Part shown: in pieces, positions 1-64,000 of the stretch | How the letters are laid out: the number at the start of each line of letters is the position of its first letter | How positions within the stretch are numbered: position 1 is the stretch's first letter | Assembly (NCBI GenBank): GCA_036826295.1 | Contig: DAISWO010000002.1 | Location: 77,963 to 141,962, forward strand | Direction of reading: 5' to 3' | Length of the DNA: 64,000 bases | Source: Candidatus Saccharimonadota bacterium | Lineage (GTDB): Bacteria; Patescibacteriota; Saccharimonadia; Saccharimonadales; JAGQNJ01 | Notes under the pieces: generated by a model | Seen by the model: the letters and a program-made list of their open reading frames with translations, nothing else | Databases searched by the model: none | What the model was told of the DNA's origin: nothing | Program-made: the position numbers and the translations under genes

Positions 1-494
1 ATGAAGTACCAAAGCTTGAGAAGATTGTACTAAATATTGGGCTAGGTAAAGCTAAGGATGACAAAAAAGCTATGGAAGTAGCTACAACCACGCTGAAAAA
101 GATTTCAGGTCAAACCCCCGTTCAAACATTAGCAAAAATTTCTGTTGCCGGGTTCAAACTTCGCGAAGGTAACAAGATTGGTCTTAAAGTTACCCTCAGA
201 GGCGACAAAATGTATGAATTTTTGGACCGACTTATTAATATCGTTTTGCCAAGACTTCGAGATTTTCATGGATTAAGCCTAAAATCGTTTGATAAACAAG
301 GCAATTACAGCATCGGAATCGTTGATCAAACCGTATTCCCTGAGATCAACTTTGAAGACAGCCCAATAACACACGGGCTCCAGGCGATTATAGTAACTGA
401 CTCTGTTGAGAAAGAATACTGTAAGTTGCTACTAGAAAAATTAGGAATGCCATTTGAGAAAGAATTAGACAACGATAAAGGAAAGGAGAACTAG
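1..494 (+). CDS. rplE: 50S ribosomal protein L5, 5'-truncated by window edge (codons start at nt 3)
   Basis: Translation ..[36 protein letters not shown].. is continuous with ORF 72..494; sits before S14-S8-L6 as in spc operons. Confidence 0.95.
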
Positions 495-496
495 CA

Positions 497-766
497 ATGG
501 CCAAAAAATCAATGATCGCTAGAGATTTAAAACGTCAGAAGATGATACGAAAGTATGCTGCAAAACGCGCAGAGTTGAAGTCTGTTGGAGACCAAGAAGG
601 GCTTGCTAGACTACCGAAAAATTCGTCACCTTCCAGATGGAATAACAGATGCCTTGAGACCGGTCGATCTCGAGGATATATGAGGACCTTTGGACTTTCA
701 AGAATTTCGTTCAGAGAACATGCAAATAAAGGAGAAATACCCGGTGTCACAAAATCAAGTTGGTAA
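497..766 (+). CDS. rpsN: 30S ribosomal protein S14
   Basis: [28 protein letters not shown]...; C-terminal [18 protein letters not shown] typical of S14; operon position. Confidence 0.93.
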
Positions 767-770
767 TACA

Positions 771-1181
771 TTGAAAATCGTTGGGAGTACTTCTACGGAC
801 CCGATAGCAGATATGCTTAGTCGTATTAGAAACGCCATTTTAGTTCATAAAAATGAGATAATGGTGCCTCACTCTAAATTGAAAAAAGCAGTTCTAAAAG
901 TATTGGTCGACAACAAGTTCATCGTGAAAACCGAGGAAGTATCACTTGGGGTAGGAAAAGTACTTAAAGTAACTATAAATAATACGAATGAGAATGCCAG
1001 TATCACTCATATTTCACGGATAAGTAAACCGGGTCGAAGAATGTATGTTAAGTCTAAGGATATTCCTAAGGTTAAACACGGTCGAGGAATTGTAATTGTA
1101 TCTACTTCAAAAGGTCTCTTAACAGATAGACAGGCACGCCAACAAGCCTTGGGCGGAGAGTTGATTTGTAAGGTATATTAG
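771..1181 (+). CDS. rpsH: 30S ribosomal protein S8 (TTG start proposed; track ORF 690 overlaps rpsN)
   Basis: TDPIADMLSRIRNAILVHK S8 N-terminal signature; in-frame TTG at 771 just after rpsN stop. Confidence 0.9.
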   Translation: MKIVGSTSTDPIADMLSRIRNAILVHKNEIMVPHSKLKKAVLKVLVDNKFIVKTEEVSLGVGKVLKVTINNTNENASITHISRISKPGRRMYVKSKDIPKVKHGRGIVIVSTSKGLLTDRQARQQALGGELICKVY

Positions 1182-1182
1182 T

Positions 1183-1719
1183 ATGAGTAGAATAGGAAGA
1201 TTACCAATAACAATGCCCAGTAATGTAACTTTGTCTGTAGACAACGACGTTATTAAAGTTACAGGGCCAAAGGGTGAATTATCAGAGCAAATTTTAAGTG
1301 GTGTCAAGATTATCCAAGAAGAAAATTTAATTACAGTACAAAGATTATCTGATTCAAAAATTGACAAGTCGAATCACGGACTCATGCGCAGTCTAATAAA
1401 TAATATGGTTGTCGGTGTAACAGAAGGTTTCAAAAAAGAGCTTGAAGTAACAGGTGTTGGATTTAGGGTTGCGGTGTCCGGCAACATGCTTAAGCTGAAG
1501 GTCGGATTTTCTCACGATATCGAATACAAATTTCCTGATGGAATCAATGTATCTGTCGAGCAGAATAAGATCACTGTAGAAGGCATAAGCAAACAACAAG
1601 TAGGTCAGACTGCTGCCGAGATTAGGTCATTCAAAAAACCTGAACCTTATAAAGGTAAGGGTATAAGTTATGTAGGCGAAAGAATACTGCGCAAAAGCGG
1701 AAAGTCAGGTAAGGAATAG
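1183..1719 (+). CDS. rplF: 50S ribosomal protein L6
   Basis: MSRIGRLPITMPSNVTLSVDNDVIKVTGPKGEL L6 signature; operon order. Confidence 0.96.
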   Translation: MSRIGRLPITMPSNVTLSVDNDVIKVTGPKGELSEQILSGVKIIQEENLITVQRLSDSKIDKSNHGLMRSLINNMVVGVTEGFKKELEVTGVGFRVAVSGNMLKLKVGFSHDIEYKFPDGINVSVEQNKITVEGISKQQVGQTAAEIRSFKKPEPYKGKGISYVGERILRKSGKSGKE

Positions 1720-1728
1720 GTAAATATT

Positions 1729-2079
1729 ATGAATAGACTATTTGATAAAAAAACTAACTTACAACGAAGAAAAATCCGCATACGTAAACGCGTATCTGGA
1801 ACTGCAGTTAGGCCGCGAATGAGTGTTAGCATTAGCAACAAGAACATCACAGTCCAACTTATTGACGACGAAAAACACAATACCTTGGTCGATCTAAATA
1901 CATTCAAGATCAAGGATAAAAACATGTCAGAAAAAGCAATCCAAGCTGGTACCGAGATTGCCAAGAAAGCCAAGGCAAAAAAGATAACTACAGTGGTGTT
2001 TGACCGTAACGGTAAACTATATCACGGACGAATTAAAGCTCTTGCAGACGCTGCTAGAAAAGAAGGATTGGAGTTTTAA
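1729..2079 (+). CDS. rplR: 50S ribosomal protein L18
   Basis: [54 protein letters not shown]. Confidence 0.95.
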
Positions 2080-2631
2080 ATGTATCAAAAACAAACTGAC
2101 AGAAAAAATGTATTTGAAGAGAAGCAATTTGACGAACGTATGGTACACATCGATAGGGTTGCTCGAGTTGTAAAGGGTGGTCGTCGATTTAGGTTCAGAG
2201 CCTTAGTAATCGTCGGGGATCACAAAGGAAAAATTGGTGTTGGTACATCTAAAGGCGCGGACGTGACGACAGCCGTAACGAAAGCCACAGATGTCGCTAA
2301 GAAGAATATGGTCCAGATTAGTTTATACAATGATACGATTCCTCATGAATCACAAGCCAAAGTCAGCGGAGCAAAAATTCTAGTCAAGCCTGCCAGTCCA
2401 GGTACTGGCCTAATCGCTGGTGGTGTGGTCCGAGTTGTGTTAGAAGTAGCCGGAATTAAAAATGCACTTTCAAAATCCTTGGGTTCAAGCAACAAGATTA
2501 ATATCGCATATGCGACGGTAGAAGCACTAAAAGCCATAGAACCTATGAAAAATTGGGTCACAACGGATGATAAGCCTTCGCAGAAACGACCAATATCAAA
2601 ATCAAAAGTTATTGCCGAGGTTAAAAAATGA
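2080..2631 (+). CDS. rpsE: 30S ribosomal protein S5
   Basis: [39 protein letters not shown]5 dsRBD motif. Confidence 0.96.
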
Positions 2632-3089
2632 AATACAACGAACTTGATCTAAAAAGTTACAAGAATACTCGTCGTAAAGGACGAGGTATTGGATCCGGTG
2701 CCGGCAAAACAGCTGGGCGTGGTACTAAAGGTCAGAATTCTAGATCGGGCGGCGGCGTTAGAATAGGTTTTGAAGGTGGACAAACACCTTTAATGCAGAA
2801 GATGCCAAAAAAACGAGGTTTTACATCCCACCGTACGAAACCTGTAGCAATTACTCTAGATAAACTAAGCCTAATCAAGGGTAAAGTCACAAATTCTAGT
2901 GTTTACGAAGCTAAACTAGTCAGTGATCTATATCTGCCAATCAAGGTCTTGTCAGCTAAAGAACCAATAACAAAAATGACAATAGAACTCCAAGCCATAT
3001 CTAGTGGAGCATTGAAACAACTAGAAAAAGCCGGTGGTACGTTTAAAACAATCGATAATCCAAAACGTAGTAAAAAAGAACAAGCCTAG
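2628..3089 (+). CDS. rplO: 50S ribosomal protein L15 (overlaps rpsE stop; no L30 gene between)
   Basis: [41 protein letters not shown]. Confidence 0.95.
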
Positions 3090-3136
3090 AGCTTCAAAAT
3101 CAAGTATTATAATACTATTAACTAATAGAGGGTTTC

Positions 3137-4630
3137 ATGAGCTGGAAAACAATATGGCAGTCTTTCAAGAACAAGGATATGCGAAAACGTATATTTGCGG
3201 TACTTGGAATGTTATTCATCTTCCGAGTTTTAGCTCATATACCAATTCCATTAGCTGACGGAGAAACTCTTAAACAGATTCTAGAAACCTTATTTGCTTC
3301 GGAAAACCGACCTCAGCTTCTTAGTTTTATCGATGTATTGTCGGGCGGTGCTCTGGCGAACTTTTCTATAATGTTAGTTGGGCTAGGGCCATACATTAAT
3401 GCCTCGATTATCATGCAATTACTAACGAAAGCTATTCCAAAACTTGAGACACTGAACAAAGAGGGTGAATACGGTCGCAAGAAAATCAATCAATACACTA
3501 GGATGCTGGCATTACCACTAGCCGTGGTGCAATCAATAGGAACAATCTTTTTAGTAAGGCAAACTGCCAGCCAAATTGGGGGGTTGGGCGATATTACAGC
3601 CAACACATCTATTTCGCAGTGGGCCTTGATGATAACAGCCTTAACTGGTGGTGCAATGCTTCTAATGTGGCTCGGAGAGCTAATAACCGAGGAAGGTATC
3701 GGTAATGGTATATCGCTAGTAATTACGGTAGGTATCGTCAGTATGCTTCCTAGCACCATTACTTCAATAGTAAGCGCTATATTCGCGGAAGGCGCACAAA
3801 CTCGGCTACTTGGTTTCAATCTACCAATCGACACCACAGCTCTGCTGTACGCGTCCTTAATCTTGGCAACAGTTGTGACGGTAACTGTGCTGGTAGTAAA
3901 GCTAAACGAGGCTTCAAGACAGCTTACTATTCACTACGCTAAACGCGTGCAGGGTAATCGTGCCTACGGTGGCGTTCAAACCACCTTACCAATTAAATTG
4001 ATAACTGCTGGGGTTATACCGATAATATTCGCTCTGGCCTTTTTAAGTGTTCCTAGCTTTGCAGGGCAGTTAATGAGCTCCTCGAGCAATCCAAATATCC
4101 AAGCACTCGGTGTCAATCTTACGCAATGGTTCCAACAACCCACCCCAGAATCATTTGCTAGTGGCGGTCTTCAACCTTATATATATCCATTGGTTTATTT
4201 TATATTAGTATTTGCATTTACATTCTTCTATACGAATATTACATTCAATTCACAAGAGATAAGTGAAAACTTGCAAAAACAAGGTGGTTTCTTCGCTGGC
4301 GTTCGATCTGGTAAACAAACAGAGAAATACCTATCTAGAATGGTTAACAAATTAACTCTCTTCGGCGCTCTTAGCCTTGGCGCTCTAGCTGTTTTTCCAA
4401 TCATTCTTCAAGCATTCGTCAATACTAGTATTGCCCTTGAAGGAACAAGTATCTTGATTCTTGTAGCGGTTGCTCTCGAAACTCTCCGACAAATTGAATC
4501 TAGAGCACTCATGGTAACTTATGATCAGTACGATCAACCTGATTTCTTCTATGATTCTTCAGAACCTGCCAACGCTGCTACGGGAGGAAGAAGACTAAGA
4601 TTTCGTGGCCGAAGCAAAATAAAAAAATAA
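3137..4630 (+). CDS. secY: preprotein translocase subunit SecY, with a roughly 40 aa basic/acidic C-terminal tail
   Basis: 497 aa polytopic protein; LGPYINASIIMQLL and GISLVI motifs; position after rplO. Confidence 0.95.
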   Translation: MSWKTIWQSFKNKDMRKRIFAVLGMLFIFRVLAHIPIPLADGETLKQILETLFASENRPQLLSFIDVLSGGALANFSIMLVGLGPYINASIIMQLLTKAIPKLETLNKEGEYGRKKINQYTRMLALPLAVVQSIGTIFLVRQTASQIGGLGDITANTSISQWALMITALTGGAMLLMWLGELITEEGIGNGISLVITVGIVSMLPSTITSIVSAIFAEGAQTRLLGFNLPIDTTALLYASLILATVVTVTVLVVKLNEASRQLTIHYAKRVQGNRAYGGVQTTLPIKLITAGVIPIIFALAFLSVPSFAGQLMSSSSNPNIQALGVNLTQWFQQPTPESFASGGLQPYIYPLVYFILVFAFTFFYTNITFNSQEISENLQKQGGFFAGVRSGKQTEKYLSRMVNKLTLFGALSLGALAVFPIILQAFVNTSIALEGTSILILVAVALETLRQIESRALMVTYDQYDQPDFFYDSSEPANAATGGRRLRFRGRSKIKK

Positions 4631-4633
4631 CAC

Positions 4634-4663
4634 TTTACAAACAGATACAAAGTAGGCTATAAT
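4634..4663 (+). promoter_or_regulatory. putative sigma70-type promoter for infA (TTTACA, 18 nt spacer, TATAAT)
   Basis: TTTACA 4634-4639 and TATAAT 4658-4663 read directly; 17 nt before ATG 4681. Confidence 0.5.
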
Positions 4664-4680
4664 TAGCTCTTGTTATATTT

Positions 4681-4902
4681 ATGACTAAACAAAAGGAAGT
4701 AATTGAGCTAGAAGGCAAAATAGTTGAGACGCTTCCAGGCGCTCAGTTCAAGGTCGAACTAGAGAATGGTCATCAAATTATAGCTCACGTCGCCGGTAAA
4801 ATGAGGAAATATTTTATCCGCATAGTACCCGGAGACAGCGTGACGGTCGAGTTGACCCCTTACGACCTAACTAAGGGAAGAATCACCTATCGCAAAACGT
4901 AA
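4681..4902 (+). CDS. infA: translation initiation factor IF-1
   Basis: [43 protein letters not shown].. Confidence 0.96.
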
Positions 4903-4991
4903 TATTAAAGCAGTGTGTTCGTGTAAAGCGAATCCGCATCAATCGTTTACAGCTAAACGATAACCCAATTAAGAGAGGAATATCTAACGGG

Positions 4992-5108
4992 ATGAAAGTG
5001 CGTGCAAGTGTAAAAAAGATTAGTCCAGATGACAAAGTAGTTCGCCGTAAAGGACGAGTCTACATTATTAATAAGCTAAAACCTAAGCATAAACAGAGGC
5101 AAGGCTAA
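4992..5108 (+). CDS. rpmJ: 50S ribosomal protein L36 (38 aa; below the ORF-track size cutoff)
   Basis: Hand translation [38 protein letters not shown]; between infA and rpsM as expected. Confidence 0.9.
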
Positions 5109-5110
5109 AC

Positions 5111-5497
5111 ATGGCAAGAATTTCTGGAGTTACTATTCCAACTGATAAACAGATAGAGATTGCCTTGACTTACGTGTATGGCATCGGCCGAAAAACAAGC
5201 CACGATATCGTAGAAAAAGCGAAGATTGATCCTACTATCAGAGTTAAGGATTTAACAGACAGTGAGATCTCTAAGATTCAAGATGTAATTAACGAAAATT
5301 ATTCGGTTGAAGGTGATTTACAACGTGTTGTAACCACTAACATTAAAAGACTTAAGGATATCGGATCGTATCGAGGATTAAGACATCAACGAAGCCTACC
5401 GAGCAGGGGTCAAAGAACAAGGACTAATGCAAGAACCCGTAGAGGCAAAAAAGTTACCGTAGGTGGCACTAAAGTAAAGGCAGCTACAAAGACATAG
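5111..5497 (+). CDS. rpsM: 30S ribosomal protein S13
   Basis: [30 protein letters not shown].. Confidence 0.96.
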
Positions 5498-5504
5498 GCA
5501 ATTT

Positions 5505-5963
5505 ATGAAAGACGACAACAAAACAATCGAAACACCAGAAATTATCGACGATAACGCAGCGGAGAAAGCTGTAGCTGTTGCTCCTGCCACGAAGCGGAAA
5601 AAAGTAAAAAGAACTGTTCCTTACGGTCAGATGCATATCCTAGCTACGTTCAATAACACAATTATCACTTTTACTGATTCTAAAGGCAATGCATTGACAT
5701 ATAGTAGTGCAGGAGCATGTGGCTTTAGAGGATCGAAAAAAGGCACAGCCTATGCAGCCCAAATCGCCGCAGAAAAAGCCGCCAACGCAGCAAAGCAAAA
5801 CTTTGGTTTATCTAAAGTAGATATATTCGTAAAAGGCGTTGGACTAGGACGAGAAGCAGCAATTCGCACACTGATTAACGCAAATATTAAAGCGGAGAGT
5901 ATTGCAGACGTTACTGGCGTACCTCACGGTGGTGTTAGACCAAAGAAAGCACGGAGAGTATAG
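5505..5963 (+). CDS. rpsK: 30S ribosomal protein S11 with a roughly 30 aa N-terminal extension
   Basis: GQMHILATFNNTIITFTDSKGNALTYSSAGACGFRGSKKGTAYAAQ. Confidence 0.94.
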   Translation: MKDDNKTIETPEIIDDNAAEKAVAVAPATKRKKVKRTVPYGQMHILATFNNTIITFTDSKGNALTYSSAGACGFRGSKKGTAYAAQIAAEKAANAAKQNFGLSKVDIFVKGVGLGREAAIRTLINANIKAESIADVTGVPHGGVRPKKARRV

Positions 5964-6584
5964 ATGGCCCGAGATAGAAGCAGTATAGTAAAGCAAAGTC
6001 GACGTGAAGGTTATGCCTTGCATCCAAAAGCTCATAAAGCCCTAGTAAAGAAAACTTCGCTACCTGGTAAAGCACCAAATTACCGAGCAAGGAACAAAGA
6101 CAGCCAATATTCACTACAGTTACGAGAAAAGCAAAAAGTAAAACGACTTTACGGACTCTTAGAAAAACAATTCAGGAAATTAATGAAAGAAGCTAGCGCA
6201 ACTAAAGGTCAATCTGGCGAAACACTACTAAAGTATCTAGAACAACGCGCAGATAATGTAGTCTACCGATCAAGTTTTGCGACAAGCCGTCGCGCAGCTA
6301 GACAGCTAGTTACACACGGGCATTTTGAATTAAATGGCAAAAGATTTGATATTCCATCGATCAGAATTAATCCGGGCGACGTACTAACTGTTCGCGATAA
6401 AAGTAAAAAATCCGAGTACTTTAAACTAATTGATGATCTTAGTCCTGCAGGAGCAGAAGGATCAATCAGTTGGTTGAAAGTAAATAGAAAGAAACTTGAA
6501 GTATCTGTTACGGCCCTCCCGCCGCGCGAAGAAGCCGAACCAGATATTAACGAGCAATTAATAGTAGAGTATTACTCACGATAA
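5964..6584 (+). CDS. rpsD: 30S ribosomal protein S4
   Basis: QLREKQKVKRLYGLLEKQFRK..RADNVVYRSSFATSRRAARQLVTHGHF. Confidence 0.95.
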   Translation: MARDRSSIVKQSRREGYALHPKAHKALVKKTSLPGKAPNYRARNKDSQYSLQLREKQKVKRLYGLLEKQFRKLMKEASATKGQSGETLLKYLEQRADNVVYRSSFATSRRAARQLVTHGHFELNGKRFDIPSIRINPGDVLTVRDKSKKSEYFKLIDDLSPAGAEGSISWLKVNRKKLEVSVTALPPREEAEPDINEQLIVEYYSR

Positions 6585-6601
6585 GGGAGGTGAGCAGTCA
6601 A

Positions 6602-7537
6602 ATGTCAAAATCAATTTATACACCAGGAGTAGTCACCGTCGACGATCACAGCAAAACAAGTGCAACGTTCGTCATAGAACCGCTTCATACCGGTTACGGA
6701 ATGACTCTAGGAAACAGCCTCCGAAGAGTACTATTATCTAGTATCTCTGGAGCATCAATCACAGCATTTAAAATAGAAGGCGTAACTCACGAATTCACAG
6801 GTGTTCCAGGAATCAAAGAAGACGCTGTCGATATTATGCAAAATCTTAAAGGCGTCAACTTTAAGGTCTTCAGCGAAGAGCCACAAACACTCCGAATTGT
6901 TAAAAAAGGTAGCGGAGCAGTTACGGCAAAAGATATTGAAGTGAATGCGGATGTTGAGATAGTTAATCCAAAGCACGTTATATGTACTATCGATGACTCC
7001 AAAGGATCATTTGTTGCTGACATTGTAGTAGAAACAGGTAGAGGCTATCGTCCGATCGAGGAAGGCGCACTTCGAAAGCCAAGTGATATGATTGCAATTG
7101 ACGCAATCTTTGGACCAGTACAGAGGGTGAGATATAAAGTTGAGCATACACGTGTTGGACAAATGACTGACCTAGATAAATTAATTATCGACGTAGACAC
7201 TGACGGCTCTATTACTCCTAGCGATGCTTTTGAAGAAGCAGCAGCAATCTTAGTTAACCAATACACAGCTCTAGCCGGCCAAACAAGAGTTAAAGCTGCG
7301 GCACCAATTACTGCAGAACCAGAAATTGAAAATGCCGTGGAAGAACAGACTGAGCTAATGACACCTATAGAGGATCTAAATCTTTCGGCACGAACAACTA
7401 ATGCGCTAGTGAATAACGATATTCACACACTTAAAGACCTTTTTAGTCTAAGCGACATAGAACTTCGCGAGCTGAAGGGCTTTGGATCAAAAGCACTAGA
7501 TGAAGTAAAAGATAAAATGGCGGAGTTGGAGCTTTAA
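6602..7537 (+). CDS. rpoA: DNA-directed RNA polymerase alpha subunit (ATG 6602 preferred; GTG 6590 abuts the SD)
   Basis: GYGMTLGNSLRRVLLSSISGASITAFKIEGV; C-terminal LNLSARTTNALVNNDIHTLKDL; SD AAGGGAGG 6583-6590. Confidence 0.94.
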   Translation: MSKSIYTPGVVTVDDHSKTSATFVIEPLHTGYGMTLGNSLRRVLLSSISGASITAFKIEGVTHEFTGVPGIKEDAVDIMQNLKGVNFKVFSEEPQTLRIVKKGSGAVTAKDIEVNADVEIVNPKHVICTIDDSKGSFVADIVVETGRGYRPIEEGALRKPSDMIAIDAIFGPVQRVRYKVEHTRVGQMTDLDKLIIDVDTDGSITPSDAFEEAAAILVNQYTALAGQTRVKAAAPITAEPEIENAVEEQTELMTPIEDLNLSARTTNALVNNDIHTLKDLFSLSDIELRELKGFGSKALDEVKDKMAELEL

Positions 7538-7539
7538 AG

Positions 7540-8013
7540 ATGCATCGTCACGGATATCAAGGAAGAAAGTTTGGAAGAGAGCGCGACCAGCGCAAGTCTC
7601 TAATTAAATCGTTGGCTGATTCTTTGATACTCCACGAATCAATTGAGACAACTCTAGAAAAAGCTAAAGAAGTTAACCCATATGTTGAAAAACTAATAAC
7701 TAAAGCCAAAAAAGGCGGGCTAGCTAACCGACGATACATTATCGCTCATCTTCAGACAAAAGAAGCATCGCACAAACTTGTTGATGGTATTGCCCCTCAA
7801 CTAACTGCTAGAAACAGTGGTCATCTAAGAATTGTCAAAACTTCATCAAGGCGTGGAGATAATGCACAGCTAGCCAGAATCAGCTTCGTTGATGAACTCA
7901 AACAAATCACAGCTGAGACAACTACAGAGAAGCCAAGCACTACAGTGAAGCCGAAAAAAACTGTTACTAAAAAGACAGTAGCAAAAAAACCAGTTAAGGC
8001 GGAGAAGAAATAG
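7540..8013 (+). CDS. rplQ: 50S ribosomal protein L17 with Lys-rich C-terminal tail
   Basis: MHRHGYQGRKFGRERDQRKSLIKSLADSLILHESIETTLEKAKE. Confidence 0.94.
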   Translation: MHRHGYQGRKFGRERDQRKSLIKSLADSLILHESIETTLEKAKEVNPYVEKLITKAKKGGLANRRYIIAHLQTKEASHKLVDGIAPQLTARNSGHLRIVKTSSRRGDNAQLARISFVDELKQITAETTTEKPSTTVKPKKTVTKKTVAKKPVKAEKK

Positions 8014-8454
8014 ATGAAAACTTACAGTGCAAAAAATACGGACGTAGAGCGCAAATGGTGGCTTGTTGACGCCTCAGACCTAACTTTAGGAAGATTATCG
8101 ACAGCTATTGCACAAAAGCTAACTGGTAAAGAAAAGCCTATGTTCACGCCTCACGTTGATTGCGGAGACTACGTAGTCGTCATTAACTCTGATAAATTAG
8201 TTGTAACGGGCGATAAACTAAACAAAAAGACGTATTATCGTCACAGTGGATTCCCGGGTAACCTTAAAGAATCAAGCCTTCAAGAGCAAATAGATAAAGA
8301 TTCTCGAAATGTAATCATATATTCAGTTAAGGGCATGTTGCCAAAGAATAAACTGCAGGACCCTAGGATCAAAAGACTTAAGGTATATGCCGGTCCTGAA
8401 CACGATAATACGGCACAACAGCCAACAACTCTAAATCTTAAGGAAGGTAAATAA
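8014..8454 (+). CDS. rplM: 50S ribosomal protein L13
   Basis: ERKWWLVDASDLTLGRLSTAIAQKLTGKEKPMFTPHVDCGDYVVVIN. Confidence 0.95.
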   Translation: MKTYSAKNTDVERKWWLVDASDLTLGRLSTAIAQKLTGKEKPMFTPHVDCGDYVVVINSDKLVVTGDKLNKKTYYRHSGFPGNLKESSLQEQIDKDSRNVIIYSVKGMLPKNKLQDPRIKRLKVYAGPEHDNTAQQPTTLNLKEGK

Positions 8455-8855
8455 TGGCTACAAAAAATGCTTACTTTTATGGCCTCGGGCGACGTAAAAG
8501 CGCCTCAGCACGAGTGAGAATAACTGGGGGCACTGGCAAATTTACGATAAATGACAAAACTTCAGAGGAATATTTTGCAAATAGCAAAAACCTACTTAGC
8601 GAGTTAACAAAACCTTTTACAGTGGTAGATCTTGTCAACAAATTTGATGTTAGTGTAAAAGTTATCGGCGGAGGTCATAGTGGCCAAGCAGATGCCATTA
8701 TCCTAGGTATTTCAAAAGCACTAGCAGTTATGAATGAAGATCTTAGAAGTACGCTCCGCCGTGCTGACCTGCTTGGTCGTGATCCAAGAGAAAAAGAACG
8801 CAAGAAGTTCGGTCTCAAAGGCGCGCGAAAGCAACGACAATTCACAAAGCGTTAA
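8454..8855 (+). CDS. rpsI: 30S ribosomal protein S9
   Basis: YGLGRRKSASARVRI..GGGHSGQADAIILGISKAL..RKKFGLKGARKQRQFTKR. Confidence 0.95.
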   Translation: MATKNAYFYGLGRRKSASARVRITGGTGKFTINDKTSEEYFANSKNLLSELTKPFTVVDLVNKFDVSVKVIGGGHSGQADAIILGISKALAVMNEDLRSTLRRADLLGRDPREKERKKFGLKGARKQRQFTKR

Positions 8856-8878
8856 GCTTTTAGTGTTACAATTTATTC

Positions 8879-9079
8879 ATGGAACAAAACCCTAGTAAAT
8901 GTAATGATGCTCGTGTTGTACATGATATCCAGATGCCAGGAGAACTAGTCGATGGTACTCTATATGACATGCTCCCTGAGGTCACGCCAGAACAGCAAGC
9001 AAAATTCGATAGACTTTCGGCACTTGATGAAGAAATGAAAAGAGCTGGTCCAGATTTTAGCATCCACATTAATACTTGA
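8879..9079 (+). CDS. hypothetical protein (66 aa)
   Basis: ORF only; no recognisable motif. Confidence 0.35.
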   Translation: MEQNPSKCNDARVVHDIQMPGELVDGTLYDMLPEVTPEQQAKFDRLSALDEEMKRAGPDFSIHINT

Positions 9080-9215
9080 CATAAAATCTATAAAGCTGTA
9101 TTGTCTTATGGTTATGTTACGAAACATTATAAATAGCACTTATTGGTTTACCTCCAAATATTCATGGCGGCAAACTTCGTATTGTCTATAAAATAACAAA
9201 ATATCAAGAAATTTT

Positions 9216-9238
9216 AACCGCCACACAGGCGGTTTTTT
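9216..9238 (+). terminator. Rho-independent terminator-like hairpin
   Basis: AACCGCC-acaca-GGCGGTT followed by a T-run. Confidence 0.55.
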
Positions 9239-9260
9239 AATATTTAAAGGGGAAACTATT

Positions 9261-9521
9261 ATGTCAGAACCAGAACTAATAACTGAAAGAATTACGGCAG
9301 GCTTGCCGGCTCGGATAGAATCAATACCAAACGGATTACTTAATGCTCTCGGACAAGGAGTAATCAAAAACTCTGATTTAGTGCCAAATATTGTAGCTCA
9401 GATAAGCAGCGGCAATCGCCCAGACGTTGATCCGCCGTTGAATATTCACGAACAAGTAGCCCGCACTAAGCACATAAATCAGTTAGCATCTAACTGCGTC
9501 GCGCAGTTTTTAACACAATAA
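9261..9521 (+). CDS. hypothetical protein (86 aa)
   Basis: ORF with AGGGGA-like SD 8 nt upstream; no motif. Confidence 0.4.
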   Translation: MSEPELITERITAGLPARIESIPNGLLNALGQGVIKNSDLVPNIVAQISSGNRPDVDPPLNIHEQVARTKHINQLASNCVAQFLTQ

Positions 9522-9540
9522 GAATTTAGGAGAGAATAAA

Positions 9541-10192
9541 ATGAAATTTACACTTACAACACCTGATCAGCTTGATAAAGCTGACATAGACAAATTAAGT
9601 TACATCGCTCAAGCAGGTTTTGAGCGGATTGGCGACCCATCAATGCACGAAGATACACTGCGTCACGTCGCTGAAGCAGAAATGTTACAGGTTATAGAAT
9701 CAGAAGGAAAACCGGTTGCATTTTCTATGTATCAGAGGTGTCTTTGGCAATGAAGCTATAGAAGCAGCTGGAATTGCAGTTTTACCAGGGTTCCAACGAC
9801 AAGGAATCGCCACAACAGCGTTTAGGGCACTCATCGAAGTAGAAAGACCTAGACACTTAACGGCGTACACGCGTAACCCAGCGCTCATTAAGGCTGTAGC
9901 TGAAGCATGTGGACTTGGGAATACATTTCCTTTTAACAGGGAGAATAGATCGGCAGCCATCGCTGCAGCTAACATGGCTAACGCGACTCTCTACATGGGA
10001 GATAATGGACGACAAGTCTTTCATGAGAACCGCTACTGTATACCTGGACTGTCCGGGCTATACGGTGGCGATGATCCTGCCGAGCGAACCCTTCGTTATG
10101 ACGGCCGGAGCTTAAAAGAAGAATTTACTATGCTAGAGCATGTAGGTAACGCCTTGATTGTTGCAGCTACTTTGGAGTACTCAAATGACTAA
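9541..10192 (+). pseudogene. GNAT-family N-acetyltransferase split by a 1-nt frameshift near 9735-9750 (ORFs 9541..9753 and 9716..10192)
   Basis: Frame 1 ends ..EGKPVAFSMYQRCLWQ*. Frame 2 continues ..GVFGNEAIEAAGIAVLPGFQRQGIATTAFRALI, the GNAT motif A (Q/R-x-x-G-x-A). Confidence 0.55.
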
Positions 10193-10898
10193 GGTTCTTT
10201 TACTAGCGTCACAACACGGTAACGAGCTACTAGGGGAGCGGTTGTATAAACATTTTCAACTGCTCTACCCAGAGTATCTTCCTCAAATTGACTTCATGAT
10301 TGCAAACCCTATGGCACGAGACCAAGGATTGCGGTATGTTGAGACTGATCTTAATAGGAGCTACAACAAGCCCGTAAAAAGCTACGAAGAAAAACAAGCT
10401 ACTAAGATTCGTAAGTATATAGAGAGCACAAAGCCAACCATTGTGCTAGATTTACACACTACAACATGCAATCAGCCACCGTGCTTTATTATTGCGTCCG
10501 TAAACAACGAAAACATTGCGTATCTTAAAGCGTCGCATATTAGTCGCGTAGTTATTATGAGTAACGACATTGTAAAGCATTCGTTAATTGGAAACTGCCA
10601 GAATTCTGTATCAATTGAAATAAGTGACAAGACAATAGACACCCAAGTACTAAACAAATTATCGCTAGATATTGTTAACTTTCTTAATCGGTTGTATTCG
10701 TACAAAACAAAGCATTTGTTTGAAGTTAACGAACTGTTGATGAAGTCAAAATTTAGAATCAATAACCAAAAGTCGATGCAAAATTTCAGAAAATCTAAAT
10801 ATGGCTTCTATCCCATATTAGTAGGTGAACAAGCCTACAAGAAAGATAAAATGTATTTTGGATTTAAGGCAGATAAAAGACAAATAATTAAGCTATAA
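10185..10898 (+). CDS. succinylglutamate desuccinylase/aspartoacylase-family zinc hydrolase (start moved to ATG 10185)
   Basis: VLLLASQHGNELLGE, ANPMARDQGLRYVETDLNRSY, VLDLHTT motifs typical of the AstE/AspA family. Confidence 0.65.
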   Translation: MTKVLLLASQHGNELLGERLYKHFQLLYPEYLPQIDFMIANPMARDQGLRYVETDLNRSYNKPVKSYEEKQATKIRKYIESTKPTIVLDLHTTTCNQPPCFIIASVNNENIAYLKASHISRVVIMSNDIVKHSLIGNCQNSVSIEISDKTIDTQVLNKLSLDIVNFLNRLYSYKTKHLFEVNELLMKSKFRINNQKSMQNFRKSKYGFYPILVGEQAYKKDKMYFGFKADKRQIIKL

Positions 10899-10910
10899 TA
10901 GGAGATAATA

Positions 10911-11939
10911 ATGAGTAAACCAGTAATTTTAACAGGCCTAAGGGCCAACAACGATTTGCACCTTGGCAGTTACCTAGGCGCGATGTTGCCTATGGCGCAA
11001 ATGCAAAAGAAATATGGTGAAACCTATCAGTTGAATATGTTTATCCCGGATTTGCATAGTTTTACGACACCTATCGATCACAGTAAGCTATACGAGCAAT
11101 CAATCCACAATATAAAGCTGTTTATTGCATCTGGTTTAGACATTAACCACCCAGAAACATATATTTACAGACAAAGTCGGGTATCCGCGCACAGCGAGCT
11201 TACAGTGATACTTAATTGTTTCACCTATATGGGCGAGATGCAACGCATGACTCAGTTTAAAGAAAAAAGCGCAAAATCGGACTCTGTCTCTGTAGGGCTA
11301 TTTGACTATCCCGTGCTTATGGTCGCAGACATTCTTTTGTATGGCGCTAAATACGTACCAGTAGGCGCCGATCAAACACAACATGTAGAGCTGGCCCGCG
11401 ATATTGCAATACGAATGAACAACAAATTCAACCGAGAATTGTTCGTTTTACCGGAAGCCGAAAAAGAACAAATTGCTTTCGCCACTCAGGACGAGAGATT
11501 GCGTGTAAGGGATTTGCTAGATCCAACTAAAAAGATGAGCAAGTCGGACGAGACGGGTAAAGGTGTGATCTTCCTCGGTGATAGTCCTGAGACAGGTGCC
11601 AAAAAAATTATGAGCGCCACAACAGACAGTCTTAGCAAGATCAACTATGACTATCATAAACAACCAGGCATTAGCAACCTTCTAGATATTCTCAGCGCCT
11701 TAACAAATACGCCTATCAAAGAGATTGTCGCAAAGTATCAAGGTCAGACTCAATACGGCCCGCTAAAGCAAGACGTCGCAGATGCTATAAGGAACTTCTT
11801 GACAAACTTTCAATCAAAACTAGCGAAGGTAGACGAAAAAGAACTAATGGATAAGCTAGAGGCTTCAGAGAAAGCAATGAACGAAGTTGCCAACCAGACT
11901 TTACGTAAAGTTCAAGAAGCCGTTGGCCTCCGAATATAG
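10911..11939 (+). CDS. trpS: tryptophan--tRNA ligase
   Basis: Class I aaRS with HLGSYLG (HIGH-like) and KMSKSD motifs; about 340 aa, TrpRS size. Confidence 0.9.
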   Translation: MSKPVILTGLRANNDLHLGSYLGAMLPMAQMQKKYGETYQLNMFIPDLHSFTTPIDHSKLYEQSIHNIKLFIASGLDINHPETYIYRQSRVSAHSELTVILNCFTYMGEMQRMTQFKEKSAKSDSVSVGLFDYPVLMVADILLYGAKYVPVGADQTQHVELARDIAIRMNNKFNRELFVLPEAEKEQIAFATQDERLRVRDLLDPTKKMSKSDETGKGVIFLGDSPETGAKKIMSATTDSLSKINYDYHKQPGISNLLDILSALTNTPIKEIVAKYQGQTQYGPLKQDVADAIRNFLTNFQSKLAKVDEKELMDKLEASEKAMNEVANQTLRKVQEAVGLRI

Positions 11940-12010
11940 CCAAGTCGGTATAATTGTCGTATAAGTTTGTATTTTTTGTTAGAATACTTACAACACTATA
12001 GGAGAAAATT

Positions 12011-12442
12011 ATGAGTACTAGACTAAGAAATGGCTGGGGAGGAAATAGAGAAGGCGGGGTGTTTTTAGCAAATTCTCCCAACATTAGATTCGGTGACTGT
12101 TTCGTCGAAAAGGAAAAAATCACTCTTCCTAATGGGGCGGAGTTAGAAGGATGTCGAGGAGTTCCTGTTGAGAACTTTCTCGGACTAGGTACATTGGCAG
12201 TGGCAGTAAGACATAGTGGAGATCATTACAATACTTACGTACCTGTATCTGTCCAGTACTATATAGCCCACGGGCAAACTATAATGAGGCCGTATATTGA
12301 TCTTCAATTTGGAGCTTATGACTTTGGCGAGAAAATTGGAACGCTCGATTATAATTCACTATGTCAAATTCAAGCCGGAGGCGAAGCTATATTCGATAGT
12401 TGCGAAAACCCGCTAAATCACGCCAGTCTCGAAACAAATTAA
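12011..12442 (+). CDS. hypothetical protein (143 aa)
   Basis: ORF with GGAG SD; no motif recognised. Confidence 0.45.
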   Translation: MSTRLRNGWGGNREGGVFLANSPNIRFGDCFVEKEKITLPNGAELEGCRGVPVENFLGLGTLAVAVRHSGDHYNTYVPVSVQYYIAHGQTIMRPYIDLQFGAYDFGEKIGTLDYNSLCQIQAGGEAIFDSCENPLNHASLETN

Positions 12443-12446
12443 TTAT

Positions 12447-13307
12447 ATGCAGAAGATTATAGTAGATGCAGAAAATAGCGAAAGACTAGATCTTTTTTTG
12501 GTTGGAATGATTCCAGAATTAAGCAGGAGTTCTATTCAGAAACTCTGTGACAGCGGTAAAGTACTCGTTAACAACGAGCAAAAGCCAACCAAGTACAAAG
12601 TTAAAATGGGGGATGAAATCAAAGTGTATTTCGACCCTAAAGAGTTAGACGAAATACCAAAGATTGACCTTCCAGTCCTGTACGAGGATGAAGACTGTAT
12701 TGTTATCGACAAGCCATCAGGCATCTTGACGCATAGCAAAGGTTCATTCAATCCTGAGGCGACCGTTGCCACATTTATCAGAGATAAAATATCAGATATT
12801 GACAGTGAACGGGCAGGGATTGTACATCGATTAGATAGAGGCACTTCTGGTGTTATTATTTGCGCAAAAAACCAAAAGTCACTGGATTACCTACAAAAAC
12901 AATTTGCTGATCGAAAAACAGTCAAAAAATATATTGCAATAATTGAAGGTACAATTGAACCGAGTAAAGCCATTATCGACATGCCGATTGCACGAGACGT
13001 TCGAAATCCTAAATCTTTCTGCGTTAAAACAAACGGAAAAGAGTCTATCACTGCCTACGAATTACAACAACAAAGCAGTCATTATTCGCTCTTAGTGCTA
13101 ACTCCGAAAACCGGTAGAACACACCAGCTTAGAGTCCATCTGTCTCACCAAAAACACCCAATTGTTGGTGATGAGCTATATGGTGGCAAGCCATTTAGTA
13201 GAATCTTGCTTCACGCAAAAGAGCTAACAATATCTCTACCAGAGGGCAAGACAACAACTTTTGAATCCAAACTTCCTGCCGAATTTATAGATATAATGAA
13301 CGTATGA
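12447..13307 (+). CDS. rluD: RluA/RluD-family 23S rRNA pseudouridine synthase with S4 domain
   Basis: HRLDRGTSGVIICAKN catalytic motif; GRTHQLRVHL; N-terminal S4-like RLDLFL. Confidence 0.88.
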   Translation: MQKIIVDAENSERLDLFLVGMIPELSRSSIQKLCDSGKVLVNNEQKPTKYKVKMGDEIKVYFDPKELDEIPKIDLPVLYEDEDCIVIDKPSGILTHSKGSFNPEATVATFIRDKISDIDSERAGIVHRLDRGTSGVIICAKNQKSLDYLQKQFADRKTVKKYIAIIEGTIEPSKAIIDMPIARDVRNPKSFCVKTNGKESITAYELQQQSSHYSLLVLTPKTGRTHQLRVHLSHQKHPIVGDELYGGKPFSRILLHAKELTISLPEGKTTTFESKLPAEFIDIMNV

Positions 13308-14155
13308 CATACCCGTTAATAAATCCTCGGACTAAGTTTAAAGTTGATGCCTTCATAAAGAACCCGTCCCACGCACTAATAATATCTGGGCCTGTTGGCT
13401 CTGGAAAAACAAAATTAGCGGATTACATTGCTCAGGTTGCTCTCGATACCCAAGATATCAATACATATCCCTATCTACACAAAATAAATCCAATCGATGA
13501 CAAACTAGGGATTGAACAAATTCGGGAACTACAAAGTCTAGTTAAGCTTAAAATCCCAAGCAACAAAGACATTTCTCGAATACTAATAATCGGGAGCGCA
13601 GATATTATGGGTGACGAAGCCCAAAATACTCTACTAAAAACGCTTGAAGAACCCCCAACTGATACTATATTGATCCTACTTACAACCGACATGAATAAAC
13701 TGCTAGAAACAGTGAGATCTAGGGCAGTAACTATTGAAGTAAAAACGCCAACTAAAGGGCAACTTGTTGATCACTTTACCGGAAAAGGCTTTGACCAAAA
13801 GCAGGTCGAACGAGCAATGTTGTTAGGATCAAATAGGCCTGGAATAATTAGTGAGATTCTTGATGAAGATGAATCAGAGTACGAAAAATCGATTGTTGAA
13901 GCCAAGAATATTCTAGCAAGTTCTGAGTTTAATAGACTCATAAAAATAAACGAGCTAGCAAAAGACAAGCAAGTATCTTCCGAGATAATCGACTCATTAA
14001 TCTTAATTGCCCGCTCGGCAATGAAATCTTCCAGCAACCCTGAGCAAACAAAACGTTGGCACAAAATTCTCAAAAACGCTGATAAGGCAAAACAAAAAAT
14101 GGCGAAAAACGGCAACACTAAAATTATACTAACTGACTTGTTCTTGAACCTATAG
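13304..14155 (+). CDS. holB: DNA polymerase III delta-prime subunit
   Basis: GPVGSGKTKLA P-loop and NTLLKTLEEPPTDTILILLT clamp-loader motif; shorter than dnaX. Confidence 0.8.
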   Translation: MTYPLINPRTKFKVDAFIKNPSHALIISGPVGSGKTKLADYIAQVALDTQDINTYPYLHKINPIDDKLGIEQIRELQSLVKLKIPSNKDISRILIIGSADIMGDEAQNTLLKTLEEPPTDTILILLTTDMNKLLETVRSRAVTIEVKTPTKGQLVDHFTGKGFDQKQVERAMLLGSNRPGIISEILDEDESEYEKSIVEAKNILASSEFNRLIKINELAKDKQVSSEIIDSLILIARSAMKSSSNPEQTKRWHKILKNADKAKQKMAKNGNTKIILTDLFLNL

Positions 14156-14172
14156 TATAATTATACCCACTA

Positions 14173-14829
14173 ATGATAGAACTACTTTTAGTCGTCGGTT
14201 TTGGAATAATTGCCTACCGTAGCGCTACAATTCGTGACGAAGATTTGTCGCCGCTCCCTAGAAAGTTAAGTGATAAGCTTGGACAACTTTGGGGAATTGC
14301 CCATCAAGGGATGAAGGATAATAGTTTAATTAGAGCAGAAAAAGCTCTTTTGACTATCCTAAAGATTGACAAAAAAAATGCTGCCGCCTACAACCGTTTA
14401 GGCATCTTATACGCTAAGCAAAAAGAGTACAAAGATGCTATAGATTGCTTTGAGATTGCCTCGAGCATCGAAGTGAGTCCTTCGAGCCTGCATAACTTAG
14501 GATTAATCTACTATGAAACAGAGAATTACGAGAAGGCAGCAACTGCGTTCGAACAAGCACTAAAACTAGAGGATGACTTGGCGGCTAGGCATGTTGCATA
14601 TGCAAAAGTTCAAGAAAAACTAGGCAACAACAAGCTCATGTTTGCAGAGCTCGAGAAAGCTGTCGAGATTGAGCCGACTAAAGAATCGTTAAAATATCTA
14701 CACCAAGCTTATGAGAATAACGATATGCACGATGAAGCACGAAATATTCGCCGTAGACTAGATCGAGCCACAGTTTCAAAAACAAAACCAAAAAAACTAA
14801 CAAGACCAAAACGTAGAGTTGTTATTTAA
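14173..14829 (+). CDS. TPR-repeat protein with N-terminal TM helix
   Basis: Repeated A..YN.LG..Y....Y..A...FE.AL pattern (AAAYNRLGILYAKQKEYKDAIDCFEIA; HNLGLIYYETENYEKAATAFEQAL). Confidence 0.75.
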   Translation: MIELLLVVGFGIIAYRSATIRDEDLSPLPRKLSDKLGQLWGIAHQGMKDNSLIRAEKALLTILKIDKKNAAAYNRLGILYAKQKEYKDAIDCFEIASSIEVSPSSLHNLGLIYYETENYEKAATAFEQALKLEDDLAARHVAYAKVQEKLGNNKLMFAELEKAVEIEPTKESLKYLHQAYENNDMHDEARNIRRRLDRATVSKTKPKKLTRPKRRVVI

Positions 14830-14949
14830 CCCCTGTTCTGGTAAAATTTGACAGTACTTTTCTTTGATAATAAGAGGAAAAGAGCAGCCTGACAAAATGT
14901 ATTCCATTTTGCCAGCGCGATGAGAAAAACCTTTGGTTTGTCTCATTAG

Positions 14950-15026
14950 GCCGCCTTAGCTCAGTTGGTTAGAGCGACGGTTTTGTAAACCGTAGGTCGT
15001 CGGTTCGAATCCGACAGGCGGCTCCA
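14950..15026 (+). tRNA. tRNA-Thr (anticodon UGU), CCA encoded
   Basis: Hand-folded cloverleaf: GCCGCCT/AGGCGGC acceptor, anticodon arm ACGGT-TTTGTAA-ACCGT, T arm GTCGG-TTCGAAT-CCGAC; 77 nt. Confidence 0.93.
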
Positions 15027-15091
15027 CAGAAAGCATCATGACAGTTTACTGTTATTGTGCTTTCGAGGAAGCAACTGCAGCCCGAAGGGCT

Positions 15092-15104
15092 ACAGGCGGC
15101 TCCA
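15092..15104 (+). repeat. 13-nt direct duplicate of the tRNA-Thr 3' end (ACAGGCGGCTCCA) behind a mini-hairpin
   Basis: Identical to 15014-15026; preceded by GCAGCCC-gaa-GGGCT-a-C hairpin. Confidence 0.85.
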
Positions 15105-15173
15105 GTAATATTAAGCTTATTGCGTGAAAGCTTAATTGTGGGCTAGAGTTCATGTAGGTGTTTATGTGTTACC

Positions 15174-15225
15174 TAGCCTAACGAACCAACGAGCGGGTTT
15201 CCCGACTCGAGTGTTCGCTAGGCTA
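15174..15225. other. long imperfect hairpin in the tRNA-Thr/tRNA-Tyr spacer
   Basis: TAGCCTA-a-CGAAC-caa-CGAG..CTCG-agt-GTTCG-c-TAGGCTA read directly. Confidence 0.6.
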
Positions 15226-15302
15226 AGAGGAAGAATCGACTAGAGAGTGAAAGTAAATTATCAAACAATAATTTACTGGAAGTTGACCGTCGGTTCTGAC
15301 GA

Positions 15303-15388
15303 GCAGGGTTAGTGAAGCGGTCAAACACGGCAGACTGTAAATCTGCTGGCTTATGCCTTCGTAGGTTCGAATCCTACACCCTGCACCA
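15303..15388 (+). tRNA. tRNA-Tyr (anticodon GUA), long variable arm, CCA encoded
   Basis: GCAGGGT/ACCCTGC acceptor, GCAGA-CTGTAAA-TCTGC, variable arm TGGCTTATGCCTTC, GTAGG-TTCGAAT-CCTAC; 86 nt. Confidence 0.92.
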
Positions 15389-15431
15389 TCCTTCGTCGCT
15401 ATGTTTCTATACATAGCTATGAAGGATTTTT
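15388..15431 (+). terminator. tRNA-trailer hairpin/terminator (family copy 1)
   Basis: ATCCTTC-gtc-GCTATG..CATAGC-tat-GAAGGAT + TTTTT, starting in the CCA end. Confidence 0.7.
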
Positions 15432-15436
15432 AGTTT

Positions 15437-15488
15437 GTCGTAGGGTTCGAACCGACAGGCGAAAACAGTTGGGGGCTGTTTGAGTTAT
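15437..15488 (+). repeat. T-arm-like mini-element (tRNA-Thr 3'-half-like GTCG..GGTTCGAACCGACAGGCG + AAACAG/CTGTTT hairpin + GAGTTAT)
   Basis: Near-copy at 62061-62106, relatives at 61250-61290 and 56541-56598. Confidence 0.75.
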
Positions 15489-15533
15489 CCATATTTCTAG
15501 CGAGATACTTTAGTTCTCGAGCGGATTAATCAA

Positions 15534-15556
15534 TTCGAATCCTACACCCTGCACCA
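15534..15556 (+). repeat. 23-nt exact duplicate of the tRNA-Tyr 3' end (TTCGAATCCTACACCCTGCACCA)
   Basis: Identical to 15366-15388; followed by a weak hairpin and T-run (15565-15590). Confidence 0.9.
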
Positions 15557-15956
15557 AACTAAGAACCCGACTTGTTCAGGTTTTTTGTTTGGTTTAAGTT
15601 GAAGGTTTCAAAATTACGACGGGAGCCTTCGTAGGGGAGAACTGTCAGTAGCAGTTCGAACAGTCGGGAGCCCGGAGTATATTAATGCCCGAGCTGAGGC
15701 AGGGTCGCGGAAATTTACATATAGAAAATTGTTCGTGACCGAATCCTTTTAGGTTTCGAGCTCGCGGAACGTGACCGAATCCTACTGGTTACTGATCAAA
15801 GCCTAATTCTGTCATAGCAATTATTTCTATGCTCTAAATAGGGCTGATAAAGTTGACGAAAGTATATAATTAAACTATGTTTCAGTAGGAGGCTAATATA
15901 CTGAGCCCATAAGAAACCACTGCTTTGTAAAGTGTAAATATAACAAGGAGTTTATT

Positions 15957-16385
15957 ATGCCGAATAAACCTGGCGTTGGACTGGGAGTAATAATTGAGAA
16001 TGAGCAAGGACAAGTTTTTATCGGAAAAAGAACCGGTAGCCATGCTCCGCATTACTCAATACCGGGCGGTAAGCTAGAACTAGGAGAAACTTTCGAACAA
16101 GGGGCTATTCGAGAGATACAAGAAGAACACGGAATAACAATTGTTAAACCAAAAGTGATAGCAGTAACAAATAACTTAGAGACATATAGGGCAGAAGGAA
16201 TTCACTTTATTTCGGTTATTTTATTAGCAAAGGCGTTCGAAGGAGAACCAAGTATTTGTGAACCGGATAAATGCGAAGAGATTCTCTGGGCAGATCCAAC
16301 CAGCTTACCTCAACCACATTTTGATGCGAGCAGACTTGCAATCGAGTGCTATTTACAAGAAAAACCCTACGTTGGAATTAGATAG
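15957..16385 (+). CDS. NUDIX hydrolase
   Basis: Nudix box GGKLELGETFEQGAIREIQEEHGI. Confidence 0.88.
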   Translation: MPNKPGVGLGVIIENEQGQVFIGKRTGSHAPHYSIPGGKLELGETFEQGAIREIQEEHGITIVKPKVIAVTNNLETYRAEGIHFISVILLAKAFEGEPSICEPDKCEEILWADPTSLPQPHFDASRLAIECYLQEKPYVGIR

Positions 16386-16401
16386 TTAATTTGTTGAAAA
16401 A

Positions 16402-16797
16402 ATGACCAGAACTTACCTAGGAAAAATTGTTGAAACGATTGAACCCGTTAATACAATAGCCCGTGAACTCGACGGTAAAAAATATTTGATTAACTTTATA
16501 GATGATTCGACACTGCGAAAGTCAGGTGTTTATCTAAGTGGTTATGCATATAAAGGTAAAATCTATATACGTTTAGGGCTTCCGAAAAGAGTCGAGCAAG
16601 CTGTATTTCGCCACGAAGTTTATCACTTAGATGACAAACACAGATGGCTGGGTAAGTACGGGATGGAAATGCGAGCGCATGCACACACAATTCTTCATGA
16701 TCCATTTGGATTTCTACTTGTTCTTCTTCATAGTTTGAACTTCAGATACATAAAAACATTTTGGCGACTATATATTTGGCCCAAAAACCCTAGCTAG
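16402..16797 (+). CDS. hypothetical protein with HExxH-like motif (HEVYH)
   Basis: ORF; FRHEVYHLDDKH; function not assignable. Confidence 0.45.
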   Translation: MTRTYLGKIVETIEPVNTIARELDGKKYLINFIDDSTLRKSGVYLSGYAYKGKIYIRLGLPKRVEQAVFRHEVYHLDDKHRWLGKYGMEMRAHAHTILHDPFGFLLVLLHSLNFRYIKTFWRLYIWPKNPS

Positions 16798-16939
16798 ACA
16801 ATCACCACGAACTTAAACTATTCCCCAACCCTAAACAATAGGACATCGTTAACACCAAAACTGTTTTTTGCTACAATAAAACTATGAAATGTCCAAAATG
16901 CAAACCGCAAGTAACGAATTAATGAATAAAGGCTAGACT

Positions 16940-17317
16940 ATGAATACAGAGTCAAACCAATTAGAAAGTTACGTTAATCAGCAGTTTGACCAAGGAATAT
17001 CAGAATCAGAAGTTCGTCAAAATCTATTGCAAAAAGGTTGGGATAAAATAACAGTGGATAAAGCTATTGAATATGCAGTAGATTCTCGTCAATCAAAAAA
17101 ATCATCACATAATTCAAAAGTTAAAAATGGGATTTTTTGGATTTTATCACCATTTATTTTTCTATTAATTGTTATCATTTTGAACATAATATCCCGATTT
17201 TCAGGAATTGATTCGACAATAATTGACGTTATATCTCTTATGGCGGGGATAACCGGAATAATTCTCATATTTGTGGGTCCAATTATCGGGATATTAAAGT
17301 TGTCAAAACATAATTAA
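16940..17317 (+). CDS. hypothetical membrane protein (soluble N-terminus + 2 TM helices)
   Basis: C-terminal hydrophobic stretches IFWILSPFIFLLIVIILNII and LMAGITGIILIFVGPIIGIL. Confidence 0.5.
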   Translation: MNTESNQLESYVNQQFDQGISESEVRQNLLQKGWDKITVDKAIEYAVDSRQSKKSSHNSKVKNGIFWILSPFIFLLIVIILNIISRFSGIDSTIIDVISLMAGITGIILIFVGPIIGILKLSKHN

Positions 17318-17387
17318 ACTCTTTCTCTAACTTTGAAAACAGTGCTAAACCAATAATATGGATGTCCATGAATCAAAGTAGATATTT

Positions 17388-17396
17388 TGTTAATAT
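17388..17396 (+). promoter_or_regulatory. extended -10 (TGtTAATAT) 6 nt before ATG 17403; implies a leaderless mRNA
   Basis: read directly. Confidence 0.45.
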
Positions 17397-17402
17397 AGTA
17401 AT

Positions 17403-17585
17403 ATGATTTGTCCGAAATGCAATAAGCCAATGGGAAATGTACGCTCAGAAATTACCAACAACCTCAAATCAGGCAAAAACTATAAAGAATACGATAAAAC
17501 AACTTACGAATGTAAAACAGATGACATCTGGCTTACAACAGAAACCCCAATCACTAAAAAGTCTACCGAGAAGTTATCGAAATAG
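17403..17585 (+). CDS. small zinc-ribbon-like protein (60 aa)
   Basis: CPKC ... YECKTDD; a truncated look-alike MKCPKCKPQVTN* lies at 16885-16923. Confidence 0.45.
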   Translation: MICPKCNKPMGNVRSEITNNLKSGKNYKEYDKTTYECKTDDIWLTTETPITKKSTEKLSK

Positions 17586-17630
17586 TTCTGATTTTTTGTA
17601 GAACAGAGTGTCACGGGCATGAACCTTAAG

Positions 17631-17639
17631 TGATACAAT
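17631..17639 (+). promoter_or_regulatory. extended -10 (TGaTACAAT) 7 nt before ATG 17647; implies a leaderless mRNA
   Basis: read directly. Confidence 0.5.
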
Positions 17640-17646
17640 TAATTCT

Positions 17647-17841
17647 ATGGAACGAATTTCGATCCACAAAACGCAACTAGATGTTGGGCCTGAGGTAAAG
17701 TTCGACACTTTATTGCTCGTTGAACCCACAGAGCGTGCTATTGATGCGTTCGAAAGACGTGAGGCTGAAATTATCGCACAAGAAGCACCAGACCCACGCA
17801 TACACCATTGCATTGGTGATCTAGTACTTATGCCGACATAG
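17647..17841 (+). CDS. hypothetical protein (64 aa); stop overlaps tRNA-Thr(GGU) 5' end by 10 nt
   Basis: ORF with leaderless-type promoter; no motif. Confidence 0.4.
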   Translation: MERISIHKTQLDVGPEVKFDTLLLVEPTERAIDAFERREAEIIAQEAPDPRIHHCIGDLVLMPT

Positions 17842-17906
17842 CTCAGGGGTAGAGCGCATCCATGGTAAGGATGAGGTCCTGGGTTCAAATCCCAGTGTCG
17901 GCTCCA
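17832..17906 (+). tRNA. tRNA-Thr (anticodon GGU), CCA encoded
   Basis: GCCGACA/TGTCGGC acceptor, CATCC-ATGGTAA-GGATG, CTGGG-TTCAAAT-CCCAG; 75 nt. Confidence 0.93.
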
Positions 17907-17952
17907 AAAATACTACTTGAAATAACTATTCTAATCTGTTAATCTATATTTC

Positions 17953-18159
17953 ATGGCTAAAAAAACCGGTAAACGAAAAACTATAGGACTTGTAAGCGAA
18001 CTTTCAGGTCATCGTCATTATTACACTGACAAGAATCAACAAAATACTCCAGACAAATTGAGCCTAAGAAAATACGATCCAGTTGCCCGAAAACACGCAC
18101 TTTATACAGAGACAAAGAAGAGCTTGGGCCGTAACGAAGTTAAGCCTCGTAAAAAATAG
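17953..18159 (+). CDS. rpmG: 50S ribosomal protein L33 (with C-terminal extension)
   Basis: HRHYYTDKNQQNTPDKLSLRKYDPVARKHALYTETKK matches the L33 core pattern. Confidence 0.85.
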   Translation: MAKKTGKRKTIGLVSELSGHRHYYTDKNQQNTPDKLSLRKYDPVARKHALYTETKKSLGRNEVKPRKK

Positions 18160-18336
18160 TTATCCACAACCCCCTCTTGACACTCAAAATAGGTCTTGTA
18201 TGCTGGTCTTTGTGTCTTTTGTCAGTGAGAGTGGAACGCTGTATTTAAGCCCTGGACACACAAATATATAATAGAAAATCATTTCTAAAATAAAAATAAC
18301 CTAAAAACAAAAGGGCAACAATTAAGAGGAGGTGTT

Positions 18337-18951
18337 ATGCGAAAAATCGCACTACTAGCGATGCTAGTATTAAGTGTACTATTTATTAGTACTACAACGG
18401 GTTCAGCACATGCTGAAACAGTTAAAAAAGTGAGTAAAAGTAAGCAAAAAATCGTAACAGTAATGAGTGGAGACTCATTAGCTAAAATTGCTACCAAGCA
18501 CAAATCTACATACAAGCGGATTTTTGATGCTAATAAAAAGATCAAAAGCCCAGATTTAATTTTTCCGGGCCAAAAACTACGAATACCTAAGAAATCAGAG
18601 AAACTTAAATCTAGGACTACAGCTCCAGTTGTCGCTGCACCTTCGGTTAGCGCACAGCCTGTCGCACCAGCTACTCCACAGCCTGCGCCAGCCCCAGCAA
18701 ACTTTGCCCCCGGAAATAGTGTCTGGGATCAGTTAGCGGCCTGTGAATCAGGTGGAAACTGGGCTATAAATACTGGAAACGGTTATTACGGTGGCCTGCA
18801 GTTCTCGCTATCTAGTTGGAGAGGCGTTGGTGGCAGCGGATACCCACATCAAGCTAGCAAAGCCGAACAGATCAAACGCGCCGAAATATTACGTGGAAGC
18901 GGTGGATGGGGCCATTGGCCAGCGTGTTCCGCAAAACTCGGTCTTATTTAA
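18337..18951 (+). CDS. secreted LysM + Rpf (resuscitation-promoting-factor-like transglycosylase) protein
   Basis: Signal peptide MRKIALLAMLVLSVLFISTTTGSAHA; LysM VTVMSGDSLAKIATKH..IFPGQKLRIP; Pro/Ala linker; WDQLAACESGGNWAINTGNGYYGGLQFSLSSW Rpf motif. Confidence 0.88.
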   Translation: MRKIALLAMLVLSVLFISTTTGSAHAETVKKVSKSKQKIVTVMSGDSLAKIATKHKSTYKRIFDANKKIKSPDLIFPGQKLRIPKKSEKLKSRTTAPVVAAPSVSAQPVAPATPQPAPAPANFAPGNSVWDQLAACESGGNWAINTGNGYYGGLQFSLSSWRGVGGSGYPHQASKAEQIKRAEILRGSGGWGHWPACSAKLGLI

Positions 18952-18973
18952 AACAATTTAACAATTCTAGCCT

Positions 18974-19006
18974 AACAATAGCCTCATATATTGAGGCTAT
19001 TGTTTT
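18974..19006. terminator. bidirectional terminator hairpin between convergent genes
   Basis: AACAATAGCCTCA-tatat-TGAGGCTATTGTT, 13-bp stem, followed by TT. Confidence 0.7.
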
Positions 19007-19028
19007 ATAGGAACATATAGTACGTTTA

Positions 19029-19511
19029 TTATATGTCGTATTCTTCTTGGCTTATAATCGCTGTACGTTTCTTCTTATACACCTGCTCAATATCGAATAA
19101 ATCTTGCCATCTTAGAAACTGAGATATTGGCAAATCAACGCTAACCGTACCTGATTCACGCAGCTCTAATACCGGAGTCAGATCAGGATGGATGAACGTA
19201 TTTAGTGTATTTGTATAGGATTCTGAAGCGCTCTCTAACCCATCCCTATTGATAAAGAACCCCGAAACGACGCTTCCGATTGCATTAAAGTCATAAGAAA
19301 CAGCTACTAAGGCATCTCCAGAATGGGATCCACGAGATGGAAATTCGACTATACTTCGGAAGACCACATTCATTGAATGATCACCATAAGGGTTAACTAA
19401 CTGATCGCCTTCAGGAAATACAATTGTATCGGCAGCTCTGTCTGGTCGCGGAAACCTAGTATCATCATTTGGTTGAAAACTAAATGTAAACGGGATTGAT
19501 TCAGATATCAT
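19029..19511 (-). CDS. hypothetical protein (160 aa)
   Basis: ORF only. Confidence 0.5.
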   Translation of the reverse strand: MISESIPFTFSFQPNDDTRFPRPDRAADTIVFPEGDQLVNPYGDHSMNVVFRSIVEFPSRGSHSGDALVAVSYDFNAIGSVVSGFFINRDGLESASESYTNTLNTFIHPDLTPVLELRESGTVSVDLPISQFLRWQDLFDIEQVYKKKRTAIISQEEYDI

Positions 19512-19581
19512 AGGTATATTATACTGCAGAATAAAGTATTATGCAATAGTCCGAGCTCGAATAACTGATAACTTGAATAAA

Positions 19582-19658
19582 TGGCAGGGGTGGAGGGACT
19601 TGAACCCGCGACCTTCGGTTTTGGAGACCGACGCTCTAGCCAGCTGAGCTACACCCCT
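19582..19658 (-). tRNA. tRNA-Trp (anticodon CCA), CCA end encoded; one C-U mismatch in T stem
   Basis: Reverse complement AGGGGTG TA GCTC AGCTGGCT AGAGC G TCGGT CTCCAAA ACCGA AGGTC GCGGG TTCAAGT CCCTC CACCCCT G CCA. Confidence 0.88.
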
Positions 19659-19785
19659 ATACGGCTAATTGATAATTAAAGGTTCAAGTCCGACTTGGTC
19701 ACATTCTGCGACCCCGAAACTTTCATACTCTAAGCATAGCTTATAATCTGAAAGATTTCCTTGCGAAATGCCACAGGCATTTCTC

Positions 19786-19845
19786 ACCCGCGACCTTCGG
19801 TTCTAGCGACCGACGTTTCACACCAACTGAGCTACACCCCTATAC
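19786..19845 (-). pseudogene. partial, diverged duplicate of the tRNA-Trp 5' two-thirds (acceptor, D and anticodon arms; no T arm)
   Basis: 17-nt and 18-nt blocks identical to 19604-19620 and 19645-19662; anticodon-loop equivalent reads CGCTAGA (CUA); D stem not pairable. Confidence 0.8.
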
Positions 19846-19987
19846 CTAGTAACTATTTAGATACCAGTTAATAATACAATACGTTATCTGTTATGTCACT
19901 TGAGCTTTTTATCTATTAATATCTAATGAACACAAATCAATCTTTAGCATTTAACCAAAGTCCAACTCTGTTATACAATAGATGCAC

Positions 19988-20638
19988 ATGTCAAAAATTC
20001 CATTAAAGAAACCCGTACTCATCACACTATTTGGCTTCCCAGGTTCTGGCAAAACATATTTTGCAAAAAACCTAACCAACTATATACAGGCCGTACATAT
20101 CAGTACCGATAAGCTTCGAAACGAGCTGTTTACTCGTCCAAGATTCGACAAAGAAGAAAATAGCGTAGTAAGTCATCTTGCTCAATATATGTGTGAGGAA
20201 TTTTTATCAGCTGGTGTCAGCGTAATATATGACGGCAAATGCGATAGACTTTCAAAGCGCCTAGCTTTAAGAGAAATAGCAAAAAAACATAAAGCTGTAT
20301 ATACACTAATTTGGTTTCAGATAGACAAGGACTCAGCGTTTGCGAGAATGAAAAATCGCGATAAAAGAAGAACTGAAGATAAGTACTCTCGAGATTTCAC
20401 AAAAGAAGAATTTGGCAAGTTTATAAGTAGTGTACAGAATCCAAAACCAGAAGAAGATTATCTAGTTTTAAGCGGCAAACACTCGCCTAATATGCAACGT
20501 AGCGCTCTAGTAAGACGACTGTTCGAAAGAGGAGTCATATCTGCCGATTACGTACCTTCAAACGTTACAAAGCCTGGCATGGTAAACCTTGTACCAGGAC
20601 GAGTTGACGAAAGCCGCAGAAATATTTCAATCCGCTAG
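19988..20638 (+). CDS. P-loop kinase/AAA_33-like ATPase (leaderless start at second ATG favoured)
   Basis: LITLFGFPGSGKTYFAKNL Walker A; TACAAT 19974-19979 lies 8 nt before ATG 19988. Confidence 0.6.
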   Translation: MSKIPLKKPVLITLFGFPGSGKTYFAKNLTNYIQAVHISTDKLRNELFTRPRFDKEENSVVSHLAQYMCEEFLSAGVSVIYDGKCDRLSKRLALREIAKKHKAVYTLIWFQIDKDSAFARMKNRDKRRTEDKYSRDFTKEEFGKFISSVQNPKPEEDYLVLSGKHSPNMQRSALVRRLFERGVISADYVPSNVTKPGMVNLVPGRVDESRRNISIR

Positions 20639-20643
20639 AACCT

Positions 20644-21342
20644 ATGTCAAAAACAACAATTAATATCCCTGATATTGGCGACGTAGATTTTGTTAAAAAC
20701 CCTCGGGCAAAAAATATTAGAATCCATATTAATGGCAGTAGAGTTAAGGTAACATACCCCCGTTACGTTTCCCGTACTCTAGCTCGGTCTTATGTAGTAT
20801 CAAAAAAAACGTGGATCAATAATCATAAATCACAAATTCATGTCTTTCACAGCGGTGATCTTATAGGGAAACAGCACAAACTAGTGCTTGAGACATCAAA
20901 TATCACAAAAATATCTTCAAAAGTGACCAACAATACACTTCATATTAATGTTCCGATGGGTGTCGATCCGTACTCGGCATCCGTACAAACAAAGATTCAT
21001 TCAAAAATTGAAAAGATTCTAAAAACTGAGAGTGAAGATCTAGTCACAGATAGGCTAAAGGATATTTCATTTGAGAACAACATCGACTATAGGTCGATCA
21101 ATTATAAAAAGCTTACAAGGCGTTGGGGTAGCTGCGACAACAAAAAGAACATAATCCTAAATCTTTATCTGGTGCAATTACCATGGGACCTAATCAACTA
21201 CGTAATAGTTCACGAGCTAGCTCACACTATAGAGCTTAACCATAGCCCGAAATTCTGGAATATCGTAGAATCAATAATCCCAGATTATAAAAAATTAAAA
21301 ACCCAGCTCAATAAACATTCCCCAGAAGCATACGTTTTCTAA
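20644..21342 (+). CDS. YgjP-like (DUF45/M48-type) metal-dependent hydrolase
   Basis: RRWGSCDNKKNIILNLYLVQLPWDLINYVIVHELAHTIELNHSPKFW. Confidence 0.82.
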   Translation: MSKTTINIPDIGDVDFVKNPRAKNIRIHINGSRVKVTYPRYVSRTLARSYVVSKKTWINNHKSQIHVFHSGDLIGKQHKLVLETSNITKISSKVTNNTLHINVPMGVDPYSASVQTKIHSKIEKILKTESEDLVTDRLKDISFENNIDYRSINYKKLTRRWGSCDNKKNIILNLYLVQLPWDLINYVIVHELAHTIELNHSPKFWNIVESIIPDYKKLKTQLNKHSPEAYVF

Positions 21343-21391
21343 AACCAATAAGCACAAACAATTACTAAATAATATGCGATAATACGACTAC

Positions 21392-22516
21392 ATGGGCGAA
21401 GAACCAACAAAACAACCTACCAAACCACAAGCTGCTGATCATGAAAGGCTAACTAGCCTTATCAATAGTATGGGCGACGGAGTTATTGCTATCGACCAAA
21501 ATCAGAAAATCATTCTTTATAACGGCGCTGCACTAAATATATTAGATAAAAACACTGCCATTCAAAATAGTTTTCTCTCGAGCGTTTTGACAATTATCGA
21601 TAAAAATAAGCAACCAGTTGATATTGCGACTATTATTAATAACACAAAGACTGCATATTTTAATCGCGATTACTTACTGCTCTACCCAGACAAAAGCACG
21701 ATCAATCTATACCTGAGTATTGCGCCCGTAAGGTTAGGTTATGGTCAATCTGATACAGGCGGTTACGTAGTACTGCTCCGCGATATAACCCGTGAAAAAT
21801 CATTAGAAGAAGAACGGGACGAGTTTATCAGCGTTGTTAGCCATGAACTTCGTACACCAATTGCAATTACCGAAGGTAATATTGGAAACGCCCAAATGAT
21901 AGCAGAAAAAACTGGCGATATGGCGCAAATAAAAGAAGCGCTTAGACAGGCTCACGATCAAGTACTTTTTTTGGGTGATATGATTAATGATTTATCCACT
22001 CTGTCTAGAGCCGAGCGGGGAAAATTGAACGTTGAGGTCGAAGCGATAAATGTACACGATCTAATCTTAGATTTGGTTCATAACTATACATCGGATGCAG
22101 AAAAAAAGGGAATCACTATCAAGACACAGATCGACCCAAGCCTAGAATTATTATATTCGAGCAAACTCTACGTTAGAGAAATCCTACAAAACTTTGTAAC
22201 AAACGCTATAAAATACACCGAAGAAGGGTATGTACAGATCGAGGTCCAACGAAGCGAAAAAAGCGTAATTTTCAAGATAACTGATACGGGTATCGGTATC
22301 GGCAAGGCAGACAAAGAAAAATTATTCGACAAATTCTTCCGATCCGAGGACTATAGAACACGAAAGAATAGCGGTACAGGTCTTGGGCTTTACGTAACAA
22401 TGAAGTTGGCTACCTTAATACACGCAAAAATTTCTGTAGATAGCGAGTTAGACAAAGGCTCTACTTTTAAAATCTCTATACCGAATCTACAAAAGCCCAT
22501 TGTAAAGGAAAAATGA
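21392..22516 (+). CDS. cytoplasmic PAS-domain sensor histidine kinase
   Basis: H-box SHELRTPI; N/G boxes NFVTNAIKYT, DTGIGI, GTGLGLY; no TM segment. Confidence 0.88.
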   Translation: MGEEPTKQPTKPQAADHERLTSLINSMGDGVIAIDQNQKIILYNGAALNILDKNTAIQNSFLSSVLTIIDKNKQPVDIATIINNTKTAYFNRDYLLLYPDKSTINLYLSIAPVRLGYGQSDTGGYVVLLRDITREKSLEEERDEFISVVSHELRTPIAITEGNIGNAQMIAEKTGDMAQIKEALRQAHDQVLFLGDMINDLSTLSRAERGKLNVEVEAINVHDLILDLVHNYTSDAEKKGITIKTQIDPSLELLYSSKLYVREILQNFVTNAIKYTEEGYVQIEVQRSEKSVIFKITDTGIGIGKADKEKLFDKFFRSEDYRTRKNSGTGLGLYVTMKLATLIHAKISVDSELDKGSTFKISIPNLQKPIVKEK

Positions 22517-22540
22517 CTGTGGTAGTATTGACATAGACAG

Positions 22541-22567
22541 CACATACTATAGATGTATGTGTTTTTT
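22541..22567 (+). terminator. Rho-independent terminator after the kinase gene
   Basis: CACATAC-tatagat-GTATGTG + TTTTTT. Confidence 0.7.
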
Positions 22568-22582
22568 AATTAGGAGGATCGA

Positions 22583-22978
22583 TTGAGTAAAGAAAAATCC
22601 AAAAACGTCAAGTCACAGTCATTACGGCAGAACATCGAAAGTAATGCTGGATCAAGTAAAAAGAATAGGCGTTTAAAAACTGGGGCGAGTACTGTTTCGA
22701 AACCTCTTAAAAAGGTTATTGGCAAAGGTAAAAACGAATATCACATCCCGTTGCCAGATAACAAAGCTGGACGAATTCTAGGCAAACGAGTTCGGATTTT
22801 TCCTAAATACTTTCGTGATAGTTGGGCTGAGTTAAGGCAAGTTGTCTGGCCAGACAGAAAGCAAACCATCAAGCTAACAACAGCTGTAATTGTTTTTGCC
22901 CTTGTTTTCGGTGTTGCAGTAGCAATAGTTGATTACGGGCTTGATAAATTATTTAGAATATTAATATTGGAGAAATAA
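22583..22978 (+). CDS. secE: preprotein translocase subunit SecE (TTG start, long basic N-terminus)
   Basis: AELRQVVWPDRKQTIKLTTAVIVFALVFGVAVAIVDYGLDKLF; AGGAGG SD 5 nt upstream; precedes nusG. Confidence 0.88.
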   Translation: MSKEKSKNVKSQSLRQNIESNAGSSKKNRRLKTGASTVSKPLKKVIGKGKNEYHIPLPDNKAGRILGKRVRIFPKYFRDSWAELRQVVWPDRKQTIKLTTAVIVFALVFGVAVAIVDYGLDKLFRILILEK

Positions 22979-23520
22979 TGACAAAAAGATACGACACAAC
23001 AAAACAATGGTACGCAATCCACACTTATAGTGGATATGAAGAGAAGGTAGCTGAGAGCATTCGACAGCGCGCCGACAGTCTAGATATGAAAGACAAGATC
23101 TTTCAGATTCTGGTACCAAAAGAAAAGATGATCGAAGTAAAAAACGGCAAACGTAAAGTAGTAGAAAAACGAATCTTTCAAGGTTACTGCTTGGTCGAAA
23201 TGAAGCTGACAGAAGATGCTTGGTATATTGTGCGAAACACCCCTAACGTTACAGGCTTTGTTGGCACGGGTACTGAACCAACGCCAGTGTCATACGAAGA
23301 AATAGAAAAAATCATGAAGCGAATGGGACGAGAAGAGCCAAAGCACAAAATTGACTTTAAAGTTGGGGAAGTCGTAAACATTATCGATGGCCCTTTCAAA
23401 GGTTTTGATGGAGCAATTAACGAGATTGACGTACAAAAAGGCAAACTAAAGGTGCTCGTGAACATGTTTGGTCGTGAAACTCCAGTAGAATTAGACTCGT
23501 TGCAAGTAAAACGCGTATAG
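22978..23520 (+). CDS. nusG: transcription termination/antitermination factor NusG
   Basis: WYAIHTYSGYEEKV.. NGN domain; KOW GEVVNIIDGPFKGFDGAINEID. Confidence 0.94.
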   Translation: MTKRYDTTKQWYAIHTYSGYEEKVAESIRQRADSLDMKDKIFQILVPKEKMIEVKNGKRKVVEKRIFQGYCLVEMKLTEDAWYIVRNTPNVTGFVGTGTEPTPVSYEEIEKIMKRMGREEPKHKIDFKVGEVVNIIDGPFKGFDGAINEIDVQKGKLKVLVNMFGRETPVELDSLQVKRV

Positions 23521-23606
23521 ACAACAGGGGTAATCTATAGTAGTATGTATCAGTTACGCACGATAACTGCATGCTTCAGCAGTATTATGCAAATAAGGAG
23601 ATAAAA

Positions 23607-24029
23607 GTGGCTAAAAAAGTTACAGCAAATTTAAAGATGAAAATACCTGCCGGTAAAGCTAGCGCTGGACCCCCAGTTGGTTCAACTCTTGGTCAATACG
23701 GTGTTAATATGATGGATTTTGTGACACCGTTTAACGAGCAAACACGTGAGTTAAAGGGTACGGTTACAGCACATATTCAGATTTATGATGATAGGAGTAT
23801 GGATTTTAGAGTTGTCGCCGAACCTACAGATGATCTAATTCGACAAAAACTGGGTATCGACAAGGGTAGTGGTAAGCCAAATACCGAGAAAATCAGCAAA
23901 AAACTATCTGATGCACAACTTACTGAAATAGCAGAAATTAAAGCAAACGACATGAACACTGATGATATAGAAGCCGTTAAAAAAATGGTAGCGGGCACAG
24001 CCAGAAGCATGGGCGTGGAGATAGGATAG
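23607..24029 (+). CDS. rplK: 50S ribosomal protein L11 (GTG start after AAGGAG)
   Basis: KMKIPAGKASAGPPVGSTLGQYGVNMMDFVTPFNEQT. Confidence 0.93.
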   Translation: MAKKVTANLKMKIPAGKASAGPPVGSTLGQYGVNMMDFVTPFNEQTRELKGTVTAHIQIYDDRSMDFRVVAEPTDDLIRQKLGIDKGSGKPNTEKISKKLSDAQLTEIAEIKANDMNTDDIEAVKKMVAGTARSMGVEIG

Positions 24030-24033
24030 CAAT

Positions 24034-24447
24034 ATGAGTGGAAACTTTGATTTTTCAAAAGGAACTAGTCGATTCGAAAGTCGAGTAGCAGAAGGTGAAG
24101 GTGATAATACAGGAGATGTTTCTTGGTGGGGATCATTGTCACATAGTGAGGTTACGGAAGCTGCTCAGGATATTTGGCGCGCCGGACACGCTTCATGGGG
24201 CGTAACCGGTAATCCTATCGACCTTTCGAATTTCTCAAGGTTAGCAGACTCTTTTTTAGACGATAGATGGAGCCTACACGCATTGCACCTTGTAAGCAGG
24301 ATTAATCTTAAGACTGCACACCAAGCTTATGAAACTGCGCTAGAAGATAGAATAGATGAACTTGAACGCGTAGTTAGTATGGTGGATACAGGAATATCGG
24401 CAATAATCGATAAGTTCAAGCATGACCAATTTGTTGATCAAACATAG
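24034..24447 (+). CDS. hypothetical protein (137 aa) inserted between rplK and rplA
   Basis: ORF 5 nt after rplK stop; Trp-rich, no motif. Confidence 0.5.
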   Translation: MSGNFDFSKGTSRFESRVAEGEGDNTGDVSWWGSLSHSEVTEAAQDIWRAGHASWGVTGNPIDLSNFSRLADSFLDDRWSLHALHLVSRINLKTAHQAYETALEDRIDELERVVSMVDTGISAIIDKFKHDQFVDQT

Positions 24448-24511
24448 CGTATAAAACATTTAATTTGTGGGAGGTTATAAAAATGCCGATTGAACCACGA
24501 GAGGAGCTAAA

Positions 24512-25486
24512 ATGGCAGAAGCCAAAAAAACAACAAAAAAGACACCAGAACAAGAAGTAGAGATTCTTGAATCTATTAAGAAGGCCGACAAAGCCGTCGT
24601 AGACAAAGAAGCTAAAGAGATCGTTGAAGAAGAAAAGTCTGAGACTATGATCAAAAAAGCCGGAAAACACAGCGCTAAAGGTCTGAAAGAAGAGCAAGAA
24701 AAGTTAGAAAAAATTGAGCGCCAAAAGCATAAAGAAGAGCAAGAAGCCGTTTCTGAGTCAAAACCAAAAGTAATCCAGAAACCAGCACGACCGCATCATG
24801 AACGAAAAGGTAAAAAATATCGAGAAAGCTACAAACTAATCAACAAAGATACTGAATATAACCTAAATGATGCGATTGATCTTGCAAAAAAGACAAGCAA
24901 CGTTAAATTTGATGCATCTGTAGAATTACACGTAAAACTAAACGTCAACCCTAAACACGCTGATCAGAATATTCGTGAAAGTATAGTATTGCCAGCCGGA
25001 ACAGGCAAGAAAATTACTGTAGCTGTCTTTGCCGAAGCAGAAGATGCAAAAAAAGCAAAAACTGCCGGTGCGGATATCATTGGTGAAGATGATTTCTTGC
25101 AACGACTCGACAAGGGGCAATTCGATTTCGATGTACTGATCTCTACACCCAAGCTAATGGCTAGACTAGGTAAATACGCTAAAGACCTAGGGCCAAGAGG
25201 TTTAATGCCAAACCCTAAAAGTGGTACCGTCACAAAAGATGTTGCCAAAGCTGTTACTGAGTCTAAAGGTGGTAAGGTTGAATATCGTGTAGATAGTACT
25301 GGGATAGTCCACTTGGCTACTGGTAAAGTTAGCTTTAGTGACAAAGATCTTGCTCGCAATATAGACACAGTATTTGCTAGTATAAAAAACGCTAAGCCAA
25401 CCTCAATAAAAGGGACTTATGTCGATTCTATCTACATCAGTACATCAATGGGGCCAAGCATAAAAGTTGCAAACACCGTAATTTAG
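24512..25486 (+). CDS. rplA: 50S ribosomal protein L1 with roughly 95 aa Lys/Glu-rich N-terminal extension
   Basis: Canonical L1 begins near RKGKKYRESYKLINKDTEYNLNDAIDLAKK; GPRGLMPNPKSGTVT motif. Confidence 0.92.
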   Translation: MAEAKKTTKKTPEQEVEILESIKKADKAVVDKEAKEIVEEEKSETMIKKAGKHSAKGLKEEQEKLEKIERQKHKEEQEAVSESKPKVIQKPARPHHERKGKKYRESYKLINKDTEYNLNDAIDLAKKTSNVKFDASVELHVKLNVNPKHADQNIRESIVLPAGTGKKITVAVFAEAEDAKKAKTAGADIIGEDDFLQRLDKGQFDFDVLISTPKLMARLGKYAKDLGPRGLMPNPKSGTVTKDVAKAVTESKGGKVEYRVDSTGIVHLATGKVSFSDKDLARNIDTVFASIKNAKPTSIKGTYVDSIYISTSMGPSIKVANTVI

Positions 25487-25616
25487 TTTTAAAACACCCG
25501 ATTAACGCAATATAGTAAATCAAGTTGTAAAAATGATGTTGTAATAATCATCATTTGCTTGTTTGCTGTTGCCCCACCACAGTACAATATAGATATTACT
25601 AAGTGAGGGGAACAAG

Positions 25617-26330
25617 TTGTCTGTATATAGCAACACTCAAATTAATCAAGCAATAAATTATGGGCATATTGTCTGCACGCCGTTCAACCCGAAGCACGTA
25701 GCGCATGCCAGCCTAGACGTGACTCTAGGATATTACTATTATCGAACAGAAAGAGCCGGTGACCACACAATCTACAATCCATTTGATGAAGCCGATGTCT
25801 CTAGATATTTTGAAGGCCCACACAAAGCTGTACCTCATAAAAAATGGTGTGATGACAATGGAGTAAAACTTCTCAAAGGAGTGCCCGCTGATCATCCAGT
25901 AATCCCACTAAAACCCGGAGAGAGAATCCTGGCTCATACACACGAATTTTTCGGCATAAAACCACCAGGCGCATATGAACTAAAATCTCGTTCAAGTTGG
26001 GGCCGAAACGGCATAGCAGTTTGTTTTGATGCTGGTTGGGTTGATCCAGGCTATATTAATCGTTTGACATTAGAAATCTTTAATCTCAACCACAAAGAGA
26101 TCGTACTGTTGCCCGTAGGAGAACGTATCGGTCAAGCAGTATTTCATGACACCGGACAAGTTGAAGGAAACTACGGTGAAGGTCGAGAAAACGGCTTTAG
26201 CGGAAAGTACCAAAGTGGCACAGATCTAGATACCCTAATAAAAACCTGGAAACCAGAAATGATGCTACCAAAAGCGTATAAAGACAAACGCTCGTTGCCA
26301 GTAAAAATCAAAGGACTAAAAGGTGACTGA
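25617..26330 (+). CDS. dcd: dCTP deaminase/dUTPase-superfamily protein (TTG start)
   Basis: SLDVTLG.., SRSSWGRNGIAVCFDAGWVDPGYINRLTLEIFNLN, GERIGQAVF motifs of the Dcd family. Confidence 0.78.
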   Translation: MSVYSNTQINQAINYGHIVCTPFNPKHVAHASLDVTLGYYYYRTERAGDHTIYNPFDEADVSRYFEGPHKAVPHKKWCDDNGVKLLKGVPADHPVIPLKPGERILAHTHEFFGIKPPGAYELKSRSSWGRNGIAVCFDAGWVDPGYINRLTLEIFNLNHKEIVLLPVGERIGQAVFHDTGQVEGNYGEGRENGFSGKYQSGTDLDTLIKTWKPEMMLPKAYKDKRSLPVKIKGLKGD

Positions 26331-28665
26331 CATCCCACAAAACTTTGGTGGGGAAGAATCTACTAATTTAGCTAAAGGCATTTTTATCGTTATCGAGGGC
26401 ACAGACGGCTCTGGTAAGAGTACGCAATATCAGCTACTTAAAGAACATTTAGAAAGTATGGGCCACGACATTGTCCCAATACACTTCCCGCGCTACGACC
26501 AACCATCGAGTTATTTTATCAGGCAATATTTAAGCGGAGCATATGGCATGGGCGACGAAATTAATCCGTATTCTGGGTCAATATTCTACGCGCTGGATCG
26601 ATACGAGGCATCTAATGAAATACGCCAAGCACTTAGCGAGGGTAAAATTGTCCTTTGCGATAGATATGTAGGCTCGAATATGGCTCATCAAGGTACGAAG
26701 TTTGATAACCCAGCCGAGCGTAGAGGTTATTTTATTTGGCTGGACAATCTAGAATTTGGAACACTCGGCATCCCTCGTCCAGATATTAATTTTGTACTGA
26801 ATAATCCATACGACGTGATAACGTCTCGGCTAAAAAATAAACAAGAATCAAGCACACATATCAAGAAAAAAGACGTACACGAAGTGGACCCCAATCACAT
26901 CAAACGATCAATTGATGTATATCGAGACATGTGCGAATTATTCCCTAAAGACTTTGTACGCATTGACTGCGCAAGAAATGACGTTGTATTGCCAGCCGAA
27001 GAAGTCCATTCACTACTCTGGGAAAAGATTACTCCAAGATTACCTGTAATCAATCAGCCTGTTCCTGACAACGAAGATCAAGACTACATCACAAAAAACG
27101 AAAACGGCTCGTTCTCTATTACTAACGCCGGAAAAGAATTCCTTAACGATGCTATTACAAATACAGATGATAATGTCTATGCATTCACTGGCGAAAAGCT
27201 AACACCAATAACCGCAGCAGCAGCTATGGCCAGACTGAGCCGTCGAGGCGATGATATGCGCGTAACAATATTAGATGAGTTCGCAAAAAACCTTGGCAAG
27301 GACGAAGGGTTACTTAAACGCGTGATTACTGCGTACGGAGACGACTCTGTCCAACAACTTGTCGGCCAACACTTGGTGGTAGAAGAAGCGTCAAATCTAC
27401 TAACAAAAAAACTTGAGTGGGGAAGATTGGCTTCATATCTAGAACAATCAACACGTTACATTTATTTTGATCAAAAGGATAAAAACGGTCGATACAAATA
27501 TTTTACCCCGCCAGAGCTAGATGAGTTAACAAAACAAGTTTATGAACAAACGATGGATGAACTCTTTGATAATTATTCAAAACTTGCTAGTGATTTGACG
27601 GAATATGTACGAAATAAATCTACGGTTGCCGAGTCAGAACGCGATATCGCTTGGAAGGGCGCAACCCGTGCCCAAGCTTGCGATGCAATTCGTGCAGTAC
27701 TTCCAGTAGCTACAAAATCAACTGTAGGAATTTATGCGTCAGGACAAGCACTTGAAAGCCTAATAATGCATTTACAAGCTGACGAATTAGCAGAAGCAAG
27801 AACAACTGGCGATAAAATCTTAGCTGAATCTCGAAAAGTATTGCCAGCATTTTTAGAGCGCGCCGACAAGCCAGAACGAGGTGGAGCCAACATTGCTTAC
27901 AAAGCTAATACGGCAAGAAAAGTAAAAAAGCTTGCTTTAGATTACCTGCCTAACAATAACGTTGGCTCTAATGATGATGTGGTTCTGACTGATTATTGGC
28001 CAAAGAACGAGTTCGACCTAGTTGCCGACATGTTATACGATCACAGCTCGTTATCGCTTGAGGATATTCGTAGTGAGGTTTCTGACTGGCCATATGAGCG
28101 TAAAAAAGAGGTTTTTGACGCGTATGTGGGCGAAAGACTAAATCGGCGTCATAAACCCGGTAGAGCCCTAGAAAAGGCTCATTACAGCTGGGATCTTGTG
28201 TGTGATTACGGGATTTTCCGCGATTTACAGCGTCATCGTATTGTAGATGATCTAGAGTGGCAACTATTAACACCAAGATATGGTTATGAGATTCCAGAAC
28301 TTGTAGAAAAAGCCGGTTTGAGTGACCTTTTCGAACAATGCTTTGATTTAAGCCTAAAATTGTACAGCGACATGCAACAAGCTGGATATCCCCTTGAGGC
28401 CCAGTACGCAACACTCCTTGGTCACAAAATGCGCTGGAAAGTTACTTATAACGCAAGAGAAGCATTTCATTTACACGAACTGCGTACTGCGCCTCAAGGT
28501 CACCCTGGATACCGAAAGTTAGTTAAGCAAATGCACGACAAATTATGCGAGGTACACCCATCAATTGGCGTAGCCATGAAGTTTGTTAATAAAGATGAAG
28601 ATCCCGAGCTAACCAGACTAGCAGCTGAAAGATATACTCAATTTAAACTTAAAGACCTTCAGTAG
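26323..28665 (+). CDS. fusion protein: N-terminal thymidylate kinase + C-terminal extended ThyX-type (flavin-dependent) thymidylate synthase region
   Basis: Tmk P-loop IVIEGTDGSGKSTQ and DRYVGSNMAHQ; C-terminal ThyX RHR motif FRDLQRHRIVD plus HLHELRTAPQGHPGYR. Confidence 0.72.
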   Translation: MTDIPQNFGGEESTNLAKGIFIVIEGTDGSGKSTQYQLLKEHLESMGHDIVPIHFPRYDQPSSYFIRQYLSGAYGMGDEINPYSGSIFYALDRYEASNEIRQALSEGKIVLCDRYVGSNMAHQGTKFDNPAERRGYFIWLDNLEFGTLGIPRPDINFVLNNPYDVITSRLKNKQESSTHIKKKDVHEVDPNHIKRSIDVYRDMCELFPKDFVRIDCARNDVVLPAEEVHSLLWEKITPRLPVINQPVPDNEDQDYITKNENGSFSITNAGKEFLNDAITNTDDNVYAFTGEKLTPITAAAAMARLSRRGDDMRVTILDEFAKNLGKDEGLLKRVITAYGDDSVQQLVGQHLVVEEASNLLTKKLEWGRLASYLEQSTRYIYFDQKDKNGRYKYFTPPELDELTKQVYEQTMDELFDNYSKLASDLTEYVRNKSTVAESERDIAWKGATRAQACDAIRAVLPVATKSTVGIYASGQALESLIMHLQADELAEARTTGDKILAESRKVLPAFLERADKPERGGANIAYKANTARKVKKLALDYLPNNNVGSNDDVVLTDYWPKNEFDLVADMLYDHSSLSLEDIRSEVSDWPYERKKEVFDAYVGERLNRRHKPGRALEKAHYSWDLVCDYGIFRDLQRHRIVDDLEWQLLTPRYGYEIPELVEKAGLSDLFEQCFDLSLKLYSDMQQAGYPLEAQYATLLGHKMRWKVTYNAREAFHLHELRTAPQGHPGYRKLVKQMHDKLCEVHPSIGVAMKFVNKDEDPELTRLAAERYTQFKLKDLQ

Positions 28666-28978
28666 GGATTTGGTAGTTAACCTGTGAGAGCGTTTGGTCA
28701 TCGCTAAAGAATCTGACAACATCTAATACGAGTTCTCCTACCGCAAGAACACGATCGGGATTATCAATACTACAAGGCGTGATATCAGCCTCGTATTGAA
28801 AAACTTCGTGAGCAATAGCGTGAATAGGATCTTCGCCAACCATAAAAACCCCTACAAGGGGTCTACTCGGTGCCTCGCCATAGGCGATTCTTTTAACATT
28901 CATATAGACATCGAACCCCATTCGTTGTCCTCTGCTTTCTATAGAATCATCGGGCCTAGGTAATCTTATTAGTGACAT
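28649..28978 (-). CDS. hypothetical protein (109 aa)
   Basis: ORF only; convergent overlap with the tmk-thyX stop. Confidence 0.5.
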   Translation of the reverse strand: MSLIRLPRPDDSIESRGQRMGFDVYMNVKRIAYGEAPSRPLVGVFMVGEDPIHAIAHEVFQYEADITPCSIDNPDRVLAVGELVLDVVRFFSDDQTLSQVNYQIPTEGL

Positions 28979-29169
28979 AATATCCTCATTAAAAAGGCCT
29001 CCGTTTTTGTGGAGGCCAGTCTTTCGTTCTTTATTGCTTTATCGCAATCGGCCTCCACGCATATCGCCACAAATGATCACTCGATTTGTGAGCATTGTTT
29101 TATGGCTATATTTAACCGGACGTATTAATTTATTCATACCGCAATTAAAATTACTCCTATAAAAAGGGG

Positions 29170-29197
29170 TTGTCAAGATTATTTTTTATGATAAATT
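29170..29197 (+). promoter_or_regulatory. promoter of Leu leader (TTGTCA, 16 nt spacer, TGaTAAATT)
   Basis: -10 ends about 9 nt before ATG 29207, implying a leaderless or near-leaderless leader peptide. Confidence 0.5.
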
Positions 29198-29206
29198 ATA
29201 TATCTA

Positions 29207-29284
29207 ATGACTACAAAATCGTTGAAGCAACAAAACCTGCTACTCAGCCTACAAGGGTTGTGCTTCAACATGGTTGAAGCCTAA
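29207..29284 (+). CDS. Leu-rich leader peptide MTTKSLKQQNLLLSLQGLCFNMVEA (25 aa)
   Basis: Hand translation; codons 11-15 are CTG CTA CTC AGC CTA; overlaps attenuator segments 1-3. Confidence 0.7.
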   Translation: MTTKSLKQQNLLLSLQGLCFNMVEA

Positions 29285-29342
29285 GCGAATAACTCGCTTC
29301 TAGCACAACCGACATCAAACGGCTTCAACGAAGCCGTTTTTT
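29221..29342 (+). promoter_or_regulatory. four-segment transcription attenuator upstream of the leuA-like gene
   Basis: Seg1 GTTGAAGCA 29221-29229. Seg2 TGCTTCAAC 29261-29269. Seg3 GTTGAAGCC 29273-29281. Seg4 GGCTTCAAC 29321-29329, inside terminator AAACGGCTTC-aac-GAAGCCGTTT+TTT 29317-29342. Confidence 0.8.
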
Positions 29343-29360
29343 AAATAATAAGGAGCTAAA

Positions 29361-30644
29361 ATGAGTTTTGAACAAGTAGATGTACATATTTTTGACACAA
29401 CTTTACGTGATGGGGCCCAATCGTTACCTAGAGACCATCAGTTTCCTGTAGGTTCGAGGACAGAAATTGCTGATAAGATAGCCGGCTTAGGCGTTGGTGA
29501 AATCGAAGCTGGGTTTCCCGTCACACCAGGCGATGCGACTGAAGTAGAAGAGGTTGCTAGAACAATTGGCAATAAAGCCTATTCTGTCTCTCGATGGGAA
29601 CAAGCAGAGCTATCGGGAGAAGTTACGCGACCACCTGTTATTGCGGGCCTATCTCGTACAACTCAAGGTGATATCGAAGCAACATGGGAGGCAATCCAAT
29701 ACGCATCTCGCCCACGAATACATACTTTTGTCTCGACAGATCCAGAGCATATGGCCGCAAAGTTTCCAGGAAAGTCTCAGACCCAAGTACTAAATATGGG
29801 AAGAGATGCTATCCGTATGGCACGGGATTTTTCAGATGAGCATACCGGAGCTTCAGTAGAATTTTCCGCGGAAGCTGCTAGTACAACTGATACCGAATAT
29901 TTAGAAAGAGTAATTAGGACAGCGGTGTCAGAAGGAGCTGATATAATCAATCTTCCAGATACCGTAGGACAAAGAAATCCATTTTGGATGAAAGATTTTT
30001 ACTCTAAAGCTATCGAGTGGATTCGTTCAGAGAATCCTGACGTAGTAATCTCCGCGCACAACCATAACGATTTAGGGATGGCTGCCGCGAATAGCTATGC
30101 TTTATTGTTAGCCGCCGCAGATGCTGCACAAAAATCACAGTCCAGAGTCAATATACAAATCGAAGGAACAATTTGTGGCTTAGGCGAACGCGCAGGTAAT
30201 GCAGACATCTTCACTGTGATGGGAGAGATCTATAAGTTTGTTGGTGACTTGGCAGTACCGGTTACATGGGGCTTTAATCCAGAAAAGTCAGTCCAAATAG
30301 CAAATGATGTAATGGGTTACGCAGGATTAAGTGTTGATCGACAGAATCCTATTGTTGGCCGAGACACAATGGTACATCGATCCGGAATCCACAGCGATGG
30401 TGTAATTAAGGGTGGTCATCAAATATACACTCCACATGACCCTACTTTCTGGGGCCACAGAGAACAAGCCGTCCACGAAGAAGGACGATATCAAGGCAAA
30501 GCAGGTCGTGCCGCCGCGAGAAAATCAATTTCACAAATTGGCGCATCCGACTTAAGGGAAGTAATAGATGGAACCGTGAACCCAGACGAACACGATTACG
30601 ACGGATTCGAAAATGAACTAAGAGCCGCTGGCGTCACTATTTGA
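29361..30644 (+). CDS. leuA: 2-isopropylmalate synthase/homocitrate synthase-family (HMGL-like) enzyme, short form
   Basis: FDTTLRDGAQS, EAGFP, HNHNDLGMAAANS, HRSGIHSDG motifs; 427 aa, apparently lacking the usual LeuA C-terminal regulatory domain. Confidence 0.8.
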   Translation: MSFEQVDVHIFDTTLRDGAQSLPRDHQFPVGSRTEIADKIAGLGVGEIEAGFPVTPGDATEVEEVARTIGNKAYSVSRWEQAELSGEVTRPPVIAGLSRTTQGDIEATWEAIQYASRPRIHTFVSTDPEHMAAKFPGKSQTQVLNMGRDAIRMARDFSDEHTGASVEFSAEAASTTDTEYLERVIRTAVSEGADIINLPDTVGQRNPFWMKDFYSKAIEWIRSENPDVVISAHNHNDLGMAAANSYALLLAAADAAQKSQSRVNIQIEGTICGLGERAGNADIFTVMGEIYKFVGDLAVPVTWGFNPEKSVQIANDVMGYAGLSVDRQNPIVGRDTMVHRSGIHSDGVIKGGHQIYTPHDPTFWGHREQAVHEEGRYQGKAGRAAARKSISQIGASDLREVIDGTVNPDEHDYDGFENELRAAGVTI

Positions 30645-30669
30645 CATTAATCGACACAGAAATTATGAT
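30641..30669 (+). promoter_or_regulatory. TTGACA, 17 nt spacer, TATGAT promoter overlapping the leuA-like stop
   Basis: read directly; would start transcription near ATG 30677. Confidence 0.45.
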
Positions 30670-30727
30670 TGATGATATGAATATTTCAATTATTCAAATT
30701 ATTGAAGGGACCGTAAGCGCGGAGTAG
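30665..30727 (+). CDS. Ile-rich mini-ORF MIDDMNISIIQIIEGTVSAE (or leaderless MNISIIQIIEGTVSAE from 30677)
   Basis: Hand translation; all Ile codons are ATT; stop lies 3 nt after GCGCGG (30717-30722), which can pair with the terminator 5' arm. Confidence 0.5.
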   Translation: MIDDMNISIIQIIEGTVSAE

Positions 30728-30751
30728 TGTTAGTTTTACAAAAAAAACAAA

Positions 30752-30773
30752 CCCCGCGCCAAGCGGGGTTTTT
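30752..30773 (+). terminator. Rho-independent terminator / attenuator
   Basis: CCCCGC-gccaa-GCGGGG + TTTTT; CCGCGC 30754-30759 is complementary to 30717-30722. Confidence 0.75.
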
Positions 30774-30845
30774 AAATTTTCGAAGGAGTTTACCATTAGC
30801 CCTAACCATGAATTACTAGATTACAGCACACCCGACCACGATGCA

Positions 30846-31163
30846 GTGTTAGCCGTTCGAGGGGTTAGTTTTGAAGAGCGAGAACGCATAGCCCAAGAGT
30901 TGGCCCAATTTATGATAGGTGGTTTTAGCGCAGAGCAGCTCATTATAGCGACTTCAGCCATCGATCAACTCTATTCCAGAGCATCCGCAGGTAAAAATTA
31001 CACGCATTCTGAAGCAGATGTTTTTGCTAGAGCCGCAATATTTGCAGTGCAAACTCGAGGTATACCCGAACAAGGCTTAATAGTCGATAAGATCAAACGA
31101 AATCGTAATAGATCGCTAGGCAAACCAGGCAAAGCCGAAGTTCAAGAGTTGCAAAACATTTGA
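30846..31163 (+). CDS. hypothetical protein (105 aa from GTG; frame also open from ATT 30795, 6 nt after GAAGGAG)
   Basis: ORF; start codon uncertain. Confidence 0.4.
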   Translation: MLAVRGVSFEERERIAQELAQFMIGGFSAEQLIIATSAIDQLYSRASAGKNYTHSEADVFARAAIFAVQTRGIPEQGLIVDKIKRNRNRSLGKPGKAEVQELQNI

Positions 31164-31310
31164 CACCGACGCTTTACTCTGTTAAGATTGCATAGTTAAT
31201 TACCAAAGACAGCGATGGTCGCACGCGACTTAATCATATCGCCGAGGCAAAAACATCAACTTTTTGTATCGTACGTTTTTAAAAGTCTTTGGTAACCCAA
31301 AGGCTTTTTT
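31160..31310 (+). promoter_or_regulatory. rplJ promoter and L10-leader-like attenuator
   Basis: TTGACA 31160-31165, 17 nt spacer, TAAGAT 31183-31188. Long-range helix TTACCAAAGAC 31200-31210 / GTCTTTGGTAA 31285-31295 competes with terminator 31284-31305 + T-run. Confidence 0.6.
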
Positions 31311-31356
31311 AGTCTTCGTACATTGAAATGAATAAAATAATCAAAGAAAGGAAGAT

Positions 31357-31887
31357 ATGGCTTTAACAAAAGATCAAAAGAAAGATGTTGTTGAAGAAGT
31401 GTCTAACTTGCTTGAGAATTCAAAATTAACTGTTATCGCAGAGTACAAAGATACTAGCGTTAAACAATTACAACAGCTAAGAAAAAACGCTCGAGAAAGC
31501 GAAACTTTAGTTAAAGTAATCAAAAACCGTCTAGTGATCAAAGCTATCAAGCAAAGCGAACGGTATAGTGACGTTGATACAGCCAGTATTACCGGACAAC
31601 TATTGTACGCGTTTAACTCTGTTGACGAAGTTGCACCGGCTCAAAGCTTGGCTACTTTTGCAAAAAGTAACCCAAGTATAAAGTTTGTTGGCGGAATTAC
31701 ATCTGATGGTCAGCTAATAAGCGCCGACGATGTAGCAGCCCTAGCAGCTTTGCCAAGCAAAGATCAGTTGCGTGCACAGTTAGTTGGTACAATCGCAGCT
31801 CCACTAAGTGGATTCATGAATGTACTTTCAGGCAACGTTAGAGGTGTACTAAATGTTCTTCAAGCGAGAGCAGATTCAATTAATTAA
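31357..31887 (+). CDS. rplJ: 50S ribosomal protein L10
   Basis: MALTKDQKKDVVEEVSNLLENSKLTVIAEYKDTSVKQLQQLRK. Confidence 0.94.
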   Translation: MALTKDQKKDVVEEVSNLLENSKLTVIAEYKDTSVKQLQQLRKNARESETLVKVIKNRLVIKAIKQSERYSDVDTASITGQLLYAFNSVDEVAPAQSLATFAKSNPSIKFVGGITSDGQLISADDVAALAALPSKDQLRAQLVGTIAAPLSGFMNVLSGNVRGVLNVLQARADSIN

Positions 31888-31911
31888 GTAATAAATAGTA
31901 GGAGAAATTAA

Positions 31912-32334
31912 ATGAGCGAAGAAGTAAATAAGAGCGAAGATAAAAAAGTAGAGACTCCAAAAGAGTTCGAAAAACTAGTTTCAGAACTAGACAAAATGTC
32001 AGCACTAGAAATTAGCAAATTTGTTAAGTTTCTAGAAGAGTATTGGGGCGTAAGTGCAGCAGCACCAGCAGTAGCTATGGCAGCAGCACCAGCAGGCGGT
32101 GACGCACCAGCAGAAGAAGAAAAATCTGAGTACGACGTTATTCTAAAAGACGCAGGCGCACAGAAAGTTGCAGTTATTAAAGCTGTTAAAGATATAACTG
32201 GCCTTGGTCTTGGCGAAGCAAAAGCAGTTGTTGACGGTGCTCCAAAACCAGTACTAGAAAAAGCTAAAAAAGAAGACGCTGATAACGCTAAAAAAGCATT
32301 GGAAGATGCTGGCGCAACAGTAGAACTAGCTTAA
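31912..32334 (+). CDS. rplL: 50S ribosomal protein L7/L12
   Basis: Ala-rich hinge [15 protein letters not shown]; [28 protein letters not shown]. Confidence 0.95.
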
Positions 32335-32356
32335 ACCCGATCAGAAAAACTCGATT

Positions 32357-32845
32357 ATGGTAAGACGACATAAATTAGCAGCAATTGGATTTAGTCTTGC
32401 TTTAACAGCTGGTAGTTGCTCTAGTGGCGAAGGATTACCTGCAGCTGAAACTCAACCGGCCCCTACTGAGGGCAGGAGTCTATTTGACCCGCTATACACG
32501 GCGGGTTGTGTTGCTGATGTGGTCGGAGACTTAACTTTATCGAATTTCGGCCTCTTAAAAGCCGAAGACGATCTAGTAGGTGAGTCGAATGGACAAGTTA
32601 TCTACAGAGCTGCAAGAGAGCTAGCAACACCTTTATGTGGGCTTGTCTATGCTGATCCCGACCATCGCGATATTCACTTATCTCTAGAGTCTGCCGATTG
32701 CATAAATTTTCAAGATAGGGCAGCGGCTGTGATTATAGCAACGGTCGTCGAAAACAATACTGAGGAAAGCTTTCCTGCTGTACTGGGTCAAGAAATAGCG
32801 TTCCCTGAAGCTAGCTTTGGCGAACCGCGCTGCAACAGCCAATAG
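32357..32845 (+). CDS. putative lipoprotein (162 aa) on a visibly GC-richer insert
   Basis: MVRRHKLAAIGFSLALTAGSCSSGEG signal/lipobox-like; bracketed by the rplL 3'-end duplication. Confidence 0.55.
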   Translation: MVRRHKLAAIGFSLALTAGSCSSGEGLPAAETQPAPTEGRSLFDPLYTAGCVADVVGDLTLSNFGLLKAEDDLVGESNGQVIYRAARELATPLCGLVYADPDHRDIHLSLESADCINFQDRAAAVIIATVVENNTEESFPAVLGQEIAFPEASFGEPRCNSQ

Positions 32846-32914
32846 ATTATGCGTGTTTCTACGGTGAGTTTTTTATACCATGTTTTTAGCTGTAACCCAT
32901 TTCAACCCTTCATT

Positions 32915-32967
32915 GATAACGCTAAAAAAGCATTGGAAGATGCTGGCGCAACAGTAGAACTAGCTTA
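32915..32967 (+). repeat. 53-nt exact duplicate of the rplL 3' end (32281-32333); here ends in TAG instead of TAA
   Basis: GATAACGCTAAAAAAGCATTGGAAGATGCTGGCGCAACAGTAGAACTAGCTTA occurs twice. Confidence 0.92.
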
Positions 32968-33096
32968 GTTTTTAGATAAAATCAGTAAAACAACCAAAAA
33001 GTTGTCCACAGGTTTTTTGACTATTACTATCATTAATGATATTTTAATGGTAACAGTACTGCAATAATAAAAAGTACGTGTAAAGAGACAAACAAA

Positions 33097-33606
33097 ATGG
33101 CGGATGTATCAGATAAACAAATAAAAAGATTAAAAATACTACTTCAAGAGTCGGAGACGAGTCTAGCGGCGGCTAAAGAATTGTTAGTCAGTCTTATAGG
33201 CGACGATGACAGTGCGCCAGTTATTCCTAGCGAAGATATAGCTGGAAAGATCATTGAAGGAGTTTTTGACGGGCAAAACATGGTCGGAAGTGACGGCAAG
33301 ACATATCCAGTGCCAGCTAACTACGCATCAAAGTCAAAACTAGTAGAGGGTGACATCCTAAAGCTTACAATCGCTGACGACGGAGCATTTCTTTACAAGC
33401 AAATTGGCCCAGTGGCTAGAACCCAAAAAGTCGGAACCCTAGTCATGGAGAGCGGCCATTACTTTGTAAATGTCGATAAGCAAAAATACCGCGTACTTCT
33501 CGCTAGCGTTACCTACTTCAAAGCAAAACCGGGTGATCAAGTCAGTATCAACGTTCCTGAAAGCAACGATAACGCCGAATGGGCCGCACTCGAAGCCGCA
33601 CTATAA
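33097..33606 (+). CDS. hypothetical protein (169 aa)
   Basis: ORF only. Confidence 0.55.
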   Translation: MADVSDKQIKRLKILLQESETSLAAAKELLVSLIGDDDSAPVIPSEDIAGKIIEGVFDGQNMVGSDGKTYPVPANYASKSKLVEGDILKLTIADDGAFLYKQIGPVARTQKVGTLVMESGHYFVNVDKQKYRVLLASVTYFKAKPGDQVSINVPESNDNAEWAALEAAL

Positions 33607-33679
33607 ATCTAGAGACTTCTGTTTAGTGTTTTTTATACAATCATATTCGCATAACAATTGACGTATAATATATAACCCG

Positions 33680-35110
33680 ATGGGGGAAGCATTATACCGA
33701 AAACATCGGTCAAAATCTTTGGATGAGATTGTTGGCCAAGAACACATTACTACGACACTTAGTAATGCTATTAAATCTGGCAAAATTAGTCACGCTTATC
33801 TACTCACCGGCCCAAAAGGTGTAGGCAAAACAAGTGTAGCGCGAATACTGGCCCACGCTGTCAACGAACTCGATTATCAACCAGATGCTGGCCCAAAATA
33901 CATAGATATTATCGAAATTGACGCTGCCAGTAACCGACGTATCGACGAAATTAGAGAACTACGAGAAAAAGTTCAAACAGCCCCAACATCCTCAAAGTAT
34001 AAAGTCTACATCATTGACGAAGTCCACATGCTAACTCGCGAGGCATTCAACGCCCTACTAAAAACGCTAGAAGAACCACCGGCCCACGCGATATTCATAC
34101 TGGCGACAACCGAAGCCCACAAACTACCTGAGACCATCATCAGCAGAACACAGCACTTCAGCTTTAAACCGATATCGAGCGAAGACCTAATATCGCACTT
34201 GGCTCAAATTGCAAAAACTGAAAAAATCGATATCGACGACGAAGCATTGAAGGTAATCGCATCCTATGGCAGAGGTAGCTTCAGGGATAGCATTAGTCTA
34301 CTAGACCAACTTAGTTCCTCGGGATCGAAAATCACAGCTAAAGACGTACAAGAAGCCGTTGGGATTGCTCCATCAGAAATTATTAGTAGCATTATCAATT
34401 CTATTTCGGCTCATGACCAAAAATCCCTGCTAACAACAATCGATGATATTGAGTCGCAGAACCTAGATACTGCTATTGTTGCAAGTAGTTTAATCGAATC
34501 GCTTCTCCAATCCGTCAGGAATAACAATAACAACCTTTCAAAAAAAACATTGTTATGGCTAGTTAATGAACTTACATCAGTCCAAAAATCGCCAAACCCA
34601 GATATTCGCTTAGAAATAATTCTACTTGAAGCCGTCTGGGGCGAACAAGTTAACACAAAGCCCAAAACACCAGAGGCACAATCAGCCCCCATAAATGAGG
34701 CGACACCAAAAACCGAAGCTAAAATTGAAAAACCAGTACAAAAACCGGCGGAATCGGTTCAAAAACCCGCTCAAAAAACTGACGATCTATGGACTAGAGT
34801 AATCGCTATGTTAAAAGGTAAACATAATACACTTTACGGCGTAGCAAGAATGGCAAACCCAGAAATCGGAAAAGACCGAATAAAATTAATCTTCAAACAC
34901 GATTTTCACAAACGGCGCTGTGGCGAACCTCGAAACAAAAAAATATTACAAGATACCCTTCAAGAACTTTCAGGCCAATCATTTGAAATCGAGTTTATTA
35001 CAGACAAATCTGCGCCTACTCCAAAGCTAGAAACACAAGAGCCCAAGCCATCTGATACACTAGATACAATAACTAATGTTTTTGGTGGTGGGGAAGTATT
35101 GGAAGATTAA
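33680..35110 (+). CDS. dnaX: DNA polymerase III gamma/tau subunit
   Basis: GPKGVGKTSVARILA, DEVHMLT, NALLKTLEEPPAHAIFILATTE, SRTQHFSF. Confidence 0.93.
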   Translation: MGEALYRKHRSKSLDEIVGQEHITTTLSNAIKSGKISHAYLLTGPKGVGKTSVARILAHAVNELDYQPDAGPKYIDIIEIDAASNRRIDEIRELREKVQTAPTSSKYKVYIIDEVHMLTREAFNALLKTLEEPPAHAIFILATTEAHKLPETIISRTQHFSFKPISSEDLISHLAQIAKTEKIDIDDEALKVIASYGRGSFRDSISLLDQLSSSGSKITAKDVQEAVGIAPSEIISSIINSISAHDQKSLLTTIDDIESQNLDTAIVASSLIESLLQSVRNNNNNLSKKTLLWLVNELTSVQKSPNPDIRLEIILLEAVWGEQVNTKPKTPEAQSAPINEATPKTEAKIEKPVQKPAESVQKPAQKTDDLWTRVIAMLKGKHNTLYGVARMANPEIGKDRIKLIFKHDFHKRRCGEPRNKKILQDTLQELSGQSFEIEFITDKSAPTPKLETQEPKPSDTLDTITNVFGGGEVLED

Positions 35111-36472
35111 ATGAGCCCTACCCAAAATAACCCAAGAATACCCCCACAGAATACCGACGCCGAAGCCAGCTTACTCGGGGCCATACTAATTGATAGTGAC
35201 GCTATCGTTAAGATTGCCGACCAACTGAGCCCTGACGATTTTTACGACGACAAGCACAAAATCATTTTCGAGAACGTAAAAATCCTCTATGACAAACATA
35301 GTCCAATAGACGTATTAACCTTAACTAATCAATTAAGAGCTCATAATGTCCTAGATTCCGTCGGTGGCTCTTCGTATTTGAGCGAACTGACTAATTATGT
35401 GCCAACCGCTGCTCACGTGGAACAATATTCTGAAATTGTGTCCCAAAAAGCCTTGAGACGTCGGCTAATCCAGAACAGTCAAAACATCGTGAATCTCGGT
35501 TATGACGAGACAAAAAACCTGCAAGAACTAATCGAACAGTCCGAAAAAGAATTATTCGAGACCAGCCACCGCTACGTTGGACAAAATGTTGTCAGCTTAG
35601 AAGAAATCCTGTCAGAATCTTTTGATAGATTAGACGAACTCCATAAAGACAAAGGCAAAATTCGCGGTGTGCCGACCGGATTCCGCGACCTTGATAAAAT
35701 CCTAGCAGGTCTTCAACGCTCTGACCTGTTCATTCTTGCCGCCCGTCCATCTATGGGAAAGACCGCGCTAGCATTAAACCTAGCCCATAATGTCGCTTCA
35801 AAATCAGGTGAGCCCGTACTACTCTTCAGCTTAGAAATGAGCAAAGAACAGCTAGTTGATCGATTGCTAGCGATGGAGTCAGGCGTCGATGCTTGGGCGC
35901 TTAGAACAGGTAATCTAACAGACTCGGATTTTGAAAAAATTGGTCAGGCTATGGGCACGTTAGGCGAGGCTCCGATCTTTATTGACGACAGTCCTGGTAT
36001 TACAGTTAGCGACCTTCGGACCAAATCACGTCGAGAAGCCCACAAAAGACCGATTGGATTAATCATCATCGACTATTTACAGCTAATGAGCGGTGGCGGT
36101 CGCTATAACGAAGGCAACCGCGTGCAAGAAATCTCTGAAATCTCTAGAGGGATAAAAGGGATAGCCCGTGAGCTTAATGTACCAGTGATTGCCCTCAGCC
36201 AGTTGAGTCGTTCAGTAGAGAGTAGAAGCCCACAGATACCTCAACTAGCCGACCTGCGTGAATCTGGGTCAATTGAGCAAGATGCTGACGTCGTAGCCTT
36301 TATGTACCGTGAGGATTACTACAAACCAGACACTGAAAGACGAAATATCACAGATATCTTAATCAAAAAACATCGAAACGGGCCGGTAGGTACTGTAGAG
36401 CTATACTTCGACAAAGAGCATCAACGCTTTAGATCTCTAGACAAAAAGCATGATCAACCATTTTCGGACTAG
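35111..36472 (+). CDS. dnaB: replicative DNA helicase DnaB
   Basis: PPQNTDAEASLLGAILID; ARPSMGKTALALN Walker A; IIDYLQLM; ALSQLSR. Confidence 0.95.
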   Translation: MSPTQNNPRIPPQNTDAEASLLGAILIDSDAIVKIADQLSPDDFYDDKHKIIFENVKILYDKHSPIDVLTLTNQLRAHNVLDSVGGSSYLSELTNYVPTAAHVEQYSEIVSQKALRRRLIQNSQNIVNLGYDETKNLQELIEQSEKELFETSHRYVGQNVVSLEEILSESFDRLDELHKDKGKIRGVPTGFRDLDKILAGLQRSDLFILAARPSMGKTALALNLAHNVASKSGEPVLLFSLEMSKEQLVDRLLAMESGVDAWALRTGNLTDSDFEKIGQAMGTLGEAPIFIDDSPGITVSDLRTKSRREAHKRPIGLIIIDYLQLMSGGGRYNEGNRVQEISEISRGIKGIARELNVPVIALSQLSRSVESRSPQIPQLADLRESGSIEQDADVVAFMYREDYYKPDTERRNITDILIKKHRNGPVGTVELYFDKEHQRFRSLDKKHDQPFSD

Positions 36473-36507
36473 ACTGCTATTCATAGTGGTATACTGGTAC
36501 CAATAAC

Positions 36508-37683
36508 ATGGGCAAACTCAAGAGTATCTTACGTCAAAACTGGCTTACTGTAATTATTTTTGTTGCAGTAGTAGTTGGTGGACTATTTGCGGTCTTCAAC
36601 CAACTATCTACGATACCGCCAGGAATCTCCTCGCCTGAAAGAGCCTTTATCAAATCTTCCCTGAGCCTAGAATCCATCACCGACAATCCCCTAAACGCCC
36701 CAATAAAACTATTGTTTTTCGTAGTCAATCAACTAAATCTTGACTCTATAACGGTCTACAGGGGGCTATCGGGAGTTTTTGGGGTAATATTTCTTATCTG
36801 CTTTTACAACTATCTTAAACATTTTCAGACTCGCAGAGTATCATTACTTGCAACCATCCTGCTGTTTACTAGTAGCTGGTTCCTTCATAACACACGACTT
36901 GCGCTTGCTAACATCCTCTTGCCATTATCTGTAATGATAATACTAATGTCGGCCCGAAAACTTCAACAATCAAGCAATACAGCAATAATTAGTGTCTTGC
37001 TGGGGATAGTTCTGGGCTTATCTCTGTATGTCCCAGCAGCTGCATCGGTCGCGCTGTTAGTGCTAATATTCGGACTAAAAACCAAGAAAACCAAGCTGAA
37101 ATTTAAACATTTATCTTCGTTTTTTATTTCGTTAACCATAACTATAGCTCCACTGATTTATGCGAGTACCCAAAACGTTGAGCTAATTTATGGCATCTTC
37201 GGATTACCTCAGACATTTCTACCAATAGAATGGCTAAAGCGAGTCTTGGCAATTCCAATCTTTCTATTCGCCAAAGGACCTCTTAATCCAGTCACTAATT
37301 TAGCTAGGCTTCCGATACTTGACGTTTTTAGTAGCGCACTCTTAGTCTTAGGTGTCTACGCCGCCTACTTCAAGGTAAAACAACCTCACTTTCGGCATAT
37401 TATCTTGGCGCTAATAGCGTCGTTTGTTCTAATCGCCTTAAACGGCGAAAGTCTACTTCCGGTGATTATGCCAATTATCTACATCGTGCTTTCTTACGGT
37501 ATCGCTATCATATTGCAACAATGGTTAACCGTCTTTCCTAAAAATCCACTAGTAAAAAATATCGGGATATTCATTGTAGTTATTTCGCTATCCTTCATTA
37601 GCTTTTATCATCTAAAGCGATACTTTATAGCCTGGCCAAACTCTCCAACTACAAAAATTGTATTTCGGCCACATATAGACTGA
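36508..37683 (+). CDS. polytopic membrane protein, possibly GT-C/PMT-ArnT-like glycosyltransferase
   Basis: About 10 predicted TM helices by eye; function tentative. Confidence 0.4.
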   Translation: MGKLKSILRQNWLTVIIFVAVVVGGLFAVFNQLSTIPPGISSPERAFIKSSLSLESITDNPLNAPIKLLFFVVNQLNLDSITVYRGLSGVFGVIFLICFYNYLKHFQTRRVSLLATILLFTSSWFLHNTRLALANILLPLSVMIILMSARKLQQSSNTAIISVLLGIVLGLSLYVPAAASVALLVLIFGLKTKKTKLKFKHLSSFFISLTITIAPLIYASTQNVELIYGIFGLPQTFLPIEWLKRVLAIPIFLFAKGPLNPVTNLARLPILDVFSSALLVLGVYAAYFKVKQPHFRHIILALIASFVLIALNGESLLPVIMPIIYIVLSYGIAIILQQWLTVFPKNPLVKNIGIFIVVISLSFISFYHLKRYFIAWPNSPTTKIVFRPHID

Positions 37684-37726
37684 GTATTTGGTACAATATA
37701 GGTACGAAGATTAAAGAGGAGAAAAC

Positions 37727-38020
37727 GTGAGTAAATTTGATCAAGCAAAAATGCTACTGAAAGTAAAAAAACTTCAAAAAGAGCTATCAAAACAAGTAAT
37801 CGAAGTTGAAGCAGGTGACGGGGCGGTTAAAGTCGAAATCACTGGTGAGCAAAAAATTAAAAAGATTCATATAGATCCAGAGTATGTTGATCTTGATGAT
37901 ATCGGCCAATTAGAAAAATGGGTAGAAGAAGCCGTGAAAGAAGCGATTGCCGAGAGCCAAAAAATAGCCGCCGAAAAAATGCAACCAATGATGGGTGCGT
38001 TAGGCGACCTAGGACTGTAA
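37727..38020 (+). CDS. ybaB: YbaB/EbfC nucleoid-associated protein (GTG start)
   Basis: AKMLLKVKKLQKELSKQVIEVEAGDGAVKVEITGEQKIKKIHIDPE; precedes recR as usual. Confidence 0.88.
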   Translation: MSKFDQAKMLLKVKKLQKELSKQVIEVEAGDGAVKVEITGEQKIKKIHIDPEYVDLDDIGQLEKWVEEAVKEAIAESQKIAAEKMQPMMGALGDLGL

Positions 38021-38026
38021 GCCTAC

Positions 38027-38329
38027 TTGGACATCATGAGTAGTGAACCATCGCAAGAAACAGCTGAAGCGCAATTTCCGTCAGTGTCACACTTTTATCA
38101 GACTCTTGAGGAATCCGACAAGCTAGGCAAGACTACACTCATAGGCGGAGTTAGTGCATGCGCTGATGCTGCCATGAGCATTGCTATAAGTATTCAGCCT
38201 ATACAAAATTCAGCCACTGAACTAATGCATACTTTAACGCTTGGTAAGGCTGTAGCAGGCGTAGCACTTATGACAGTTGGTATAATTCGTGAAGCAGTTA
38301 ATCAGTATAGCGTATATAAAAAACAATGA
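38027..38329 (+). CDS. hypothetical small membrane protein (alternative ATG 38036)
   Basis: ORF between ybaB and recR. Confidence 0.45.
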   Translation: MDIMSSEPSQETAEAQFPSVSHFYQTLEESDKLGKTTLIGGVSACADAAMSIAISIQPIQNSATELMHTLTLGKAVAGVALMTVGIIREAVNQYSVYKKQ

Positions 38330-38931
38330 ATGTGCTGCCCCAAAGCCTGCAAGACGCGATCGACTCTCTACGACTGTTACCGGGCGTCGGCCCGCGTTCA
38401 GCTGAACGTTATGCTTACTACTTACTAAGAGCTGATTCTAGTAGAGCAACAGAGATTGCAGATACTATCGGGAGGTTACATGACAGTATCGCATATTGTC
38501 AAAAAACGTTCGCTCTTGTAGAAAAAGGTAAAAAATATTCCGACCTTTATACTGACGCATCAAGGGATAAAACTACCGTTGCTGTTGTAGCAGAACCGTT
38601 TGACATCGTAGCGCTAGAGAACACTAGCCACTTTAAGGGAACTTATCATGTGCTAGGCGGGTTAGTCTCGCCAATTGACGGTGTTTCCCCTGACAGTTTG
38701 CATATAAAGGAGCTGATTGAAAGAATCGATAGTGATAATGTTACTGAGATTATCCTAGCAACAAACTCTAGTGTAGAAGGCCAATCTACGGCACTATACA
38801 TTCAACAACAGATTGGTGACCGCCCAGTAAAGGTAACCCGCTTAGCCAGAGGCCTACCAATAGGTGTAGACTTAGAGTACGCCGATCAAATAACCCTAAC
38901 CAGTGCGCTGGAAGGTAGACAAACACTATGA
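38326..38931 (+). CDS. recR: recombination protein RecR (Cys4 zinc-finger region degenerate)
   Basis: LPGVGPRSAERYAYYLL HhH; Toprim ILATNSSVEGQSTALYI; only one Cys (YCQKT) where C-x2-C...C-x2-C is expected. Confidence 0.88.
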   Translation: MNVLPQSLQDAIDSLRLLPGVGPRSAERYAYYLLRADSSRATEIADTIGRLHDSIAYCQKTFALVEKGKKYSDLYTDASRDKTTVAVVAEPFDIVALENTSHFKGTYHVLGGLVSPIDGVSPDSLHIKELIERIDSDNVTEIILATNSSVEGQSTALYIQQQIGDRPVKVTRLARGLPIGVDLEYADQITLTSALEGRQTL

Positions 38932-39935
38932 ACAAATCAAATATAGACAAGATTAAGCAAATCATCGATAAGGCAAAGAATATCTTAATTATTCAGGCCG
39001 ACAATCCTGATGGCGACAGCCTGGCCAGCAGTTTGGCGCTCGAGCAGATCCTACACAAACTAGGTAAAGAACCGACGATGTACTGCAGTGTGTCGGTGCA
39101 GAGTTATCTAAAATACCTCGATGGCTGGGATCGCGTCAGCACCATTATCCCTAAAAATATCGATGCCAGTATTATAGTTGATACTTCCACCATATCGTTA
39201 CTCGAAAAACTCCAAAACAGCGGTTCGGCCGGCTGGGTTAGTTCAAAACCGTGTATCGTTCTCGATCACCACGGCGAAACCAAAAGCGACATATCATTTG
39301 CCACTGTCGAGATAACAGATCCAACCTCGTCCTCGACCGGAGAGTTAATTTATCGGTTGTCTCGTGAACTAGACTGGCCAATCGACAAAATCTCTGGCGT
39401 TAACATAATGTCAGCCATCTTGAGCGACACCCAAGGACTTACTAACGACCTTACGTCACCGCAGACATATCGATTATTGGCAGAATTAGTCGACTTAGGC
39501 GTCAACCGACCAACCCTTGAAGACAAGCGCCGAGAAATGTCAAAAATGGAGCCTAGTATCTTTAAATACAAATCGCGTCTTATCGAACGAACAGAACTAC
39601 TACTAGATAATCAACTCGCCTACGTAGTTGTGCCGCATAACGAGATTATGGAGTTCAGCCCGCTATACAACCCGGCACCGCTAATTCAGGCCGATATGCT
39701 CCAAACTAGCGGTGTGGGGATCGCTCTGGTCGTCAAGCAATACGATGATGGCCATATCACCGGATCAATTAGGTGTAACCAAGGATTCGCGATTGCTGCT
39801 AAAGTCGCCGAAGAGCTTGGTGGAGGAGGTCACGAATACGCCGCAGGTTTTAAAATTCACGGTTCAAAACCTATAAATGACCTCAAAACTGAGATTATCA
39901 ATATAATTAGTAAAAATTTGGACGAATTAAAATAA
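38928..39935 (+). CDS. DHH/DHHA1 phosphoesterase (NrnA-like)
   Basis: DNPDGDSLASSLAL, VLDHHGE, GGGHEYAAGF. Confidence 0.85.
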   Translation: MNKSNIDKIKQIIDKAKNILIIQADNPDGDSLASSLALEQILHKLGKEPTMYCSVSVQSYLKYLDGWDRVSTIIPKNIDASIIVDTSTISLLEKLQNSGSAGWVSSKPCIVLDHHGETKSDISFATVEITDPTSSSTGELIYRLSRELDWPIDKISGVNIMSAILSDTQGLTNDLTSPQTYRLLAELVDLGVNRPTLEDKRREMSKMEPSIFKYKSRLIERTELLLDNQLAYVVVPHNEIMEFSPLYNPAPLIQADMLQTSGVGIALVVKQYDDGHITGSIRCNQGFAIAAKVAEELGGGGHEYAAGFKIHGSKPINDLKTEIINIISKNLDELK

Positions 39936-41356
39936 TGGCTGGGTTTAAATTATTTAATACCGCGTCAAAAAAAGTTGAAGACTTTACCCCGCATAAAGCA
40001 GACAATGTTAGTTTTTATAGTTGTGGGCCAACCGTCTATGACTATCCACACATCGGTAATTGGTACACCTTCATTCGCTATGATCAGCTTAACAGAGCTC
40101 TAAAACTAGTTGGTTACAAAACCACTTGGGTTATGAATGTTACTGATGTTGGGCATCTTGTTAGCGACGAAGACGAAGGCGAAGACAAGCTAGAAAAAGG
40201 AGCCAAAAGGGAAGGCTCAACCGCTTGGGACGTGGCAAAAAAATATACCGACTATTTTACCGATGCCCTAAATCGGCTAAACATAAATACGCCAGACAAA
40301 CTGCCGAAAGCTACCGACCACATTCAGGAGCAAATCGATTTGATTAAAAAATTAGAAAACAATGGCCATACTTACGTTATCGATGATGGCGTATATTTTG
40401 ATACCTCTACATTCTCGGACTATGGCAAAATGGCCGGGCTTAATATAGCCGAGCAAAAAGCTGGTGCTCGAGTCGCGCTTAACAAACAAAAACGAAACCC
40501 TAGCGACTTCGCATTATGGAAACTTTCACCGAAAGGCGAAAAAAGAGACATGGAATGGGACAGTCCGTGGGGCAAAGGTTTTCCAGGGTGGCACATCGAA
40601 TGCTCCGCAATGAGCATGAAATACCTCGGCGAAACTCTCGATATACACGGCGGGGGGGTTGATCATATACCAGTACACCACACCAACGAAATCGCCCAGT
40701 CAGAAGGCGCTACCGGCAAACCGTTCTCAAGATTCTGGTTTCATAGTCACTTTAATCTCGTAGACGGTAAAAAAATGTCAAAGTCACTAGGTAACTTTTT
40801 TACCCTAGAAGATGTCGAGAAAAAAGGCTTCGATCCACTGGCTTTTAGATTATTAGTATTACAATCTCATTATCGAACTGAAGCCCATTTCAGCTGGGAG
40901 AATCTTCGTGCTGCACAGAACCGGTTAAATGAGCTACGTGCATGGGCAGACCTACGACATCAACCCAGTACTGATTCCATGTCTGATGAGCTAAACGAAA
41001 AATGGGGAAAAACACTCACGGACATGAAAGAATGTCTAGCAAACGACCTCGATACGCCTGGCGCGCTGGCTGCTCTAGCAAAGCTTGTCAACTTTATGAG
41101 TAGCGTGCCTATTCCTAGGCAAAACGGCTCAAATACGGGTACAGCTTTGGCCCAGATCGACGAAATGCTCGGTCTCTCTCTAGATAACCGCCCAGATATA
41201 TCCGGTGATCAAAAATCGTTACTAAAAAAACGCCAAGAGGCGAAAGACGACAAAGATTACGCAACTGCCGATAAAGTCAGGGAAGAGCTAGAGTCCCAAG
41301 GTATTGCCATCCGCGATACAGATAACGGACAAATTTGGCAGAGAACTCGGGGCTAA
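39935..41356 (+). CDS. cysS: cysteine--tRNA ligase
   Basis: HIGNWYTF (HIGH), GWHIECSAM, KMSKSLGN. Confidence 0.94.
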   Translation: MAGFKLFNTASKKVEDFTPHKADNVSFYSCGPTVYDYPHIGNWYTFIRYDQLNRALKLVGYKTTWVMNVTDVGHLVSDEDEGEDKLEKGAKREGSTAWDVAKKYTDYFTDALNRLNINTPDKLPKATDHIQEQIDLIKKLENNGHTYVIDDGVYFDTSTFSDYGKMAGLNIAEQKAGARVALNKQKRNPSDFALWKLSPKGEKRDMEWDSPWGKGFPGWHIECSAMSMKYLGETLDIHGGGVDHIPVHHTNEIAQSEGATGKPFSRFWFHSHFNLVDGKKMSKSLGNFFTLEDVEKKGFDPLAFRLLVLQSHYRTEAHFSWENLRAAQNRLNELRAWADLRHQPSTDSMSDELNEKWGKTLTDMKECLANDLDTPGALAALAKLVNFMSSVPIPRQNGSNTGTALAQIDEMLGLSLDNRPDISGDQKSLLKKRQEAKDDKDYATADKVREELESQGIAIRDTDNGQIWQRTRG

Positions 41357-41357
41357 C

Positions 41358-42443
41358 TTATTCTGAAAGCTTTTCAGAAATCGTATTGCGGTCTTCAAAG
41401 TACTCTACTAATACTAGCCTAATGCAGGCCACGATCGGTATCGCCACGAAAGCTCCAATTATACCGCCAACACTTACTCCGATTAGTGCGGCAATAAAGA
41501 CGGTCAATGGGCTTATTTCACTCTGCCATGATTGAATGAGCGGTTGAATGGTAATGTTTTCTAGTTGTTGGTAGGTAATAAAGAATATAGCCATAACTAA
41601 AGCTAGAGGCAACGATGTAAAAGCACAAAGAGTAACTACGATTATCGCACCGATCATGGCGCCAAACATCGGAATCAGACTAGTAAGAGTCACGATCAGA
41701 GCAAATACTACAGCGTTGATATCGCCTCCAACGAGCGAACTTGCGGCTAATAGAGCGAATAAAGTTGCTGTACCAGCTATTAATGCAATCAAAAGCTGTC
41801 CATTGACATAGCCAGTAACTAACTGATACATCTTGGCCAATAAGCGTTTACGTTTTTGTAGTTGCTTAGGATTTTGTAACGTCCAAGAATATTTAATCCA
41901 ATCCGGGCCTTCAACCAACATCATGAAGGTTAGTGTCAGCACGATAATCAGCGACAAGACGGTTGTCCATACTTTATTAGCAGTCGATAAGGCCGAGCTA
42001 CCAACATTTTCAAATCTATCCCTGATCGAGAGAGTCGCTCGATCGATGTCATCTTCTAGGTTGTATTCCTGAATATATTTCTGCACCGTACTGTCATCGC
42101 TAGTATATCTAGAAAAAGTTACTGGCAGATCTTTAACAAAAGTCGAAGTTTGAGACACAATAGTTGGCACCACTACAATTAAAAATGACGAAATCAGCAA
42201 CAACACCATCAGGTAGGCAACACCAGTAGCTCGCACCCTGCTTTTACTCTTGAGGTGCTTTGATATCCAACTAACGGCTGGGTTAAGTGCCACTGCTAAA
42301 AAAGCCGAGATAAAGATTAGCGCGAGGATATGGGCAATACGCGTTATGAATGCCACAACTAGAATGGACAGGACCCCAATAATGACTACCCGAATTATTG
42401 TGCGATAACTAAATGAGACGGTAATTTTTTTGTCACTAAACAT
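41358..42443 (-). CDS. AI-2E/PerM-family transporter
   Basis: 361 aa, about 8 TM helices, typical length and topology; C-terminal ITYQQLENITIQPLI. Confidence 0.75.
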   Translation of the reverse strand: MFSDKKITVSFSYRTIIRVVIIGVLSILVVAFITRIAHILALIFISAFLAVALNPAVSWISKHLKSKSRVRATGVAYLMVLLLISSFLIVVVPTIVSQTSTFVKDLPVTFSRYTSDDSTVQKYIQEYNLEDDIDRATLSIRDRFENVGSSALSTANKVWTTVLSLIIVLTLTFMMLVEGPDWIKYSWTLQNPKQLQKRKRLLAKMYQLVTGYVNGQLLIALIAGTATLFALLAASSLVGGDINAVVFALIVTLTSLIPMFGAMIGAIIVVTLCAFTSLPLALVMAIFFITYQQLENITIQPLIQSWQSEISPLTVFIAALIGVSVGGIIGAFVAIPIVACIRLVLVEYFEDRNTISEKLSE

Positions 42444-42445
42444 AA

Positions 42446-43576
42446 TTAGTTCTTATTATGGGTTGCGTCAGTCTTTTTTGCAATTATTGTCTTATACTTA
42501 GCCATAATTTTTGGGGCCACAACGTCAATATCGTACTTCTTCATTATTTCATTTTGTATTCTATGATCATCTCTTAAATCTTTGTGCAAATACTTTTCTA
42601 AAACTTCTGCAACTTCATGGGGTTTTTTTGGATTAAATATATAGTTAGGGCTAGAGAGAACTTCACTGTAGCCTGGATTGTTGCCTCCTAGGACTACGCC
42701 AGAACCAGCCGCCATAGCCTCAATTAATACTATTCCAAAACTTTCGCCACCTTTTGAGGGAAACACCGCGATTTTGGCACTAGAGAGAATTTTGCCCTTA
42801 GCCTCTTCCGAAATCCTACCGAGCATTTTTACTTTATTGGTGAGCGATTTCTTTTTAATAAATGTCTCTATTTTGTCTCGGTCTGGACCATCGCCGGCAA
42901 TTACTAGTGTCGGAGTATTTGTTCCGAGTTTTCGCAACAGCAAATCATAGCCTCTTAGCAACTCGAGACAACCTTTACGGTCAACTAATCTTCCTAAAAA
43001 AACAATATTATCCTGCGAGCTGGGTTTAACATTTGTTTGCCTGAAGGCCGAATAATCCACGACGTTCGGCAACACCATAGAGTCTATTTTGAAAGTTTTT
43101 TTAGCCGTTTCTTGAGCAGCGCTAGATACACTAAAGACCGCGTCAAATAACCGCAAGTTCGGACGTAGGACATAACCCAAGACTGACGCTGCGGCCTGAT
43201 GGAACCTAGAGTATGGGGCGATATGAAAAGTCCCAACTACTGCAGTATGAGGCGGAGACAACTGTACGATTCTAGCAGCCAACATCGGGCTATAAGGCAT
43301 CTGAACGTGCAGTACATCAAAGTTCTCCTTAACTAGTAGTTGCCGAATCGCTCGGGGTGAGCTAGGCAAGGGGATTGTCAGCCGATTGTTATTAAATCTA
43401 ACTGGGATTTTTTTAGCCAACGAATGAACACCGCTTAGATCTGCCCGCTTGCTAGAACCACACAAATAATGGACATCTATGCCTTTTCGCTTCATCCATT
43501 TGCCTAGATTTAGCACATACTGCTGTACCCCGTCGGTAGAATCTAAACTATCGTCAACTACAAATCCCACCTTCAT
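42446..43576 (-). CDS. GT4-family glycosyltransferase
   Basis: GGESFGIVLIEAMAAGSGVV (E-x7-E region). Confidence 0.85.
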   Translation of the reverse strand: MKVGFVVDDSLDSTDGVQQYVLNLGKWMKRKGIDVHYLCGSSKRADLSGVHSLAKKIPVRFNNNRLTIPLPSSPRAIRQLLVKENFDVLHVQMPYSPMLAARIVQLSPPHTAVVGTFHIAPYSRFHQAAASVLGYVLRPNLRLFDAVFSVSSAAQETAKKTFKIDSMVLPNVVDYSAFRQTNVKPSSQDNIVFLGRLVDRKGCLELLRGYDLLLRKLGTNTPTLVIAGDGPDRDKIETFIKKKSLTNKVKMLGRISEEAKGKILSSAKIAVFPSKGGESFGIVLIEAMAAGSGVVLGGNNPGYSEVLSSPNYIFNPKKPHEVAEVLEKYLHKDLRDDHRIQNEIMKKYDIDVVAPKIMAKYKTIIAKKTDATHNKN

Positions 43577-44715
43577 TAATTTCTCGTTTTCTCTATCTCA
43601 ATTGCTTCCTTATAAGTTGCTTCATATTGATCAGTTATTTTCTTGTAATCAAACTGCTTAATATAATCTTTAGCCCAATTCAACCACAGCTTCCGAAGTT
43701 CTTGATCTGATAGCATTAGCTCTAATTTTTTAGTAAATGACTCTGTATCTTTAGGGTTAATGATAGACAGGTTACCTTTGCCTTGCATAACAGCGCTGTA
43801 GCCTGGATTATTACCAGCGACCACAACCGCTCCAGCCGCCATAGCTTCTAATAGTACAATTCCAAAACTTTCTCCGAATATTGCCGGCGAGCAATAGATA
43901 TCACAACTACGAAGCAAATCAATTTTTTGTTGATCGCTTACGTAACCTAAAAACTCTACTCCGCTAATTTTCTTTTCGCGCACATATGTTTCTAGTTTTT
44001 TTCGCTCCGGACCATCGCCGGCAATTACTAAGCGGACTTTATCGCCGTTTTTAATCAACTGAGAAAATGCCATCAATAAATATTTAACGCCTTTACGTTT
44101 TTCTAAACGACCAACAAACAAAATAGTTTTGGTTTCTTCGTTAGATTTATCTGAGGCTCGAGTGTACTTATTGATATTAACGCCATTAGGGATAATCACC
44201 GGGTTATGTTTGCTAATTGCCGTGTAATACTCCGCGGCAGCGCTCGACACGGCTGTGCTAATATCTAACGACTTCAGTATGGATTTAGTGTATGGGGTAA
44301 TGACTTTTTCAACTGTTTTACTCAGCATCGTTTCGGGTAATTTGGCATGGAAGGTAGCGACGTTAGCACAACTAGATTTTGCCAAAATTTGCATAGACAA
44401 CATCGGTACCCACGGCTCGTGAAAGTGGATCACATCAAATTTGTGTGTAGCAAGCATCTCATCGATAGCCTTGAGATCCACCGAGGCTGAGACTTGGGCT
44501 GTCGTAGCCTGAAAAGGCGACTTGATATCAGCCGACGTGCCAATTAACACCATACCCTCGCTACTGCGGTTCAATTTGCTAAAGCCTCTGGGACGAGGTG
44601 TAATTATTAATACCTCATGGCCGCGATTAACTAGCTCCGTCTGAAGAGCCCGCACGCACTCTTGTACGCCACCACCTTTGAACATGTCATAAGGGCAAAC
44701 TAACCCAATCTTCAT
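43576..44715 (-). CDS. GT4-family glycosyltransferase
   Basis: FGESFGIVLLEAMAAGAVVVAG. Confidence 0.85.
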   Translation of the reverse strand: MKIGLVCPYDMFKGGGVQECVRALQTELVNRGHEVLIITPRPRGFSKLNRSSEGMVLIGTSADIKSPFQATTAQVSASVDLKAIDEMLATHKFDVIHFHEPWVPMLSMQILAKSSCANVATFHAKLPETMLSKTVEKVITPYTKSILKSLDISTAVSSAAAEYYTAISKHNPVIIPNGVNINKYTRASDKSNEETKTILFVGRLEKRKGVKYLLMAFSQLIKNGDKVRLVIAGDGPERKKLETYVREKKISGVEFLGYVSDQQKIDLLRSCDIYCSPAIFGESFGIVLLEAMAAGAVVVAGNNPGYSAVMQGKGNLSIINPKDTESFTKKLELMLSDQELRKLWLNWAKDYIKQFDYKKITDQYEATYKEAIEIEKTRN

Positions 44716-44732
44716 GAATTAATTATATCATT

Positions 44733-45650
44733 CTACTGTTTATTTAGCGCTTTTCTAATGCGTCCAGGGATAAATTCGATAGCCTCATCAGCTGACGCTA
44801 CTACAGTTGGGGCATGACGTTCTGATTTAATTACACTAGTATTAAAGTCGCTAAACACTATCTTATTGTGTTGCTGGACTATATGCCTATCCAGATATTG
44901 ATCGTTATCCACGGCAATACATTCTAGATGTGTCGACACGCTACTAGAGCAAATATCGATATTCAGGATTCTATTTAACGTGTAAAAGTGCGTCCGGATG
45001 TCATTTATGCGCCATAGATTAGTTTCAAAGTCGATTCGCAGTCGCTTCTGTTCTGGCGGTTCACTTTTATTATGTCTATCGGCAAACAGTAGGCTCCACC
45101 GCACTAGCGGTTTTATTTTTAGCCCAAGTCGCATTATGCCCGAAACGATCCTAGTTGACAGAATCTTCGTCAATGCCCGAAAAAGCTTCATTTTTCTAGG
45201 CGGATACTTTATGTCACTATGATGTAAAAATCCCACACCGCTAACCAGTAAATCCACTCTATCAGCAAGATCAGGGTATTTTTGCAGCATCCGTGTAGCA
45301 ATTCCAAAACCAAGCGAAACGCTCACGATCGTAATCCGGCGATTGCGGTAACGCAGTTTAATAAAGGCCGCTAAATAATCAGCCAGATTATCAATCGTCG
45401 GCGTTAATCCAATCTTAAAGTAGCTGTCCATCCCACCAAATCCCGGCAAATCCGGTATAGTAATGGCCCCGTAGCGATTGAGTGCTCTAGCGAACCCCTC
45501 CATGCGCTCTAGGCTGGCGTGATGACCATAGACTACTAGTATTTCTTTGGTTTTATTTTTCGGCGCTGGCATACGAAGCATTCGGCCATGCAAACCATTG
45601 ATAATAAATGGCTTAATATAGTGTTCTAAATCTTGATTATTCTTGGTCAT
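44733..45650 (-). CDS. alpha/beta-fold hydrolase-like protein
   Basis: ILVVYGHHASLERMEGF.., IVSVSLGFG nucleophile-elbow-like. Confidence 0.55.
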   Translation of the reverse strand: MTKNNQDLEHYIKPFIINGLHGRMLRMPAPKNKTKEILVVYGHHASLERMEGFARALNRYGAITIPDLPGFGGMDSYFKIGLTPTIDNLADYLAAFIKLRYRNRRITIVSVSLGFGIATRMLQKYPDLADRVDLLVSGVGFLHHSDIKYPPRKMKLFRALTKILSTRIVSGIMRLGLKIKPLVRWSLLFADRHNKSEPPEQKRLRIDFETNLWRINDIRTHFYTLNRILNIDICSSSVSTHLECIAVDNDQYLDRHIVQQHNKIVFSDFNTSVIKSERHAPTVVASADEAIEFIPGRIRKALNKQ

Positions 45651-45729
45651 ATACCTTCATAGCCTACTAAATTTATTTGGTTTAACACAATTAACTGGTG
45701 TAATTTGCTATAATTCTACTACTGATTTT

Positions 45730-46467
45730 ATGAAAAATGAAAAACTTCTGTACGCGGTCGCAATAACACTTCTAGCAATATTTGCTTTTGGCCAGCTAAA
45801 ATCACTGCTAACCCGCGAAGAACAGCGCGCTTATAAGAGTGGCGAGGTGGTGTCTAGTATTAATAAAACCAAATACTCTACATCAGAGCCCGCTAGCCTA
45901 TGGGTAATTGTTAACAAACAAAACCCCTTGCCAAAGACTTACTCACCAGCAAACTTATCCGAAGTTAAAGCGCTAACTGTCACTAATCCAGATGAATCCA
46001 AGCTTCGGGAGGATGCCAACAAGGCTCTAGCAGATCTGGTTAAATCAGCTGGCAAGGAAAAATTAAAATATCAGATGATTAGCGGTTATCGGTCTTATGA
46101 TCTACAAAATATCGTCTACGGCGGTAATGTCAGTAGTGATGGGCAAAAAAAGGCAGATGATACCAGTGCCCGACCAGGGCATAGCGAGCACCAGACTGGG
46201 CTAGCGGTTGATCTAGGTAGGACAGATGGTAAATGTCGGCTAGAGACGTGTTTTGGTGATACTCCGGAAGGCAAGTGGCTAGCTGATAATGCCTACAAAT
46301 TTGGTTTTATCGTGCGTTATCAGCAGGGAGAGCAAGGTATCGTTGGTTATAGTTACGAGCCTTGGCATCTGCGTTATGTCGGCAAGGAGCTAGCGGATGA
46401 ATTGTTTAAGAAGGATTTGACGATGGAAGAGTTTTTTGGGTATCCGGCGGCACCTGATTATAAATAA
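45730..46467 (+). CDS. VanY/M15B-family D-alanyl-D-alanine carboxypeptidase (start moved to ATG 45730)
   Basis: SGYRSYDLQ, HSEHQTGLAVDL, EPWHLRYVG; N-terminal TM anchor. Confidence 0.85.
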   Translation: MKNEKLLYAVAITLLAIFAFGQLKSLLTREEQRAYKSGEVVSSINKTKYSTSEPASLWVIVNKQNPLPKTYSPANLSEVKALTVTNPDESKLREDANKALADLVKSAGKEKLKYQMISGYRSYDLQNIVYGGNVSSDGQKKADDTSARPGHSEHQTGLAVDLGRTDGKCRLETCFGDTPEGKWLADNAYKFGFIVRYQQGEQGIVGYSYEPWHLRYVGKELADELFKKDLTMEEFFGYPAAPDYK

Positions 46468-46482
46468 TTCTCTAACTCAGTT

Positions 46483-46760
46483 TGCAAGCTAGAAGCTTGC
46501 GTAGAATCATACTTTTATCTCCAGCAATAAAAGTATGCAAAAGTGCCGCCCCGGCTCAAGCCACATGATGTAAATTGTTGTTTGTTTGCACCGTGCCTGC
46601 GGAACGCAAGCGATCTGATTCATTGATTTTGAAGTATGGAATCAGATTAGTCCTCGGCATTGATTCGGTACAAATCAAACAAAATTCGCTCAGTGTTTGA
46701 GAGGGGGTATAACAACAACTCAGGAAAAAGCCGATGCCCAGTTTAGACAGCTGGGTGCTG
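46483..46760 (+). repeat. structured repeat SR-A
   Basis: P1 hairpin CATACTTTTAT/ATAAAAGTATG 46508-46537. AAGTGCCGCCCCGGCTCAAGCCAC 46541-46564. Core CCTGCGGAACGCAAGCG 46596-46612. Hairpin ATCTGATTC/GAATCAGAT 46613-46647. TAGTCCTCGGC 46648-46658. Tail TCAGGAAAAAGCCGATGCCCA 46720-46740. Confidence 0.85.
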
Positions 46761-46789
46761 GTTTTAATAAGAAAAACGTTATGAACAAA

Positions 46790-46798
46790 TGATACAAT
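46790..46798 (+). promoter_or_regulatory. extended -10 (TGaTACAAT) 7 nt before ATG 46806
   Basis: read directly. Confidence 0.5.
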
Positions 46799-46805
46799 AT
46801 AGTTT

Positions 46806-47111
46806 ATGAGTGATAGTGCGACAAAAGCTGATTTTAAGCGAGTAGAAAAAAAGATTGACGGTGCTGTCGAGGATTTATCGCAAATTATTTCTGATTTTGC
46901 TAGTATTGTCGACAACCGTTTCAATAAAATTGAAGAGGATATTGCAGACTTGAAGCGTTCTCACGATAGGCTAGTTAACACCATAGATGGTTTTATTGGC
47001 AGAATAGACAAATACGAGACTGAACTTGCTGCGCGGGATCACAAAATTGACCGATTAGAGAAGTGGATAGAGCAGTTAGCTAAAAAAACAAACACAAAAC
47101 TGACAGTTTAA
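46806..47111 (+). CDS. coiled-coil hypothetical protein (101 aa)
   Basis: Heptad-rich sequence; cassette between SR-A and SR-C. Confidence 0.5.
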   Translation: MSDSATKADFKRVEKKIDGAVEDLSQIISDFASIVDNRFNKIEEDIADLKRSHDRLVNTIDGFIGRIDKYETELAARDHKIDRLEKWIEQLAKKTNTKLTV

Positions 47112-47177
47112 TTATCAATAGGTTTTTGAAAGCCTTTGCTTCACGCTTTTCCATAATTATGTGTCGACAAAATTGCG

Positions 47178-47216
47178 ATTACTTTTGGCAGGCAAAAGTA
47201 ATACAAAAGCTCGAGC
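47178..47216 (+). repeat. structured repeat SR-C (partial: P1 + P2 only)
   Basis: ATTACTTTTG-gcagg-CAAAAGTAAT then ACAAAAGCTCGAGC; parallels the SR-D 5' part. Confidence 0.65.
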
Positions 47217-47282
47217 TATCCGCTTTTATTGACATAACTAATACGGTATATATTGACTATAACGCAATAGTATTGTTAAAAT

Positions 47283-47918
47283 ATGATTATGACGGATATT
47301 GAGCGTGGCGAAGCTACGCCTCCACTTTTTGTAATGCGAACGGGGCTGATTTATTCATCACCTTTCGGCTTTTTTGATGATCTAGCTGATTGTCTTGATG
47401 CTCATGTGATTGTCCCGGACGACATCAGGCAAGACTTTATCGAAACACACGATGTTCCTGAGGGATTAGAAAGATCTGCTCCTGTCAGAGAGATGACACG
47501 GATTATTGCCGAGGACCAAGTTATTCGAGGTTTAGAACAGGGTGACAATGTAGTCTACGAGGGCCTTTTGAATCAAATTGAGCGTAGACAACAATTACGA
47601 GAAGTTGCAGAAAGTTGCGGTGCTTTAACGCTGTTAATTGCTACTAGATCATCTTTTGATGATATCTCAAAGAGGATACATCAACGCGCTAATGGCGAAA
47701 TTGATGGTATAGGCCCAGAAGATCAAGACTGGATAGATAGAAAATTATTTGCCTATCATAGCGTCAAGAAAAATATTGAATGGCCAGACGATGAACCGAA
47801 TTTAATATTGCGTTGCGATTTTGATAGAGATAACGAAGAGCTAATACAGATTGTCGAAAAACGTGTTGAGGTAATGTACTCCAAAGTAACCGAAAGTTGT
47901 AACATACTATTATCATGA
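47283..47918 (+). CDS. hypothetical protein (ATG 47289 possible leaderless start)
   Basis: ORF, visibly GC-richer; overlaps the next ORF by 4 nt. Confidence 0.55.
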   Translation: MIMTDIERGEATPPLFVMRTGLIYSSPFGFFDDLADCLDAHVIVPDDIRQDFIETHDVPEGLERSAPVREMTRIIAEDQVIRGLEQGDNVVYEGLLNQIERRQQLREVAESCGALTLLIATRSSFDDISKRIHQRANGEIDGIGPEDQDWIDRKLFAYHSVKKNIEWPDDEPNLILRCDFDRDNEELIQIVEKRVEVMYSKVTESCNILLS

Positions 47919-48541
47919 GGCTAAACGAAACAGCAACTGAATTACTGACTCCTCAATCTCAAGATCTTATTCGTAGGGAAGCGGATGATTTCGATAACCC
48001 TCGAGGTTATACATTTTCTTTAGCGGTAACAAATATCGGCAAACCATTAACAGTCAAACTAACTCAGGCATCAGAAATAATTGAACCTTATGATCCCGAT
48101 TTGGATGGTGTGATTGATAAAGACCCAGTCTATCGGGATGCATTTATCAGAGGCGGTTTATTAGCGGTCAGACTTTGTTACGAACATTTTGGGTCAAATT
48201 TTCGTGGTGAAATGAGAGATTTTGAACATGGACTAGAGCCTCTTCCCGATCCAAAGGATCCATTTTATCCAGAATCAAGAAAAGATAGAACCGAAGCTTT
48301 AAGGGAATTTTCAGAAGACGGTTGGAAAGTTGCGCAACCTACTTTCGGCGATTTATTTGAGCAATGGGAAGATATAGTTGTGCCTGATATATCAGCACAA
48401 TATTATTTGCGACCAGGTTTTGGTTATATTGTTCAGCTTGCATCAAAAGCTGAAGAGGTGATAGCTAGTAAACTAGAGGCTGTAGCCAGTGCGCCATCAG
48501 ATGCTTGGGATGATGCTATGACAAGAGAGTTGTCTCTTTAA
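47915..48541 (+). CDS. hypothetical protein (208 aa)
   Basis: ORF translationally coupled to 47283..47918. Confidence 0.55.
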   Translation: MRLNETATELLTPQSQDLIRREADDFDNPRGYTFSLAVTNIGKPLTVKLTQASEIIEPYDPDLDGVIDKDPVYRDAFIRGGLLAVRLCYEHFGSNFRGEMRDFEHGLEPLPDPKDPFYPESRKDRTEALREFSEDGWKVAQPTFGDLFEQWEDIVVPDISAQYYLRPGFGYIVQLASKAEEVIASKLEAVASAPSDAWDDAMTRELSL

Positions 48542-48587
48542 GCAAAATTCATATCTTTCTGGCGATCCTGTCAGCTCGTGTAGCTCT

Positions 48588-48766
48588 TATACTTTTGACC
48601 GCCAAAAGTATGGCAAAAGCTCGGGCTTAACGTTTTTTCTTGATTGACTCACTAGTCAAGACAAACAACAGGCTGTGGAACTCATCCATCAATAGATGGA
48701 CTCAAACAGTCCTCGCCTGATAGTTGTTTGTTTGACGTATAGTCATCAGGAAAAAGCCGATGCCCA
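48588..48766 (+). repeat. structured repeat SR-D
   Basis: P1 TATACTTTTG/CAAAAGTAT. Helix ACAAACAAC 48661-48669 / GTTGTTTGT 48723-48731. Core GGCTGTGGAAC. Hairpin TCCATC/GATGGA. GTCCTCGCC. Tail 48746-48766 identical to SR-A 46720-46740. Confidence 0.8.
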
Positions 48767-48853
48767 ACGAAAACTACAAAAGAACGCTCTAAATAGTAAA
48801 ATATGGGGGGGCATTATAATAATGCATATTAAGCTAAGGATAGATCAAACATC

Positions 48854-49252
48854 ATGAACAAGACTTACAATTGGTATCAGACACTGCAAAAGCCGTCATG
48901 GTCACCACCAGAATCGCTGTTTGGCCAAGTCTGGTCGGTTTTGTATCTCATTATTTTTTTCAGTTTTGGCATGGTGTTTTACAAGACAGCCTCCAAAGAT
49001 CTACCTTGGCTGGTAGCCTTGCCGTTTGGCCTCAATCTGCTGTTTAACTTTGCATTCACACCTTTACAATTTGGCCTCAAGAACAACCTACTAGCATCAA
49101 TCGATATTCTATTAGTGGTCGTCACGCTAATCTGGGCATTGATAGCAATTTGGCCACACATGCGCTGGGTAGCCCTAGTAAATGTTCCATATCTTCTCTG
49201 GGGCCTCTTCGCCACCGCCCTCCAACTATCCATTACTTATCTAAACAGATAA
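48854..49252 (+). CDS. tspO: TspO/MBR-family tryptophan-rich membrane protein
   Basis: WYQTLQKPSWSPPESLFGQVWSVLYLIIFFSFG and 4-5 TM helices. Confidence 0.8.
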   Translation: MNKTYNWYQTLQKPSWSPPESLFGQVWSVLYLIIFFSFGMVFYKTASKDLPWLVALPFGLNLLFNFAFTPLQFGLKNNLLASIDILLVVVTLIWALIAIWPHMRWVALVNVPYLLWGLFATALQLSITYLNR

Positions 49253-49290
49253 CAAAATTGTTTTTTGCGAGTAAGAACTCGCTTATCTTC

Positions 49291-49480
49291 CATACTTTTC
49301 TCAGTAGCAAGAAAAGTATGCAAAAGTGCCATGCCGACTGTTTGTTCTTGATATAACTTCTAGTCAATGCCTACAACAGCCTGTGGAACGACAAGCGCCC
49401 CGAATTATTGTTTTTGAGTATGAATTCGGGGATGTCCTCGGCTAACTAGTTGTAGGATTGACGGTGTTATTCAGGGACAA
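49291..49480 (+). repeat. structured repeat SR-E
   Basis: P1 CATACTTTTCT/AGAAAAGTATG 49291-49320. Helix CCTACAAC 49370-49377 / GTTGTAGG 49449-49456. Core CCTGTGGAACGACAAGCG. Hairpin CCCCGAATT 49398-49406 / AATTCGGGG 49423-49431. ATGTCCTCGGC. Confidence 0.85.
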
Positions 49481-49546
49481 CAGAGGCAACCAGAATGCAA
49501 TTGGGTTAAAAAAAACACCGCCCTAGAACTTCTATCACATTTAGCC

Positions 49547-49552
49547 TAAAAT
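49547..49552 (+). promoter_or_regulatory. -10 box TAAAAT 7 nt before ATG 49560 (leaderless R-M operon mRNA)
   Basis: read directly. Confidence 0.4.
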
Positions 49553-49559
49553 AGGGGTA

Positions 49560-50423
49560 ATGGGGCAGAAAATTCTTGAAGGTATTATAAAAAAAGCATA
49601 TTTTTCGGATAAGGGTTTTGTGCTTTTTAAAGATAATTCTATTGAATTACTCCAGAAAATCCCTGAAAACAGTATTGATATGATTTTTGCGGATCCTCCA
49701 TATAATCTATCAAATGGTGGTTTTACTGTACACGCCGGCAAAATGGTAAGTGTGAATAAAGGCGAATGGGATAAGAGTAAGGGGCTAAAAGCAGATTTTG
49801 ATTTTCATATACGATGGCTCGAGGAATGCTATAGGGTTCTAAAGCCAAATGGCACTATTTGGGTTAGCGGTACGTACCATTCTATATATCAGTGTGGATA
49901 CGCACTACAACTGCTTGGTTATAAAATTTTGAATGACATCGCATGGTTTAAACCAAATGCGTCCCCAAACCTAAGCTGTAGATATTTTACTGCCAGCCAC
50001 GAGACTTTACTGTGGGCAAGAAAAGACCCGAAGGGAAAGCATACTTTCAATTACGAAGTGATGAAAGGCTGGACAGATAACTACAAAAAACCGTTCAAAT
50101 CACCTACAACTGGCAAACAAGAATATATTGAGATTATGCATGAAGCAGGGAAGCAGATGCGCTCCGTGTGGGCCATAGGTACACCAAAACGAGAAGAAAA
50201 GACATTCGGTAAACATCCAACCCAGAAACCCGTAGCACTACTAGAGCGGGTCGTACTCTCTTCTACTAACAAAGGCGACGTAATCTTGGACCCCTTTACT
50301 GGCAGTTCTACAACAGGGATAGTAGCAGCAAAAAACAACAGGAAATTTATTGGAATAGATCTAGACAAAGAATACCTAGAAGTTTCAATAAAGAGATATA
50401 ATCTACTGAAAGCCGTGAAATGA
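49560..50423 (+). CDS. beta-class N6-adenine DNA methyltransferase, DpnA (M2.DpnII)-like, probable GATC specificity
   Basis: DMIFADPPYNLSNGG (motif IV) precedes ILDPFTGSSTTG (motif I). Long collinear similarity to my recollection of DpnA (SPNLSCRYFT, GKHPTQKP). Confidence 0.88.
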   Translation: MGQKILEGIIKKAYFSDKGFVLFKDNSIELLQKIPENSIDMIFADPPYNLSNGGFTVHAGKMVSVNKGEWDKSKGLKADFDFHIRWLEECYRVLKPNGTIWVSGTYHSIYQCGYALQLLGYKILNDIAWFKPNASPNLSCRYFTASHETLLWARKDPKGKHTFNYEVMKGWTDNYKKPFKSPTTGKQEYIEIMHEAGKQMRSVWAIGTPKREEKTFGKHPTQKPVALLERVVLSSTNKGDVILDPFTGSSTTGIVAAKNNRKFIGIDLDKEYLEVSIKRYNLLKAVK

Positions 50424-51280
50424 TTGATAAAGATTTTGATAAACTGGTTTCAACTTTCAAGAGTTCAATTAAAACCTGGGACTATTTTGTAAATTGGGAC
50501 AAAGTTTATTTAAATTCATCGGAACTTGAAATCGCCCTAAACAAGCTAAATTATTTACTCGGCAAGGAAAAGCTCGAAGAAGAGTTTATAAAATTATATG
50601 CTGATAACTCAGATATAGTTAAAGCACTGCCAGCACTATTGGCAATTAGAGAAAAGAAAATTGAGATTTTTGACAAAGCAACTAAAGATTCAGAATTTTT
50701 TAATTTCAATGATCAATCCGCTGGCGCAAAAAAATATTTCGAATTTATTGAGAAATCTGGACTTGCCAAACTTTTTAAAGAAGATGGGGTCAAGAATCTT
50801 GTCGACTATGTATTAGGGGTTGAGGTAGGGCTTGATAGCAATGGCAGAAAAAATAGAGGCGGTACGTTAATGGAAGACATTGTCGGCACTCTCTTAGCGG
50901 ATTTTTGCAAAGATAATGACTTACAACTAATGTCGCAAGCTACTGCAAAGAAAGTTAAAAATATTTGGGATATTAATATAAAAGTTGATAAATCTGCGCG
51001 AAGTTTCGATTTTGCAGTTTATAACCCCAGAAGTAATAATATAAAGTTATTTGAAGTAAATTTCTATAATGGGGGAGGCTCTAAGCTCAAAGCCGTTTGC
51101 GGTGAGTTTCGTAGTTTGTACGATGAGTTAAAGTCTCAAAGCATTGATTTTGTTTGGATTACAGACGGTTTGGGGTGGCATACTACTAAAAAACCACTTG
51201 AAGAAACTTATAATCATAACGAATTTGTCTTTAACCTTACCATGATCGAAAACAATATATTACAGCGTATGGAGTGGTAG
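50420..51280 (+). CDS. type II restriction endonuclease, DpnII/MboI family (GATC)
   Basis: LVDYVLGVEVGLDSNGRKNRGG, EVNFYNGGGSKL, WITDGLGW match remembered R.DpnII blocks; ATGA overlap with the methylase gene. Confidence 0.85.
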   Translation: MIDKDFDKLVSTFKSSIKTWDYFVNWDKVYLNSSELEIALNKLNYLLGKEKLEEEFIKLYADNSDIVKALPALLAIREKKIEIFDKATKDSEFFNFNDQSAGAKKYFEFIEKSGLAKLFKEDGVKNLVDYVLGVEVGLDSNGRKNRGGTLMEDIVGTLLADFCKDNDLQLMSQATAKKVKNIWDINIKVDKSARSFDFAVYNPRSNNIKLFEVNFYNGGGSKLKAVCGEFRSLYDELKSQSIDFVWITDGLGWHTTKKPLEETYNHNEFVFNLTMIENNILQRMEW

Positions 51281-51506
51281 GGGACGGATACTATAAATTA
51301 ACAATACAATTGCCCTTGTATTCTATAAGTTAGTATATTTATCGTTATTCAGAACACATTAGAATGTATATGGAAATGAGAGCGTGGCTATCCACACATA
51401 AAACTGGGACAGTCTATTCAAAACTTCCTATTCATGAATATTGCACATATGAGTCGTTCGTTTGCAACTGGTCATTTTTATGTTCATGTAATACAATTAG
51501 AAAGAT

Positions 51507-53507
51507 ATGTTGTCAGATCTAGACATCAAGCTAACCTATAGCTCTGCATATGATGACATTGTTAACGATTTTTTTATTCCAACTTTAAAACAATCGATTT
51601 CATATGATAGAGTCGCAGGGTATTTTTCTCCGTCAGTGTTAGCACTCGCTTCGGTTGGCATTGCTAGTTTCGTAAAAGAGAAAAAAGGAAAAATTAGAAT
51701 TATATGCAGTGTGAATATTAGCTCTAAGCTTTGCGATGCGATAATGGAAGACGACGGCTCGAAAATATCATTAGACGAAATGTCGGTAACAGAGCTAACT
51801 TCTGAACTCGAGAAAGACTATTATAGACTGTTTGTAAAAATGTTAAATGCAGGAATTATAGAATTAAAGATTGTTGCTATGGATAATGCGTTTAATATTT
51901 TTCATTCAAAAATTGGCATATTAAAAGATTCAGCTGGAAATGCCGTTTCTTTTGTCGGTTCGGTTAATGAAACATCAAACGCGTGGCAAGGAAATATAGA
52001 GGATTATCCAACTTTTACATCCTGGCGTCCTGGCGGGCAAGAATATATAGATAAATATATGTCAATATTTGAAGCATACTGGAATGGGGACATACCTAGA
52101 TCTACCACATTCAGCCTCAGTAAATCAGTGATTAACCGCATCCAAGAAATTTCAGGTGCTAACCAATTTGAGACCACTGAATTAGTTAAAAAAATCGAGA
52201 GCAAGTTGGTTGAAGAGAAAAAGAAACCCTATAAATATCAATTGAAAGCAATCGAGAACTGGAAAAATGCAAATTATAACGGGATATTTGCAATGGCAAC
52301 AGGGACCGGAAAAACATTTACGGCACTATGCGGATTAAAAGATTATTTCTTATCATCCGACGTCAATGTTGCTATCGTTGTCGTGCCACTAGCGCAACTA
52401 GTGTATCAATGGGTGGAGGAGATTAAAGACCATGAATTTTTCGCTAAAGCAAATATAATTATGGCACCATACGCTAGAGACTGGAAAAAAACAATAAAAG
52501 ATGAGCTATTCTACAATAGCGGGGGCAATAATTTAATCGTGGTCACTACTTATTCAACGTTTTTCACGGAAGATTTCATAAAAATCTTTAAGAGCTACGG
52601 TAAGACAACAATGCTGATAGCTGATGAGGTACACAACGTTGCTGGTGGCGCTAGACTTGAACATTCTGACTTTATATCAGAATTTCATTCAAAGTTGGGG
52701 TTAAGTGCGACACCGTTAAGCATTTGGTCAGAAGATAATTCTAATCAAATGATTGATTTGTTTGGGGGTGTGGTATATGAATACAGCTTAGAAAAGGCAT
52801 TGAAAAAGAATGATCTTACAAATTTTGATTATGAATACTTTGAAGTTCCACTGACTCAGCAGGAGTTTGAAGAGTATGTAGACCTATCGAAAAAAATATA
52901 TCCAAAAACAAACGAAGACAAAAAATTATCTGGAACAAGTGCAGAAATAAAAAGAGCAAACATAAAGAAGAATGCAGAGCAAAAAGTTTTAATGCTCGAA
53001 AAAAAACTTGCAACGCATAGTTTTGACATTAAAAAAACTTTGATTTACGCAAACGATCAAATTCAATTAGATAAAATACAAAAAATGATGGATGTCCATG
53101 GTCTAAAAACAAGTAGATTTACCGGTGAAGAGAAAAACCCAGTATTAAGAAAAAGCATTATCGAAAACCTCGAAGATGAGATATATGATGCAGTAGTTGC
53201 AATCAAATGTCTAGATGAAGGAGTAGATATTCGTTCAGCCCAAACCGCCTACTTAATTTCGAATAATACGGAGCCAAGGGAGTACACTCAACGATTAGGG
53301 AGAGTACTTAGGAAGTGTGAAGGTAAGAAGCTATCTTATGTAGTGGATTTTGTTGTTGTGCCCCCCGAGTCGTTTCGAGACAATAAATACGGAAAGCAAT
53401 TAGTTAAAAATGAACTAAAAAGAGTCGGTTTCTTCTCTGATCTTGCATCGAATAGTTCGGATGTTGCGGGTCATTTAATTGATACTAAACTAAAATACGG
53501 TATATAA
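51507..53507 (+). CDS. HKD(PLD)-family nuclease fused to SF2 (ResIII/DEAH-type) helicase
   Basis: FHSKIGILKD..GSVNETSNAW; helicase motifs AMATGTGKT, IADEVHN, SATP, QRLGRVLR. Confidence 0.85.
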   Translation: MLSDLDIKLTYSSAYDDIVNDFFIPTLKQSISYDRVAGYFSPSVLALASVGIASFVKEKKGKIRIICSVNISSKLCDAIMEDDGSKISLDEMSVTELTSELEKDYYRLFVKMLNAGIIELKIVAMDNAFNIFHSKIGILKDSAGNAVSFVGSVNETSNAWQGNIEDYPTFTSWRPGGQEYIDKYMSIFEAYWNGDIPRSTTFSLSKSVINRIQEISGANQFETTELVKKIESKLVEEKKKPYKYQLKAIENWKNANYNGIFAMATGTGKTFTALCGLKDYFLSSDVNVAIVVVPLAQLVYQWVEEIKDHEFFAKANIIMAPYARDWKKTIKDELFYNSGGNNLIVVTTYSTFFTEDFIKIFKSYGKTTMLIADEVHNVAGGARLEHSDFISEFHSKLGLSATPLSIWSEDNSNQMIDLFGGVVYEYSLEKALKKNDLTNFDYEYFEVPLTQQEFEEYVDLSKKIYPKTNEDKKLSGTSAEIKRANIKKNAEQKVLMLEKKLATHSFDIKKTLIYANDQIQLDKIQKMMDVHGLKTSRFTGEEKNPVLRKSIIENLEDEIYDAVVAIKCLDEGVDIRSAQTAYLISNNTEPREYTQRLGRVLRKCEGKKLSYVVDFVVVPPESFRDNKYGKQLVKNELKRVGFFSDLASNSSDVAGHLIDTKLKYGI

Positions 53508-53529
53508 TGCAAGATATTAAGGTTAGGAT

Positions 53530-53712
53530 ATGAGCACAACGATCAATAAGACAATACTTGCACAGATTGACTCCTCTAATTATTCGGACGAGGTAAAGTA
53601 CCTTGTTACTCAATTTATCCAGAAGGAAAAAGAACATTTTGAATCTCATCTAGATTTTGCAAAAGAACTTGATAAATTAATTAAAGTTGTCACAGATGAA
53701 AAGTTTAAATAG
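53530..53712 (+). CDS. small hypothetical protein (60 aa) of the defence operon
   Basis: ORF with AGGTTAGGA SD-like sequence; 3' end overlaps the ATPase start. Confidence 0.45.
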   Translation: MSTTINKTILAQIDSSNYSDEVKYLVTQFIQKEKEHFESHLDFAKELDKLIKVVTDEKFK

Positions 53713-55597
53713 CATACGAATAAAAAACTTTATGTGTTACGAAGATCAAACTATTGATTTTGAAAAAGATATTGGTCTATATTTGATTACTGGCGATAAC
53801 AACGCTGGTAAATCAACGATTTTTAACGCCATTAGCTGGTGCTTTTTCGAGAAAACTCCCTTCAGAAAACCAGGAGACGATATAGATATTGAGTTCTCGG
53901 GTAAATTAAAAGGTGCACCTACAGAAATCGAAGTACGCTTCACGCTGGACAACAATAAATTTTCAATATTTAGAAAGCTCGGCGGGTTGAATGGTTCGAA
54001 GCAAGTAGTGTCAAGTGTTAGTAAGAGCGGCGGTCTACAACCCATTTATTTTCATGCCGACGATTTAATATCGAAATTTTTACCAGAAAATATTAAGCAT
54101 TTATTTATGTTTGATGGTGAGATGATTAAGAATTTGTTTGACGATGATACAAGAGAAGGATTAAAAAACAGCATAAAATACATTAGCGACATAAACGTGC
54201 TAGAGCGTGCGAACCGTCATATAAGTAGTGAAGCTACCAAACTTTTAAAAAAAACCACCACAGATCGGAAGCAGTCTGAGCAGATCGATCAATTAGAGTC
54301 GACAATAGATAACAACAACACAAGAATTGAAGATTTTAAGAAAAAAGTCTCAGAGAAAAATAAAAGGATAAATGAGAATAAACAACGCTTGGATGATTTG
54401 GACGAACGGATAGAGAAAAACAAAGGTTATGAAGATCTATTGGCTATAAAAAATCGGAGCAACAACGAACGCAAAAAATCCGAAGAGTTAATAGAACTTG
54501 AAGAAAAAGATATGTTCAAGATGCTGACAGAGATTACACCCTTCATAATGGTTTACGACAAAATGTCTAAATTAGTAGGCACAATTGACGAAGAGATTGA
54601 CTTACACAATCTCCCAGCACCTATCGAACCATCTGAGCTCAAAAAGTTTGTTAAAGATGGGAAATGTGTTTGTGGGACGAAGGTAGACGAAAAGATAGAA
54701 AAACATTTTTTGAAACTGATCGACGAGTATTCGAAAGTTAATGAGAAGCAATATATTGTAGACATCTCAAAAGACTTCTGGTCTATTACGAATTCCATAA
54801 AGGATCTTACGAGTAAAATTGAGGACTCTCGCTCTAGGATAGCGAAAAATCGGCAATATAAAAACGAGCAAAATCTAGAGTTTGATATGGCGGTAGAAAA
54901 GCTAGATAAAATCCAAAGCATAGATCCCGAAGCTGACAAAGCATCCAGGAGAGATTTAATCGACTTGAATAATAAGTTAACTGAAGAAGTTACTGATTTG
55001 AAAAGAGATATTGTGCAGCTCGAAGCCGATGTGAGAAATGACACTATTACGAGAGATAACATACGACGAGATTTAGCGAAAGCCGAAGGAAAGAATTCTA
55101 AAATTAACCTACTACAAGAAGCAATGCAACTTATTGAGGAAACCATCAAAAAGACAACTCATGACACTAAGAATTTAATCGAAAGAAAGTTTAATGACAC
55201 ATTTTTAGAGCTGTCCGGAACAACAAATTTCACCGGGATAAAAATGGAGGACGACTATTCAATAATGCTAAAAACGGCTGATGGTTCGTACAGGGGGCCA
55301 TCTGGATTTGGGACTGGTTATCATAAAATGCTAGGCCTTTCTATTGTCTTTGCCTTGAGCGAACACCTAGATAATTCAGATTTTCCAATAATGGTTGACA
55401 ACCCTTATGATTCAATCGCTCCAGAGCATAAGCCGACGATTAATAGTTACCTAAAAAAACTCTCGAAAAAGAAACAGGTAGTAGTGACTGCCCTTGATGA
55501 AGAAGAGATGCTTGAAGGATTTAGCAAGGATGATGTAATGCGTCATTTTTTTATATCTCAGAAAAATAATGTTTCTAGTGTGGAGATAAAAAAATGA
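53696..55597 (+). CDS. SMC/Rad50/DndD-like ABC ATPase with long coiled coil (ATG 53696; TTG 53687 alternative)
   Basis: IRIKNFMCYEDQTIDF..ITGDNNAGKST Walker A. About 300 aa K/E/L-rich. CVCG in the middle. C-terminal GFGTGYHKMLGLSIVFAL..FPIMVDNPYDSI (signature/Walker B-like). Confidence 0.8.
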   Translation: MKSLNSIRIKNFMCYEDQTIDFEKDIGLYLITGDNNAGKSTIFNAISWCFFEKTPFRKPGDDIDIEFSGKLKGAPTEIEVRFTLDNNKFSIFRKLGGLNGSKQVVSSVSKSGGLQPIYFHADDLISKFLPENIKHLFMFDGEMIKNLFDDDTREGLKNSIKYISDINVLERANRHISSEATKLLKKTTTDRKQSEQIDQLESTIDNNNTRIEDFKKKVSEKNKRINENKQRLDDLDERIEKNKGYEDLLAIKNRSNNERKKSEELIELEEKDMFKMLTEITPFIMVYDKMSKLVGTIDEEIDLHNLPAPIEPSELKKFVKDGKCVCGTKVDEKIEKHFLKLIDEYSKVNEKQYIVDISKDFWSITNSIKDLTSKIEDSRSRIAKNRQYKNEQNLEFDMAVEKLDKIQSIDPEADKASRRDLIDLNNKLTEEVTDLKRDIVQLEADVRNDTITRDNIRRDLAKAEGKNSKINLLQEAMQLIEETIKKTTHDTKNLIERKFNDTFLELSGTTNFTGIKMEDDYSIMLKTADGSYRGPSGFGTGYHKMLGLSIVFALSEHLDNSDFPIMVDNPYDSIAPEHKPTINSYLKKLSKKKQVVVTALDEEEMLEGFSKDDVMRHFFISQKNNVSSVEIKK

Positions 55598-56058
55598 TAG
55601 ATTCTGAAAATTGGCCAGCAGTAAAAACATCGAAAGAAGTTCACGCGCAAATCGAAGATCTTCAAAATTCCGAAGGGTTTTTCCGAGGGATGAACCAGAT
55701 AGAGATTATGAAACTTGGAGCAGCTCATACTATTAAGAATGGACTGTCGGCTCCAGCAGAACATAAGAGAGAAACCGATATATCAGCACCTAAATATGTA
55801 GCGAGCAAAGAAACTATGTATGTAAACCTACGTATGCTTATGCTGTTATGTTACTCTACCGATTCTGGTATCAAAATTAGCGATGATTTTGAAAGAATTG
55901 ATATTGTTAAAACTTTTGAAAGATTTGCCGAAGCAGGTATTAGGGACCTGCATGATAAATACATAATTGGGAGCGATACACCCGAAGACTTTCTCAGACT
56001 TGCTTTTGAAGATGCACAATCGGTGAAACCAGCAATAGAAGAAAAGTTATCGAATTAG
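55594..56058 (+). CDS. small protein, tentatively DndE-like (DUF1832-type) DNA-binding protein
   Basis: VKTSKEVHAQIEDLQNSEGFF..IMKLGAAHTI resembles the DndE N-terminal pattern as I remember it; ATGA-coupled to the ATPase. Confidence 0.4.
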   Translation: MIDSENWPAVKTSKEVHAQIEDLQNSEGFFRGMNQIEIMKLGAAHTIKNGLSAPAEHKRETDISAPKYVASKETMYVNLRMLMLLCYSTDSGIKISDDFERIDIVKTFERFAEAGIRDLHDKYIIGSDTPEDFLRLAFEDAQSVKPAIEEKLSN

Positions 56059-56115
56059 GTTAGGAGGTCAGGGGGGGTTTGAGGGGCGTCCTCTAACGGA
56101 TAGGGAGAATTTGAA

Positions 56116-56427
56116 ATGTATGAGAATTTGAAGGATAGACTAAAAAAAGATTTTGATGTTGATCTGGACATATCAGGCGGTAATGGTAAAAGCTTAGCTG
56201 ATCCAATCGTAATCAACCAAAGTATTAGAGACTGTGTTGGTACAGAATATTATATTGTTAAGTTAATTTTTCAAGCAATGGGCAAAGAGTGGAAAACCGT
56301 AAAACAAACTATAGTTACTGCAGCTGACAAGAAAATTGATCAACTTACCATTGAAGTAACTGATGTTGACGGGGCTAAACACGAAACAGATTTTTATTTC
56401 GACATAACCAAGCATATTAAAAATTAA
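56116..56427 (+). CDS. hypothetical protein (103 aa), last gene of the defence cassette
   Basis: ORF with GGGAGA SD; no motif. Confidence 0.45.
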   Translation: MYENLKDRLKKDFDVDLDISGGNGKSLADPIVINQSIRDCVGTEYYIVKLIFQAMGKEWKTVKQTIVTAADKKIDQLTIEVTDVDGAKHETDFYFDITKHIKN

Positions 56428-56539
56428 TGGGGTTTGAAATACTTTTTGGTTGTATTGATGCTGATAAAAAATCAATACTACCCTGGGGTTTGAAATACTT
56501 TTTGGTTGTATTGATGCTGATAAAAAATCAATACTACCC
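56428..56539 (+). repeat. perfect tandem duplication of a 56-nt unit, followed by a diverged partial third unit starting at 56540
   Basis: TGGGGTTTGAAATACTTTTTGGTTGTATTGATGCTGATAAAAAATCAATACTACCC x2; each unit contains hairpin GTATTGAT/ATCAATAC. Confidence 0.92.
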
Positions 56540-56836
56540 TGGGATTTGAAAGGTGTCTCTGAATTTTCCTGAGCAGAGGTTGTGCCTGTTTGAGTTATTT
56601 TCCCCTCTCAAACACTGACGTAGCGAATTTGTTTTTGGTTGAATCATTTTCGAGGACCACTCCCGAACCATACAATAGAATAATGTTCGGGAGCGCTTTG
56701 CGTTCCGCAGAAACGATCAAAAACTAATTTGTGACCATCACGTGGCTTGAGCCGGGGCGGCACTTTGCCATACTTTCTTGCTGACTGAGAAAGTATGAAA
56801 AATCCGCAAACCGTAGGATCGTAAGAAAAGTATTTT
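56540..56836 (-). repeat. structured repeat SR-B (inverted relative to SR-A, C, D, E)
   Basis: Reverse complement carries P1 CATACTTTCT/AGAAAGTATG (56769-56797). The 24-nt block at 56742-56765 is identical to SR-A. CTGCGGAACGCAAAGCG (56694-56710). Hairpin CTCCCGAAC/GTTCGGGAG. GTCCTCG. Confidence 0.88.
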
Positions 56837-56867
56837 GATATAGCGGAGTTCAGACCTCTAAATAAGT

Positions 56868-56873
56868 TATACT
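56868..56873 (+). promoter_or_regulatory. -10 box TATACT 6 nt before ATG 56880
   Basis: read directly. Confidence 0.4.
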
Positions 56874-56879
56874 TGCACT

Positions 56880-57572
56880 ATGGATAACAATATTCGTCTT
56901 AAAGAATTGAAAGAGTTATCATCAATCGAAATACCGGCTGGCACTAATAGACTTCAAACCGCTCTTTTAATTGCTGATTTTGCCCATAGTGCTTTTTCGC
57001 ACAACGGCGACAGCAAACCCAGCTCATCTGACCCTGTGACTATACTGACAGAAGCACAGGCAGGTTCAAGCTTCAGATGCGTAGAATACAGTCACCTAGC
57101 CGCATGGCTTATGGTCGCCCACGGGATTGATGTCCGGACGTTGAACATTATGAACAAAGACGTCGAAACAATGGAATATGGCGCCGGTCATGTCGTTGTT
57201 GAATTTTATGAAGGCAAACAACACGGTTGGGTCATGGCGGATATCCAGGCGGGTGTTGTCGCCAGACAAGGAGGCGTGTTGCAATCAGCTTTTGAGCTAA
57301 GAGATTCTTTAGATGAAGCAAGCATAGAAGATTTTAGAGGGAATAAATTCGTCGCAGCGAAAGGGATGTTTGGCGGCAATTACAAAGAATGGCTCCGACC
57401 GTACCTATATTTTATAGACAGGTCAAAAAAACTTAATTACGAATACTCTGACGACTCAGAGCCGCATTTAATACTGGTGCCTGACGGCGGTAAGCCACCC
57501 AAGTTTTTTCAGCGGAATCATAAGCTCAATCTTATTGTTACGTCGCCTGATGTTTTTTATAAAGTAAAATAA
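56880..57572 (+). CDS. transglutaminase-like (Cys-His-Asp) domain protein
   Basis: SFRCVEYSHLAAWLMVAHGIDVR .. GAGHVVVEFY .. GWVMADIQ spacing typical of the TGase core. Confidence 0.55.
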   Translation: MDNNIRLKELKELSSIEIPAGTNRLQTALLIADFAHSAFSHNGDSKPSSSDPVTILTEAQAGSSFRCVEYSHLAAWLMVAHGIDVRTLNIMNKDVETMEYGAGHVVVEFYEGKQHGWVMADIQAGVVARQGGVLQSAFELRDSLDEASIEDFRGNKFVAAKGMFGGNYKEWLRPYLYFIDRSKKLNYEYSDDSEPHLILVPDGGKPPKFFQRNHKLNLIVTSPDVFYKVK

Positions 57573-57595
57573 ATATAGTATGGAGCGGAAGGTCT

Positions 57596-58096
57596 TTGGT
57601 CATAGTTTGCAGTTTTCCTGTGCATCTGGTTTTCCTAAGCAGATGTTCTATTTGTATTTACTACCACAATCCTACTGCCAGTGAACTGGCAATCGGTTGT
57701 CGCCACGCCTCGACTCGGGCAATAATTTGCGCCGGGCTTCCGGCCTTGCAAACTGCCACAGGCAGTTCTCACCTTATCAAAAAACAGAGGGAATGGGAGG
57801 TTTATTGTCCGAATGAATGCTGAGGACTAATCCGATTCCATACAATGGAATAATGAATCGGATCGCTTGCGTTCCACAAGCACGGACTAGAAACATCCCA
57901 AGACCATCTATCTTTTTGATAGGGCGGCTTTTTTGCATACTTTGGTAGCTGCAGACAAAAGTATGAAAATATATTTCAAAGCTTTGTTTTTTGTTTCGCA
58001 GGGCACCTTTGCCATTCCGCTAGACAGCAGATTCTTACTGACTGAGAAAGTATGTGAAATTCGCGAACCGTAGGATCACAAGAAAAATGTTTTGTA
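57596..58096 (-). repeat. structured repeat SR-F (composite: full core plus a second partial copy of the P1-side end)
   Basis: Reverse complement has CTTGTGGAACGCAAGCG + ATCCGATTC/GAATCGGAT + TAGTCCTCAGC (57819-57880). P1 at 57946-57975. 58040-58096 repeats SR-B 56780-56836. Confidence 0.8.
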
Positions 58097-58219
58097 GTTT
58101 TGGGCTGGTGTAAGAGTTCTGTGCTCTAGACGTTTGTCTGTACCTGTTCTATGGCACTATCGTCTTTGATATCAGTACGCATAATTGTTGGTAAGACCGA
58201 AACAGGCTAGAATTAAGCC

Positions 58220-58510
58220 ATGAAGAAACTCGTAATTATATCGTTTATAGTAGCGGCGATAATCTTCTTGTTACTACCATCACGCAGCGAAGAACTTTAC
58301 AGATGCCCCGACGGGTCTACTGTTTGTCCAGCCTTATACTCGTCTGAGACTAAACAATTCACCGGTATGACTCTTTACGGATTATTGACACCAGATAATG
58401 AAGCCGACGACCAAACCTACAGCGATTTAGCTAGAAATTCACTGATCTTTATTCCACCTTTTATTCTTCTAAGTGTTTATCTATACAACAAAAGAAAAAC
58501 CCACAAATAA
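58220..58510 (+). CDS. small membrane protein (96 aa)
   Basis: N- and C-terminal TM helices. Confidence 0.45.
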   Translation: MKKLVIISFIVAAIIFLLLPSRSEELYRCPDGSTVCPALYSSETKQFTGMTLYGLLTPDNEADDQTYSDLARNSLIFIPPFILLSVYLYNKRKTHK

Positions 58511-58531
58511 CCAAAATTTGTTGATATTTGT

Positions 58532-59221
58532 TTAGGCTACTTTTTGGTCTTGAATATATTCGGGGCCTAAATTGATGTCCGTAACGTTTGGCGACCTGCG
58601 CAGAGCAAGCACTGGATGCCCGGTGACTAGTTCTCCGATCAAAAAGGGGCGATTATCTGATGGAGGATTGCCCATGAAGTCGGGATTAAAATCCTGATCG
58701 GATAGTGTCGCCTGAAGCGCCCCCAGTACCATCATTGTGTCCTCATTCCTCTCCATAGAGAGTTCTTTGAATACTTCTTCAATTTGCTTGGTTGTGTGGT
58801 ATCCACCAATTCCGATACCTGTCTCGGCAACTGACTCAATAACGTTCGACTTGCCAGCACCGGGATACGATAGGAAACGTTCGCCATCAAATGTCCCAGC
58901 AACAACATACTCAATGATTATTCGTGTAGTCTTATATACTGCCTCTGGATCGTTATATTTTTCGCGTGCGATTGCTCCGAGCATGGTTGAAGCAAACAAG
59001 TCTAATCCATTAGCAATTTCCTCCGGTTGTTCAGCTATTTTCTCTAAATACTGTCCAGATTCACGCTGTAATAAATGACCGAGCTCAGCCTCGGCCCACT
59101 GGCAAGCTGTCTCGTAATTGTTTGAATCTGATTCAAAATTCGTTGACATTTTTACTCCATTTATTATTGATGAGCAACGTATTATTATAATGCATTTAAG
59201 ATATGTTTGCAATATGTCCAC
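58532..59221 (-). CDS. hypothetical protein (229 aa or shorter)
   Basis: ORF only. Confidence 0.5.
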   Translation of the reverse strand: MDILQTYLKCIIIIRCSSIINGVKMSTNFESDSNNYETACQWAEAELGHLLQRESGQYLEKIAEQPEEIANGLDLFASTMLGAIAREKYNDPEAVYKTTRIIIEYVVAGTFDGERFLSYPGAGKSNVIESVAETGIGIGGYHTTKQIEEVFKELSMERNEDTMMVLGALQATLSDQDFNPDFMGNPPSDNRPFLIGELVTGHPVLALRRSPNVTDINLGPEYIQDQKVA

Positions 59222-59253
59222 GATTAAGTTCTTGGCCCATGATGTTAAAAATT

Positions 59254-59455
59254 CGTACTACTTTTGTTTAGTTTAAAAAGCAATGTAGGACCATCGTATT
59301 CCTGTTAGCCAACTGAAGTGAAATCTTTTGTTTTTGGATAGCTATTGTGGAAAGACAAGCACCCTTCGCAATTATTTTAGACTATTGGCGCAAAGTAGTT
59401 CTCGGAATTGACTCAACTAAAAACAAACCCATTCACTTAACGTCAGGAGAGGCAC
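59254..59455 (+). repeat. structured repeat SR-G (degenerate)
   Basis: ATTGTGGAAAGACAAGC 59344-59360, AGTTCTCGG 59396-59404, TCAGGAGAGG tail, decayed P1 TACTACTTTTG..AAAAAGCAATG. Confidence 0.55.
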
Positions 59456-59512
59456 ACAGAATACTGCAGAACATGATTGCATTTGCTAATATTATGTGTT
59501 ATAGTTATATAT

Positions 59513-60028
59513 ATGAGTGAATTTATATCATTAGGAGAAATAATAACAGAGCCCGATGGGAGCAATCTGGTCCCTGTTGCTGTTTACAAAGCAATAGACG
59601 TACAAACAACTTCAGACCCTGAAGGCAACAAAGTCTATGAGGTGGTAATAGAGCGTCCTGTTGAGCAAGAAGAACGTTATTATCCTGAATTCGGCCTTTA
59701 TTCAGATGTGCCATATTTAAGGACTGTTGTTGTCCCCGAACAAGATGTTATTACTACTGATAATTCTCCAGACGCCAAATACAGACTATTTAGCGGTGTA
59801 GTCGTAGAGCGTGCTCCTCGCGGTCCATCTCGATTAGATCTAATGGGCAGTTTCGACGAACTTCTAGAAGCATCTAATGGAGACGATCAAGAGGAAGTTG
59901 CCGTTGCTCGTGCAGCCGCACTTGGTGCGTTACATCGCTGCGTGATTGATGAATTTCGGCCGATAACAAATTCTAGTGGTCAAGCTCAAGTTGACCCAAG
60001 ACCACTATTGGTAGGTAAAACACAATAG
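59513..60028 (+). CDS. hypothetical protein (start moved to ATG 59513 behind TGtTATAGT)
   Basis: ORF; extended -10 about 6 nt upstream. Confidence 0.5.
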   Translation: MSEFISLGEIITEPDGSNLVPVAVYKAIDVQTTSDPEGNKVYEVVIERPVEQEERYYPEFGLYSDVPYLRTVVVPEQDVITTDNSPDAKYRLFSGVVVERAPRGPSRLDLMGSFDELLEASNGDDQEEVAVARAAALGALHRCVIDEFRPITNSSGQAQVDPRPLLVGKTQ

Positions 60029-60101
60029 CACAACAAAGTCCTTGTTATTGCCTTGGTGTTTAATTAATCCTCAAATACTGAAGAGGTCTTATTTGCATGT
60101 T

Positions 60102-60995
60102 CTAATTAATTAGAGTTTGTAACCCAACCCACACATATTCCCATGGCTCTGGCTCTGGGCCCTGATCATCCACACCCTCAGGATAGCTAGGTAGGAAACC
60201 AACTGTTTTTGCGACTTTGTAATTATCTTTCTTTAGCCAATTAAAACAAACGGTGTATTTAAACGACTTCTGACCGTCGCCACACACAAAATCAACGGTG
60301 TAGCCGTTATGGTGTCTAGAGTAGCCGGGAGGGGCAGTAGTCAACAGCACGCTGGCAATTTTGTCATCAAGACTGCCACTTGGTATCTTGGCCACGTCAA
60401 CACCAGCCGAGGCCAATCTAGACACAAACAGACTCTTTTGAAGCTCTATTGATCTATAGCCAGAATTTAACTTAAGGGGAATTCCAGCGCGATCAGCTTT
60501 ACTCTTTAGTGCTCTCCATGACAAATAGGCTTTTGGCTGAAGCAAATCATCTTCACCGAGTCCAGGCTCGTTAGTTTTTACAATTGGAAGTTTAGGAACC
60601 GAGCGGAGTAGATAGCCACGACTCTCAGCAATGGTTCTAATCCGTTTATCAGCATCAGCATTGCCAGTGATATCAGGCGGGCTACTTAAAGGGGCGGTAT
60701 TAGGATAAACAATTGTCTCGTATAATTTTTGTATCTGATCGCCGGTCAAATAGTTAAAGTTAGAGTCGCTAACACCAGCCACTTTTGATGAATCTACTTC
60801 AATACTGGTCGCAAGTGTCGCGTTATTATCTTGATGCTTTAAAGCAGTTTCTTTATATGAGTTGGCAAGTGATAAAAATAATAAGCTAATAATTAACAGG
60901 CCAGCAATAATTACCAGAGGCCGAGTGTGCGTACGTTTTGATCTAGATATTTTTTTTCGAGATTGATGTCTGGTTTTTGGTTCGATTATTCTCAT
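60102..60995 (-). CDS. VanY/M15-family peptidase, membrane anchored
   Basis: SGYRSIELQ, GYSRHHNGYTVDF, EPWEYVW; N-terminal TM. Confidence 0.78.
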   Translation of the reverse strand: MRIIEPKTRHQSRKKISRSKRTHTRPLVIIAGLLIISLLFLSLANSYKETALKHQDNNATLATSIEVDSSKVAGVSDSNFNYLTGDQIQKLYETIVYPNTAPLSSPPDITGNADADKRIRTIAESRGYLLRSVPKLPIVKTNEPGLGEDDLLQPKAYLSWRALKSKADRAGIPLKLNSGYRSIELQKSLFVSRLASAGVDVAKIPSGSLDDKIASVLLTTAPPGYSRHHNGYTVDFVCGDGQKSFKYTVCFNWLKKDNYKVAKTVGFLPSYPEGVDDQGPEPEPWEYVWVGLQTLIN

Positions 60996-61068
60996 GGTTA
61001 TTTTGTCTTATTTTAGTTTATCATCATAATTGTATAACAACAGAGAATAAGCTACAATTTAACAGTTA

Positions 61069-61084
61069 TATTTCGGGATCGTCT
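61069..61084 (+). repeat. 16-nt duplicate of the tRNA-Gln 5' end (TATTTCGGGATCGTCT) followed by hairpin TCCGCC-ggtt-GGCGGA
   Basis: Identical to 61120-61135. Confidence 0.85.
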
Positions 61085-61122
61085 TCCGCCGGTTGGCGGA
61101 GGTAAGATGCTTAAAAAACTAT

Positions 61123-61196
61123 TTCGGGATCGTCTAATGGTAGGACACTGGTTTTTGGTACCAGCAATCTAGGTTCAAATCCTAGTCCCGAAGCCA
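61123..61196 (+). tRNA. tRNA-Gln (anticodon UUG), U1-A72, CCA encoded
   Basis: TTCGGGA/TCCCGAA acceptor, CTGGT-TTTTGGT-ACCAG, CTAGG-TTCAAAT-CCTAG; 74 nt. Confidence 0.9.
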
Positions 61197-61241
61197 TCCT
61201 TCGTCACTATGCTTTAAACGCATAGTTATGAAGGATTTTTT
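61196..61241 (+). terminator. tRNA-trailer hairpin/terminator (family copy 2)
   Basis: ATCCTTC-gtca-CTATGC..GCATAG-ttat-GAAGGAT + TTTTTT. Confidence 0.7.
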
Positions 61242-61249
61242 CGTTATAT

Positions 61250-61290
61250 GGAGTTGAACCTTGGTCGTAAACAGCCTAGTGGCTGTTTAC
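61250..61290 (+). repeat. T-arm-like mini-element (GGAGTTGAACC + GTAAACAG/CTGTTTAC hairpin)
   Basis: Same architecture as 15443-15488 and 62061-62106. Confidence 0.65.
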
Positions 61291-61354
61291 GTTTTACTCT
61301 CTTGTCTGTATGCGCGTTGGCTACGCCAACTAGTCGCTAACAGATGATGAACAG

Positions 61355-61445
61355 TCCTAGTCTAGGGAGCCATCCTTCGTCGCAAACCCATTGATGGGTT
61401 AGCTATGAAGGATTGTTGCGTTCTATGGGTTTGAACCTTGATAGT
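61355..61445 (+). repeat. second trailer module: degenerate tRNA-Gln 3' end + ATCCTTC..GAAGGAT hairpin (inner stem swapped) + TATGGGTTTGAACC
   Basis: GTCCTAGTCTAGGGAGCCATCCTTCGTCGC compared with the tRNA end ATCCTAGTCCCGAAGCCATCCTTCGTCAC. Confidence 0.7.
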
Positions 61446-61462
61446 GCTAGTCACATAAGCTT

Positions 61463-61471
61463 TGATATAAT
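61463..61471 (+). promoter_or_regulatory. extended -10 (TGaTATAAT) 6 nt before ATG 61478
   Basis: read directly. Confidence 0.5.
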
Positions 61472-61477
61472 TTTAGT

Positions 61478-62023
61478 ATGTCAGAGAATCCAAAAGTACT
61501 TCTTATAACCGGTCCTTCTGGAAGTGGTAAAAGCACTTTGGCGCAAAGCGTAGCTGAAAAACTTGACTGGGCATACGTGTGCGAGGACGACTTTTGGGTT
61601 AAAACAGGTTGGGGTGTAGATATTAGAACAGCTGAACAAGAACGGGTAATTCAAACCCAGGTCAATAGCAAAGTAACTGATGAATTAAATAAAGATAAGG
61701 GTGTTGTGCTTGAGTTTATACTATACAAAAAAGCACCAAACACCCTCACAGCCTATCAAGAAAGTCTTACCAATAGCGGTATAGAGTTTGACACAATCGC
61801 ACTAAAACCTCCCGTTGGCGAAATCCTTAATAGAATTGCCAACAGAGGGAGAGCAGCAGATCTAGACAACCCAAAGCGACGACTACAAGAAGTAGAGAGC
61901 CAGCTACAAGTTATTGAGCCAGAACTGATTCATCCCGGTTTAATGATAGATCCTACCGGAATGTCTATAGATTTGCTTCGCGACATGTGTATAGAGCGAA
62001 TTTTTCACTCCCCTCATATTTAA
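61478..62023 (+). CDS. P-loop NTPase/kinase
   Basis: LITGPSGSGKSTLA Walker A. Confidence 0.6.
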   Translation: MSENPKVLLITGPSGSGKSTLAQSVAEKLDWAYVCEDDFWVKTGWGVDIRTAEQERVIQTQVNSKVTDELNKDKGVVLEFILYKKAPNTLTAYQESLTNSGIEFDTIALKPPVGEILNRIANRGRAADLDNPKRRLQEVESQLQVIEPELIHPGLMIDPTGMSIDLLRDMCIERIFHSPHI

Positions 62024-62060
62024 ACGTATTTAGCTCTACTAATGGCCCAGCTCGCTATAT

Positions 62061-62106
62061 GGATTTGAACAGTCAGGCGAAAACAGTCAGGGACTGTTTG
62101 AGTTAT
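62061..62106 (+). repeat. T-arm-like mini-element (GGATTTGAAC-AGTC-AGGCGAAAACAG..CTGTTTGAGTTAT)
   Basis: Close copy of 15443-15488; fills the gap before the deaminase gene. Confidence 0.75.
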
Positions 62107-62115
62107 ACTTATATC

Positions 62116-62598
62116 ATGAATGACGAAGACTTTATGAAACTTGCAATCGAGACCGCACAAAAGGCAGAGGCCGATGGTGGTGCAGCAATTGGTGCAATAA
62201 TGGTAAAAGACGGCAAGATTATAGCTAAAGGCTTAAGCAACCCTTGGGGCAAACGCGATCCATCCAATCATGGCGAGATTGACTGTATCCGTCACTGCGC
62301 CAAAGACAATGACCTCATGGATATGCAGGGCTGTACGATGTACGGCACGCTTGAACCGTGTTCTATGTGTGTTGGTGCTGCGCTCTGGGCTGGTGTGGAC
62401 CGTATAGTATTTGGCGCCTACGCTATAGATGTGGCCGGCAACGAGTACGAATACGATAATTACAGCGCGGAAGCATTGGCTAAGACATCTAGAAAAGCTG
62501 CCGACCCATCCCGAGGTAAAATCGAGATTATCGGCGGTGTACTCCGCGAAGAGTGCAAAGCACTACTAAATAATTACAAAGGCTGGCAAAAAACATGA
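62116..62598 (+). CDS. CMP/dCMP-type zinc deaminase (TadA/RibD-deaminase/guanine-deaminase-like); start moved to ATG 62116
   Basis: HGEIDCIRH and PCSMCVGA zinc motifs; the track ORF N-terminus (61987-62115) covers a repeat. Confidence 0.8.
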   Translation: MNDEDFMKLAIETAQKAEADGGAAIGAIMVKDGKIIAKGLSNPWGKRDPSNHGEIDCIRHCAKDNDLMDMQGCTMYGTLEPCSMCVGAALWAGVDRIVFGAYAIDVAGNEYEYDNYSAEALAKTSRKAADPSRGKIEIIGGVLREECKALLNNYKGWQKT

Positions 62599-63272
62599 TT
62601 GCCACACTTTTTATGCTGATGTCGCTTGACGGCAAAATCTCTACAGGGACAGGGAATGATCGCGACTTCGACAAGGACCTGCCTAAGATCCCGGGGGCAG
62701 CTGAAGGACTAGAGCAATACTACGCATTAGAACAACAAACAGATTTCTATTCATTTAACACTGGTAAGGTTATGGCAAAAGTTGGGCGGAACGAAGCTAA
62801 AAAAAATATTCAAAAAATTCCAGTTACGTTTGTACTAGTGGATAACCAACCACATCTCACTAAACAGGGCGTTGAAAATCTCTTAAAACGTTGCAAATCT
62901 TTAATCATAGCCACTGTCGATGCAACGCATCCTGCACTCGACTTTCACGATGAAAATTTGAAAGTTATAACATATGGTCACGAAATTGATTTAGTTGACC
63001 TATTTAAACAAATCGAAAGCCTCGGTGCCGAGAGAATCACTATCCAATCAGGTGGTGAAATGAACGCAAGCCTACTAAGAACAGGATTAATTGATGAGCT
63101 ATCGATAGTTGTCTGTCCGGTATTGATAGGTGGGACCGAAACACCGAGCCTAATAGGAGGCGAGTCCATACAACGCCTAGAGGATCTAAACAAAATCAAA
63201 ATACTTGAGCTAATCGAGTCGAAACAACTTGAAAATAACTATCTGCATTTACGATATCGGGTCAAAAAGTAA
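62595..63272 (+). CDS. RibD C-terminal/DHFR-like reductase domain protein
   Basis: MLMSLDGKISTG, ITIQSGGEMNASLL, LSIVVCPVLIGG; ATGA-coupled to the deaminase. Confidence 0.72.
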   Translation: MIATLFMLMSLDGKISTGTGNDRDFDKDLPKIPGAAEGLEQYYALEQQTDFYSFNTGKVMAKVGRNEAKKNIQKIPVTFVLVDNQPHLTKQGVENLLKRCKSLIIATVDATHPALDFHDENLKVITYGHEIDLVDLFKQIESLGAERITIQSGGEMNASLLRTGLIDELSIVVCPVLIGGTETPSLIGGESIQRLEDLNKIKILELIESKQLENNYLHLRYRVKK

Positions 63273-63341
63273 TGCACCGAAAAAACAATGAGACTATTGC
63301 GTGTAGTTTCTTCTAGACCAGAAGTTGTCATTAGTTGATTT

Positions 63342-63350
63342 TGGTACAAT
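63342..63350 (+). promoter_or_regulatory. extended -10 (TGgTACAAT) 6 nt before ATG 63357
   Basis: read directly. Confidence 0.5.
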
Positions 63351-63356
63351 TGTTAA

Positions 63357-63791
63357 ATGAAGATTAGACTAACAGCTGTAATTATCGAAGATGGAAAGAT
63401 TCTTCTGCTAGATCAAAATGTCAATAAACACCGCTCTTGGTCATTACCTGGAGGTAAGCTCGAAGAGAATGAAACGATTGAAGAGGGTCTAGTCCGAGAG
63501 CTACTTGAAGAAACAGGCTTGATTATTACGGTTGGCAAACTGCTTTACGTCTGCGATCACAGTCATAATAACGAATATGTCCTTCACATGATGCTTGAAG
63601 CAAAACGTGTTGGCGGAAAGCTGGGCACCACAATCGAAGGATTAGATGTCAATACAATTCGCGGTATGGAATTTGTACCAATTGAGCAGATAACTACCAA
63701 AGGCTTTAGTGCTAAATTTCAAAACCTGGTCGAGAATAATTTTCCGGGTGCGGGCAGTTACATGGGCCCAAAAAGTGCAATCGGTTTATGA
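63357..63791 (+). CDS. NUDIX hydrolase
   Basis: GGKLEENETIEEGLVRELLEETGL. Confidence 0.88.
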   Translation: MKIRLTAVIIEDGKILLLDQNVNKHRSWSLPGGKLEENETIEEGLVRELLEETGLIITVGKLLYVCDHSHNNEYVLHMMLEAKRVGGKLGTTIEGLDVNTIRGMEFVPIEQITTKGFSAKFQNLVENNFPGAGSYMGPKSAIGL

Positions 63792-63857
63792 AAACGTTAT
63801 AGGTAAAGAATCGACGGAATCCGCACACTGTCTATAGAGGTGGTATAGTATAACGAC

Positions 63858-64000
63858 ATGGTCTCACACCTCAAGCGTCGCTCATACTCAATGTATTTGT
63901 TAAGAATACTATTAATCTCAACTTTAGTAATTTTGATTGCTCATTTAGTTTTGCAGTATCTGAATCTGATAATTTATGACCAGCAGAATGGTTTTATTTA
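63858..64000 (+). CDS. hypothetical membrane protein, 3'-truncated by window edge
   Basis: Open frame MVSHLKRRSYSMYLLRILLISTLVILIAHLVLQ.. to the end of the window; TGgTATAGT 8 nt upstream. Confidence 0.4.
   Translation, partial: MVSHLKRRSYSMYLLRILLISTLVILIAHLVLQYLNLIIYDQQNGFI

Follow-up and report, generated by a model that had tools for sequence, protein, structure and literature searches.

The closest described systems to the locus reported here are found in streptococci. CIMEs (cis-mobilizable elements; 1.2–13 kb, with cargo) and microCIMEs (130–220 bp, without genes) are decayed derivatives of ICEs and IMEs that have kept their att sites and lost their recombination genes. They belong to composite islands inserted into the genes rpmG, rpsI, fda and rplL, in each case at the 3' end (PMC7563491). 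The rplL 3' end is also the target of the tyrosine integrases of ICESa2603/Tn5252-type ICEs and Tyr_3-family IMEs of streptococci (PMC4701971; PMC5357655). The direct repeats of site-specific streptococcal ICEs and IMEs measure 12–54 bp, and those in rplL comprise only the exact gene 3' end (PMC4701971, PMC5357655).

Here, an insert at the same position was investigated in a 64-kb stretch of DNA, referred to below as the window, from an uncultured member of the Saccharimonadales (Saccharibacteria). The genome that holds the rplL insert is a third-party MAG. We read the insert, with a probability of roughly one half, as a minimal CIME-like islet, decayed or non-autonomous, at an att site in the 3' end of rplL. 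The features shared with the streptococcal CIMEs and microCIMEs (PMC7563491; PMC5357655) are the flanking att-like direct repeats, a content of cargo only with no integrase, relaxase or transfer genes, a position at the 3' end of a housekeeping gene that stays intact, and polymorphism between strains. Unlike them, the islet in the window stands alone and not in tandem with a functional ICE or IME, and its length of 580 nt, with a single gene, places it between the microCIMEs and the classical CIMEs. The host is also different, a Saccharibacterium in which no cognate integrase or parent element was seen, and the islet would only presumably have arisen by deletion from a larger element. The streptococcal ICEs and IMEs at rplL share with the window the target gene, the location within that gene and a repeat that is the exact rplL 3' end. 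However, those elements are 10–90 kb long and carry a tyrosine integrase, which the window insert does not, and there is no sequence relationship between them, the att sequence being different because rplL is different.

The duplicated rplL end and the insert

The gene rplL (ribosomal protein L7/L12) occupies positions 31912..32334 on the + strand of the window. It was identified from the ORF list and by Pfam (Ribosomal_L12, 6.9e-27; Ribosomal_L12_N, 3.7e-14), is intact at 140 aa and terminates with TAA. The conserved Saccharimonadales neighbour on the 3' side of rplL is orf169, here at 33097..33606 (+; locus tag PKB09_01930), which is followed by dnaX and dnaB. The gene order rplJ-rplL-orf169-dnaX was kept in 76 of 80 loci from species-level relatives, the 80 being those that were read of ~390 relatives detected. 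The earlier note had pointed to the lack of rpoB-rpoC after rplL; these genes are absent from this locus, but their absence is not an anomaly. As rplL without rpoBC is the normal gene order in the relatives, this is an order-wide trait that is unrelated to the insert.

The last 54 nt of rplL form the first copy of a perfect direct repeat. A duplication of 53 nt had been described previously, and this sequence was confirmed to occur exactly twice in the window, at 32281-32333 and 32915-32967, while no match was obtained in 100 dinucleotide-preserving shuffles. One extra T is common to both copies on the left, giving a maximal exact direct repeat of 54 nt. Copy 1 (attL-like) is located at 32280..32333 (+) and copy 2 (attR-like) at 32914..32967 (+), with 100% identity between them. 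The flanks differ, copy 1 being bordered by c on the left and A on the right and copy 2 by t and G respectively. The repeat is composed of the 3' end of the target gene, as copy 1 comprises the last 17 codons of rplL and the TA of its stop codon and thus ends inside that codon. The full-length 140-aa product retains both Pfam domains, and only the stop has changed.

Copy 1 had been taken to be the real end of rplL. This assignment was reversed by comparison with single-copy relatives (L081 and L102, described below), in which the 54-mer is followed by TAG and the native spacer, identifying copy 2 as the displaced native rplL 3' end. The stop codon of copy 2 is TAG (32966-32968), and the third base of the copy 1 stop, together with everything to the right of it, came with the insert. 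The insertion left the native rplL-orf169 spacer (32968..33096, +, 129 nt) whole. This spacer includes a DnaA-box-like motif, TTGTCCACA, at 33003-33011, the box being found in 69 of 76 related loci, and a sigma-70-like promoter at 33017-33045.

The insert spans 580 nt (32334..32913, +); neither the conspecific L081 nor any of the relatives examined has it. Searches at the DNA level and with tblastx gave no similarity to it in the window or in the 80 related loci. As the earlier note had observed, there is a single long ORF between the repeats (32357..32845, +). This sole ORF encodes an orphan of 162 aa, and the insert therefore has no genes for an integrase, relaxase, coupling protein or T4SS. 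Inspection of the insert ends found no terminal inverted repeats, structured ends or terminators, and attempts to demonstrate core-type inverted repeats or arm sites gave none. The right end (32846..32913, +, 68 nt) is non-coding and without significant structure. An integron gene cassette, which would have a structured attC site at its 3' end, was rejected, as this end folds no better than shuffles (z = +1.07) and there was no integrase among the window ORFs scanned. The left end was also considered as a relic of the rplL-downstream spacer of a related species; this was rejected, since 13 matches of 24, including GATTAT at the same offset, were not significant in comparison with shuffles (P = 0.35).

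Empty sites in relatives and support from assemblies

The empty sites anticipated by the earlier note were found, with a single 54-mer and the same native downstream sequence in the conspecific L081 and in ~15 close relatives. L081 is a Logan contig (run ERR8482638) that is 100% identical to the window over 32159-32333 (175 nt of rplL) and then passes directly to 32968 onward. It has a single 54-mer, a TAG stop and an identical 129-nt spacer, and the insert is absent. The only differences from the window were 15 synonymous changes clustered in orf169 (33252-33519), and this cluster looks like a recombination patch. Among representative genomes L001 is the closest (87% nt identity), and its one 54-mer leads directly into the spacer that follows copy 2 in the window. 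Sites were also empty in 12 contigs from close relatives (L084-L095), in L104 and in the more distant L098 and L099; the latter were the two in which the downstream sequence could be read in a scan of JGI metagenomes, which returned distant relatives only. In each of these the insert is lacking and the site is single-copy, and the insert is thus a presence/absence polymorphism. A further run yielded L102, from a 96.8%-identical strain, which starts exactly at the first base of the 54-mer and continues with TAG and the same spacer. This start is suggestive of a junction there too.

An ancient fixed event, in which all relatives would carry the same arrangement, is contradicted by these relatives without it. 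Sister species differ from the 54-mer at 2-4 of 54 positions, while the insert-side copy is an exact match to the rplL of this species, which favours an element that is resident in the species. Identical repeats would fit with an element cycling within this species better than with capture of foreign DNA. The insertion is recent or still reversible, because the repeats are identical and a near-identical strain is without the insert.

A different explanation is an assembly artefact, in which the chromosome is empty and the 580 nt were threaded into it from another molecule carrying the 54-mer, for example a small circular DNA or an episome's attP region. An empty chromosome with a 634-bp circle generates the same de Bruijn graph as the integrated form at any k up to 54, and 54 equals k-1 for k=55. 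In addition, a search of the Logan gene index did not find the cargo ORF in the same runs, and a third-party MAG is the source of the genome. However, SPAdes-type overlaps would be 55 nt and not 54, and a repeat of 54 nt is shorter than ordinary reads and is resolved by assemblers with k >= 55. Each of the cargo ORF, rplL and orf169 has records on three large contigs, which are of at least two distinct lengths. L082, a contig from an independent Logan assembly of the same strain (k=31, run SRR2107211), matches 4,953 nt of the window with 100% identity and stops at position 32309, where it has covered exactly k-1 = 30 nt of the repeat. A unitig must stop where two different k-mers precede the first one that falls entirely within the repeat, and the reads of this run therefore contain a second left context of the 54-mer. 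The earlier note would have accepted an artefact had the duplication been absent from the raw reads; instead, an assembly derived from reads at k=31 breaks at the repeat boundary. Even if threading had occurred, a molecule with the exact rplL 3' end beside the cargo ORF would itself be an attP-bearing element. The combination of an empty chromosome and a small circle is unlikely, and we consider an artefact, in any form, to be a minor rival of very low probability.

Older scars at rplL and the route of insertion

Related loci were examined with cross-species nucleotide queries and with a peptide-level scan for GATVELA followed by a stop. A second rplL terminus of this kind was detected just behind the gene in L006, in the sister species L008 and in L015. 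Nucleotide searches with the rplL end of each individual locus gave no additional copy except in the window. The second end is separated from rplL by a 31-nt insert in L006 and L008 and by a 44-nt insert in L015, where the repeat runs 10 nt past the stop. With the window included, second rplL ends were present at 4/92 loci on the forward strand and at 0 on the reverse strand, in 357 kb. The scars of L006/L008 and of L015 both begin at the same Gly codon, and the length of the duplication varies by event (54, 24 and 34 nt). The window, L006/L008 and L015 represent phylogenetically separate lineages, and their nearest relatives are without scars. The same att-like rplL end has been used repeatedly, in three independent scars of which two share a boundary, and this is in favour of a recombinase substrate.

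In both of the older scars it is the displaced copy that exactly matches the functional rplL end of relatives, while the functional copy deviates at synonymous sites or in the last residue; the working gene end of L006/L008 and L015 consequently looks imported. Phage 21 and e14, both resident in icd of E. coli, supply a substitute 3' end to the gene and displace the original end as a fragment. The older scars resemble these in having a functional end that is synonymously different from the displaced end. The window differs, its two copies being identical and its insert being neither a prophage nor accompanied by an integrase.

Duplications of tRNA 3' ends are also left by integrative islands, for example as tycheposon-type cargo arrays. 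The earlier note had likened the rplL duplication to scars at tRNA genes, and the structural parallel holds. Exact 3'-end copies of tRNA-Thr (13 nt, 15092-15104) and tRNA-Tyr (23 nt, 15534-15556) are located downstream of the intact genes, the tRNA copies in the window standing 65-145 nt behind them. The pattern of intact gene, small insert and partial gene copy is therefore that of the tycheposon-type arrays, both at rplL and at these two tRNA genes; in contrast to those arrays, the target of the insert is a ribosomal protein gene, and there is no recombinase in the array. The window also contains a partial tRNA-Trp copy.

No integrase, other recombinase or transposase was identified among the 54 window ORFs scanned against Pfam, and no integrase or recombinase in 29 gap ORFs scanned from 21 relatives. 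A full-size recombinase-bearing element at rplL was not found in ~95 loci. The rplL-orf169 interval in relatives is usually 110-240 nt, and is 0.55-4.6 kb in 26 loci. The 26 long intervals were considered as the site of an integrase next to rplL, which was rejected as they carry ordinary genes, for sigma factors, OmpR-type regulators, patatin, M20 peptidase, glycosyltransferase, a NUDIX protein and helicases, two also containing IS1595 sequences. The transposases in the rplL gaps of relatives belong to the IS1595 family and are intact in L074 and fragmented in L015. Viral contigs, searched with exact and degenerate rplL-end patterns, gave none with an rplL end or a homolog of the cargo; a pattern match in L100, considered as a phage attP, lies inside an antisense coding region and was attributed to chance. 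The lack of a recombinase at the locus counts against the islet, as does a length of 580 nt, which is below that of the classical CIMEs described.

The landing of IS1595-family elements in the same intergenic region of relatives raises the question of a target-site duplication, and in formal terms the insert is flanked by target sequence that is perfectly duplicated. A transposase- or Cas1-like enzyme would have made staggered cuts 54 nt apart, with insertion of 580 nt and repair of the gaps. Known prokaryotic target-site duplications are ~2-15 bp, a range that 54 nt exceeds, and the insert lacks both terminal inverted repeats and a transposase, which also led to the rejection of an insertion sequence or transposon. 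Moreover, the end of the repeat coincides exactly with that of the gene, and the duplications of the different events are not of equal length. A target-site duplication is thus the other minor rival, and a highly improbable one.

The main rival is a capture of DNA that is independent of any recombinase, following natural transformation and anchored by homology to the highly conserved rplL, which would leave the gene end duplicated. This could proceed by homology-facilitated illegitimate recombination, a process reportedly described by de Vries and Wackernagel in 2002, in which a homologous crossover is paired with an illegitimate join that lies 54 nt upstream of the gene end. Alternatively, a circularised fragment could enter by a RecA-mediated single (Campbell) crossover. 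Either route would explain the missing integrase, no recombinase having been found near the site. In Saccharibacteria, which are naturally competent, homologous recombination serves to integrate DNA (PMC10633639). The 15-change synonymous patch of L081 (33252-33519) looks like an imported tract and would indicate that inter-strain recombination is active, and the functional rplL ends of L006/L008 and L015 carry foreign-looking synonymous variants, as if the gene end had been replaced from another lineage. However, the donor would need a gene end identical over 54 nt and yet an adjoining 580 nt with no relative anywhere in the clade. If a conspecific donor had the insert already, it could pass it on by ordinary two-sided homologous recombination, which gives no duplication. 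It is also not expected of illegitimate joins that two independent older scars should begin at the same codon, and the left end of the insert does not derive from a homologous rplL-downstream spacer, as judged by the shuffles described above. We consider capture of this type to be rather unlikely.

The CIME-like islet is the explanation that we prefer. The repeat is the exact gene end, the gene has been rebuilt, the native end has been displaced, sister strains are empty and the site has been reused; taken together, these point to the footprint of site-specific integration. The view put forward in the earlier note, that this is an insertion scar at the end of a protein-coding gene, is borne out by the empty sites, the intact rplL and the displaced copy of its end. 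We infer that recombination took place between a copy of the final 54 nt of rplL on a circular DNA (attP) and the end of the chromosomal rplL (attB). The favoured enzyme would be a site-specific recombinase of the tyrosine type, its gene being either located elsewhere or lost from the element in a later deletion. rplL would have been rebuilt from the copy carried by the element, with a change of stop from TAG to TAA, and the original 3' end, along with TAG and the native spacer, would have been pushed 634 bp downstream. Between the att-like repeats there is now a single orphan gene without a promoter, which probably encodes a lipoprotein or a secreted protein.

The cargo ORF and implications for the Saccharibacteria

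The cargo ORF (GenBank HMS23541.1, locus tag PKB09_01925) starts 22 nt past the rplL stop in the same orientation. The earlier note had described its N-terminus as signal- and lipobox-like. The N-terminal sequence, MVRRHKLAAIGFSLALTAGS followed by C, contains a basic n-region (MVRRHK), a hydrophobic core (LAAIGFSLALT) and AGS then C at residues 18-21, and the mature part has 4 further Cys. Judged by eye, the N-terminus fits the permissive PROSITE-type lipobox ([AGS] at -1) and not the strict L-[AS]-[GA]-C, and the earlier description stands to that extent. By inspection of this N-terminus alone, the product is probably a lipoprotein or a secreted protein, perhaps exposed on the surface.

Searches for homologs of the cargo ORF returned only itself in 5.8 billion protein clusters and 1.84 billion representatives. 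P0002 (E = 2e-6) was rejected as a homolog, the score arising from a weak 45-residue match multiplied by eight tandem repeats. There was no match in Pfam, PHROGs or NCBIfam, and none in IMG/VR, a phage collection or a plasmid collection; a prophage remnant or phage moron was rejected on the basis of the PHROG, IMG/VR and phage-collection results. The search for this gene elsewhere, as suggested by the earlier note, found no copy in the window or in the 80 related loci. A single-sequence AlphaFold (AF2) model was unusable (pLDDT 41).

The base composition had been noted as visibly richer in GC, with a deviation in codon usage to be looked for. The first part was upheld, as the total GC of the ORF is 0.472 against a gene mean of 0.410 (sd 0.031), about +2 sd. 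The second was not, as GC3 (0.340, mean 0.350) and the codon score (0.064, mean 0.070) are typical of the genome, and a foreign base composition was ruled out on these values. The raised GC comes from an amino-acid content rich in Ala, Gly and Pro. The ORF also has a coding-like gradient (GC1>GC2>GC3, 0.605/0.475/0.340) and, given that its GC3 and codon use are native-like, resembles a genuine gene of such an organism.

No recognisable SD, promoter or terminator was found between the rplL stop and the cargo ORF. As the two genes also have the same direction, the cargo is presumably expressed by read-through from the strong rplJL operon, which is the simplest inference. A broader hypothesis would be that the Saccharimonadales host a new family of tiny, non-autonomous, single-gene cassettes that dock site-specifically at the last rplL codons, moved by a recombinase that is encoded elsewhere and acts in trans. 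The docking site would then serve as an expression platform, placing promoterless orphan genes for surface proteins behind the strong rplJL promoter, and the scars of L006/L008 and L015 would be emptied or decayed dockings. We regard this hypothesis as decidedly unlikely.

The kind of footprint observed, a remnant of an integrative element at a gene 3' end, is already known, and the host phylum is one from which elements of this type have hardly been described. Saccharibacteria, whose genomes are tiny and which inhabit the surface of other bacteria, have few described mobile elements. The locus represents a very recent strain-level gain or loss of an orphan gene for a putative envelope protein, at a defined site behind a highly expressed ribosomal operon. 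If there is no cognate recombinase, the insert would be a routine remnant of an integrative element. If there is one, the 54-nt site could serve as a natural landing pad for genetic tools in a group that is now transformable, and its activity would explain some of the 'horizontally transferred ribosomal protein genes' that have been reported for Patescibacteria (PMC12455944).

Second rplL ends and the insertions around them

Older scars of the same type as the window insert, each comprising a gene end, an insert and a displaced copy of the gene end, were found at rplL in other Saccharimonadales (L006, 5376-5454; L008, 5373-5451; L015, 5367-5478). The last 24 nt of rplL, encoding GATVELA and the stop codon, were present again 31 nt behind the gene in L006 and L008 and 44 nt behind the gene in L015, in which the repeat is 34 nt long and reaches 10 nt beyond the stop. 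In these scars the functional rplL end of relatives is matched by the displaced copy, and the working copy of rplL deviates in synonymous codons or in the last residue.

A Logan contig (L102, run SRR17347195) from a strain 96.8% identical to that of the window starts, at position 1, with the first base of the exact 54-nt direct repeat bracketing the window insert, which hints that the left boundary of this repeat is a junction in that sample as well.

IS1595-family transposase genes were located just 3' of rplL in two relatives, intact in one (L074:580-1434) and broken into three ORFs in the other (L015:5681-6543); therefore, the spacer between rplL and orf169 tolerates several kinds of insertion. 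A second segment, just 5' of rplJ, is non-homologous between the window (30775-31155) and the closest representative genome (L001:3631-4242). The window segment contains an orphan ORF of 105 aa (30846..31163) that matches no family.

Partial tRNA copies and other features of the window

Partial copies were identified beside three intact tRNA genes: a 13-nt copy of the 3' end of tRNA-Thr(TGT) at 15092-15104 (within 14950-15104), a 23-nt copy of the 3' end of tRNA-Tyr at 15534-15556 (within 15303-15556) and, for the minus-strand tRNA-Trp gene, a copy of tRNA positions 1-15 and 26-55 at 19786-19841 (within 19582-19841). No recombinase was found near these copies. A small repeated element lies 3' of the tRNA-Tyr and tRNA-Gln genes (15443-15497 and 62061-62115, also 61240-61300; copies 82% identical), beginning with a tRNA T-arm-like sequence (GGGTTCGAACC) followed by a hairpin (AAAACAG...CTGTTT).

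Elsewhere, defence-type genes form a block of low GC content (0.34-0.39) at 49560-55597. Their products are an N6/N4 DNA methylase together with a DpnII-type endonuclease, a fusion of a PLD nuclease and a helicase, and an ATPase of the AAA_23/SMC-like type. An intergenic 56-nt unit is present as two perfect tandem copies, 100% identical, at 56428-56539.

orf169 and the DnaA box upstream

Between the window and the conspecific contig lacking the insert (L081), all 15 of 15 differences are synonymous and fall within 268 nt of orf169 (33252-33519 against L081:460-727; 5.6%), while the sequence on both sides is identical. This patch looks like a homologous-recombination tract from a diverged strain.

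A consensus DnaA box (TTATCCACA; motif background 0.08 per kb) is situated ∼100 nt 5' of orf169 in 69 of 76 related loci, with a TTGAC -35 element on its 3' side, and precedes the orf169-dnaX-dnaB genes throughout the order. In the window the box has the form TTGTCCACA, and box and promoter element lie within 33003-33045. This suggests that replication genes are controlled by DnaA.

Follow-up and report, generated by a model that had tools for sequence, protein, structure and literature searches.

The island and its repeat copies

The window analysed here, a stretch of 64 kb from a Candidatus Saccharibacteria genome, contains a 13.6-kb accessory/defence island flanked by a pair of VanY genes (M15 peptidases) that converge on it; in the relatives L123 and L151 these genes abut with a 4-nt overlap, the island being absent. 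It encodes a DpnII R-M system, PbeA/PbeC-like genes, TspO and others, and it carries seven copies of a repeat, called SR, five of them full, one truncated and one decayed. The unit comprises about 250–300 nt and opens at the 5' end with a conserved TTGCG head, after which come P0, a small GC hairpin, then the conserved P1 hairpin and a rod of about 170 nt, where P1 plus rod alone span 160–190 nt. All seven copies reported between 46.5 and 59.5 kb by the first-pass annotation are present; the description of SR-F missed an extra partial 5' copy. The features are the following, with bit scores and E values from a covariance model.

45643–46467, + strand: VanY gene
46468–60101: accessory/defence island
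46482–46760, + strand: SR-A, A-type; 59 bits, E 8e-12; TTGCA head 46482–46486, P0 46484–46500, P1 plus rod 46508–46696, inner helix/core about 46594–46658; apical hairpin ATCTGATTC/GAATCAGAT; at the 3' end a D-type arm remnant (CTCAGGAAAAAGCCGATGCCCA), then a terminator-like hairpin 46735–46757
47178–47216, + strand: SR-C, truncated and D-like, P1 and linker only; 77% identical to SR-D over 48 nt
48563–48766, + strand: SR-D, D/E-type; P1 plus rod 48588–48753; 135 bits, E 3e-29; apical hairpin TCCATC/GATGGA
49264–49492, + strand: SR-E, D/E-type rod with A-type tip; 132 bits, E 1e-28; TTGCG head, P0 49267–49282, P1 plus rod 49291–49478
56428–56539, + strand: tandem repeat pair, 56 nt each, 100% identity, abutting the 3' tail of SR-B
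56540–56836, - strand: SR-B, A-type; P1 plus rod 56612–56797; 28 bits, E 1e-4; 93% identical to SR-A
57596–58096, - strand: SR-F, A-type; P1 plus rod 57784–57965; 44 bits, E 2e-8; 91% identical to SR-A; long 3' tail 57596–57783 and partial additional 5' copy about 57985–58096
59254–59455, + strand: SR-G, decayed A/B-type; 66% identity; fold z = 0.0; missed by covariance model R1
60102–60995, - strand: VanY gene

Pattern searches of the window gave four matches to the core (GGAACG..AAGCG..GTCCTC) and five to P1 (ATACTTT..AAAGTAT), all within 46.5–58 kb, with a chance expectation of 0.00–0.01 matches. The covariance model R1, built from copies in other genomes together with SR-D and SR-E, recovers SR-A, B, D, E and F in the window, the only other matches being palindromic P1 sequences on the reverse strand, and has no match in 739 kb of unrelated bacterial DNA.

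It had been proposed that one copy separates every accessory gene or gene group from the next, and most gene groups are indeed separated in this way, but several adjacent genes have no copy between them (junctions 51280/51507, 53507/53687, 56058/56116 and 58510/58532), and the island's right edge lacks one as well. The SR copies have no conserved ORF in common. No integrase, transposase, RAYT or recombinase domain was found in the 14 island ORFs, the domain scan being confined to the part of the window beyond 36 kb.

Architecture and covariation of the fold

The rod is an imperfect hairpin whose inner helix (GCCUGYGGA/UCCUCGGC) is irregular and conserved and whose tip is hypervariable, and the short helices CUUGA/UCAGG with a kept U.G, GUCAA/UUGAC and ACAAC/GUUGU recur among the copies. 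Two blocks first described as unpaired, CCTGYGGAAC and GTCCTCRGC, actually pair together as this covarying inner helix, leaving a bulged U and a Y.U mismatch, and the "P2 hairpin" assigned to SR-A is more readily taken for the outer section of the long helix. In about 20 copies, drawn from several genomes, the head (TTGCG, or TTACG/TTGCA) is followed by P0 hairpins that differ in sequence. The conserved head stands before a variable P0 in nearly all copies, and P0 looks like an intrinsic terminator.

Under RNA parameters the folds of SR-A, B, D, E and F exceed those of shuffled sequences in stability (z -3.2 to -6.4). In the SR alignment 94% of the cells are paired, and the pairs with double changes number from 21 of 47 (MAFFT alignment) to 42 of 47 (model-fitted alignment); none of 500 shuffles reaches the observed values, and slid controls are 35–45% paired. 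The covariance test supports the compensatory changes noted at first; covariation is strong, also between genomes, and the repeats show a selected or maintained fold and not plain sequence repetition. The Rfam comparison that had been suggested gave nothing relevant at E up to 10 for the island of the window or the SR regions of loci L139 and L145, and the literature searched describes no repeat family at all for Patescibacteria.

The very strong covariation, the conserved unpaired nucleotides and the conserved irregular helix are also consistent with a functional structured RNA, either a small RNA or a cis-acting element of the 3'-UTR/terminator region (mRNA stabiliser, insulator, RNase or protein-binding site), with selection acting on the transcript and the copies spreading secondarily. 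Cells with G.U exceed those with A.C modestly (36 against 12, a count inflated by the use of the sense strand for structure prediction), including one wobble retained in 10–13 of 14 copies depending on the alignment, and the consensus fold has -40.0 kcal/mol on the sense and -33.0 on the antisense strand, a difference that is inconsistent among A-type copies. These two observations count against a mobile repeat and may hint at a strand-specific function, which an RNA role would explain too. The same direction is indicated by the gene maps, where most but not all copies are co-oriented with the upstream gene, about 15 of about 23 lying directly downstream of such a gene, and by the terminator-like appearance of the P0 and tail hairpins. 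However, about eight copies are directed at a neighbouring gene's 5' end, and pairs are located in divergent spacers (purC/purE and L135), which no upstream transcript would enter. A terminator-like P0 ahead of the rod would moreover limit read-through. No conserved promoter can be read between P0 and P1, a scan of the island for σ70-type consensus sequences flagged none upstream of P0/P1, and the hexamers at the SR heads (TTGCGA-N17), read by eye, are weak and variable. Truncated and chimeric copies are also common, and an RNA role is possible though doubtful.

Alternatively, SR copies could be functionless quasi-palindromes, in which replication template-switching and gene conversion give the compensatory changes while breakage and repair at the hairpin tip give its variability. 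Both strands fold nearly equally well overall, the tip is the most variable part, and there are deletions between short repeats, as in F' and SR-C. The bulged U, the Y.U mismatch and specific short helices are, however, kept across genomes and subfamilies where blind palindrome correction would erase them, and the dispersal to new loci is left unexplained, making this origin improbable.

Copies at other loci and the question of gene cassettes

In other Saccharibacteria/Patescibacteria assemblies SR copies are found in both orientations next to atpC, rpoD, tsaD, purC/purE and an OTCase gene. One metagenome scan gave 14 candidate loci, 13 of which are real (two of these, L134 and L137, carry identical sequence), whereas L136 looks like a chance match. 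The Saccharibacteria assembly Ga0155608 has seven loci, each beside unrelated housekeeping genes, and an alignment of the copies at these loci shows close similarity among them. Tail-to-tail pairs, 76–105 nt apart, are present at seven loci, and the pair as a whole (about 600 nt) can be aligned between different loci. The spacer between atpC and a convergent gene is 72 nt long and SR-free in L155/L156, but is 617 nt with three SR units in L139, the flanking proteins being 68% and 77% identical between the filled and empty lineages. The VanY/VanY junction, empty in L123 and L151, is a further difference between lineages. Presence and absence at an orthologous site, together with similar copies at unrelated loci, are as expected of mobile repeats.

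In the window the A-type copy is found upstream of gene1, but in L124 it is found downstream, the slot of SR-C there holding a full A-type copy. SR-A is 89–92% identical to L124 positions 10338–10644, which exceeds the 79.6% of the core flank. Debris is frequent and includes the truncated SR-C, the decayed SR-G, the tandem partial copy in SR-F, orphan 3' arms and chimeric rod/tip combinations, and L124_2 has a 62-nt insertion within the SR core. The copies are mosaic, nested and truncated, as is typical for mobile repeats.

The position of the copies between accessory genes could suggest a folded-strand recombination site for integron-like gene capture, with the recombinase encoded elsewhere and SR sites serving for the insertion or exchange of cassettes, which might go between the two tails of a pair. 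As in attC, sequence is variable and the fold is conserved, including extra-helical and mismatched bases; of two genomes, one has an A-type and the other a D-type rod upstream of gene1, with unchanged flanks; and SR-E (+) and SR-B (-) bracket a 7-kb DpnII/Pbe block tail-to-tail, an arrangement found "empty" at the seven other loci. Cargo bracketing is, however, seen once only, copies elsewhere adjoin housekeeping genes without cassettes, and the right island edge lacks a copy. attC arrays have a single orientation beside intI/attI, whereas SR-B and SR-F are inverted, no attI accompanies SR, and no integrase was found in the island ORFs or at the sampled loci (among the 25 of 78 matched families listed). 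As first noted, SR at 250–300 nt is larger, by a factor of 2–4, than the 57–141 nt of attC, and it lacks the R/L boxes: R''/R' (RYYYAAC/GTTRRRY) are absent from the stem base, the sole AAC/GTT pair, ACAAC/GUUGU, being located deep in the rod, where CTACAAC and AAACAAC fail RYYYAAC and GTTGTAG fails GTTRRRY. Integron-like capture is very unlikely. Of the earlier interpretation, the maintained fold and the missing Rfam match are supported and the attC-like punctuation of cassettes is not supported; its comparison with PATE/REP-type elements is nearer to the evidence.

Relation to mobile repeats and significance

SR is an undescribed family of DNA repeats of about 250 bases, hairpin-forming and scattered intergenically in several Saccharibacteria genomes. 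The best reading is that it behaves as a small mobile element and not as an integron-type cassette site, and its general kind is best explained by placing it alongside MITEs, REP/REPIN, ERIC and Correia elements. More specifically, we give a probability of roughly 0.5 to a MITE/REPIN-like palindromic repeat, non-coding and non-autonomous, whose mobilising enzyme would be encoded elsewhere.

Like SR, REP/REPIN sequences are extragenic, non-coding and present in many copies of both orientations, with a short conserved head (GTAG in REP, TTGCG in SR) followed by a variable hairpin, and the replicating unit of REPINs is an inverted doublet folding as a long hairpin that is maintained by compensatory changes, as in SR. 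REPs are 20–40 nt and REPINs about 100 nt, against 250–300 nt for SR and about 600 nt for its pairs, and SR differs from REP in having three separate hairpins as well as a core with a conserved internal loop. They are mobilised by RAYT (Y1/HUH, IS200/IS605-like) transposases, whereas tblastn found no RAYT beside sampled SR copies or in the window. ERIC (Enterobacteria), Correia/CREE (Neisseria), bcr1 (Bacillus cereus group) and RUP/BOX (pneumococcus) are imperfect palindromes of 100–160 nt with a conserved predicted hairpin, intergenic and often co-transcribed, inserted in either orientation, with size variants by internal insertions/deletions at fixed points and ties to variable regions and rearrangements. 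SR shares these traits but is longer, has a conserved inner helix instead of terminal inverted repeats, has no visible target-site duplication, spreads as tail-to-tail pairs and has Patescibacteria as hosts. PATEs, non-autonomous IS200/IS605 derivatives, are likewise non-coding, hairpin-bounded and presumably acted on as single-stranded DNA, but their short end hairpins are on the same strand, whereas the rods of SR pairs are on opposite strands with no TnpA/TnpB nearby.

Against a mobile repeat it also counts that conservation is highest in the inner helix close to the tip and not, as in classical TIR elements, at the outer ends, and that the sampling comprised parts of genomes, namely 64 kb of the window genome and flanks of about 10 kb elsewhere. 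No transposase, RAYT or recombinase was found among the genes sampled around other copies (among the 25 of 78 matched families listed), and tblastn with the Y1 protein of L130 found nothing in the 64-kb window or the approximately 10-kb flanks of other genomes. L130, a relative, does resemble REP/REPIN systems in having a Y1_Tnp gene with small palindromes of its own on either side. At the ends of the inverted SR pairs (TTGCG plus hairpin) no direct duplication can be seen, and exact termini could not be set because the atpC spacer in its filled form cannot be aligned with the empty one.

Under the mobile-repeat reading, SR units and tail-to-tail pairs are copied into intergenic DNA, as the dispersed, near-identical copies and the filled and empty orthologous site show. 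An enzyme encoded elsewhere may do the copying, recognising either the single strand in its folded form or the ends with their head and hairpin. Copies would probably build up in the island of the window because its spacers tolerate insertions, and their mutual homology could then drive swaps, deletions and inversions, so that the island comes to resemble a string of cassettes. It is conceivable, though a long shot, that the rods, whose irregular inner helix is conserved and whose tip is freely exchangeable, are the nucleic-acid partner of an uncharacterised trans-acting recombinase/transposase of Patescibacteria, with the tail-to-tail pairs as landing pads and cargo captured between the tails; bacteria whose genomes are ultra-small would then possess integron-like or bridge-RNA-like gene capture, and the 7-kb DpnII/Pbe block that SR-E and SR-B enclose would be an example of cargo.

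Genomes of Patescibacteria are tiny and tightly packed, and in the genome analysed here SR marks the variable defence island. The repeats probably cause contigs to break off in metagenome assemblies: in two relatives the contig stops directly at SR-A or no more than about 360 nt away. The family can be mapped with model R1 and the search pattern, SR provides a handle toward finding its mobilising enzyme, and recombination that reshuffles the accessory genes of naturally competent Saccharibacteria may use it as a substrate.

Architecture and fold of the SR units

The structured intergenic repeats (SR) are restricted to 46.5–59.5 kb within the window, where a multiple alignment gives copies A, D and E (plus strand) and B and F (minus strand) one common architecture, with C as a fragment and G as a decayed copy. 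The core pattern was found four times and the P1 hairpin five times by pattern search, at a chance expectation of 0.00–0.01, and the SR folds are clearly stabler than shuffled sequences (z -3.2 to -6.4). No Rfam match to the window repeats was obtained, even at E values up to 10. One unit is built, from 5' to 3', as follows:

Head: 5' end of the unit, TTGCG-like
P0: 10–20 nt beyond the upstream gene's stop codon, a small GC-rich hairpin resembling an intrinsic terminator
P1: 3' of P0, the hairpin CAUACUUUU..AAAAGUAUG
Linker: between P1 and the rod
Rod: 3' of the linker, a long hairpin of ~75 imperfect base pairs

Rods of the D/E subtype contain three short helices whose sequence is constant, CUUGA/UCAGG (which retains a U.G wobble), GUCAA/UUGAC and ACAAC/GUUGU, separated by freely covarying stretches. 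The tip of an SR rod takes the form of either a 6–16-bp hairpin of nearly any sequence or a short loop. The inner helix consists of 5'-[GCC|GCU|GGC|UUC]-U-G-Y-GGA with UCC-U-C-[GGC|AGC|GCC|GAA]-3', including one bulged U and one Y.U mismatch. Its two strands are the conserved blocks that the first-pass annotation had taken to be unpaired, and they are in fact opposite sides of one covarying helix.

Base pairing in two SR alignments: A5, a MAFFT alignment of 14 copies, and A7, an alignment of 23 copies that takes in divergent subfamilies and is biased towards structure by model-fitting
Cells in standard pairs: A5 94.3%; A7 94.0%
Pairs changed on both sides: A5 21/47; A7 42/47
Shuffles attaining the observed values: A5 0–2/500 depending on the measure; A7 0/500
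Cells paired with partners slid by 1–3 columns: A5 36–45%; A7 35–45%

The earlier observation is upheld and extended: the repeats are present as claimed, and their fold is real, being selected or maintained. Strand specificity is modest: G.U cells outnumber A.C cells (36 versus 12) and the consensus fold reaches -40.0 kcal/mol on the sense strand versus -33.0 on the antisense strand, both comparisons being biased by a structure derived on the sense strand, and the A-type copies show no consistent difference between sense and antisense. The main rival to mobility, with which it could coexist, is a role at the RNA level, the candidates being stabilisation of the 3'-UTR, insulation and protein binding; the conserved mismatches, the retained wobble and the frequent co-orientation of SR with the upstream gene speak for such a role, and against it that copies also lie in divergent spacers, that the rod is preceded by the terminator-like P0 and that SR shows no conserved promoter.

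Other readings were tried. The TTGCGA-N17 element was rejected as a promoter, the -10 hexamers being weak and variable, and a retron, DGR or group II intron was rejected, since the island lacks a reverse transcriptase and Rfam gave no match. A guide-RNA function is unsupported, as the apical inserts match at most 8–11 nt within 3 kb around each copy. The SR tails translate to '..TTTQEKADAQ..' and short MPS... peptides, but frames and starts are not conserved and a coding function was rejected. The SR 3' motif ACAACTCAGGAAAAAGCCGATRCCCAG (window 46713–46741) has a 26–27-nt match in two IMG/VR viral contigs (L132, 6490–6516; L133, 686–712), there only inside tape-measure-like coding genes ('YTTQEKADAQ'); the match exceeds the expectation from the 19-nt search seed alone, with no wider similarity.

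Several island genes lack a Shine-Dalgarno sequence and have a -10-like hexamer, in some cases after TG, that ends 6–7 nt before the start codon (window 46785–46808, 47253–47291, 49545–49562 and 56862–56882), an arrangement that suggests leaderless mRNAs for these genes. The -10-like promoters are located downstream of the SR units, which are therefore not 5' leaders.

The island between the VanY genes

The window belongs to a Candidatus Saccharibacteria MAG, its VanY protein matching an NCBI entry at 100% identity. The region 46468–60101 has been inserted between a convergent pair of VanY (M15 peptidase) genes, which overlap by 4 nt in the relatives L123 and L151; no SR was found at the VanY junction in L149 and L151. 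It is a defence/accessory island encoding a DpnII methylase and endonuclease, PbeA- and PbeC-like proteins, TspO, a transglutaminase-like protein and several unknowns, and none of its 14 ORFs contains an integrase or transposase domain. The PLD-helicase (PbeA-like, PADLOC E 1e-180) and the DndD/SMC-like ATPase (PbeC-like), at 51507–55597, adjoin the DpnII restriction-modification pair. Between the gene at 56116–56427 and the SR-B tail are two perfect 56-nt tandem repeats (56428–56539), each holding a GTATTGAT..ATCAATAC hairpin.

The related contig L124 carries a syntenic island with other SR types in its slots: upstream of gene1 there is a D-type rod versus the A-type rod of the window, and downstream of gene1 an A-type copy versus only fragment C. 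This A-type copy shares 89–92% identity with SR-A, against only 79.6% for the neighbouring core DNA. A 62-nt insertion (L124 10431–10491) is placed exactly between CCTG and CGGAACG of its core, the copy being otherwise 92% identical, showing that the conserved core tolerates, or attracts, insertions. Orphan 3' arms are also present in L124, and in L122 yet another rod occupies the SR-A position between identical flanks. Two independent metagenome contigs of relatives, L121 (ending at 2646) and L122 (ending at 11101), stop at most ~360 nt from SR-A, which is consistent with the SR family breaking short-read assemblies at the island.

Outside the island, tRNA-Gln (61123–61196) is followed by a 46-nt direct repeat (61223–61268 and 61400–61445, 83% identity) and an AAA_33 kinase-like gene (61478–62023). 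Since L123 and L151 show no gene of this kind in the interval that separates the second VanY gene from its next neighbour, a second small insertion beside the tRNA (61123–62023) is suggested.

Dispersal of SR units among genomes

The SR family is not island-specific. A metagenome search pattern that fits all five full window copies returned 14 loci, of which 13 are real (L134 and L137 being the same sequence) and one, L136, looks like a chance match in coding DNA. Seven loci come from the single Saccharibacteria assembly Ga0155608 (OGL30579, OGL31065), and L147 is a Patescibacteria contig from Hainich groundwater. In these, SR adjoins housekeeping genes: it follows atpC, an OTCase gene, tsaD and, in L147, rpoD, or is located in the divergent purC/purE spacer, and the wider neighbourhoods are likewise of housekeeping type, with gyrA, mraW, ftsW, groEL, PBP and Mur ligase genes (among the 25 of 78 matched families listed). 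A stricter metagenome pattern gave no match, all 120 loci returned by a looser one over genome contigs were chance matches, the SR pattern had no match in viral contigs, and BLAST against phages and plasmids gave nothing significant.

A covariance model built on 14 D/E-type copies (R1) detected further SR subfamilies, and at seven loci two units arranged tail-to-tail, 76–105 nt apart; it had no match in 739 kb of unrelated DNA or in L123, L149 and L151. The complete pair of ~600 nt can be aligned between unrelated loci, and the pair is therefore copied as one unit. At atpC, the spacer to the convergent downstream gene measures 72 nt in L155/L156, where it holds an ordinary terminator, and 617 nt in L139, where it consists of SR1 (plus), SR2 (minus) and a partial SR3 (minus); the proteins encoded on either side share 68 and 77% identity.

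SR as a proposed mobile palindromic repeat

The combined features are best fitted by a non-autonomous mobile palindromic repeat, because SR is dispersed in many copies and in both orientations, an orthologous site is filled in one lineage and empty in another, one subtype is better conserved from genome to genome than the core DNA around it, and copies are truncated, nested and chimeric without a conserved ORF or promoter. Nearly every unit begins, on its outer side, with the TTGCG head and then a hairpin of variable sequence, and the pairs have these on both outer sides; this recalls the head-plus-palindrome design of REP and the inverted doublet of REPIN.

The analogy with integron attC sites drawn in the first-pass annotation fails the defining tests, and SR is not a cassette-specific recombination site. 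Copies E (plus) and B (minus) are tail-to-tail around the 7-kb DpnII/Pbe block, while the pairs at the seven other loci are 'empty', and this single instance keeps a more exotic reading alive; no empty counterpart of the bracketed site was found.

The related contig L130 carries a Y1 transposase between small palindromes of its own: copies of GAGGTCAGACCYC flank a 202-aa Y1_Tnp (RAYT/IS200-like) gene (L130 5200–6030 with the palindromes), and neither the window nor the SR-bearing loci yielded a homologue of it. Just outside P0 of SR-B, GAGTTCAGACCTC (window 56846–56858) differs from GAGGTCAGACCYC by one base, and the Ga0155608 SR tails contain AGGCCTGACC, a part of this motif. The motif has three matches in the window versus 0.9 expected, and could either point to the enzyme that mobilises SR or be due to chance.

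SR adds a new family to a kind of element already known in general, the structured, MITE/REPIN-like intergenic repeats. No such repeats are described for Saccharibacteria in the literature searched, and as far as could be found SR is the first family of this kind described for these bacteria.

Follow-up and report, generated by a model that had tools for sequence, protein, structure and literature searches.

The 64-kb window analysed here, part of a 372-kb contig of a Saccharibacteria chromosome, contains about seven copies of a structured intergenic repeat (SR) that appear to punctuate a hypervariable island and to serve as recombination joints for module exchange, a reading to which we assign a probability of roughly 0.55. 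SR-A and SR-B, which the sequence-only reading had taken for the ends of one composite mobile unit or invertible segment, are two members of this family in an island between two convergent VanY genes. The conserved boxes at the SR ends would act as portable homology patches, at which gene modules, including the DpnII restriction-modification (R-M) and PbeA/PbeC block between SR-E and SR-B, could be exchanged or reoriented by recombination, and the whole island could be exchanged via homology in the flanking genes. Under such a mechanism, the segment from SR-A to SR-B is neither a composite transposon nor a dedicated invertible switch.

A covariance model (CM) was run over all 64 kb with filters off, and significant copies were obtained only at 46.5-59.5 kb; the 50 kb of core sequence yielded no copy. 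The census comprises four full copies and three weaker or partial ones, all of them in the island (Table 1). SR-D starts 44 nt past the stop codon of a 208-aa gene and ends in the same tail box as SR-A, at 48745; SR-B is divergent from a transglutaminase-like gene (56880-57572; Pfam Transglut_core); SR-C is succeeded on the minus strand by a further structured repeat, named the X element (approximately 57790-57640), past which are two tail boxes (57639 and 57622); and the truncated B-like copy matches 56775-56837 over 63 nt at 86%.

Table 1. Features of the variable island and its flanks, in window coordinates
Feature	Position	Strand	Evidence or remark
VanY (M15 D-Ala-D-Ala carboxypeptidase), left flank, core gene	45730-46467	+	Pfam VanY 1.4e-41
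Variable island, 13.6 kb	46471-60116	.	Between two convergent VanY-family genes; contains every SR of the window
SR-A, type I	46505-46710	+	CM 208 bits; starts 38 nt past VanY stop
24-nt block	46541-46564	+	Within SR-A
SR-A tail box CTCAGGAAAAAGCCGATGCCCAG	from 46719	+	3' of SR-A
Terminator-like hairpin	46735-46757		3' of SR-A tail box
SR-D, type II-like, divergent	48585-48762	+	CM 41 bits, E = 4e-9; alignment
SR-E	49288-49492	+	CM 183 bits; 36 nt past TspO stop; left border of low-GC cargo
N6/N4 methyltransferase, DpnII-type R-M	49560-50423	+	Pfam N6_N4_Mtase 3.5e-63
DpnII endonuclease	50420-51280	+	Pfam DpnII 2.6e-90
Pbe-like defence genes	51507-56427	+	PADLOC
PbeA (PLD + helicase)	51507-53507	+	PADLOC PbeA 1e-180
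PbeC (DndD/SMC-like ATPase)	53687-55597	+	PADLOC PbeC 8e-47
Two small ORFs, unknown	55594-56058; 56116-56427	+	
Two exact 56-nt tandem repeats	56428-56539	.	Between cargo and SR-B tail
SR-B tail box	56564-56573	-	
SR-B, type I, inverted vs A and E	56598-56800	-	CM 186 bits
SR-C	57768-57968	-	CM 171 bits
Truncated B-like SR	58020-58094	-	Upstream 40 nt, broken P1 and linker only
Partial SR, core only	59314-59439	+	CM 33 bits, model positions 62-188; without P1 and basal helix; alignment
Second VanY-family gene, right flank	60102-60995	-	Pfam VanY 8e-21

In the SR, an element of about 200 nt, a conserved hairpin on the 5' side (P1) is joined by a GCAAAG linker to a long covarying rod that contains a conserved three-way-junction core, and a CAGGAAAA tail box lies at the 3' end of the element; the SR matches no family in Rfam. 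Its fold is under selection, being kept while the sequence changes fast: 96.3% of the cells are paired in the consensus fold and 23 of the 44 pairs show double changes, against 36-53% paired for slid controls, and none of 500 shuffles attained the observed values. The sample of SRs is small, at about 15 copies from about 7 genomes. Compensatory changes in P1 are present in the relatives L009 and L011, and the minimum free energy of SR-A is -65.8 kcal/mol (z = -4.4). The blocks P1, GCAAAG and CUGYGGAAC/GUCCUCGG are strongly conserved, and this conservation of P1, linker and junction core implies a putative specific binding partner. Both strands fold about equally well, which leaves room for a role at the DNA level, in single-stranded or cruciform form.

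The proposal of a 10-kb composite transposon or phase-variable invertible segment, with SR-A and SR-B as its inverted ends, drew on a 24-nt block, AAGTGCCGCCCCGGCTCAAGCCAC, whose exact reverse complement does lie at 56742-56765; by our estimate, about 1e-5 such matches are expected by chance in 64 kb, the block is embedded in an arm of 41 nt with 93% complementarity, and SRs are present in both orientations inside the island. The block, however, forms the 5' side of the type-I basal helix, with its partner CAGTGTTTGAGAGGGG at 46691-46706 in the folds and the consensus structure, and the same basal-helix blocks recur in other genomes (L004 2691-2894 and L005 3291-3495); the 24-nt block of A and B is one helix strand of a subtype conserved across genomes. 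The two copies had been called near-identical and the most similar pair; their global identity is only 72.7%, in a tie with 72.2% for A and C, so that similarity just as high is seen in other SR pairs, wherever they lie. SR-B is the better match to SR-A in the two strands of the basal helix alone, and the core of SR-A is better matched by SR-C (arms of 35 and 34 nt, 91%). Closer likenesses occur with copies in other Saccharibacteria genomes, at 79.9% (L005) and 76.3% (L004) for SR-A and 83.3% for SR-E (L003 4851-5055).

Further observations count against a unit bounded by A and B: (i) both copies are non-coding, and neither recombinase nor transposase domains, including those of invertases, were detected in any island ORF, although, as the sequence inspected was 64 kb of the 372-kb contig, such an enzyme could be encoded elsewhere; (ii) no target-site duplication was found beyond chance; (iii) short-read contigs from two samples displayed only the orientation of the window at the VanY-A and B-transglutaminase junctions; (iv) SR-D and SR-E sit inside the supposed unit. 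In composite transposons and invertible segments (Hin/Gin, shufflons), a gene block likewise lies between inverted repeats; here, in contrast, the repeats are non-coding, 73% identical, free of target-site duplications and of an adjacent recombinase, and the variable unit has other limits. An empty site of the kind that the sequence-only reading anticipated does exist, in the relative L010, but it spans the whole 13.6-kb block: the L010 alignment covers 40304-46470 of the window and then jumps to 60117-61204, its two VanY genes abutting with a 4-nt overlap and no SR being found. Relatives thus differ in having or lacking the entire island, the limits of the variable unit are not those set by A and B, and we regard the A-B proposal as scarcely tenable. 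Its interpretation survives in part, in the empty site, in the reshuffled modules with SR pieces at their joints, and in the low-GC character of the E-B segment. As for the flanks, the left VanY has orthologues with 78-82% aa identity in L009, L010 and L011, and the right VanY shares 29% identity with the left one (BLASTP).

In L011, the first 154 nt of the SR-A orthologue are 92.9% identical to the window, compared with 78.9% for VanY and 70% for a hydrolase, and nucleotide identity along the left VanY climbs from about 72% to about 93% approaching the island. Island modules of L058 are 89-92% identical, against 76.7% in the flanks. Judged by these identities (about 90% for modules versus about 76% for flanks), the modules have probably been exchanged horizontally. 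In two relatives the island is present but its modules are rearranged; the order in L058 is VanY, a 108-aa gene, SR-D', a tail with the 101-aa homologue, a decayed SR-A' containing a 61-nt insertion, zeta/AAA_33, a stray SR-A tail, a 112-aa gene, TspO and a type IIG R-M system. At the orthologous VanY/101-aa site of L009, a different, chimeric SR lies between flanks that are 95-100% identical. On these alignments, module order varies among relatives, and the break points, which do not fall at a single fixed position, coincide with SR bodies and tails. From the three mosaics compared, we deduce that SRs mark module joints and probably serve as recombination joints.

The E-B segment may be one such swapped module. 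As the sequence-only reading had observed, SR-E and SR-B enclose the R-M and defence genes, the DpnII and PbeA/PbeC genes lying exactly between them, and their P1 hairpins are nearly alike (CATACTTTTCTCAGTAGCAAGAAAAGTATG and CATACTTTCTCAGTCAGCAAGAAAGTATG); together with the 24-nt block, these are the observations of that reading that held, its claim of near-identity having fallen and that of closest pairing having ended in a tie. The GC content of 49493-56597 is 35.9%, compared with a minimum of 38.4% for any core window of the same size. These data could also be explained by a discrete mobile cassette (SR-E, DpnII R-M, Pbe genes and inverted SR-B) that an enzyme acting in trans, with its gene elsewhere, would move, the cassette termini being inverted SR copies with P1 outward and the tail box inward. 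The low-GC cargo exactly fills the space between the two tail boxes, and in L058, where TspO is 95% identical in amino acids, other cargo (the type IIG R-M system) begins right at the TspO stop and SR-E is absent downstream, which suggests that SR-E travels with the cargo; the L058 contig, however, ends before the right junction of this alternative allele. Convergent SR pairs are also found in L003 (78 nt apart) and L004 (two genes between), but the L003 copies merely trail convergent genes, and the partners in both pairs belong to different subtypes, as do SR-E and SR-B, which are 59.5% identical overall. Since a target-site duplication is again lacking and the cargo has no close relative elsewhere that might document its movement (the nearest PbeA is 42% identical), we hold a dedicated cassette to be rather doubtful.

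With respect to transcription, 7 of 10 SRs lie behind a gene of their own orientation and start 5-98 nt past its stop codon, the remaining three (B, C and L004a) having no co-oriented gene ahead. Given these positions and the terminator-like site after SR-A, we infer that most SRs are transcribed, probably as hairpin elements in 3' UTRs or between cistrons. SR-A is not the leader of the 101-aa gene, because a conserved extended -10 (TGATACAAT) immediately precedes that gene. The intercistronic RNase III hairpins of phage T7 mRNA, which determine where upstream messages end on the 3' side and how stable they are, are comparable in being long, irregular and conserved in structure above sequence; they differ from SRs, which carry strongly conserved blocks.

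The combination of a selected fold with fast-changing sequence, directly past stop codons at cassette borders, resembles integron attC sites and integrase-less attC clusters, in which shape is likewise conserved and sequence variable; like these, SRs are arrayed among accessory and defence genes with no recombinase nearby. The SRs could be folded recombination substrates (attC-like) or stand-alone guide RNAs (IS110 bridge-RNA-like) belonging to a dedicated site-specific system that assembles defence and accessory cassettes, and the recurrence of subtypes at non-orthologous sites in several genomes, as well as chimeric and decayed copies, would fit. On the other hand, SRs read by eye contain no R''/R' GTTRRRY-type boxes or R/L consensus, measure about 200 nt (attC, 57-141 nt), occur in mixed orientation and border multi-gene blocks rather than single-gene cassettes; neither an integron integrase nor an IS110-type gene was seen in the ORFs scanned, and break points vary in position between genomes, with no fixed crossover point. 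We therefore judge such a system highly unlikely. In Acinetobacter plasmids, the accessory modules known as pdif modules similarly lie between inverted short elements, in this case XerC/D sites, and are swapped between replicons without a recombinase of their own, but pdif sites are 28-bp protein-binding sites and SRs are 200-nt folded elements, in which no dif-like core was identified.

Interspersed structured intergenic repeats such as ERIC/IRU, REP/BIME/REPIN, Neisseria Correia elements and Bacillus cereus bcr repeats have established or proposed roles as RNA hairpins and as hot spots of recombination, and decayed copies are common. SRs share with them the imperfect palindrome, the (predicted) location in transcribed regions, often just 3' of stops, and both orientations; they differ in being low-copy and here confined to one island, in lacking target-site duplications, and in having an asymmetric, sequence-conserved core with a separate conserved 5' hairpin. 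SRs might be selfish non-autonomous mobile DNA (MITE/REPIN-like) that inserts wherever intergenic sequence tolerates it, in which case their presence at module joints would be incidental. The rod folds on both strands, truncated, interrupted and chimeric copies exist, a phage contig (L046) carries two 198-nt copies, 94% identical, at different intergenic sites, and P1-type elements are found on phage contigs of 41-65% GC. This explanation is nonetheless unlikely: copies are few, with none in the 50 kb of core, we know of no RAYT or transposase partner, and covariation and the asymmetric core argue for a function beyond transposase binding.

Considered as recombination joints, SRs also resemble the promoter-early stem-loops (PeSL) of T4-type phages, "mobile regulatory cassettes" that flank variable ORFs and whose recombination is thought to shuffle modules. 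Both are short repeated stem-loop modules bordering variable gene blocks in hyperplastic regions, and the SR 5' module has relatives in phage gene clusters; SRs differ in their length of about 200 nt, long covarying rod, conserved junction core, lack of a detectable sigma-70-like promoter and location on a bacterial chromosome.

The SRs, the folded intergenic repeats of the window, form a family of structured repeats that has no counterpart in Rfam and is located at the joints of a shuffling island of defense and accessory genes. Alignment and folding give them a common layout within 178 to 206 nt, namely, a 5' hairpin, P1 (CATACTTT...AAAGTATG), a single-stranded GCAAA(A)G linker, and a rod of roughly 170 nt with a three-way junction, in which the strands CUGYGGAACGCAAGCG and UAGUCCUCGG are kept and flank a strongly covarying hairpin. 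The arms of the rod are imperfect inverted repeats, and a 3' motif, the tail box CAGGAAAA, trails every full copy on the same strand. Seven copies aligned without bias had 96.3% of the cells paired, and 23 of the 44 pairs carried double-sided changes, while none of 500 shuffles equaled these values and slid alignments paired 36 to 53%. The secondary structure is backed by compensatory changes, as expected of a structured RNA in the generic sense. Since folding energies were alike for the sense and antisense strands, RNA and single-stranded DNA are not separable by sequence; a G-U pair conserved in six of seven copies slightly favors the sense strand. Rfam 15 returned no match at the gathering score in the window and none with an E value of 5 or below in 46000-58500. 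A covariance model run over the entire window with filters off confined the copies to 46.5 to 59.5 kb; with A, D, E, B, C, a partial copy, and a truncated B-like copy, orientations in this interval read + + + - - - +. The exact core pattern common to four full copies had no occurrence in shuffled sequence and three genome matches, all from "uncultured Candidatus Saccharibacteria", which, together with the record of the window's own proteins under a Saccharibacteria MAG, marks the window as part of a Saccharibacteria chromosome; a first scan of viral contigs with the same pattern found none, and its lone metagenome match, inside an open reading frame, was attributed to chance.

Several familiar roles for P1 and its surroundings were considered and set aside: (i) a short reading frame opens at an AUG within the 3' arm of P1 (46534-46572 in SR-A, MQKCRPGSSHMM), and most SR copies as well as the phage forms share its MQ(K/R).. 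start, but a leader peptide is unlikely because the peptide is unconserved, frame-shifted in L005 (a locus of another genome), and without an AUG in type II copies, and no conserved reading frame was found within the SRs; (ii) the enrichment of AAAGTATG, which might suggest a DNA uptake sequence, is due solely to the SRs, with six sites elsewhere; (iii) the site next to P1 presumably resembles the MOBQ/MOBV oriT-like nick site AAGTGCGCCCT, but the linker positions concerned are not conserved across copies; (iv) a sigma-54 promoter on the reverse strand has, by eye, the wrong spacing; and (v) a CRISPR-repeat mimic would have a similar shape, but known repeats have much shorter stems than the SRs, the sequence of which, moreover, recurs unchanged across unrelated hosts.

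The sequence-only reading had taken SR-A and SR-B (46508-56836) as near-identical, as the most similar pair, and as the possible ends of a composite mobile unit or an invertible segment. Its core observation holds, in that the 24-nt block at 46541-46564 is the exact reverse complement of 56742-56765, inside a 41-nt arm with 93% complementarity, far beyond chance. The two copies are, however, only 72.7% identical overall. SR-A is 72.2% identical to SR-C, and copies of other genomes come closer to it than SR-B does, at 79.9% and 76.3%; its core fits SR-C better, and it fits SR-B better at the two ends alone. One SR subtype has a basal helix in which the 24-nt block forms the 5' strand and pairs with a second block shared by A and B, CAGTGTTTGAGAGGGG. 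Since L004 and L005, from other genomes, contain both blocks as well, the match between A and B is explained by a helix conserved within a subtype and not by a local duplication.

What is present or absent between relatives is a larger block. A related metagenomic contig (L010), the VanY of which shares 78% protein identity with that of the window, aligns to 40304-46470 and resumes at 60117; its two VanY-family genes converge with a 4-nt overlap, and no SR is present. Hence, 46471-60116 (13.6 kb) is an island between the VanY genes, and it is this block, not the A-B segment, that the empty site matches. An inverted duplication of the island flanks was rejected, the VanY pair being merely 29% identical. 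In a further contig (L011), the first 154 nt past the VanY stop codon, SR-A included, are 92.9% identical to the window, compared with 78.9% for the VanY gene and 70% for the next gene, and identity climbs along VanY toward the island. In L058, a contig of another genome, island pieces are 89 to 92% identical versus 76.7% for the 7-kb flank. Both contrasts indicate that island content has been exchanged between lineages, and the exchange probably goes through homology in the flanking genes.

Within the island, the order of gene blocks varies, with SRs at the joints. In L058 and in L059, also from another genome, the flank is kept and the module order is changed. L058 starts with VanY, a new 108-amino-acid gene, an SR-D-like copy, and an SR-A tail with a homologue of the 101-amino-acid gene, continues with a decayed SR-A copy interrupted by a 61-nt insertion between CTG and CGGAACG, and then carries a zeta-toxin/AAA_33 gene, a stray SR-A tail, a 112-amino-acid gene, and TspO (95% amino acid identity). 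At the TspO stop codon, SR-E is absent, and a 1,316-amino-acid type IIG restriction enzyme (ResIII and Eco57I domains) and other genes follow, which means that two different defense loads occupy one site, as this is the position of the DpnII/Pbe cargo in the window; the same stretch encodes two open reading frames without assigned function and an NYN-domain protein. L009, again from another genome, has a different, chimeric SR in the orthologous position, after VanY and before the 101-amino-acid gene, with flanks 95 to 100% identical and with compensatory changes in its P1. Taken together, these comparisons show that SR bodies and tails are where homology between genomes starts and stops.

The interpretation of the A-B segment as a composite transposon or a switch was judged wrong on several counts: (i) no transposase domain was found by Pfam or PADLOC in any island reading frame scanned, and no serine invertase or tyrosine recombinase among the reading frames at 44 to 64 kb; (ii) the near-identical termini of a composite transposon are absent, with 72.7% identity for A-B and 59.5% for E-B; (iii) no 6-mer or longer is shared outside the ends of A and B, and a 7-mer at E-B and 6-mers at A-C and at the island ends are no more than chance as target-site duplications; (iv) contigs of SRR2107210 and SRR2107211 carry the window orientation alone at the VanY-A and B-transglutaminase junctions, with the proviso that assemblies hide minor variants. 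Nor do the SR copies behave as insertion sequences, since they are about 200 nt, have no conserved reading frame, and came with no transposase in the island reading frames scanned. Judged as MITEs or REPINs, they offer their imperfect inverted repeats, with no target-site duplication found and, in the 64-kb window and the loci of 8 to 20 kb covered, a clean present/absent polymorphism for the whole island only. The R''/R' boxes of integron attC sites (RYYYAAC ... GTTRRRY) were not recognized in the SRs by eye, the best candidates, GTTTGAG in type I and GTTATTC in the E type, misfitting GTTRRRY; attC sites also measure 57 to 141 nt and form co-oriented arrays beside intI and attI, whereas SRs are longer, stand in mixed orientation, and came with no integrase in the reading frames scanned. 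A PeSL-type mobile regulatory cassette would combine a stem-loop and a promoter at the borders of variable reading-frame blocks, with its copies as crossover points; for the SRs, border position and mosaic joints are supported, and no promoter-like site was detected inside them.

A narrower bracket named in the same reading, from SR-E to SR-B, fared better in part. The stretch it encloses has 35.9% GC, compared with a minimum of 38.4% for windows of the same size in the 46-kb core, and encodes a DpnII-type methyltransferase and endonuclease pair, PbeA, PbeC, and two small reading frames. The absence of SR-E from L058 and the convergent SR pairs found elsewhere, with 78 nt between them in L003 and two genes in L004 (both loci of other genomes), also fit this bracket. 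Against it, paired SRs always differ in subtype (SR-E is 83.3% identical to the L003 copy versus 59.5% to SR-B), and the bracket lacks a target-site duplication. The adjacent N6_N4_Mtase (3.5e-63) and DpnII (2.6e-90) matches identify a DpnII-type type II restriction-modification system. PADLOC assigned PbeA (1e-180) and PbeC (8e-47), which adjoin that pair, and matched no model to the two small reading frames downstream of PbeC; PbeB and PbeD models were undetected in 51507-56427, and dnd (phosphorothioation) genes are absent from the island. Such a gene set may represent a Pbe system that has been reduced or re-paired. PbeA offered no way to follow the cargo as a mobile unit, since no relative exceeds 42% identity. 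Just past the last cargo reading frame, a 56-nt unit containing a hairpin occurs twice in exact tandem, and a partial third unit continues into the SR-B tail box.

Coordinates of repeats and accompanying features (window positions unless a contig is named)
Feature	Location	Strand	Remark
SR-D	48585-48762	+	Covariance-model match
Partial SR	59314-59439		Covariance-model match
Truncated B-like SR	58020-58094
Extended -10 box TGATACAAT	46790-46798		8 nt before ATG of 101-amino-acid coiled-coil gene
Tandem 56-nt repeats	56428-56539
P1-type elements, phage contig L046	7216-7413 and 9814-10011		Two 198-nt copies, 94% identical
P1-type element, phage contig L032	3443-3300	-	After major capsid gene
P1-type element, phage contig L036	4735-4990		After terminase region
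P1-type element, phage contig L049	3940-4010		Mini version; GUAUG loop and GGACUCUCC strand recall SR core
P1-type element, phage contig L031	4525-4660		P1 hairpin, GCAAAG linker, ..CGCC start
Type IIG stretch, L058	10510-16863
X element	15634-15710	+
X element	57790-57640	-
X element, partial	19759-19788
tRNA-Trp-like piece	19844-19790	-
tRNA-Trp(CCA), intact	19582-19658
Duplicated tRNA-Tyr 3' end	15534-15556		23 nt; region 15389-15556
tRNA-Gln-like 3' fragment	61345-61372		Region 61197-61445
TCCTTCGTC-type modules, L010	7248-7472		Beside corresponding region
rplL, final 54 nt	32280-32333
Exact repeat of rplL end	32914-32967		634 nt downstream
162-amino-acid reading frame	32357-32845		Without Pfam match
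GT4 glycosyltransferase genes	42446-44715		Two, adjacent and paralogous
UvrD/PcrA helicase gene, L005	4858-7998	-	Intein splicing domain inserted

The 5' module of the SRs is also carried by phages. A scan of IMG/VR viral contigs for P1 plus linker found it on several unrelated phage contigs of 41 to 65% GC, followed, as in SRs, by G-N(1-3)-CGCC. When linker and CGCC were searched for with no requirement for the 5' arm of P1, four of these contigs were found again; six further contigs lacked that arm and were dismissed as chance matches. The phage elements are intergenic and lie in structural-gene clusters. In L046, one copy comes past the portal gene and is followed by a terminator, and the other lies further downstream in the same cluster. 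No relevant Rfam match was obtained at the phage loci, and BLAST against annotated GenBank phages gave no useful match. Homology between phage elements and SRs is probable past the 5' module as well.

With respect to transcription, 7 of 10 SRs start 5 to 98 nt past the stop codon of a gene on the same strand. Downstream of SR-A come a terminator-like hairpin and then, before the 101-amino-acid coiled-coil gene, an extended -10 box that is identical in L009 and L058, which makes SR-A a probable 3' untranslated region element and not a leader; the position of the box suggests a leaderless or near-leaderless transcript of that gene. From these arrangements, the SRs would be transcribed hairpin elements that punctuate modules, and their conserved ends could supply the portable homology by which modules are exchanged and reoriented. 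The most far-reaching reading, to which we give a probability of roughly one in eight, is that SRs and the phage P1-GCAAAG elements might form a class of folded junction elements that has not been described before, acting as substrates or guides of a cassette exchange that assembles defense and accessory modules in Saccharibacteria islands and phage genomes, similar to attC sites or bridge RNAs in function, but of another architecture and with the partner enzyme encoded elsewhere. Literature searches on noncoding RNA of Saccharibacteria, on islands, and on the P1 sequence found nothing relevant.

Saccharibacteria have tiny genomes, and to our knowledge little is understood of how their defense genes are acquired and swapped. 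In the present case, close relatives have, lack, or have rearranged one and the same 13.6-kb island, and a conserved folded element parts its gene blocks, among which are two different restriction systems at one position. If the SRs are crossover points or substrates of a dedicated system, this would explain how defense modules are shuffled in the phylum. The recurrence of their 5' module on phage contigs that differ greatly in base composition is a hint that the family is wider and linked to mobile DNA. As for the A/B pair, the practical message is negative, since it is not a transposon nor, in all likelihood, a switch.

Other repeats were noted in passing. The X element is a second structured repeat, composed of a GAGAACTGNC..GCAGTT hairpin, a CCGGRAGCCCGG hairpin, and GCCCGAG..GAGGC; its copies vary by compensatory changes, one of them lies between the body and the tail box of SR-C, and an Rfam match was not found. 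A tRNA-Trp-like piece, comprising the 5' two-thirds with the anticodon loop CGCUAGA (CUA), runs into an X-element hairpin in place of the T arm; this piece, which was not called by ARAGORN, precedes the intact tRNA-Trp(CCA) by about 110 nt. The 3' end of tRNA-Tyr is duplicated around an insert of about 145 nt, and a hairpin module, TCCTTCGTC...GAAGGA, lies directly 3' of three ..CCA ends, past tRNA-Tyr, tRNA-Gln, and a tRNA-Gln-like 3' fragment, with modules of the same type in L010. These duplications and modules look like remnants of tRNA-targeted integration. The exact repeat of the rplL (L7/L12) end brackets, with the original, a reading frame of its own, an arrangement suggestive of an insertion in the rplL-rpoB spacer flanked by a long direct repeat. 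A helicase gene in L005 contains an intein, and the two GT4 glycosyltransferase genes upstream of the island share stretches of 45 to 57 nt that are 79 to 87% identical (repeat families D7 and D10).
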